From the IMG/VR virus record IMGVR_UViG_3300005253_000053: a DNA stretch of 26,758 nt. The stretch is one strand, 5' to 3'. Shown here piece after piece: positions 1-26,758 of this stretch. Both the position numbers and the translations under genes were made by a program. Below the pieces are notes generated by a model, which was given only the letters and a program-made list of their open reading frames with translations, was not told the origin of the DNA and searched no databases. Origin of the DNA: a virus. Its lineage: Duplodnaviria > Heunggongvirae > Uroviricota > Caudoviricetes. The number at the start of each line of letters is the position of its first letter. Positions within the stretch are counted from its first letter, which is position 1.

Positions 1-225
1 CTTAGGCTCCTTCGGCTTGATCGCCTCGATGACCTTTCGGCACAGAGCCTCTGCCTGTGCCAGCGAGATCAGACCGTGCGGGGCACTGGTGTACATCGAG
101 CCACTGTCCGTTACGATGGTCCAGCTTTTGACAAAATGTGGCCCGAGCAACGACGCCCCCATTATATCGTAGCGAACGGTGTATCCGTCGATTTCAGCCT
201 CTCTGACGATGTGGGGCTCGATCAT
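1..225 (-). CDS. Hypothetical protein, 3' end lies beyond the left window edge. It is not in the supplied ORF track because no stop codon falls inside the window.
   Basis: Hand translation of the minus strand from the ATG at 225-223 gives MIEPHIVREAEIDGYTVRYDIMGASLLGPHFVKSWTIVTDSGSMYTSAPHGLISLAQAEALCRKVIEAIKPKEPK... The frame stays open to position 1. An AGGAGA Shine-Dalgarno sits 7 nt upstream, immediately after the TAG of the preceding gene (242-244). The composition looks protein-like. Confidence 0.45.
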   Translation of the reverse strand, partial: MIEPHIVREAEIDGYTVRYDIMGASLLGPHFVKSWTIVTDSGSMYTSAPHGLISLAQAEALCRKVIEAIKPKEPK

Positions 226-241
226 GGTCTGTCTCCTGTCC

Positions 242-1252
242 CTACACTGGGCCACCGCACGCACGGTATGCGCCAGCCGGGAGCTTCCAGTCACTAATAA
301 TGACCTCGTCGCGGGGGTAGTGCTTGCCCACGGCGATCTCACGCTGGTGATCCTCACTGGTGATCTGCTCGAAGACCGCGCCCCGATCAGCCTGCTCGCG
401 GATGCTCAGCTTGCGCTGGATCGTCGTCTCGAACTCGGCCTCGTAGCCAGCGACCTTCTCGAAGCGCTGGGGGTCGAGGGCACGGACGCTGGCCCACTGG
501 TCCTTGTTGCCGAAGATGCAGGCGAGGCAGGATGCGCGGCCCCAGCCCAGGTGGTAGCACGGGTGCGGGTTGATGCTGAAGTCCTTGGTGATGTCCCAGA
601 CCTGCTGCTCGGTCCACTGGTGGATCGCGCGCCACTGGTGTACTTCGCGGCGGCGCGTCGAGTTGATAACCTCGGCGGTGTTGTAGTTCGCGCGGGCCGT
701 GCTCTCCTCGGCGCGCTCTCCGGTCACGAGCAGGACCTTGACCTGCTGATCCAGTTCGCCCTTGAACTCGGCGTTGATGACACGGCGGGCGACGTCGATC
801 TTCAGGTAGGCGGAGCACCAGCGGACGGACAGGTCGGCGCTGACCTGGGGGAACTTGCGGCGGGTGCCAGCCTTGCCGGACTTGCCCGGCGCAAGGTAGC
901 AGATCTCGTCGGAGCCGTCGCGGGCCTCGTACTTGACGCCCTTCGTCGTCTCGTTCTCGCGGAGCATCTCGCCCTCGAAGCCGCCGACCTTCCACTGGAA
1001 GTAGATGGGCAGGTCCAGGGCCTCGGCGACCGCGCGGCAGTAGTCCGGCGTGATCGCCCAATCCATCAGTTCGCTGCCTTCGCGGCCGTCAATGTCGTGG
1101 TGCCAGAGTTCGATCTTGTCCTTCACTTCGGGGTACTCGCGGAGCAGCTTCAGGACGCAGGCCAGCGAGTCCTTGCCACCAGAGAAGCCGACGATGATGT
1201 GGTCGTACTCGGTCGGGTCGATGGCGCGGGTGATGGGCTGACTCTTAGGCAT
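242..1252 (-). CDS. PP-loop ATP-pyrophosphatase of the PAPS-reductase / DndC-like family. This family occurs in phage DNA-modification and sulfur-metabolism contexts.
   Basis: 336 aa. A canonical PP-loop motif is present (VGFSGGKDSLACV) near the N-terminus. There is a C-terminal Cys cluster (CYHLGWGRASCLAC). An AGGGAGA SD lies upstream of the ATG at 1252. Confidence 0.7.
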   Translation of the reverse strand: MPKSQPITRAIDPTEYDHIIVGFSGGKDSLACVLKLLREYPEVKDKIELWHHDIDGREGSELMDWAITPDYCRAVAEALDLPIYFQWKVGGFEGEMLRENETTKGVKYEARDGSDEICYLAPGKSGKAGTRRKFPQVSADLSVRWCSAYLKIDVARRVINAEFKGELDQQVKVLLVTGERAEESTARANYNTAEVINSTRRREVHQWRAIHQWTEQQVWDITKDFSINPHPCYHLGWGRASCLACIFGNKDQWASVRALDPQRFEKVAGYEAEFETTIQRKLSIREQADRGAVFEQITSEDHQREIAVGKHYPRDEVIISDWKLPAGAYRACGGPV

Positions 1253-1277
1253 GTCTGTCTCCCTGTCCTATGGTTAT

Positions 1278-1306
1278 AATATACATTCCGGACAGTTATT
1301 TTGCAA
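1278..1306 (-). promoter_or_regulatory. Sigma70-like promoter on the minus strand (TTGCAA, 17-nt spacer, TATATT) that would drive the PP-loop gene.
   Basis: The -35 TTGCAA is at 1306-1301 and the -10 TATATT (revcomp of aatata) at 1283-1278, 17 nt apart. They sit in an AT-rich 80-bp island ~25 nt upstream of the SD/ATG at 1252. Confidence 0.45.
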
Positions 1307-1343
1307 GGATTTTCTAGGGATTTTTGTGTGTTTTTAAGGAGGG

Positions 1344-1381
1344 GCCGGGCTCCCCTGGGGGACAGGGACGGGGAGCCCGGC
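1344..1381. repeat. Perfect 12-bp GC-rich inverted repeat (hairpin) in the intergenic region.
   Basis: gccgggctcccc (1344-1355) and ggggagcccggc (1370-1381) are exact reverse complements, separated by a 14-nt loop. A T-run lies on the plus strand just before the hairpin, so it is not a canonical terminator for the minus-strand transcripts. Confidence 0.5.
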
Positions 1382-1400
1382 GGGACAGGAGAAAGGTGGA

Positions 1401-2171
1401 TCAGTTCTGATCCACCCTCACCGATGGGGCAAGGACCTTGTTGAGGGACCGGAATCCCTCAACCTGACGCGCCGGAGACTGGCTCTTCATCACCTCGGTG
1501 GCGCAGTTGTAGAGGCTCCAGGCGTTCCTGGGCCGGAAATCGTCGTGGGAGGGGCGCTGCCACTCCTCGTAGACCGGGACGATCTTGTTGCTGGCGAAGG
1601 CTCCCGCCCGGGCCATGTCCACGATCAGGCTCTTGGTATCGCCCTCGGTCAGATCCCGGGCGCGAAGCTCATCGTGCATCGTGGTGAGGTCCATATTGGC
1701 CTCGAAGAACTTGTCGAAGGCCTCGCCGACGCTGCCTTCCAGGTCGAACTCGCGACCGTGGATGTGGCGGACCTGATACTCGCCCACGAACATGCCGTTG
1801 TCGCAGACAAAGACCCGGCCGCCTGCCATGATCCGCTGGGCAGTCGACTTGTCCATGCTGGTGGCGATCCCCATGCTCATGCCGGTGCCCTTGGGCGTCT
1901 CGTAGTTGGGGATCGGGCCGAAGTCGACGGCCCCGTACAGACGAGCACCGAGAACCTTGACACGGGTGCCCGCTTCGTTCTCGTAGCTGCCATCCATAAG
2001 GCCCCAGCGTTCGGACGTGACTTCCAGGCCACGGCTTTTGGCTTCGGTCAGGATGGCGCGAGCGACGTCAGCGTGCGGCGCGGGCGTCCAAGTCGACGTA
2101 CGCGGAGGCGTCTCGATGGTATCGAGGCGCTCCCGGGTCACTTCGTGGGCTCCGCAGTGAAGCATCAGCAT
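1401..2171 (-). CDS. Hypothetical phage/plasmid-associated protein. It possibly belongs to the DUF932-like family; that is from memory only.
   Basis: 256-aa ORF with balanced composition. It lies between two promoter-like intergenic regions. No catalytic motif was recognised. Confidence 0.4.
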   Translation of the reverse strand: MLMLHCGAHEVTRERLDTIETPPRTSTWTPAPHADVARAILTEAKSRGLEVTSERWGLMDGSYENEAGTRVKVLGARLYGAVDFGPIPNYETPKGTGMSMGIATSMDKSTAQRIMAGGRVFVCDNGMFVGEYQVRHIHGREFDLEGSVGEAFDKFFEANMDLTTMHDELRARDLTEGDTKSLIVDMARAGAFASNKIVPVYEEWQRPSHDDFRPRNAWSLYNCATEVMKSQSPARQVEGFRSLNKVLAPSVRVDQN

Positions 2172-2235
2172 GGCGAGGTCTCCCTTTTCTGTTCTGGGCA
2201 GTCCTGTTTGGTCCCGCCCTGGTGACTACACTCGT

Positions 2236-2264
2236 ATTATCGGATTCAGCTACCCTTTTGTCCA
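2236..2264 (-). promoter_or_regulatory. Sigma70-like promoter on the minus strand (TGGACA, 17-nt spacer, GATAAT) upstream of the 1401..2171 gene.
   Basis: The -35 is the revcomp of tgtcca at 2259-2264. The -10 is the revcomp of attatc at 2236-2241. The spacer is 17 nt. The region is AT-rich and intergenic. Confidence 0.4.
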
Positions 2265-2402
2265 GGTATTTCTAAAATTATTTACATGATTTTATATAAC
2301 CAGCAACACTTTCAGAACCCAAATCTTCATGGGGTTTCCCTCCTGTGAGATCGGATCACCATTGATCCGGATTATACGCTCATGTTGGTAATCCTGTCGA
2401 TA

Positions 2403-4802
2403 TTAGGCAACATCCTTGTTTCCTGTCTGATCTGTCGCGCCGAACCAATTCGCAGCTCCCGCATTAGGGTAAGGGATGGCACCACGGATTCCTTGCGAAA
2501 GGTTAGCGTCAATGACATTGTTGTCTGCTCCGATAATTGTTTCGATAGCAGCGTTTTCCGTACTAGCGCCATCATCGATAGAAGTTATAATGTTGTGGAC
2601 GACAACGTTAAGATCCCCCTCAATCTTGATGCCCTGCTTCCTGAAGTCTCTAATAGTGCATCCACTAATTTTACACCGGGCTGAAACAGGAGGTAAACGT
2701 ATACCGATTCCAATTCTTCTAGTACTTGAAGTACCTAAACCGCTTATCTGGCAATTATCAATAACTGACTCGCTACCGAGACCACCTGTCGTACTTTGTT
2801 GTATAGCCTGTGCTGTATCGAGTGTTGTTATCAGGTTCAAGCAATGTACTTGACAATTGGACAATGTAGTTCCGCTTACTTGGATTCCTACAGCGGCAGC
2901 GTCTGTACATGACGACATATCAGCAAGACAGTTAGATACCCTAAGCCCTCCTTGAAATTTACCAATGGACTTTATGCCTGTATCTAAAAAGTTCTTTACT
3001 GTGCAACTTTCTATCCGTCCCTCACCTTGAACAACGAGTGCGTTGCCACCACGGAAGAATGCAGCCGTACCCTCTGGGGAACTCCTGACCAAGCATCCTT
3101 TAATAACACTTCCTGATCCATTCGTCCCACCTAAACTTACTGCAACACCGGTATCGTTCGCCCCTTCAGCTTGGAATTCACAATCTATAACCTCATGACC
3201 AGTCTCAGTACCCACATCAAACTGGATAATACTTGCTGCGTGCCCAGATACTGATGGGCTGCACCTGAATACAATCCCCTCTAAACGAATATTGTTTCCA
3301 ACTAATTCTACCAGCTTGTTACCAGTAGCAGACGGTGAGCCCTCTATTCTCGTGCCCGAAGAACCTGATTTGGTTCCACTAACTACTAGGTTTGACCTGG
3401 AAATAATAAGCTCGGACGCACCCAAGGAGATTACTGCACTGGCCAGTTCAACATGACCACTGATGTTAAAGTTCAAGGCATCTGAGAAACTGATACCCAG
3501 AGTAGAGAATCTTGGGGTCCAGAAATCATGCCCAATTACTTCGAGGTTTGTGAAGCCTGTAGGTATCTGGGTTTTTCCAGAAAGGATCGAGGTACCGTCT
3601 AACCAAACCCTGAGTGTTGTCACATCCGTAAAGTCATCCGTCTCAAAAAGAGTGCCTTCAAGAAGGTACAGGTCTAATGTCGTTGAGCCGAAAGCCTTGC
3701 CTGTGGTGTCATCAATGTCACATCTTCTACAGGTGACCGTAAGTAAAGTCCCTCCGATCAGGTTCTGGTTAGCTATAGGAGTCAAAATACTATTTTCCAA
3801 CTCAATAGTCCCGTCGCCAGTAAATCGAATAAAGTCAACAGTGGGTCCAGTTGCTAAGTCACGTATATGACTAAACCTAGCACGCAAGGATGAGTTTTTA
3901 GGAAAGAGAATTCCTCCAGTTGCACTGCCTTCTCTAACAATATCAATACCAACAAACTCTGCTTCCACAAATCCCGGGTTAAGTGTAGCTTCCGTATCCA
4001 GGGTTAGAAGACTTGTCCCACTAAACTGAAAAGAATAAAAAGAAACTCCTGGCTCGACTTGACCGACCATCTTGAAGGGTTTGGTCACGGTCAGATTGCC
4101 ACCGGTGAAGGTCGCGTCTGCTCGGACAATGAAAAGGGCGGATTCCTGTCCAGAGTTCTCAAAGTCGGAGAGCGCCGTTCGGATAGCTGACCCAGCGTAA
4201 TCTGGGCTGATGCCCCCGATCTTTGCTACAAAAACCCCCCGCGTGGCCAGTTCGTCCAGGTGGTCTTTGACTGACGAGCCGTCCGCAACCGTCCAGTCCG
4301 CAGTTGCAGCCTGGGTATGGGCAGACTGCTCGGTCTTGTGCCTCCGATTCACGGTCGAAGCGGCCTGCCCCAGGTCTCCGTGCGTACTGTGGTAGAAGCT
4401 CCGCACGTCCTCGATGTCACTCTGGACGACGATGACCGTGCCCGCCTCGTTGATCTTGATGGCCGCGATGGGGATGTGGTCCGTCGGGATGACCGGGACC
4501 GAGGTGTCGAAGGTTCCGGCAGGCTGGTCCATGCCGGGCGTGGTCACGATACCGAAAGTCGGGCCACTCGGGTCGAGCGTGACCAAGTCCCACCGCTCCA
4601 CGTCACCGCCACCGCCGGAGAAGACAGCGAACGGCCCCACGGCCGCAGCGGGGATGGTGTCCAGCGTCACGCCGTCTTCCTGGACGAACGTGCCTGTGGA
4701 CACCTGAACGTTGGCGTCCGGTACCGCGCTGGCCTCCGCCAGGAAGCTGTCGTTCGGCGCTCCGACGTCAAATTGATGCCGCTCCAGTGCTTTCTCAACC
4801 AC
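2403..4802 (-). CDS. Tailspike / tail fibre with a C-terminal right-handed parallel beta-helix domain (pectate-lyase-like; a putative receptor-binding domain or depolymerase).
   Basis: 799 aa. The C-terminal ~370 aa carry reiterated beta-helix rungs (..SNCQVHC.., ..DNCQISG.., ..SNCLADMSSC.., ..IDCEFQAEG.., ..VIKGCLV..). It is the last gene of the tail module. The N-terminal ~245 aa are encoded at the native ~65% GC. The remaining ~555 aa are encoded at ~42% GC. Confidence 0.7.
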   Translation of the reverse strand: MVEKALERHQFDVGAPNDSFLAEASAVPDANVQVSTGTFVQEDGVTLDTIPAAAVGPFAVFSGGGGDVERWDLVTLDPSGPTFGIVTTPGMDQPAGTFDTSVPVIPTDHIPIAAIKINEAGTVIVVQSDIEDVRSFYHSTHGDLGQAASTVNRRHKTEQSAHTQAATADWTVADGSSVKDHLDELATRGVFVAKIGGISPDYAGSAIRTALSDFENSGQESALFIVRADATFTGGNLTVTKPFKMVGQVEPGVSFYSFQFSGTSLLTLDTEATLNPGFVEAEFVGIDIVREGSATGGILFPKNSSLRARFSHIRDLATGPTVDFIRFTGDGTIELENSILTPIANQNLIGGTLLTVTCRRCDIDDTTGKAFGSTTLDLYLLEGTLFETDDFTDVTTLRVWLDGTSILSGKTQIPTGFTNLEVIGHDFWTPRFSTLGISFSDALNFNISGHVELASAVISLGASELIISRSNLVVSGTKSGSSGTRIEGSPSATGNKLVELVGNNIRLEGIVFRCSPSVSGHAASIIQFDVGTETGHEVIDCEFQAEGANDTGVAVSLGGTNGSGSVIKGCLVRSSPEGTAAFFRGGNALVVQGEGRIESCTVKNFLDTGIKSIGKFQGGLRVSNCLADMSSCTDAAAVGIQVSGTTLSNCQVHCLNLITTLDTAQAIQQSTTGGLGSESVIDNCQISGLGTSSTRRIGIGIRLPPVSARCKISGCTIRDFRKQGIKIEGDLNVVVHNIITSIDDGASTENAAIETIIGADNNVIDANLSQGIRGAIPYPNAGAANWFGATDQTGNKDVA

Positions 4803-4820
4803 GTCAAATTCTCCTATCCG

Positions 4821-5714
4821 TTATTCCAGGACCTCGAAGAAGAAGACCTCTCCCGCGACAGCCGCCGGAGACAGAGCCGTGATGCCCACCGGATGGTTCT
4901 CGGTGTACCCGTCGCCGCTGAAGATCCTCTTGCCGTTTCTCCAAACCCACAGACGGTTGAGCCCAGCCGAGAAGGTGAGCGGAACTGCGATGGCGACCTC
5001 GCCGCCGACCGCCACGAACTTGAAGCGGTTGATCGGGCCGAGTTCGCCGAACAGGCCGATGCCCTGGCAGTCGCATCCCGAGGCGTTCTGAAGAAAGCTG
5101 ATGACCCACCGGACCGTCAGCGTCTTGTTCGAGTCCTTCGTGATGCCCGGGAACGTCTTGCGAGCGAACATCCGAGGCCCGTTGGCCACGGTGACCAGCC
5201 CGGCCTCGGTGAACACGTTGCCGTTCCCCGTGGCCGTATCCATCGTGCTACTGAACTGAACGAAGGTCGTGCCCGTGGTCGGCGGGAAGACCGTCGTCGT
5301 GGTCAGGATCAAATTCTCAAGAGCCGTGTCGGTCGCCGCCGGGGGCGGAGGCGTCGTTGGGTCAGGTCCGTCACCCCACTGGACGCCGCCGATCCGGTTG
5401 TTGGCCGAATCGATGCCGCCCAGGTTGAGCGCCATGATCAGCGGCGCGTTGGCGACAATCAGGTTCAGGTCGCTGAAGGACTCCTTCTCATTCAGGACTG
5501 CCGTGCCGTCGGGCAGGATGTCGTGGACTTCCAGGTGGAACTCACCCTTGATCAGGGGAGCGATCTCGATGATAGACCCGTCCGCCTTCGGAGCAGGAGG
5601 AGCCAACTTCGGAGCGGCGGATCTACGCCACTGGCCGTTGATCCACACCAAATGGCCGCCCATTCCATCCGGGACGCTTGCGCCCTCTGGAATTGATGCA
5701 CGCTTCGGGTCCAT
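4821..5714 (-). CDS. Putative tail fibre / receptor-binding protein.
   Basis: The ORF track gives 4821..5996, but the 5' 94 codons overlap the upstream gene. The internal ATG at 5714 is preceded by AGGAG 6 nt upstream and follows the stop of the 5723..6163 gene. The resulting protein is 298 aa with a Pro/Thr-rich linker (DGPDPTTPPPPAATDT...TTTTVFPPTTGTT). It lies between the I-like gene and the tailspike. Confidence 0.45.
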   Translation of the reverse strand: MDPKRASIPEGASVPDGMGGHLVWINGQWRRSAAPKLAPPAPKADGSIIEIAPLIKGEFHLEVHDILPDGTAVLNEKESFSDLNLIVANAPLIMALNLGGIDSANNRIGGVQWGDGPDPTTPPPPAATDTALENLILTTTTVFPPTTGTTFVQFSSTMDTATGNGNVFTEAGLVTVANGPRMFARKTFPGITKDSNKTLTVRWVISFLQNASGCDCQGIGLFGELGPINRFKFVAVGGEVAIAVPLTFSAGLNRLWVWRNGKRIFSGDGYTENHPVGITALSPAAVAGEVFFFEVLE

Positions 5715-5722
5715 GTCTGCTC

Positions 5723-6163
5723 CTATCCAATCACCACAGCCGTGCCCCCGAGGGCAAAGGCGTGGGTAATGACGGCTTCGTTGACGTTCGAGACGTTCAC
5801 ATCGAGAGCCTCGACGGATTTCCCGTTCGTATCGAAGAGCGACACAGATACCGCCGCCCTGTTGAAGTTGTGCGTCAGCGTCCAAGTCACCACGGCGGGC
5901 GTGATCGTGAACAAGGTGATCGTCGCCGTGTTCGTCGGTGTCGGGAACGAAATCAGGATCTGGAACGCACCTCCCAGAAACTGCTTGAGCAGCCACTGCG
6001 TGGGCGCGTTGGAAGTGTCCAGCCAGAACATGCCCTCCTTCGGCGCGGCCGGTGCGGTATCTCCCGCGTTGGCAGTGCCCAGAGCATCCAGGTTGACCCG
6101 GACCTTGACCGATTCCAGATCAGACCGGTTGGCTGGCGTCCCGAATACGAATCCCTGGCTCAT
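5723..6163 (-). CDS. Small hypothetical tail-associated protein.
   Basis: 146-aa ORF packed tightly between the gpI-like gene and the fibre gene. The composition is beta-rich and Ig-like. Confidence 0.4.
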   Translation of the reverse strand: MSQGFVFGTPANRSDLESVKVRVNLDALGTANAGDTAPAAPKEGMFWLDTSNAPTQWLLKQFLGGAFQILISFPTPTNTATITLFTITPAVVTWTLTHNFNRAAVSVSLFDTNGKSVEALDVNVSNVNEAVITHAFALGGTAVVIG

Positions 6164-6172
6164 CCTCAGACC

Positions 6173-8215
6173 TCAAAAAGTCAATACCGTGACAGGGTTT
6201 GGAGGATCGGTGACCGTGATCTCCAGGAAGTCCCCTTCAATACGGGCCTCGTCCTCGAACGAGGTCCGAACGTCGTCCGGCTGCCCTGCCTCAACGGTCG
6301 TAAACTCTACCAGATTCCCCTCACTGCTTGTCAAATCGACCAGATCTGCCATGTACCGTTCGATCTGGGGGTCGGCTAAGGTGGACTGGACGTTGAAATT
6401 CCGGTACTGGGCCGTGGGCGCGGAGCCCGTGGCGGTGTTGAACGTCACCACGAAATAACCGCTTTGGTAGTCAATGCTTCCGCTGCCGTCGCCTACAAGG
6501 CCACCGTGGCCGTCATCGAAGATCTGCTGGCTGCCTACGAGATCCGTGAAAGACAGCGTCCCCGGGATGAGGTGGCCCGGAGCCAGCGTCCCGTTGTAGA
6601 GCGTGAGCCCGAAGACCCCGATGACGACACCGCTCTGGCTCTGGGTCGGGTAGGTGTACGTCTTCAGGTCGGCCTGATTCGGCCCACAGGTACCGCCCTC
6701 GCTGATCGAGGCCGTCTCGTCGATGGGGATGTTGATGTTCAGCGTCCGGATCAGAACGTGGATCGGCCGGACGACCTCTACCGCACCCAGGATCGCGCCG
6801 ACAGCCCGGTCACCAGCCTTGTGCGGGACCGTGTCGTCGATATCGAACTCCAGATCCACTCGGGCCGCCCGAAACGGGGTGATGATCGTGTTATATGTCG
6901 AGCGCAGGAACTGGCTTGAGCGGATCAGACGGTTGAAGTTGATGAAGCCATCGCCCGCTTCGAGGTCCATCTGGCCCACGGCCGCGAGCGATCCGGTGAT
7001 CGCGCCCGTGACCGGGTCGACCGTGAGCGTCTCGGAGTCCACCGGGACGTAGTCAGCCGTGGGACCGCTGGTGGTGATGACGTCGAACGTGACCGCGAAG
7101 GCCCCGGTCGTGTAGTTGATCGTGCCCGTGCCGTCGCCTGTAAGATTCCCCTGGCCGTCGTCAGTAACAGTCTGCGAGCCCCCAACGTCCTCGATGGTCA
7201 GCGTCCCGGCCTGGAGCGGGAACTCCACCAACGTCCCGGCATACGCCGCGCTTCCAGATGCCCCTATAACCTCGCCGATCACGGCCGGGAAGGCGTCAAG
7301 CCGCAAGGCGAGCGTCAGCGGATCGGCCGGATTGGTCAGGAAGTCGAACTGGAAGTTGACGATGTCCGTGTCGTTACCGCCGCCAACAATGATCGGGCCG
7401 ATAGTGGCCGCGTCAGTCCGCTCAATGCGGCTGTAGAACTCGCCCGGATCGTCCCCGTAGAGGTTGAACGGGTTGCTCTTCCAAAGCTCGAAGACCTCGA
7501 TCTCGTAATCGAGTGTCCGGAGCAGAGCGAACCAGGACCGCCTGCCCGCTTTCGTCTGCCACAGGTCCCGCAGACTGCGCAGCAGAGCCCTGGAGGTGTC
7601 CAGGTCGATGTCAGCCACGGTCTCCGGGAAGCCGTAGCCCTGGAATCGGAAGATCAGGTTCTCTGGCGTGGTCTTGTCGACGTCGTTGAGGTCCGCGAAC
7701 TCCTCGATCTTGTCAACAAGTTGAGTGGATTCAAGCTCGACGGGCCAGAAGAATCGCTGGATGATAGGCAGCCGCGCCATCCTGTCCCAGATCGCGCCAT
7801 CCTGGTCCCACTGAGAGGCAAACTCAACCTGCGCGCCGGTCAGGTACGACAGGAAGACCGGATATTCCGTCGTAACGGCGAACGTCACGAGTACGCGGCC
7901 GGTCTCGTAGTTGACCGTGCCAGTGCCATCGCCCGTCAAATTGCCGTCCCCGTCGTCTGCAAGCTGCTGAGTGCCCGAGAACACCGCGACCGTGTCCCGA
8001 TTGATCGGGTCGTCCGCGATGATCGTGTACTCTGTGTCCCCCGACTCGCCCATCTTCTCCAAGCGCGAGTTGGAGGGGTCCCAGATGTCCGCGAGCCCCG
8101 TGGGTGCAGCATCCTGGTCCTTTCGGATCAGGTGATCGGGCAGCAGACCGTATAGGTTGATCTCGAACCCGTTGTGGGGCTCACGTCCCGTTCTGGTTGT
8201 GCGGGTCGGAGGCAT
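6173..8215 (-). CDS. Enlarged P2 gpI-like tail protein (Mu gp48-like baseplate protein) carrying three ~50-aa internal repeats.
   Basis: The N-terminus (LYGLLPDHLIRKDQDAAPTGLADIWDP) matches the gpI signature (LLP...I..LWNPD). It lies immediately downstream of the J-like gene, as in P2. Three copies of GTL..D.VGSQ...DDG.GNLTGDGTGTI.Y.TG..VTF are present at about aa 81-116, 337-392 and 547-606. Confidence 0.6.
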   Translation of the reverse strand: MPPTRTTRTGREPHNGFEINLYGLLPDHLIRKDQDAAPTGLADIWDPSNSRLEKMGESGDTEYTIIADDPINRDTVAVFSGTQQLADDGDGNLTGDGTGTVNYETGRVLVTFAVTTEYPVFLSYLTGAQVEFASQWDQDGAIWDRMARLPIIQRFFWPVELESTQLVDKIEEFADLNDVDKTTPENLIFRFQGYGFPETVADIDLDTSRALLRSLRDLWQTKAGRRSWFALLRTLDYEIEVFELWKSNPFNLYGDDPGEFYSRIERTDAATIGPIIVGGGNDTDIVNFQFDFLTNPADPLTLALRLDAFPAVIGEVIGASGSAAYAGTLVEFPLQAGTLTIEDVGGSQTVTDDGQGNLTGDGTGTINYTTGAFAVTFDVITTSGPTADYVPVDSETLTVDPVTGAITGSLAAVGQMDLEAGDGFINFNRLIRSSQFLRSTYNTIITPFRAARVDLEFDIDDTVPHKAGDRAVGAILGAVEVVRPIHVLIRTLNINIPIDETASISEGGTCGPNQADLKTYTYPTQSQSGVVIGVFGLTLYNGTLAPGHLIPGTLSFTDLVGSQQIFDDGHGGLVGDGSGSIDYQSGYFVVTFNTATGSAPTAQYRNFNVQSTLADPQIERYMADLVDLTSSEGNLVEFTTVEAGQPDDVRTSFEDEARIEGDFLEITVTDPPNPVTVLTF

Positions 8216-11200
8216 TAACCGATGTCCTCCGGATCAATTCTCGTCAGTTCGACGAGCGCAATGGTGGCTATCTGGTTGTCCAGAATGGGGATCGTCTCGT
8301 CCGCCTCCAGGACCGCCGTATAGCTGACCAGGATCTGCGTGCCCAGCACGGGGTTATCGTTGAAATTGAAGTCAAACACCCCTGTGTCGTAGTCGATGAA
8401 GTTCTTTCCGATGGCCGCGTCCACAGCACCCTTCAGTCCAGAGTCCCCATCGTCCCGGACCGTCATTAGGTTTCCTGACGTACTGAGTGCGGTGAATACG
8501 GTGCGGCCCCGTTTGAGAATCTTGAACCGGGTCGTGCCCTGGATGCGGAGGACCGTCGGGTCTCCCGTGCCCACCTGCTCGGCCACTCGCACAAATTCGT
8601 ACGGGAATCGGAAATCGGCAATGATCAGTTCGCCGTTGATGGGAATCGGGCTCAAGGCCACATCGAAGTTGCCGCCCAGGGCCTGATCGTAGCGGTAGAA
8701 GAACCGTTCCCCGATGAAGGGGCCGTTGTCGAGTGTCAGGTCGAACTCACCTGCCCGGGCTGTCCGATAGGTCACACCCGAGGTGACCAGAACTGCTGAG
8801 GCAGCGAACGTCAGATTGAAAGCTCCTGCGAAGACCTCGTAGGTCGCTGTAAACTGGAGCGACCCGACAGTCTGGGCAACCAGTACGACGATGACCTCTC
8901 CGGTCGCGTAGTTGATCGACGAGAGGGCCAGATCCGAGTCGCCTGGGGCGTCTGTAGAAGCGCCATCCCTGGTGAATAGGCCTGAGAAGTCTGTCGGAGC
9001 CGCATCGGTCAGGACGAGCAGGCCATTCGTGTGCGTGATCCTGATCTCAATCGGCGTCGTAGGGCCGAGCGTACCCACGAGGTTCTTGATGTTGTTCATC
9101 AGGAACCCGGTGTAGGTATTCTTGCCCACTACTGGGACGTCAATTTGCTCAACAACCACGTTGGACTCCAACGTGAGCGTCGTATCTTCGTAGAAGATCC
9201 GATTCTTTCCGATCCCGTTGATGTCGCCAATCAGCGTGCCTTCTCCGTTCTGAACAGATCCCACGTCCGTAATCGTCTGGCTGCCGTCGGTGAATACGGA
9301 CCGGCCTGCCCGAATGAACGGGAAGGTATTACCCAGGCGGCCCCGGAACTGAGTGTTTCCCGAGCCCACCACGACCCTGGAAGCCAACTCCTCGGCCTGC
9401 GTGAGCAAGTCATCGTAGAGAATCGTGTTGGCTTCGGCTCGGGTGTCCCCCGTGTCGATGGCACCAATCAGATCCCCGCTACCGTCATCGATCACCACGT
9501 CCTGGCGGTACACAAACGTAACCGCGTCCGCCCTGACCGGAGTGTTCGTGGGCTGCTCGACCTGTTTCTCATCAGCAAACCCGCTGTCGATGACATAGAA
9601 GGCGAATACGGCGGCCGAGGTCGCCGACGCGAAGCCACCTGCGGCCATCTCGAACGCGCCTGTGCCGTAGGTGATCGATCCAACGATGGGGTACGCGGCG
9701 ATGGTGCTGTTTCCGCCACGCCGCAGGAAGCCCGCCCCGTCGTCGTACAGGAACTGGAAACCGTCTGTGATGATGAGCGTACCCAACGACGCGGTCGCAT
9801 CGAAGTCTACGAGCGTGCCAGAGTACATCGTCGCCCCGGCTGCGCCCACCGACTCAACCTTCTGGTTGAAGAACGGGGTGAAGAAGCGAGGCCCGGACGA
9901 TCCAGCACCGCTGACAGGACCTCCGCCGACGACGTTGGGCTCCGTGTTCTGAAATACGTCGTCGTAGATGATCGCATTGGCTGCGCCGCCCCCAGTGTTT
10001 CCCGTCAAGCTGCCAAGCTGGTCATCGACGACCTTGTTGACGCCCCAGTTAAGCTGGAACGTGCCTCGAAGAACGGGCGATCCCAACACCGGATCGGTGC
10101 CGATGAACTCTTCCGTACGGTACCTGGAGCGGATGCCGTCGCCCGTGGCATAGGTCGCACGGCTCCGCTCCGATGTACGGAGGTTCGTGATCTCGACGTA
10201 GCTCACGCCGATAACCGACTGCATGACCGTGCACAGAAGCGACTCGTGGATGTCGACGCCCGGTAGAACCTGAGTCGACTGGAAGAAGGCGATAACCACC
10301 TGCCGGACTTCTTCCAGGATGGATGCCACGTCCAGGTTGGGAAGAATCGCCACCCTGGCAAACACGTCCACGTGAATCGTGACGCCGCCCTCGGTCACGA
10401 TGAGGTGGGCGATGTCCGCGCGGCTGTCGATGAACGTCCCGACCGTGTCCCGGAAGGCCTGGGGAGCAGCGAGTACGCGCCCCTCGGTGTCCCGCGTCCA
10501 GATGATCAGGTCGACTTGATTGCTCTCGGGGAAATCCAGATGCAGATCCGCTTTCCCGAAGGCCACTGCGCCAAACGTGGGGTGGACAAACGTGTTGATC
10601 AGCGCGTCGTAATCGTCTTGAGTGACGGCACGACCCGTGGATGCCGCGACCTTGGGAGCGAACAGGCGCGCGTGGTCGACGGTTTCAGCCTCTTCTCCGC
10701 CTGCACCCGCCTCCTGGTTCTGGAGACGGACATCGACCGGGTCGTTGGTCGTGACCAGAAAGCCCCGGATGGACGTATCGATCTGTCCGATATCGATGTT
10801 GCCCCGAAGACCGCCCCCAACCTTGTAGTCGACGGTAATTTCTTCGCCATCGGGCGGGATGATCGCGCCCTTGTCGTCACCAAATCGGACCGCGAGCAGG
10901 CCGTCCGGCTCGATGGTAAGCTGGTAGCGCTCCTGGGGACCGATGACGTTGTAGGTCATCACGATCAGTTCGTCGAGCGCCGGGATCGCGCCTTGCACGT
11001 CATCGCCGAACACGACCGTACCGGCCCCAGTATTGGCATCCACGTCCAGCACGAAGACGTTGTCCGTTGGTCCGGACAGCAGGAAGTCGTCCACCTGGGT
11101 GAAGATCACCGACGTGTTGGGGTCATTCCCGACTGAGACCCGGAAGTTGTCCCGGCGCGGGTGCAGCTTGGTCAATAGGAACGAGAAGTCCGGCGTCCCC

Positions 11201-11901
11201 GGAGACGTGATCGTGTCACTCTCGAATCCGAAGCCTTCGCTGAAGACAAGAGAGTCGGCCCGTTCCCACTGCTTGGCCGCAATCGTGACGACAACCGACG
11301 CGTCCGTAACATCCTGATCCGGAATAATGAGCTTCTGGAAAGGCGTACCATCAGAAACGAAGATGGACTGCCGGGGATCTCCTTCGACAGCGATGATTTT
11401 GGTGGACGAATCCGCCTGCGGGAAGGCCGCTGCGTTCTCATCGATGATGACCGTGTCTGAAAGTTGCCAGACCGTGCCGTTACGAGCCGTAAACCGAGTC
11501 TCCGCGTCCAGGCGAATCTTCGCTGGCTGCGCCGGGTTTGGGAAGGCAGTGATATTCACGCTCGCAGACGTGGCCGAGCGCATGAGGTAGTTCAGGCCAG
11601 CCGTCAGGCGGCGCATACCCGTGAGCGTCCTGGCGGTCGGGAAGAAGAACTCGTTGGCAAAGCTGTCGATATAGAAGGACATCTGGGCGTGGGAGTACGC
11701 CACAACGTCCACCAGGGCGATGCCGATGCCACTGACGTTGAAATCCTTGAACTCCTTCGGAAAGCGCTGACGGATCAGGTCAAGCAGAGCCCGCCGGATA
11801 GACGCAAAATCGCGATCCACCAGGGAGATCCGAGGCTGCGGAATGCCCACGAACTTCGTGATGACCTCCGGCAGAGTGGATCTGAACTCCTGAATAGCCA
11901 C
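8215..11901 (-). CDS. Baseplate J-like protein (P2 gpJ / Mu gp47 / T4 gp6 family), 1228 aa.
   Basis: The N-terminus (…ALVDVVAYSHAQMSFYIDSFANEFFFPTARTLTGMRRLTAGLNYLMRSATSASVNITAF) fits the baseplate-J conserved region. It sits directly after the gp25-like W gene. It contains several copies of the DDG.G.L.G…I.Y..G repeat that is also found in the I-like protein. Confidence 0.65.
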   Translation of the reverse strand: MAIQEFRSTLPEVITKFVGIPQPRISLVDRDFASIRRALLDLIRQRFPKEFKDFNVSGIGIALVDVVAYSHAQMSFYIDSFANEFFFPTARTLTGMRRLTAGLNYLMRSATSASVNITAFPNPAQPAKIRLDAETRFTARNGTVWQLSDTVIIDENAAAFPQADSSTKIIAVEGDPRQSIFVSDGTPFQKLIIPDQDVTDASVVVTIAAKQWERADSLVFSEGFGFESDTITSPGTPDFSFLLTKLHPRRDNFRVSVGNDPNTSVIFTQVDDFLLSGPTDNVFVLDVDANTGAGTVVFGDDVQGAIPALDELIVMTYNVIGPQERYQLTIEPDGLLAVRFGDDKGAIIPPDGEEITVDYKVGGGLRGNIDIGQIDTSIRGFLVTTNDPVDVRLQNQEAGAGGEEAETVDHARLFAPKVAASTGRAVTQDDYDALINTFVHPTFGAVAFGKADLHLDFPESNQVDLIIWTRDTEGRVLAAPQAFRDTVGTFIDSRADIAHLIVTEGGVTIHVDVFARVAILPNLDVASILEEVRQVVIAFFQSTQVLPGVDIHESLLCTVMQSVIGVSYVEITNLRTSERSRATYATGDGIRSRYRTEEFIGTDPVLGSPVLRGTFQLNWGVNKVVDDQLGSLTGNTGGGAANAIIYDDVFQNTEPNVVGGGPVSGAGSSGPRFFTPFFNQKVESVGAAGATMYSGTLVDFDATASLGTLIITDGFQFLYDDGAGFLRRGGNSTIAAYPIVGSITYGTGAFEMAAGGFASATSAAVFAFYVIDSGFADEKQVEQPTNTPVRADAVTFVYRQDVVIDDGSGDLIGAIDTGDTRAEANTILYDDLLTQAEELASRVVVGSGNTQFRGRLGNTFPFIRAGRSVFTDGSQTITDVGSVQNGEGTLIGDINGIGKNRIFYEDTTLTLESNVVVEQIDVPVVGKNTYTGFLMNNIKNLVGTLGPTTPIEIRITHTNGLLVLTDAAPTDFSGLFTRDGASTDAPGDSDLALSSINYATGEVIVVLVAQTVGSLQFTATYEVFAGAFNLTFAASAVLVTSGVTYRTARAGEFDLTLDNGPFIGERFFYRYDQALGGNFDVALSPIPINGELIIADFRFPYEFVRVAEQVGTGDPTVLRIQGTTRFKILKRGRTVFTALSTSGNLMTVRDDGDSGLKGAVDAAIGKNFIDYDTGVFDFNFNDNPVLGTQILVSYTAVLEADETIPILDNQIATIALVELTRIDPEDIG

Positions 11902-11928
11902 CGCCTAACTCCTCTATCCGTTTCTCAC

Positions 11929-12408
11929 CTAGTCCACGGTCTGAGCCGACTTGACCGGTAAGAAGGCGTTGATCACCGACTGACGGCTGATGTCCACACT
12001 CATGTTGATCTCTCGCTCGTCGCCTTCTTTGACAAGGAAGATCGACATCGTAATGCGGATCGAGTTCTCATTAGGCTCAACAGCCACGGCCGCCAGCGTA
12101 GCCCGGTCCTCCCAGGTGAAAAACGCCTCCTGGATCGTGGACCGAAGCAAGATCGCGAGAACGTCGTCGCTGGGCTCCCACAGCAGATCCGGAATGAACG
12201 AGCCAAATTCCGGGAACATAACCCGCTCGCCGGGCCGGGTCAGAAGGATCATCTCGATGGCGCTGCGGATGACCTCTTCGTCCGTCTTCGGCGCGAAGGT
12301 GCCCAGAACCGTACCGTCGAACTGGAACGCTATACCCGCAAACGCTTCCCGGGACAGATCAATGTCCGGCTTCAGATTGCGCAGCGGTTCTTGTGCGGTG
12401 TCGGCCAT
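11929..12408 (-). CDS. Baseplate wedge protein, GPW / gp25 family.
   Basis: 159 aa. The segment LTRPGERVMFPEFGSFIPDLLWEPSD matches the gp25/GPW core motif (GER..P.FG......EP). Its position between the V and J homologues fits. Confidence 0.8.
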   Translation of the reverse strand: MADTAQEPLRNLKPDIDLSREAFAGIAFQFDGTVLGTFAPKTDEEVIRSAIEMILLTRPGERVMFPEFGSFIPDLLWEPSDDVLAILLRSTIQEAFFTWEDRATLAAVAVEPNENSIRITMSIFLVKEGDEREINMSVDISRQSVINAFLPVKSAQTVD

Positions 12409-12465
12409 CTTACCTCCACGACAGGCAGCGATTATAACTACCCACCGAGGTTTCCTCCAAATCGC

Positions 12466-13092
12466 CTAGAGCAACAGGTGCACGTGCCCTGAGCCCACGG
12501 CCAGGGTCATGTCAGCAGCCGCCGTAAGGTGGTTGATGATCCCGTTCGAGACCCCCAGACACCAGTCCGATACCCGACTTCCTTCGGTATCCGGATTGAT
12601 ATCCACCGTGATCGTCTTCCCACCTACTTGTACCGTGACCGGCGCAAGCGCCCGGATCTTGGTGAGCATCAGATCCCGCATGCCCGTGCCCACGCCGAAG
12701 CTGAGGAACAGGTGCTTGTGGCTGACGGCTCCGTCCACAAGACTCGTCGTCGTGTTCGCGATCAAGTGTTCCGATACGGCCGCCGCGATGGCCCCGATGT
12801 ACAGCCCGCTGAGACCACCCAGGCCGGGCAGAAACGTGGCCGGGGGCGTGCTCATCGTGGCTGGAACCAGGATCAGAAGCGTGTGCACGTGCGGGAACGA
12901 CCCTGGAGGCGGCGGGCCGGTCCCAGGCGTCATCGTCCCGGCCGTCCACATCGGGATGAATCCACCTGACATGGAGTCCAGCCACTGCCTCTGGATCTGA
13001 GGCTTGCCCTCGCGATCCAGCGGATCGTAATTGAAATCCGCTGGGAAGGCCGCGATGATGGCCTGTGATAACGCGTTGGCGTCTACGGCCAT
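12466..13092 (-). CDS. Hypothetical baseplate-associated protein inserted between the V and W homologues.
   Basis: 208 aa. Its ATG overlaps the stop of the V-like gene (TAATG at 13090-13094), implying co-translation with the baseplate genes. It has a Gly/Pro-rich segment (GTGPPPPGS) and His-containing motifs (HVHTLLI, GHVHLLL). The overlapping alternative frame 12512..13111 is Arg-rich junk. Confidence 0.45.
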   Translation of the reverse strand: MAVDANALSQAIIAAFPADFNYDPLDREGKPQIQRQWLDSMSGGFIPMWTAGTMTPGTGPPPPGSFPHVHTLLILVPATMSTPPATFLPGLGGLSGLYIGAIAAAVSEHLIANTTTSLVDGAVSHKHLFLSFGVGTGMRDLMLTKIRALAPVTVQVGGKTITVDINPDTEGSRVSDWCLGVSNGIINHLTAAADMTLAVGSGHVHLLL

Positions 13093-13778
13093 TAAAGACT
13101 CGCTTTAACATTCACTGATCCCTGGGGGTGCGGCGCACCCGTGAATGGGTCTATGTGCTCGGTCGTGACCACCTGTCCCGTAGCCGGGAGAGCGCCACCA
13201 CCCAGAAGCACGTCGCCCTGGGCGTTCACGTTCACGTTGCCTTGCCGGTCGATGCTGATCTCGTTCCCCTCGGCAGTTTCGGCCTTTATGCCGTCTTTAC
13301 CAACCTCCAGGAAGTCGTCGCCTTCGCTCGTGGTCCTGGTGACCTTGAACGAGTTGTCCGTGAAGTCGATCTGGAGCAGGAAACGGTCCCCAGTCTCGCT
13401 GTCGGTCCGCTGGAGCGTGATTACCTTGTCTCGGGTCTCTCCAGTAGGGTGCTGGTCCGGGAGGCCCTCCTCGCCGTACCAGTAGCCCAGCATGATGGGC
13501 TCCTCGATGAAGCCTAGCTCGAATCCGCAGGCCACCGACGCCCCGACCTCAGGAATGATCACGAAGCCGGTATTCGCCAGACCTCCAAAGGATAGGGCGT
13601 TCTCCGCAAACGGTAGCTCGAAGCTCTCAGGCTGCTCAGGGCCGTGGATCAGGGGAAACCAGACCTTGCACCGGCCCCGGTCTGGCGTACCGGTATCCAC
13701 ATTGTCAATGACGATACCCAGCAGGATGCCGGTCCCGAGGGGGATACCGCCAATTTTGTCCAGATTGCGGGAGACCAT
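13092..13778 (-). CDS. Baseplate spike / assembly protein V (P2 gpV / Mu gp45-like).
   Basis: 228 aa. The segment GIVIDNVDTGTPDRGRCKVWFP aligns with the P2 gpV N-terminal OB-fold motif GIIVETDLNAGRCRVQTGG. It lies between the D-like and W-like genes. Confidence 0.7.
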   Translation of the reverse strand: MVSRNLDKIGGIPLGTGILLGIVIDNVDTGTPDRGRCKVWFPLIHGPEQPESFELPFAENALSFGGLANTGFVIIPEVGASVACGFELGFIEEPIMLGYWYGEEGLPDQHPTGETRDKVITLQRTDSETGDRFLLQIDFTDNSFKVTRTTSEGDDFLEVGKDGIKAETAEGNEISIDRQGNVNVNAQGDVLLGGGALPATGQVVTTEHIDPFTGAPHPQGSVNVKASL

Positions 13779-13780
13779 GG

Positions 13781-15022
13781 CTACCCCGTGATCCTTGCCG
13801 TGATGTTTCGATCACGACCGTCCCGTTTGCGTTCTGTAGCCGGAGTGTCGTAGTTGCGACCCTTGACCGTCGTGTTGCCGGACTGCGCACCATGGCGAGC
13901 CAGGAGCAGCTTCATGCGAATATTGGTTCCGATGATCTTCGTACGCCGGGCCTCCACCATGTAGTTACCTGGAATGACGGGCTCGGATTCGCCTTGCGGG
14001 TCCACGATATCGATGGTGACAATATCACCGACGCTGTAGCCCCGGAACTCGGGCATGACCTCCGCCTCGGCCAGATACATCCGGCGGAAGCGGTTGCCAT
14101 ACTCGCTCTTAACGTCGTTCTCCAAGTCTTCGAGCGTGTCCGCCACACTACGCATGGTCATCGCCGGGATGTTCGCTGTGGCGTCCAACGTATTGCGCTT
14201 GCCCATCCGAGGTTTTTCAGTCGAAGTTTGCGGCGTGTGCTCGAACGTGATGGCCTTCTTGGTCAGCGGGTCGAACCCGATACCCAGGATGGACAGCCCA
14301 CCCTGGGCCTGGAGAGCGCGCTTGCGCTGGATGACGGTAAGGCTCTTTACCCGCCAGTCCACGCCAGCTTGTGAGAGTAACCAACGCTTTACTGCCCTGC
14401 CTTCCTTGCCAGGAGGCTTGATATTTAGGATACCGCCTTCGGAGAACCACATCTCGTAGTCGCCTCGGCCAGTTCCACGGGACGACACCAAGTTCTTCAT
14501 CGTACGCTTCAGGAACTCCCAGTCGTTTTCTCCGTACTGCCAGTAGACCGGAGGCTCCTGCTCGATGGGCGCATCGATAGACAGTTTGGAGATGCCGTAG
14601 TCCCTCGCAATCAAACGAGCCAGCGTAGGAAACGCCACGTCCCAGGGCTGCGTGCGCGTCCGGCCCTGCATCAATATCGAGGGGTCCGTCCCGATCAGCG
14701 TAACGATGACGCCCGTAGCCGTCAGACGCTGCTTGCTCTTCACGATGACGCCTCGATACCATTCAACACCCTGCCCGGAAATATCGTGTGTGCCGATTTC
14801 TCCATCAAATTTGAACCGGTACCGGAAAGCCCCGCGCACCTGCTCCTTGGAGTCTGCCAAGTCCGCGAACGTACGAAGCGAAATTGCGCGAAACACCATC
14901 TTCCAGCGAGATCCGCCCTGGATCGATTCAACGTGGTCAAACTTGATGGTAGGAATACGCTCGAACGTCTTCCCACCAAGCTCGATATCGACATGCCCTG
15001 AGATGGTCTGAAGCGGGGGCAT
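13781..15022 (-). CDS. Baseplate hub protein, late-control gpD-like (Mu gp44-like).
   Basis: 413 aa, in the gpD size range. It sits immediately after the X-like gene, matching the P2 order T-U-X-D. Its ATG overlaps the X-like stop (TAATG at 15020-15024). Confidence 0.5.
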   Translation of the reverse strand: MPPLQTISGHVDIELGGKTFERIPTIKFDHVESIQGGSRWKMVFRAISLRTFADLADSKEQVRGAFRYRFKFDGEIGTHDISGQGVEWYRGVIVKSKQRLTATGVIVTLIGTDPSILMQGRTRTQPWDVAFPTLARLIARDYGISKLSIDAPIEQEPPVYWQYGENDWEFLKRTMKNLVSSRGTGRGDYEMWFSEGGILNIKPPGKEGRAVKRWLLSQAGVDWRVKSLTVIQRKRALQAQGGLSILGIGFDPLTKKAITFEHTPQTSTEKPRMGKRNTLDATANIPAMTMRSVADTLEDLENDVKSEYGNRFRRMYLAEAEVMPEFRGYSVGDIVTIDIVDPQGESEPVIPGNYMVEARRTKIIGTNIRMKLLLARHGAQSGNTTVKGRNYDTPATERKRDGRDRNITARITG

Positions 15023-15411
15023 TATTCACGGACCCTCTGGAGCGCTCGGTCAATCTCTTCCCGGAATGGGATGATGAGCGGCGTACCGGCCACCAAATCC
15101 CGGAGCGGGAAGAGGACGTCGTTGACGAACATGATGGCCCACCACAGTTCCACAGTATCGTAGAAATCGAAGCTAACCAGATCCGGGCGGCTCTCCTGCT
15201 CCACAGTCGTGACGTGCCTGAACTCGTTGCCCAGCAGGCGGATGTCCGGAGGCTCCCACAGGCCGTATCGCTCACGGCCGTTGTCCAGGAGGAACTCGGT
15301 GAGCTTGAAGCGCGACTCATAGCGCTCGCCCAGGACGAACCTCGTGTCCGACTCCTGAACGGCCTTCTCGGCTCCAGGCGACCCGGTGAATGTCTGAGAA
15401 ATTTCACCCAT
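15022..15411 (-). CDS. Tail protein X-like (LysM-like domain).
   Basis: The ORF was trimmed to the internal ATG at 15411, which overlaps the stop of the upstream gene (TAATG). The resulting protein is 129 aa. The C-terminal 55 aa (HVTTVEQESRPDLVSFDFYD…WWAIMFVNDVLFPLRDLVAGTPLIIP) align with P2 gpX (…LQGDTLDAICVRYYG…VLAANPGL…LPHGTAVELP). Confidence 0.55.
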   Translation of the reverse strand: MGEISQTFTGSPGAEKAVQESDTRFVLGERYESRFKLTEFLLDNGRERYGLWEPPDIRLLGNEFRHVTTVEQESRPDLVSFDFYDTVELWWAIMFVNDVLFPLRDLVAGTPLIIPFREEIDRALQRVRE

Positions 15412-16178
15412 TATGCCATCCCCAACAGGGCACGACGACGCACACCAGCACCGCTGGGCATGCTGCCTATCGGGAAGGCACGGTGGAACGTCAAATCCAC
15501 CTCGGCCCTGTGCGGATGAGCCGATACCGGCGTGAAGGGCGGTAGGTACCGAATCTGCACGCTGGCACAGTACCCGAACTGCAAGAGGAATCCGCCATAC
15601 GCGATCCGGCACATCGGCGGGAAGATCTTAGACCCCTGCTTCGCCAAAAGCTCCCCGGTCGCTGCAACTGACTCCGCTGCCGCCTGGAGCCCAGCAAAGA
15701 AACCTTTCCCCTTTGCCAGAGCCTTGTATAGCTTCCGCGCAGGCGCGTTGATTGCATCGGTGGAGGGCAATGCCAGCGACTTGCACCATGCCACCTGAAG
15801 CTGGATGCGCAGCAGATCCAGCACCGGGTTAGCGATATTTCTGGAGAAGTCGTCCGTGCCTGTCAGGCGCGTGTCGATGCCGAAGAGGCTTCCGTTGTTC
15901 CCGGAGTGGAACACGAGATTCACGACGATGGGGTCCCACTGCGTACCTTCGTACTGGAACGCCAGCGGGGCCGTGGCCGGAGAGAAGTTGAACTGAGCCC
16001 AAGCCGATGTCAGGCCTTCATTGATCTGGTCCGGCCAATTCTGGAAGAACAGGATGTCCAGCGGCCGTCCGACCACCTGAATGAAAGCGATGGACGTGGG
16101 GATCTTGTGCCCCGGCGCAGGCAGCGGCGGGGTCAGCGATACGATGCTGCCTCCTGGAATAAAGGACGGAACCGGCAT
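15411..16178 (-). CDS. Tail protein in the positional slot of P2 gpU (Mu DNA-circulation N-terminal slot).
   Basis: 255 aa, located between the tape measure and the X-like gene. The assignment rests on synteny alone, with only a weak C-terminal resemblance to gpU. Confidence 0.35.
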   Translation of the reverse strand: MPVPSFIPGGSIVSLTPPLPAPGHKIPTSIAFIQVVGRPLDILFFQNWPDQINEGLTSAWAQFNFSPATAPLAFQYEGTQWDPIVVNLVFHSGNNGSLFGIDTRLTGTDDFSRNIANPVLDLLRIQLQVAWCKSLALPSTDAINAPARKLYKALAKGKGFFAGLQAAAESVAATGELLAKQGSKIFPPMCRIAYGGFLLQFGYCASVQIRYLPPFTPVSAHPHRAEVDLTFHRAFPIGSMPSGAGVRRRALLGMA

Positions 16179-16186
16179 GGCCTCTC

Positions 16187-17935
16187 CTACGTCTGCCAGG
16201 GCTTCCGGCTCTTCGACTGATCGAAGTCCGGGTCATTCATCCAACTCTGGTCTTCCGTGTTGTCCGCGATCAACAGCAGCGTGTTCTCGATGGCCTTCAG
16301 GACAGACACCGCGTCTCCACCGCCCGCGCTCGGTGCTCCACCCTTGGCCATGGCAGCAGCCGTGACCGCCGACTGCATCATGCGAACCGCTTCTGAATGT
16401 GGCACATCCTTCCCGAACGGGATGACACCCTCGGTCGTGCCGCCCTCACCGATAACTGCAAGGCGTCCCTCAGGAGTGCCCGTGATCACACCGCCGTGCT
16501 GCAATCCGGGAATATCCATTCCCCGCATGCTCCGCAGCATGTTGCGTTCAAAGGGATCTAGCGTGCCCGCTTTCTCTTTTTTCCGGAGCCGCATTGCCTG
16601 CTTAACTAACTTCATCCGTCCAGCAGCGCTTGAAGTTAGCCCCCCGACACTGCCGGACTCGGCTTTCTTGAAGCCGAGCAACGTAGCTGCGCCCTCAGGC
16701 AGAATCTTCACCGCCTCGTCCCCGACCGCTTTCCAGAGTTCGCTGATTTTCCTCAGGAGCCACGCCGAACCTTGTGGCCACGCCGTGTCTCTGATCCAAA
16801 CGCCGAAGTCGGCGATCTTGTCGCGGACCCAGTTCCCGATAACCGGAGTTATGCCCTTGGCAAACTCCATGATCGCCACGCCCAGAGGAGCCAACAGAGC
16901 GCCGACACCCTTCACGAACACCAGGAACAACCGACCGATGACGGAGAAAATCTCGCCCATGATGCCACCGGCCGGTGCGCCCGCAGTATCCCCACTGAAC
17001 CATCCGCTGACCGTCTTCGCCACAGTGGGCATTGCTTCTCTCTCCGCCCAGTAGAGCACGGAATCCGCCCACGTCTCTAGCTGAGTCATCCCGGTCGTCT
17101 TGAACCAATCCCACCCCGCGCCGATTTTACCCTTAAACGAATCCCAGGAAGTTGCTGCCCAGGTCTTTATGTCCTCCCACGCTGTTTTCGCTTCTTCCTT
17201 ACGGCCGAAAAGAGCTATCCATATCGTCTCAAAACCTTTCGTGATCTTGGGAAGCCACTCTATGACAAACGGCAGCACGTAATTCCTCATCAGCCCCGTG
17301 ACCAGTCGAGTCAGCATCGGCATGAACACAACGATGAACGGGATGAGCAGTATCCGCATCTGCATAAATATGGGCTTCAGCGCGAAATCTATCGCATCCA
17401 TGAGATCCTGGAACAGCTTGAAGAACGGGGCCTTGATGATGGTCGTTATAGGCGACAGCAACGATGTAATCGTGCCGAGCACGCCCTTCAACAGGCGAAG
17501 CGGTATTCCGACGAACCACCTGATGCCGCCGATTATTTTCTTCCAACCTGCTATGAAGAGGCCCCACCGGAAGAAGAACCGGTTGATCGGACCCATGAGC
17601 CTCCCACCCCACAGGCTTGCTTCCTCGGTGGCTTCTTGAACCTCTTGGACGACAGGCCTCAGCTTGGCAATTGTCTCCTGGAGATCCACAAATAGCGGGC
17701 GAAGCATGTCGACGACTGTCTCAATAGCTTCGATGCTGAACAAGTCGCCCACTTGATCCGTCATCTCCGAGAACTTGTTGCTCATCTTCTCGAAGGACGG
17801 AGTGAGCCGGACGCGCACAGACTTGGCAATGGCCTGCCCCATCTGGACAGCCTTAGTCGCGACGTTATCCAGGACGCCAGACACTTGGTCGTCGACCTGG
17901 AGAATCCACCCTATTGCTTGCGCAGCGCCTGCCAC
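16187..17935 (-). CDS. Tail tape measure protein.
   Basis: 582 aa, helical. The central region is hydrophobic and Trp-rich with ~11-residue Trp periodicity (TAWEDIKTWAATSWDSFKGKIGAGWDWFKTTGMTQLETWADSVLYWAE). A Gly-rich segment lies near the C-terminus. The start codon is GTG (17935-17933), preceded by GGGAGG 9 nt upstream. The gene lies between the tube/chaperone region and the baseplate genes. Confidence 0.75.
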   Translation of the reverse strand: MAGAAQAIGWILQVDDQVSGVLDNVATKAVQMGQAIAKSVRVRLTPSFEKMSNKFSEMTDQVGDLFSIEAIETVVDMLRPLFVDLQETIAKLRPVVQEVQEATEEASLWGGRLMGPINRFFFRWGLFIAGWKKIIGGIRWFVGIPLRLLKGVLGTITSLLSPITTIIKAPFFKLFQDLMDAIDFALKPIFMQMRILLIPFIVVFMPMLTRLVTGLMRNYVLPFVIEWLPKITKGFETIWIALFGRKEEAKTAWEDIKTWAATSWDSFKGKIGAGWDWFKTTGMTQLETWADSVLYWAEREAMPTVAKTVSGWFSGDTAGAPAGGIMGEIFSVIGRLFLVFVKGVGALLAPLGVAIMEFAKGITPVIGNWVRDKIADFGVWIRDTAWPQGSAWLLRKISELWKAVGDEAVKILPEGAATLLGFKKAESGSVGGLTSSAAGRMKLVKQAMRLRKKEKAGTLDPFERNMLRSMRGMDIPGLQHGGVITGTPEGRLAVIGEGGTTEGVIPFGKDVPHSEAVRMMQSAVTAAAMAKGGAPSAGGGDAVSVLKAIENTLLLIADNTEDQSWMNDPDFDQSKSRKPWQT

Positions 17936-17938
17936 GAC

Positions 17939-18181
17939 CTACCTCCCTACAATCTGCTTCAGCATATTCTGAATCTGACCGAACAGCCCTTTCCGGCCTT
18001 CGCCCTCTTCCTTCAGATCCTTGTTGAGCCTCCGTACAAAATCGAGCCGCCAGAACGGTGTCATCGCACACCACTCCAGGTAGCTGAGACCGCCGTGCTT
18101 CTTCAACCCGTAGAACTCATCTCTTAGAGCGTCGCCGCTTGGTACTGCCTGGACGAAAAAAGTCAGCCCCCAAGGGCATCA
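17939..18181 (-). CDS. Overlapping +1-frame ORF (~80 codons). It is a candidate frameshift extension of the 18117..18890 product, analogous to E' or GT.
   Basis: The frame opens at a TGA (18181-18179) only 5 codons before a U6 tract (plus-strand aaaaaa at 18156-18161). It overlaps the last 20 codons of the upstream gene. It ends at a TAG (17939-17941), exactly 3 nt before the tape-measure GTG. It has no convincing start of its own: the internal ATG at 18064 has no SD. Confidence 0.3.
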
Positions 18182-18890
18182 TCTGGTGCCAGTAACCCTT
18201 GCATGACTGACAGTTGAACTCCACCTCCAGTTCTGGACCCACGTCGTGGTCGTCCAGGCAGTCCTTTAGTTCAGTATTGTCCATGGCGGCACCCTCTTTG
18301 ACAAATTTGAGCGCCACGTCGAGTTCTACCGATTCCCCATCGACCGCCTGGATTCCCCGAGCGATAGAGTACAGGTAGCCCGGGTCACCCTGCCCAGGAT
18401 TTTCACGTCTCTCTTTCCGGACGAACCGGGTCATCTCACGCTCATCCCTGACACGCATGAGGCGCAGCGCGACGGTCTTACCAGACATCGGAAGATCCAC
18501 GGTGAACGGCTCAGGAGCCTCCGTGCCCTCACGCATGTCGATATCCTTCTTGATATCGAAGTTCAGCGCGTTGTCGAAGTTGCACCGAGGACATGTCACA
18601 TCGAATGAGTAAGGCTTCCCTGGGTAGCTGATCTCCCGCAAGTAGAACAGGAGGGCATACTTGTCGCCGATCAGCATGTCCCCCCAGTCCTCGACCGGGA
18701 GATCGGACACCAACTGTTGTAGAACTTGGTCTGTTACTTCGGGGAAGGTTTGAGGGTTGGCGTCCGCCAGAAGGGCTTCTTGTCCACCTCTGATGTGCGT
18801 CAAGACCACTCGCGACTTCCCGGACTCGTAGTACCGGCCACCGCTGGGAAGATCCGCAGGGTAACCGTTCGTCGCCGGGGATTCCGACAT
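18117..18890 (-). CDS. Acidic protein with two CxxC motifs. It is a candidate tail-assembly chaperone, sitting in the slot P2 uses for gpE.
   Basis: 257 aa, rich in D and E. It carries TCPRCNF and NCQSCKGYW, suggesting a zinc ribbon. An AAGGAGAGA SD lies upstream. It is located just before the tape measure and is followed by the overlapping +1-frame ORF. Confidence 0.4.
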   Translation of the reverse strand: MSESPATNGYPADLPSGGRYYESGKSRVVLTHIRGGQEALLADANPQTFPEVTDQVLQQLVSDLPVEDWGDMLIGDKYALLFYLREISYPGKPYSFDVTCPRCNFDNALNFDIKKDIDMREGTEAPEPFTVDLPMSGKTVALRLMRVRDEREMTRFVRKERRENPGQGDPGYLYSIARGIQAVDGESVELDVALKFVKEGAAMDNTELKDCLDDHDVGPELEVEFNCQSCKGYWHQMMPLGADFFRPGSTKRRRSKR

Positions 18891-18963
18891 TTGGTCTCTC
18901 CTTGTTTAGAGTGAGTTGTGGGTTCAGGGTCCTCCGTAGGAATCCTGGTAAATGGCCTGGGTA

Positions 18964-20160
18964 TCAGGCCTTGGGCTTGCGAGGCTTCCGCAGCTTGTGC
19001 TCGACGATGTAGGACTCGGCAATGATCCGAACTTTCGCTTTCTTGTGCTGGCGCGCGGCGCGCAGGCAGTCCCGTGTGACGCCCTTGTGGCCGCTCTCGT
19101 TGCACCACTCGGCGAACCGGTTGGAGCGAACCGTCTGCGGCCACTTGTCGGCTTCCGTGTAGACAACCTTGATCTTGGAGAGTGCTCGGTTCTCCATCTT
19201 GGACGCGCAGGACGGGCAGATGGCGCGAACCTCTTCCAGCGTGAGCCACATAACGCTGTGTTCCTGGGACTCGTTGATCTGTACGGTTTTAAGCTGGTAG
19301 TCCATCCCCTGGGTCTCCTTCACTGGGTGCTTTTTCTTGACGTCCTTGATGCAGCGCTCGTACTTGGCCTTGTCCTCGCGGCCAGCGGAAGCCGTGCAGA
19401 CAGCCCACGGGTTGACGGCCTTGCCTTTCTTCTTGGCTTCAAGCGCCCGCTCCGGGCGGGCCGCGCTGCTCTTCTTCCAGGTCACGCCACGGCCGTCGGC
19501 GATGAACGTCTTGGCTGCGGCCTCCGTGTCGAACCGGTTCTGAACGCCGTCCGGGCTCGTACGGTGCGCGTGATAGCTGACAGAGTACTTCGGGTTGGCC
19601 CCGACGATCTCGTTCTTGTCCTGGACCGGCGTCGTGACCGGGTTGATGAACCCGACCATCGTGCCGTCCTCGGTGTAGCCGTTGACGGTCCGGAGATCCG
19701 GAGCCGAGCCGGGGTTCGTCGGCATCCGAATGCCGACCCGGGCGGGCTTCTTGCCCAATTCGTTGGTCTTGAACGGGACGTTGTGCCCCTGGTCCGCCTC
19801 GTTGACGCTCTCCCTCCTCTGTGGGTCGTCGGGGTCGCCCTGAACCGAGTACACCTTCTTGGCGTCGAGTCCTTTCTCCCTGATAATCCGGTCGATATTC
19901 TTCTTGGTTTGTTTGGCCCCCCGCACGTTCCCAGCGGCGCGCTGCTTGATGTAGGTGGCAACGAACGACTTCAAGCCTGCCTGTAGTTCGGCGTCGGTCT
20001 TGTCCGCTTCCTCAAGACGTACGGCCTCGCGCCCCTGACCCTCCTCTTCGAGAGCGGCCTGCCCCTCGTGGAGAGCAACGTAACTGCTGTCCATGATCGG
20101 AGCACAGGGTTCAGGCTGGCTGTCAGCCAGCAGCGTGCGTATGAGGTCCTGCTTGGCCAT
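18964..20160 (-). CDS. Hypothetical Lys-rich protein between the tube and the chaperone-like gene.
   Basis: 398-aa continuous ORF co-oriented with the operon. The composition is protein-like, with a very basic C-terminus (…HKKAKVRIIAESYIVEHKLRKPRKPKA) and Cys pairs (CPSCASK; C…C). No SD is present (TAATCCTGGATG). I recognise no family. Confidence 0.45.
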   Translation of the reverse strand: MAKQDLIRTLLADSQPEPCAPIMDSSYVALHEGQAALEEEGQGREAVRLEEADKTDAELQAGLKSFVATYIKQRAAGNVRGAKQTKKNIDRIIREKGLDAKKVYSVQGDPDDPQRRESVNEADQGHNVPFKTNELGKKPARVGIRMPTNPGSAPDLRTVNGYTEDGTMVGFINPVTTPVQDKNEIVGANPKYSVSYHAHRTSPDGVQNRFDTEAAAKTFIADGRGVTWKKSSAARPERALEAKKKGKAVNPWAVCTASAGREDKAKYERCIKDVKKKHPVKETQGMDYQLKTVQINESQEHSVMWLTLEEVRAICPSCASKMENRALSKIKVVYTEADKWPQTVRSNRFAEWCNESGHKGVTRDCLRAARQHKKAKVRIIAESYIVEHKLRKPRKPKA

Positions 20161-20166
20161 CCAGGA

Positions 20167-20706
20167 TTACTCCTCGTCCTCGAAGATGTAATTATCCATC
20201 ACGAAGGTGTACTCAAGCTGGACCGGGTTGTTATTTTCGTAGTCCAGTGTCCGGGCCGGGATGAGGGTGTTGGGCCAGATCCCGATGAGACGCCATTCGC
20301 GTTCCAGCGAACCGTCCGGTCCGAAGTAAACCAGAGCGCCGCTGGACTTGATCTGGGAACTGAAACCGCTGAAGCCGGTCGTCAGGTCGTGAACCAGCTT
20401 CGACCAGCGGTGCAGCATGTCGTAGACCTGAACATCCACGTAATCGTGCACGGTCACAGTCAGATCACCCGGCTCATCCGGCTTCGTCGGAACCTTGGCG
20501 TATCCGGCCAAGTACGAAATCGTCGCCTGCCCCATGGTCCGGATCGGCAACGCCACCGCCTTGACCGCCAGCATGAGCGTCGTCAGATCACCCTGCGCAT
20601 CGGCAGGGAAGTTGACCTGTAGAACGCCAGCACCGTCGCGCTGGGGCTCGAAACCCCCAGCCTGCGAGGCAATGTGGCTGGCAAGTAGATCATTCGGAAA
20701 GGCCAT
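20167..20706 (-). CDS. Tail tube protein.
   Basis: 179 aa, located immediately after the sheath gene. A GAGGAGGAG SD lies 6 nt upstream. The size and position match P2 FII / T4 gp19. Confidence 0.65.
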   Translation of the reverse strand: MAFPNDLLASHIASQAGGFEPQRDGAGVLQVNFPADAQGDLTTLMLAVKAVALPIRTMGQATISYLAGYAKVPTKPDEPGDLTVTVHDYVDVQVYDMLHRWSKLVHDLTTGFSGFSSQIKSSGALVYFGPDGSLEREWRLIGIWPNTLIPARTLDYENNNPVQLEYTFVMDNYIFEDEE

Positions 20707-20750
20707 TCGTTACTCCTCCTCGGGATGCCACTCTTCTGGGCTCGTCCGAG

Positions 20751-22706
20751 CTAGGCCGCAAGGATCTCGTTGAACGAGGCTCCAGCCGGGGTCAAGATGA
20801 ACTCGATGACGATCTGCTCCGCTGCCTTCGTCGGCTGGAGGAAGATCTGTCCCACAGCCCGGTTGTTGTTCTCGTCGGCGGACGTGGTCGTTGTCTCGTC
20901 CATTCGGACAAGGAATCGGCGCACCCCGCGCCGGGCCTGGACACTGTCCATGAACGGCCGGATCAGCATCCGCCACTGGCGGAACAAGGTCGGGTCGAGC
21001 GGATCGAACAGCAGGAACCGGCTGCTCGACGCGATGACCTTCTCGATGGTGATCAGAAGACGGCGCACGTTGATACGGTCGAGCGCCGTGGCCTGCCGCT
21101 GCGTGGTCCTCTGGCCGAACAGAGCGATGCCCTGGCCTCGGAAGTTGACCCACGGGTTGACGATGTTCTGGACCGTCCCGTCGTTGCCCTGAAGCTGTTC
21201 GCGCTCGGCGAGGATCGGGCTATACGTGATGTCCTCGATGAACGAGGGCGCACCACGGATGAGTCCGGCCGGGGCGAACCAGGGCTCGGTCAGCGCGTCG
21301 GTGAGGGCCATGATGCTCGCGTGTGCACCCTCGGACGAGGTCCAGACGCTCGTATCGTTGAGCGAATCGAAGGTCCTGATCCACTGGAAGATCAAGGTCG
21401 TGTAACTGGAGTTCAGCGACGCGAGCGGCGGGAACGGAACCGTAACCTCGGGCGTGAACACGCCGTTGGTCCAGTCGATGATCTCCGCCACAGTGAGATC
21501 GAACGGTGTCGCAAGCAGCCCGAGAGCATCGGCCCGGCCGCCCGGCGGCTCGATGATGGTCTCGATCTCCTGGACGACCTGCCGGTGGAACTGCCCGGGC
21601 GCGGCCAGGATGTTGATGTCGATGGCCTCGTTGTTTTTGAAGGCCTGGAGGCCCGTGAAGATGTTGCCCGACTGGGTTCCGATGACGTCGGATACCGTCA
21701 GGCCGCCTTCGAGGCCGATCTCCTGGTCCGAGGTGACGTCCGGTTCGGACGTATTGGTCGTCACGTCTTCCAACCGGATAAAATTCGAGCCATTATTGAC
21801 CTGGATAATCAGGTCGGCCTTGTCCACTGCCAGGAACGTCTCGCCTGCGACAACCCCTGACTTATACCGGCCTTCGAGTTTCAGCGGCGTAGCCGGGGTG
21901 CTGATGGAGTTGTCGCTGACCTTGACGAAGAAGCCCTGGTCCAGCGGCGTGCTCTTGTTGCCGATGTCTCCTTCCTGGATCGACCGGATGCGGATCGTGG
22001 CGGCCGTGGTGGCGTCCACGATGTGCGGGCTGCTGGCCGTGCCCTGGCTCTTCCCGAACAGACCATCGTCGCCGCCAGCCATGAAGACGGCGATCAACTG
22101 GGCCGTGATCGGGTCCAGCGTCTGGCCCGGAGGCGTGCTGATGTCCAGAACCTGAACCGTGACCACGGTGGAGATCCCGTTGATCGCGTTCTCGACCGTG
22201 GACTGACTGACGTTCAGGTACTTCTCGACCCGGGCGTTGTTTTCCTGGATGAAGACATTGTAGTTCGTGGGGCTGACGGCCTCGATGGTGATGCCGATGT
22301 TGCCGTTCGCGGCGGTTCCCGGCGTGAGCGCCGAGAAAGTCAAGACATTCGTGCCACCCGCGTAATAGGTGCCGTCATCGTCGATGGATACCGTAGCGGT
22401 GGCGAGGTTTGTACCCGCCACGCGCATGACGAAGAGAGACGACCCATTCGTCAGGTAGTGCTTGCTCTCGTAGGACATCTGGGTGCCGCCGATGGGCACC
22501 CCGTCGGTGTCGACCGCCTCGGAGGGGGCCGGGGGACCGAAGGTCCGGTCGAACTGAGGCTGGCTGTTGATCAACGTCAGTTCGTTGACCGCACCCTTTG
22601 TCGCGGCCCCAACAACGCCATAAACGGCCGTGGAGACTCTGCTGATGAAGGCGCTGAAGTCGCGCTCGTCGACAAAGGTGCCTGCACTGACAAAGGCAAC
22701 ACCCAT
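20751..22706 (-). CDS. Tail sheath protein.
   Basis: 651 aa. A GGAGGAGAG SD is present. The N-terminus (GTFVDERD) and the C-terminal domain (…VGQIFLQPTKAAEQIVIEFILTPAGASF) are typical of contractile sheath proteins. It is followed by the tube gene. Confidence 0.8.
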   Translation of the reverse strand: MGVAFVSAGTFVDERDFSAFISRVSTAVYGVVGAATKGAVNELTLINSQPQFDRTFGPPAPSEAVDTDGVPIGGTQMSYESKHYLTNGSSLFVMRVAGTNLATATVSIDDDGTYYAGGTNVLTFSALTPGTAANGNIGITIEAVSPTNYNVFIQENNARVEKYLNVSQSTVENAINGISTVVTVQVLDISTPPGQTLDPITAQLIAVFMAGGDDGLFGKSQGTASSPHIVDATTAATIRIRSIQEGDIGNKSTPLDQGFFVKVSDNSISTPATPLKLEGRYKSGVVAGETFLAVDKADLIIQVNNGSNFIRLEDVTTNTSEPDVTSDQEIGLEGGLTVSDVIGTQSGNIFTGLQAFKNNEAIDINILAAPGQFHRQVVQEIETIIEPPGGRADALGLLATPFDLTVAEIIDWTNGVFTPEVTVPFPPLASLNSSYTTLIFQWIRTFDSLNDTSVWTSSEGAHASIMALTDALTEPWFAPAGLIRGAPSFIEDITYSPILAEREQLQGNDGTVQNIVNPWVNFRGQGIALFGQRTTQRQATALDRINVRRLLITIEKVIASSSRFLLFDPLDPTLFRQWRMLIRPFMDSVQARRGVRRFLVRMDETTTTSADENNNRAVGQIFLQPTKAAEQIVIEFILTPAGASFNEILAA

Positions 22707-22730
22707 CTGGCTCTCCTCCGGCGGTCAGGC

Positions 22731-23441
22731 CTACTCTCTCGGAATCACGCTGCTGTCGAGAACGGTCTGCGTCGAGATATCCAGGAGTTCCACCTGGATC
22801 GAATGGCAGATCGGGACGCGCTCGAAATCACGTGGGAGCCAAGCGGTCAGGACCATGCTTAAATTACCCCTAATTTGCCGCTTCCCATCGCCCGGCTCCA
22901 GATTTGAGGCATCCGTCCACGACGATATGTTTAGGGCAACCTTCCGATTCCCTAAAAGCCTCAGCCCCGGATCGATGGGCTCCTCGAAGCCCAGCCAGCG
23001 TGGACTCTCAAAGTCCACGAAGACGTAGGCAATGTTCAGCTTGAACAGCTTCCAGATCTGCCGCCGAAACTGTCGCATCTGGCGCGTGTTCTCGCACCAG
23101 AAGTCAAGCTGGTAAGGGATGTTGACGGGAGTCGGCCAATCGACGTTAATGGCCACCTTCTCGTCAGGGGTCTGCCACATCTTGCGGATGACCCCAAAGT
23201 TGTCCCGGCTGCCATCATACTCCTCCCAGCCTGCCTCTGACAAACTGATGAAGGGGAGAGGTACATTCTGGCCGCGTAGCTCCGCAGAGCCCTCTGTACC
23301 ACGGGACTTATCAAGAATATCCCGCATGGCCGAGAAGGCCCGGTCGGGGGTGGCGAACACCATGGGGGGCGAGCGATCACGCCACGTCAAGCGGTCGATA
23401 AACCACTGGAGAACCGTAGCGTGGTAGATCTCGATATCCAT
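22731..23441 (-). CDS. Hypothetical tail-associated protein directly upstream of the sheath. It may be a tail completion or terminator-type protein.
   Basis: 236 aa. It overlaps the stop of the upstream gene (TAAATG) and its position suggests a tail-assembly role. I recognise no motif. Confidence 0.35.
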   Translation of the reverse strand: MDIEIYHATVLQWFIDRLTWRDRSPPMVFATPDRAFSAMRDILDKSRGTEGSAELRGQNVPLPFISLSEAGWEEYDGSRDNFGVIRKMWQTPDEKVAINVDWPTPVNIPYQLDFWCENTRQMRQFRRQIWKLFKLNIAYVFVDFESPRWLGFEEPIDPGLRLLGNRKVALNISSWTDASNLEPGDGKRQIRGNLSMVLTAWLPRDFERVPICHSIQVELLDISTQTVLDSSVIPRE

Positions 23442-23810
23442 TTACACCGCAGCAACAAAGACCGCGAGAGCCGCCTTGGCCGCCCTGGCCATGAACGCCT
23501 TCGCGACGTCTCCCAAGATCTTCTTGGCGCTCGCTTTGGCCTTGTTGATGGCCTCCTGCTGGTCTGCCGCCACTTCCAGGATCTTCGCCGAGGCCTGCAT
23601 CTTCTTGATGTTCAGGCTCGGGTCCGCTTGCTTCCCGCCCAGAACCTCGATAACCGCCAGGGCCGCTGCGGCTTTGACAGCGTCCGCCGGTAAGTTCTTG
23701 AGCGAGTCGGCATTCTGTGCCTTCCAAACGTCAGCGGCGGCTTTCAGTTCCGCTCGCAGTTCCTCTGGGTTGAACAGTGCCTTCAGTTCATCGGTCTTGG
23801 CCATCTCCAC
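23442..23810 (-). CDS. Ala/Lys-rich small protein with a C-terminal hydrophobic tail. It could be a holin-like or membrane-anchored protein.
   Basis: 122 aa, amphipathic and helical. The last ~15 residues are hydrophobic (AAKAALAVFVAAV). Confidence 0.4.
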   Translation of the reverse strand: MEMAKTDELKALFNPEELRAELKAAADVWKAQNADSLKNLPADAVKAAAALAVIEVLGGKQADPSLNIKKMQASAKILEVAADQQEAINKAKASAKKILGDVAKAFMARAAKAALAVFVAAV

Positions 23811-23833
23811 TTACCTCCGCTGACGTGGCCGGG

Positions 23834-24109
23834 CTATGGGGACGTACTGCCCTCTTCCGGCGGGGTGTACACGCGGTTCAAATTGTCCCAGGCCTTCGCA
23901 TTGGCCTCCAAGAATGCTTTCTGGTCGTCGGCTTTGTAGTCCTTCCAGTTGTCTCGGGCGGACGCGGACGACTCGGTGGCCGCCTTCACGGCAGGCTGCT
24001 GGAGCTTGTAGACCGGAAGCGAGATCGGGCCACCCTTCAGCCAAGCGCACCCTCCCATCGTGAAGGGCACCAGGACGAGGAGGCTGAGAAGCAGGCCGAG
24101 CTTACGCAT
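23834..24109 (-). CDS. Small secreted protein or lipoprotein.
   Basis: The ORF track starts at 24127, but an AAGGAGA SD sits 7 nt upstream of the internal ATG at 24109. From that start the N-terminus is MRKLGLLLSLLVLVPFTMGGCAW, a signal peptide with a Cys in a lipobox-like position. The mature part is ~70 aa and hydrophilic. Confidence 0.5.
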   Translation of the reverse strand: MRKLGLLLSLLVLVPFTMGGCAWLKGGPISLPVYKLQQPAVKAATESSASARDNWKDYKADDQKAFLEANAKAWDNLNRVYTPPEEGSTSP

Positions 24110-24176
24110 GGTGGATCTCCTTGGCATACCGACGATTGTCAGGATATACGATTTCTTTGCAACCTGGGCAGGAGCC

Positions 24177-24488
24177 TCACCCGAGGTAGATCTTGAGCCC
24201 CCACATGATCGCGCTGATCAGACCGCCGCCCAGCGCCGCGTAGACGCTGACGCGGACTTTGATGCCCGTGATCTCGCGCTTCAGTTCCTGGATCTCACCG
24301 CGAAGAACCTCGATCTTGCTGTCGGTCCCCTCTTTCTGGGTACCGGCCTTTGCGGTCAGATCCTCCAACCACTTTTGGAACCGCTCAAGCTCGTGCAGAA
24401 CGAGTTCGCGGTATTCGTTCCAGCTACGTTTCGCCATCCGGGAAGTCCTCGCTTTGGATTTCCTCATCCAGGGCGAGGAGTCGGTCAA
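24177..24488 (-). CDS. Small protein with a basic N-terminus, a coiled coil and a single C-terminal transmembrane helix.
   Basis: 103 aa. The C-terminus VYAALGGGLISAIMWGLKIYLG is a transmembrane segment. The coiled-coil heptads include EVLRGEIQELKREITGIKVRV. It overlaps the preceding gene by ~20 codons. Confidence 0.45.
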   Translation of the reverse strand: MTDSSPWMRKSKARTSRMAKRSWNEYRELVLHELERFQKWLEDLTAKAGTQKEGTDSKIEVLRGEIQELKREITGIKVRVSVYAALGGGLISAIMWGLKIYLG

Positions 24489-24936
24489 GGCCGACGCGCG
24501 ACATCACATCTGCTGGGACGCCCGCCTTTTTCAGGACGCGCGTCTGTTGGGCCTCTCGGCGTTGAGCAGCATGAATCACCACGCGAGGGAGCGTGCCGTT
24601 TCCGATCTCCTGCCTGTCCAGAAAGTCCTGAGCCCCCGCACGCATGGCGTTGTGAAGTTGTTTTTCGTCAACTCCTTCGGCAATGACGACCACCGCAGGG
24701 TGGTGATGGTGTGCACTCACCGCTTCGATGAACTTGAGCAGTGCATCGTCCATGGCTTGCTGGATGATGATCACGTCCACAGGCGTCTTCTCGATCCTGG
24801 CGTACGCTCTCTCCGGCCGTTGGATGACCTCCACGTCAAAGCCCTTCCCTCGGCGCGCGAACAGCGACTCAAGGTGAGCAGAGCACGGAGACTGCGCAGC
24901 CCCCACGAGCATGACCGAGATTGAATTGTTTTGCAT
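24424..24936 (-). CDS. CheY-like receiver (REC)-fold protein with a degenerate active site (a pseudo-receiver).
   Basis: 170 aa. The five beta/alpha units align with CheY: VMLVG, FDVEVIQ, VDVIIIQQAMDD, AVVVIAEG, AMRAGAQDFLDR. The phospho-acceptor residues are substituted: DD to GA, D57 to Q, T87 to I, K109 to R. Confidence 0.5.
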   Translation of the reverse strand: MQNNSISVMLVGAAQSPCSAHLESLFARRGKGFDVEVIQRPERAYARIEKTPVDVIIIQQAMDDALLKFIEAVSAHHHHPAVVVIAEGVDEKQLHNAMRAGAQDFLDRQEIGNGTLPRVVIHAAQRREAQQTRVLKKAGVPADVMSRVGLDRLLALDEEIQSEDFPDGET

Positions 24937-24953
24937 AGCGGCCGTCTCCCCCG

Positions 24954-25781
24954 CTAGGTGTTGCCGAGACCTGTAGCACCGTTCAACACGAGGCCCCCGG
25001 CCGTCATGTTGCTAATGGCATGCGTAGTGCCGGGCGTCCCAGACGCGAAGAGTATACCAGAGCCTCCGAAGGCCCCGTGGCAGATGTTCGTCGCGACCAG
25101 ATTCTGCCCGGCCACCGAGTCGATGCCGATGCCGTGGCCTGGAGTACCGCCGACAGCGGAGATGTTATTACCCAGAACCTGGATGAAGTCGCGCGTGACC
25201 GCAACCCGGATGCCAAAGGTCGTCGCCCCGTCGCCAACAATGATGTTCTCGCTGGCAATGCAAGCGTCCGCGTCGATGAGGATGCCTACGACTGCCGAGA
25301 GTAGGCGGCATTTTTCGACAATGCTCTGAACTCCCGCCAGAGTGATACCGCCACCCGCCCCCGTGACCGCGCAGTTGGTGACCTTGTTCCAGGAGCCTCT
25401 GGCCAGGATGGGCAGGACTTCTGAGAGCAGATCCTCGAAGGTGGTAAACGACTCAACAGTGTCCACCGAAGCCAAAGCGCCGCCGCCTGTGTTTGTGAAA
25501 CCGATCCCGCGAATGCGGGTCTGGTTCATAATGCCGCCGCCGCCTCCAGACACCGAGACGATAGCGGACCCGGCAGCGGCCACGTTCCAGTTGAGCGTGG
25601 TCTTCGTCGGGTCTACCCCCTCCAGCGTCTTGCCCGGAGGCAGCGTGAGCACGGCATCCATGTTGAAGATGCCCTCGCCCAGACGAATGACCGACTCACT
25701 ACCGCCAAGAGCAACCTGAAGCGCAGCCGTGCTCGTGATGATCGCGGGGTCGACCCGAGCAGTTTTTCCAATTGTAAGCAT
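24954..25781 (-). CDS. Gly-rich beta-helix-like protein, possibly a fibre-, adhesin- or lyase-like protein.
   Basis: 275 aa. It contains many G-x-G and N-x-G rungs (GGGGGIMNQTRIRGIGFTNTGGGAL…, NISAVGGTPGHGIGIDSVAGQNLVATNICHGAFGGSGILFASGTPG). The encoding DNA has native GC. Its start overlaps the stop of the 141-aa gene (TGATG). Confidence 0.45.
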   Translation of the reverse strand: MLTIGKTARVDPAIITSTAALQVALGGSESVIRLGEGIFNMDAVLTLPPGKTLEGVDPTKTTLNWNVAAAGSAIVSVSGGGGGIMNQTRIRGIGFTNTGGGALASVDTVESFTTFEDLLSEVLPILARGSWNKVTNCAVTGAGGGITLAGVQSIVEKCRLLSAVVGILIDADACIASENIIVGDGATTFGIRVAVTRDFIQVLGNNISAVGGTPGHGIGIDSVAGQNLVATNICHGAFGGSGILFASGTPGTTHAISNMTAGGLVLNGATGLGNT

Positions 25782-26206
25782 CAGACCTTCGTGTACCAGA
25801 GTTCAACGTGAGACTTATCGAATAGCGAAGCATTTCCCGCTGCGGTAATGATAATAACAGTATCGTTGACAGCAACACCAACATCTCCGGCTGCTTCATT
25901 TCCAACATCAACATGCGGTAGAGGAATTTGATTACCGTTTGTGTCCTCGGCAAAACCTCGGATGAACAGAACCGCATCCAGGTTCGGGCTGGCGATGTTG
26001 TGAGCTACTAAACTCTGAGTACTGTTAGGCAATGCCCCTGTGTCAACCACTTTACGGAAGACCGGCTTATCATCGATCCAGAACATTCCTGTTGACACTT
26101 CGCTCGTTGAGAACTGGCCCGCCAACCTAGTACCGAGTAGGCCAGTAAACGCGTCAGTCGTGACATTAAAATCGTCAGATCCCGGGTCTTTGCTGATATC
26201 AGCCAT
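25781..26206 (-). CDS. Hypothetical protein encoded by a low-GC island.
   Basis: 141 aa. The coding sequence is visibly AT-richer than its neighbours (aataataacagtatcgttgacagcaacaccaacatc…). It is translationally coupled to the Gly-rich gene. Confidence 0.4.
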   Translation of the reverse strand: MADISKDPGSDDFNVTTDAFTGLLGTRLAGQFSTSEVSTGMFWIDDKPVFRKVVDTGALPNSTQSLVAHNIASPNLDAVLFIRGFAEDTNGNQIPLPHVDVGNEAAGDVGVAVNDTVIIITAAGNASLFDKSHVELWYTKV

Positions 26207-26297
26207 GCTCGCTCCGTCCGTTCACTGCCCCGCCAGTATAGCGGAACGCCCTGAGTAGACCGAATCGAGAGGCCCACCACATAACACCTGTTGAATA

Positions 26298-26714
26298 CTA
26301 CAGTTCTTGCTCTTCCGTTTTCACCCAGGCACTCAGGATCTCACGCACCTGCGGCATACTCCTGGAGCCCAGCGAGACCTTTGGGCTCACTTCCCGAACG
26401 AGGACCGCGTCGATGTCCTCACCGGCCTCTACGCGCTCCGCAATGGCCTCCAGGAGCGCCCGGGCGAGTCGGTCGGCCTGTTTCTGTGCCCTGCGGGTTG
26501 CGGGACGCCACAGCGGGTCCTGACGCTGTTTGGTGTTGCCTAGTTCGGCCACCAGGGCAACGTCCTCCTGGGCCTGCGGAACGCCCACGTGGACACCCTT
26601 CTCGGTCTCGAACAGGTCGATCAGGTCAGCATAGGGGTTGTGAGCTTTGTGCTGGTCAGAGAAGGCCCGCACACGCATGTCCACAAGCTGGAACACGCCC
26701 GTCTTGACGATCAT
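26298..26714 (-). CDS. Hypothetical virion-assembly protein, possibly a head-completion or neck protein. It may be 5'-truncated by the window edge.
   Basis: 138 aa counted from the ATG at 26714. The frame stays open for the remaining 44 nt to the window end, so the true start may lie outside the window. Its position upstream of the membrane cassette and tail genes parallels P2 gpL. Confidence 0.35.
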   Translation of the reverse strand: MIVKTGVFQLVDMRVRAFSDQHKAHNPYADLIDLFETEKGVHVGVPQAQEDVALVAELGNTKQRQDPLWRPATRRAQKQADRLARALLEAIAERVEAGEDIDAVLVREVSPKVSLGSRSMPQVREILSAWVKTEEQEL

Positions 26715-26758
26715 CCCCTGAAAGGCTGTCCCGGCTTTCTTCAGCAGCCTGATCCGGC

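Follow-up and report, generated by a model that had tools for sequence, protein, structure and literature searches.

What a phage would do with a receiver domain that has lost its phosphorylation site is the question raised by a small gene in IMGVR_UViG_3300005253_000053, the IMG/VR record of a large, uncultured virus (Caudoviricetes). The stretch of DNA analysed, referred to below as the window, is 26,758 nucleotides long, and its initial annotation described the gene as coding for a CheY-fold pseudo-receiver in the virion/lysis region, which could act as a phosphorylation-independent decoy and sequester a histidine kinase or response-regulator partner of the host.

The Receiver Fold and Its Phospho-Site

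The gene (24424..24936, minus strand) has an ATG start with GGAG 9 nt upstream and codes for a 170-residue protein composed of a single receiver (REC) domain and a C-terminal helical extension. Residues 25-107 match PF00072 (Response_reg) with 31.3 bits (E=2.5e-7), which places the protein narrowly above the curated gathering cut-off for a REC domain (30.2 bits), a small margin. Built from a 37-sequence alignment, its AlphaFold2 (AF2) model (pLDDT 86.6, pTM 0.76) shows a parallel five-stranded sheet in a doubly wound (beta-alpha)5 fold; beta1 spans residues 6-11, and a long alpha5 (residues 115-137) is followed by an extra helix at residues 142-162. According to DSSP on the model, with codon coordinates checked, the (beta-alpha)5 core including alpha5 (residues 6-137) is encoded by 24526..24921 (minus strand), and the extra helix, alpha6, which carries the clade-conserved residues R147, L150, D151 and L153 in a 7-member alignment, by 24451..24513 (minus strand). 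A Foldseek search of the PDB with the model gave 412 matches at E<=0.001; WspR (3bre), CpaE (4dad) and PleD (1w25) are examples from the best 50, all of them response regulators or atypical receivers. The fold assignment of the initial annotation, for which structure prediction and Foldseek had been proposed as a check, is therefore borne out by Pfam, AF2 and Foldseek, a receiver fold having been obtained and not another one, and the two blocks quoted in its support, VVVIAEG and AMRAGAQDF, are present at residues 82-88 and 97-105, respectively. A GAQD[FY]L motif is also common to this protein and many bacterial receivers with a long alpha5 stalk. The ORF is real, and its product is a REC-fold protein in which the chemistry of phosphorylation has been lost.

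The canonical receiver site is composed of an acidic pair (DD), a phospho-acceptor Asp, a Thr or Ser, and a Lys. Because BLASTP found no pairwise similarity between E. coli CheY and the window protein, these positions were mapped with the help of the structural model and of multiple alignments. None of the five residues is retained: the acid pocket (canonically D/E-D) is G12 A13 (codons GGG GCT, 24898..24903), the phospho-acceptor position is Q59 (codon CAG, 24760..24762), the Thr/Ser position, where beta4 ends, is A86 (24679..24681), and the Lys position is R108 (codon AGG, 24613..24615), all on the minus strand and with their codons checked. Position 59 is Asp in 164 of the 187 aligned REC domains and Gln in the window protein only; at position 108, 175 of them have Lys and 9 have Arg. 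The substitutions previously proposed for the acid pocket, the Asp and Lys109 agree with these alignments, but the residue that corresponds to Thr87 in the alignments and the AF2 model is A86, and not I85 as had been suggested. With the whole five-residue pattern of a phosphorylatable receiver gone, the window protein cannot undergo canonical phosphorylation, as already claimed, and neither HisKA nor HATPase families, which would indicate a cognate histidine kinase or Hpt nearby, were found in the window or in L001, a longer contig. Pseudo-receiver (PsR) or aspartate-less receiver (ALR) domains have been defined elsewhere (PMC12632262, PMC4395418), and under the definitions of PMC12632262 the window protein is, judging by its residues, a pseudo-receiver of the aspartate-less kind.

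Seven loci make up the REC clade (the window, L007, L066, L067, L004, L008 and L005), several of them on very short contigs, and the REC ORF is intact in all of them. None keeps the full site, which reads GA/Q/A/R, GV/W/A/R, GQ/C/A/R, GD/D/A/K, DD/G/S/K, KN/D/S/K and EP/E/G/K across the members, the Asp position alone varying as Q/W/C/D/G/D/E. Mean pairwise identity is low in the beta1-alpha1 loop (0.12), alpha1 (0.19), the beta3-alpha3 loop (0.06) and the beta4-alpha4 loop (0.19), and high in beta5 (0.64), the beta5-alpha5 loop (0.63), alpha5 (0.48) and alpha6 (0.44). The best-conserved surface of the clade (24526..24627, minus strand; mean pairwise identity 0.48-0.64) is made of beta5, the beta5-alpha5 loop (RQEIGNG) and alpha5 (TLPRVVxxAAxRR). 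Nineteen residues are invariant among members that share 26-47% identity, and these are concentrated in beta5, alpha5 and alpha6; the aromatic switch residue, F105, is invariant. The dN/dS of the whole gene is 0.15-0.35, which shows that it is under purifying selection.

In 50,697 GenBank phage records, tblastn found nothing that matched the REC protein, relative P0003 or two partner proteins (see below), and scans of IMG/VR for REC relatives found none. A scan with a REC profile did return 45 metagenome loci, which were rejected as ordinary receivers, sharing the generic REC core only (23-44% identity).

The Overlapping Membrane-Anchored Partner

In all seven loci the REC gene is followed by an overlapping partner gene, which in the window (24177..24437, minus strand) codes for 86 residues with an N-terminal W6-x-E8-Y9-R10 motif, a coiled coil and a C-terminal transmembrane (TM) segment, as deduced from alignments, AF2 and a 154-protein family. 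The REC stop and the partner start overlap by 14 nt (24424..24437, minus strand), and a GAGGA Shine-Dalgarno (SD)-like motif lies at about 24446-24450, inside the 3' end of the REC gene and just upstream of the partner ATG. An identical 14-nt overlap is found in six of the seven REC-type loci; over all seven the overlap ranges from 11 to 14 nt, and an SD-like motif lies inside the REC gene. This arrangement shows two genes that are, by their junction sequences, translationally coupled, a coupling that would mean co-expression and not binding.

The AF2 model of the partner is one continuous helix (residues 3-85, pLDDT 85.8) that runs into the predicted TM segment, which is Gly/Ala-rich and covers about residues 63-86. 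Basic residues flank this segment on both sides (K/R is found within the last 6 residues in 105/120 members), so the topology of the protein is uncertain. The WxEYR motif is invariant across the alignments of the family, which contains at least 154 proteins, all of them on metagenomic and viral contigs and none with a Pfam domain on record. A scan for the motif in 185,579 species genomes gave false positives only, all inside a 502-residue protein, and the family therefore seems to be absent from sequenced cellular genomes at that sensitivity. On inspection by eye, this 502-residue protein was taken for a flavoenzyme of the carotenoid-desaturase type. The partner family seems to be previously undescribed, and the same appears to hold for the REC/partner pair. 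It was also considered that WSEYRRLV, in the partner, could be a degenerate histidine-kinase H-box (HELRTPL) on a DHp-like stub, an idea that was discarded when a comparison with 18 HisKA segments by hhalign yielded a probability of 0.18%.

Partner family genes are almost always preceded by a small PAS or REC gene. In eight other sampled loci (L054, L056, L057, L058/59, L060, L061/62, L068 and L069) a stand-alone PAS-domain gene lies directly upstream of the partner relative and overlaps it by 8-35 nt, except in L056, where there is a 7-nt gap. PAS domains are typical ligand or redox sensors. Their presence in place of REC at eight loci suggests that the slot holds interchangeable small signalling folds and not a specific response-regulator mimic. 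A docking helix motif (L-D-x-L-x-x-L...D) common to REC C-termini and PAS N-termini found no statistical support: in HMM comparisons against 16,000 shuffles the best p was about 0.005 and most comparisons were non-significant.

The explanation that we favour, with moderate confidence, is that the REC protein serves, independently of phosphorylation, as the cytoplasmic subunit of a membrane cassette that consists of two genes and is specific to phages. The partner would be a small single-helix coiled-coil protein with a predicted C-terminal anchor in the inner membrane, and the REC protein may bind or regulate its cytoplasmic coiled coil through the beta5/alpha5/alpha6 face without being phosphorylated, acting as an adaptor or sensor subunit much as the PAS protein would in the sister cassettes.

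A receiver in such a position could still be regulated, its switch being a ligand, a redox change, a metal or a modification at another residue, in parallel with the sensory role to be expected of the PAS proteins. The PAS domain in the equivalent slot is consistent with this, as is a run of four histidines (HHHH) at residues 76-79 of the window protein, and a precedent among aspartate-less receivers is the Cys-based redox sensor RitR (PMC5965902). We consider a switch of this kind unlikely, since no Cys or His is conserved across the 7-member alignment, the histidine run of the window protein included, and no ligand-binding pocket was identified.

Genomic Context

The REC/partner pair of the window lies between capsid and sheath genes: the major capsid gene is about 7 kb upstream of the REC gene (on L001), and the genes downstream include those for the sheath, the tube, the tape measure and the baseplate. 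The location in a virion region is therefore correct, but its designation as a lysis region found no support, as the window yielded no match to endolysin or holin families. The region is all in one orientation with tight gene spacing, and promoter and terminator scans of it gave no signal above shuffle expectation. The next gene (23834..24109, minus strand) codes for a 91-residue predicted lipoprotein (a signal peptide followed by Cys), which is syntenic in L066 and absent from the other REC relatives; it is followed by a gene for a 120-residue helical protein with a hydrophobic C-terminus (23442..23804, minus strand), also syntenic in L066. Both were described from the translations of the window and L066, and no family match was found for either. 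A two-component spanin formed by the partner and the lipoprotein was rejected, as the TM segment of the partner is C-terminal and not N-terminal, and L066 is the one relative that shares the lipoprotein with the window.

This position raises the possibility that the pair is a membrane-associated tail or baseplate assembly factor, either non-structural or a minor virion component, for which the REC or PAS fold would be a mere interaction scaffold. In two PAS-type loci (L058/59 and L061/62) the pair comes directly after sheath, gp19-like tube and T4_baseplate genes, and the co-oriented, tightly spaced region of the window, where promoter and terminator signals stay within shuffle expectation, also fits an assembly role. 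Other contexts differ: the pair is found among helicase, DUF932, NYN, DnaA_C and HNH genes in L004, L005 and L008, beside glycosyltransferase genes in L060/L068, and beside nucleoside phosphorylase, glycosyltransferase and metallophosphatase genes in L069. Proximity to tail genes is thus not a constant feature of the pair, and neither protein is matched by a structural PHROG, which makes an assembly factor rather unlikely.

A connection of the favoured membrane cassette to lysis has been considered in this context. PHROG 1193 'hemolysin' is matched by 7/59 partner relatives (best E=1.1e-4) and a holin PHROG by 3/59; in L067 the pair is followed by a gene for a small 2-TM protein, and in L056 it lies between the genes of a multi-TM protein and a Tlde1-domain protein. 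These matches and contexts, together with an architecture resembling XhlA and the surroundings of a related gene in phage V22 (both compared below), are hints that point towards lysis, but in several relatives the pair sits among tail or replication genes and not lysis genes. As a tentative proposal, the partner could be an accessory holin of the XhlA/gp24.1 kind or another membrane-lesion protein, and the cassette could tune a late membrane event, such as the timing of lysis. A broader and more doubtful generalisation is that large environmental myoviruses carry a modular, hitherto undescribed sensor and membrane-effector cassette. In it, the inner membrane would be perturbed by a coiled-coil protein that is tail-anchored and XhlA-like and is gated by a translationally coupled cytoplasmic domain, usually PAS and in one clade a dead receiver, so that a late event would be coupled to cell physiology. 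If the partner does control lysis or a membrane step, this would be a new way for a phage to read the state of its host cell.

The Proposed Decoy and a Possible Remnant

Helix alpha1 is the main kinase-docking and specificity element of receivers. In the REC clade it is poorly conserved (0.19), a result that bears directly on the decoy put forward initially, according to which a free, phosphorylation-independent receiver would dock on a host histidine kinase or heterodimerise with a response regulator, as a host-takeover or anti-defence function. Variable alpha1 helices could reflect different hosts, the REC fold and its switch residue F105 are intact, and the conserved beta5-alpha5 loop belongs to the kinase-contact surface in known complexes, for example 3dge, which is among the Foldseek matches listed. 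Membrane-bound kinases would, moreover, be adjacent if the partner anchors the REC protein at the membrane, and phage proteins that perturb two-component systems are known, such as PIT4 (PMC10714779). However, the REC gene is always coupled to a membrane partner, the PAS domain in the same slot of eight sampled sister cassettes is left unexplained by a response-regulator mimic, and the gene belongs to a late structural operon and not to the early host-takeover genes. No defence or anti-defence family was matched either, the PADLOC defence models giving noise-level matches only. The pseudo-receiver structure of the proposed decoy is thus upheld, but its function as a kinase or regulator decoy is distinctly unlikely in view of the coupled partner, the PAS domains and the variable alpha1; were it true, phages would have a further, new class of means to interfere with two-component signalling.

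A decaying, functionless remnant of a captured bacterial response-regulator gene, kept only because its 3' end supplies the gene downstream with a start and a ribosome-binding site, would fit the hypervariable active site, the coincidence of the acidic C-terminal tail codons with the partner's GAGGA-like SD and a Pfam score scarcely over threshold, but it is very improbable given the low whole-gene dN/dS, the 19 invariant residues and their concentration in beta5, alpha5 and alpha6, the confident predicted fold and the intact ORF in 7/7 loci.

Comparison with Known Systems

In architecture, the partner resembles XhlA (from PBSX) and gp24.1 (from SPP1), which, in the passages of PMC6316719 and PMC6834076 devoted to them, combine a coiled coil with a C-terminal TM segment and cooperate with a 2-TM holin. 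Like the partner, these proteins have about 85 residues, which form a coiled coil at the N-terminus and one TM helix at the C-terminus, as the sequence of gp24.1 also indicates. Homology in sequence is not evident: hhalign of the partner against gp24.1 gave a probability of 3.7% and no Pfam XhlA match was found at E<=10, although 7/59 partner relatives do match the 'hemolysin' PHROG 1193. No endolysin or holin family accompanies the partner in the window, and no REC or PAS partner for XhlA or gp24.1 is mentioned in those passages.

Among phage receivers, the cREC domain of jumbo phages is a divergent receiver-fold domain of large phages that has never been linked to histidine kinases; it keeps its catalytic aspartates and is linked to genes for NAD+/ADP-ribose and cyclic-nucleotide processing (PMC7824862, Iyer et al. 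2021). The window protein shares with it a divergent receiver fold in a phage, but has lost the Asp, is linked to a membrane coiled-coil protein and has structural genes and small membrane protein genes as neighbours. Another phage receiver is CDS-30 of the cultured Alteromonas phage vB_AmeM_PT11-V22, listed only as 'class II AMG, signaling' (PMC7289586), a CheY-like single-domain REC protein of 149 residues with a C-terminal helix that was found as a structural match in BFVD (E=3e-6). Its gene closes the tail module and has an amidase gene and further genes for small membrane proteins next to it; the gene that follows, with which it shares 32 nt, codes for a small coiled-coil protein of the membrane. 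In contrast to the window protein, CDS-30 retains DD/D/S/K, a complete site, scores 79 bits in Pfam and shows no similarity to it in sequence by tblastn, and its downstream partner has an N-terminal TM segment and lacks WxEYR.

Bacterial receivers offer two further parallels. WspR (3bre, the top Foldseek match), PleD (1w25) and the NtrC1-type protein 1ny5 have in common with the window protein a long helical alpha5 stalk, and they dimerise via alpha4-beta5-alpha5 and a coiled-coil linker, whereas the window protein has no output domain after the stalk and no phospho-site. The best PDB matches in sequence (E about 0.02-0.03, residues 9-107) are the N-terminal atypical receivers of CpaE/TadZ (4dad, 4dn6, 4lda; TadZ_N), which also match in structure (TM 0.78, target-normalised; rmsd 2.3 A; 24% identity) and which are likewise phosphorylation-independent and used in protein interaction or localisation. 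The window protein scores 18.8 bits against TadZ_N (PF16968), below the cut-off of 26.4, and, unlike CpaE/TadZ, it lacks a fused MinD/ParA-type ATPase and has no pilus genes nearby.

The general class to which the window protein belongs is that of the PsR/ALR domains, with which it shares recognition by PF00072, the (beta-alpha)5 fold, the loss of the phospho-acceptor Asp and presumed phosphorylation-free protein contacts. It differs from them in being phage-encoded, in consisting of one domain to which a further helix is added at the C-terminus, in having an obligatory membrane-anchored partner and in the replacement of all five site residues, as opposed to one or two. Pseudo-receivers are common and their mode of action is largely unknown according to PMC12632262, a paper in which the word 'phage' occurs 0 times. 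A phage clade in which the phospho-site drifts, while the beta5/alpha5/extra-helix surface and an obligatory partner are kept, amounts to a natural experiment on phosphorylation-independent receivers.

The receiver fold and its phospho-site

The REC gene runs from 24936 to 24424 on the minus strand, with an ATG start, 170 codons and a GGAG motif 9 nt upstream of the start. Databases list a protein identical to its product as 'hypothetical protein LCGC14_0583730 [marine sediment metagenome]' (longest carrying contig, 224,854 bp). Residues 25-107 match Pfam Response_reg (E=2.5e-7) with 31.3 bits, which narrowly exceeds the gathering score of 30.2. When 1.84 billion cluster representatives were searched exhaustively with HMMER, 429 proteins came out at E<=0.001; apart from four close relatives, they show 25-35% identity and mixed lengths, as ordinary receiver-containing proteins do. 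The AlphaFold2 model (mean pLDDT 86.6, pTM 0.76, from a 37-sequence alignment) contains beta1 (6-11), alpha1 (17-28), beta2 (33-38), alpha2 (41-50), beta3 (55-59), alpha3 (64-75), beta4 (81-86), alpha4 (91-100) and beta5 (104-107), followed by a long alpha5 (115-137) and an additional helix (142-162). Foldseek against the PDB gave 412 matches at E<=0.001, headed by WspR (3bre), the atypical receiver of CpaE (4dad) and PleD. The receiver fold proposed in the initial annotation is supported by the Pfam match, the model and the PDB matches, structure prediction and Foldseek having returned a receiver and not a non-flavodoxin-like fold. The alpha3-beta4 loop carries an HHHH run (residues 76-79; 24700-24711, minus strand), which is not kept in relatives (NHHRRP, THYLQP, SLYQSP) and could, as a sequence feature, be either metal binding or incidental.

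Alignment to E. coli CheY and receivers related to it puts G12 A13 at the acidic pair, Q59 at the phospho-acceptor and R108 at the lysine, and these codons were confirmed directly in the DNA. Of 187 receiver domains that phmmer aligned to the query, 164 have Asp at position 59, where Gln is seen in the window protein only; at position 108, 175 have Lys and 9 have Arg. Both alignments and model place the Thr/Ser position, where beta4 ends, on A86. The earlier claim that every phospho-site residue is replaced thus stands, except that the residue at the threonine position is A86 and not I85. Under the definitions of PMC12632262 the protein counts as a pseudo-receiver and, within that group, as an aspartate-less receiver.

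Conservation within the REC clade

Close relatives are few: protein searches gave P0002 (47% identity), P0003, P0004 and P0013, and two more were read directly from contigs L066 and L067. The L067 gene (126-674, plus strand) had been overlooked by the gene caller, which annotated an antisense ORF in its place (3-566, minus strand, in the public annotation), so protein databases underestimate the size of the family. The window REC gene, in GC-rich DNA (59%), also has an antisense open frame of 221 aa (24259-24924, plus strand).

At the DD/D/T/K positions the clade reads GA/Q/A/R in the window, GV/W/A/R in L066, GQ/C/A/R in L067, GD/D/A/K in L007, DD/G/S/K in L004, KN/D/S/K in L008 and EP/E/G/K in L005. 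None of the seven proteins keeps all five residues together, and the acceptor position is effectively without constraint. The gene itself shows purifying selection in sequence comparisons, with a dN/dS of 0.15-0.35 across the clade (dS being near saturation); a functionless remnant is very improbable. Mean pairwise identity per structural element is low in the active-site loops (beta1-alpha1, 0.12; beta3-alpha3, 0.06; beta4-alpha4, 0.19) and in alpha1 (0.19), and reaches 0.64 in beta5, 0.63 in the beta5-alpha5 loop, 0.48 in alpha5 and 0.44 in the extra helix. The clade has the signature GAQ[DE]F..[KR]Q.IGNGTL.RVV..A..RR, then G......[ST]R..LD.L. Receivers dock on kinases through helix alpha1. 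What selection preserves is therefore the beta5/alpha5 side together with the C-terminal extension, and not the active site or the kinase-docking helix.

A two-gene cassette with PAS or REC upstream

The REC ORF is one of the two genes of a cassette that reaches to 24177. The second, partner gene (24177-24437, minus strand; 86 aa) begins inside the REC gene: its ATG is 14 nt ahead of the REC stop codon, and a GAGGA motif is present within the REC 3' end. This overlap recurs in all seven REC loci (14 nt in six, 11 nt in one). Its gene neighbours vary, being structural in the window, L007 and L066, helicase, DUF932 and NYN genes in L004 and L008, and DnaA_C and HNH genes in L005. In two lower-GC relatives an NYN-domain gene (predicted RNase) comes right after the pair (L004 5206-5883, L008 1063-1197), the two NYN proteins having clearly similar N-termini.

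The partner proteins of the seven loci are homologous: all have an invariant W-x-E-Y-R close to the N-terminus, a coiled coil whose length varies, a basic stretch (L-K-x-K) and a hydrophobic C-terminus rich in Gly and Ala; the AlphaFold model of the window partner is a single unbroken helix (residues 3-85, pLDDT 85.8). A profile search found at least 154 family members at E<=0.001, whose names are hypothetical or meaningless and none of which has a Pfam domain on record. They were seen solely on viral and metagenomic contigs, many of 100-235 kb; the family was not found among GenBank phages, and one genome for each of 185,579 species of bacteria and archaea yielded nothing but false positives when scanned. 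It appears to be a family without earlier description.

Neighbourhoods of partner-family members distant from the window's copy showed that a stand-alone PAS-domain protein (141-180 aa) is encoded directly upstream of the partner in eight sampled loci, overlapping it by 8-35 nt in seven of them (L056 has a 7-nt gap). This type occurs in the IMG/VR contigs L054, L056 and L057, where Pfam PAS families score above their gathering thresholds, and in L058/59, L060, L061/62, L068 and L069; the L058/59 and L061/62 pairs come after genes for sheath, gp19-like tube and T4_baseplate, much as the window pair has structural genes around it. L055, one partner member, has no stand-alone PAS gene directly upstream. 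The signature of the REC-linked subgroup was found in only 4 of 120 listed partner representatives, and PAS plus partner is therefore the common form of the cassette. The REC-linked form is a minor side branch, a receiver having taken the place of PAS there and then lost its phosphorylation chemistry.

Genomic setting

All credible genes in the window are on the minus strand and jointly form a myovirus tail module, with a sheath (20751-22706), a tube (20167-20706), a T4_baseplate-family protein (18117-18890), a tape measure (16187-17935), a Phage_base_V protein (13092-13778), a gp25-like protein (11929-12408), a gp6-like protein (8215-11901) and, at the distal end, a 799-aa protein carrying a Pfam Beta_helix domain (2403-4802). 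L001, a longer contig of the same project, encodes the C-terminal portion of a major capsid protein about 7 kb upstream of the REC ORF. The REC gene thus sits among the late structural genes of a large, uncultured phage, whose sheath has only about 30% identity to that of any cultured phage.

Directly upstream of the REC gene, a 275-aa Gly-rich protein (24954-25781, minus strand), syntenic in L007 and without family match, has repeats that suggest a beta-helix; together with the 799-aa protein it is a candidate fibre, spike or depolymerase protein. Between the cassette and a 236-aa gene upstream of the sheath there are genes for a predicted lipoprotein of 91 aa (signal peptide followed by Cys; 23834-24109, minus strand) and an Ala/Lys-rich helical protein of 120 aa whose C-terminus is hydrophobic (23442-23804, minus strand), both syntenic in L066 and without family match. 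Past the tail-fibre end there are PAPS_reduct-domain (242-1252) and DUF932 (1401-2171) genes, both on the minus strand; a DUF932 gene is also near the pair in L004 (1949-3028), a contig otherwise unrelated to the window.

Possible roles of the cassette

The receiver fold, the purifying selection, the interchange of PAS and REC, the coupled gene pair, the dead phospho-site and the conserved surface are established features of the system. The REC protein would be a cytoplasmic subunit, an adaptor or sensor, working with the cytoplasmic coiled coil of the partner, which it may contact through its beta5/alpha5/alpha6 face with phosphorylation not needed. The long alpha5 is like the dimerisation stalk of WspR-type and NtrC1-type receivers, which makes a helical bundle with the partner plausible.

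Among other explanations, a non-phosphoryl regulatory switch, compatible with this adaptor or sensor model, is rather unlikely. A role in tail assembly is unlikely; the window pair adjoins a tail module, and relatives L004, L005 and L008 carry the pair among other kinds of genes. The initial annotation took the receiver, correctly, to be dead and proposed that it could act as a decoy for a host histidine kinase or response regulator. An intact fold, a retained aromatic switch residue and a conserved beta5-alpha5 loop would fit a decoy, and phage proteins interfering with two-component systems are known (PMC10714779); however, a role within the cassette is the simpler reading, given the obligatory partner gene, the PAS domain in the same slot, the weak conservation of alpha1 and the position among late structural genes. 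A decoy is unsupported and quite unlikely.

Several observations hint at a lysis-related role. Among 59 partner relatives, seven match PHROG 1193 'hemolysin' (best E=1.1e-4) and three a holin PHROG, with 29 matching the uncharacterised PHROG 1103; the partner has the size and architecture of XhlA and gp24.1 (coiled coil and one C-terminal TM). A small 2-TM protein follows the pair in L067, a lipoprotein follows it in the window and L066, and in L056 it is flanked by a multi-TM protein and a Tlde1-domain protein. In phage V22, a canonical CheY-like gene within an amidase/small-membrane-protein cluster shares a 32-nt overlap with a gene for a membrane coiled-coil protein. On the other hand, homology of the partner to XhlA or gp24.1 is not demonstrated, no endolysin or holin family was detected in the window, the pair is among tail or replication genes in several relatives, and basic residues on both sides of the TM leave partner topology unsettled. 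The Tlde1-domain (L,D-transpeptidase-like) protein of L056, a 176-kb viral contig, is encoded at 6250-6687 directly after the PAS/partner pair (27.3 bits, below the 30.1 cut-off) and could be an unusual peptidoglycan-acting lysis enzyme.

Comparison with known systems

As a protein, the REC product belongs with the bacterial pseudo-receivers, a group reviewed without any mention of phage (PMC12632262), and its nearest solved relatives are the atypical receiver domains of CpaE/TadZ. TadZ itself was rejected, since the score is below the TadZ_N threshold and the CpaE/TadZ ATPase and pilus context are missing. The cREC of jumbo phages, tied to NAD+/ADP-ribose processing genes (PMC7824862), was also rejected, because it keeps its aspartates and the REC protein does not. 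XhlA (PBSX) and gp24.1 (SPP1), in which a coiled coil is combined with one C-terminal TM, kill only alongside a 2-TM holin (PMC6316719, PMC6834076). A limited literature search found no description of a PAS/REC plus tail-anchored-helix cassette, which appears not to have been described previously and offers a small, conserved and testable system.

Phage CheY-like genes had been annotated only as 'signaling' auxiliary genes (PMC7289586), the V22 REC gene being listed there only as a 'signaling' AMG. The CheY-like protein of the cultured myovirus Alteromonas phage vB_AmeM_PT11-V22 (MN877442; locus L070, cluster 24959-27038) is a structural match to the REC protein in BFVD, but its receiver is canonical. 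The cluster comprises an amidase, a protein with an N-terminal TM and a coiled coil, the CheY-like REC (149 aa, full DD/D/S/K), a 136-aa protein overlapping it by 32 nt, again with an N-terminal TM and a coiled coil, and, farther downstream, a small 2-TM protein, making V22 a tractable system for the role of receivers in phage late or lysis regions.
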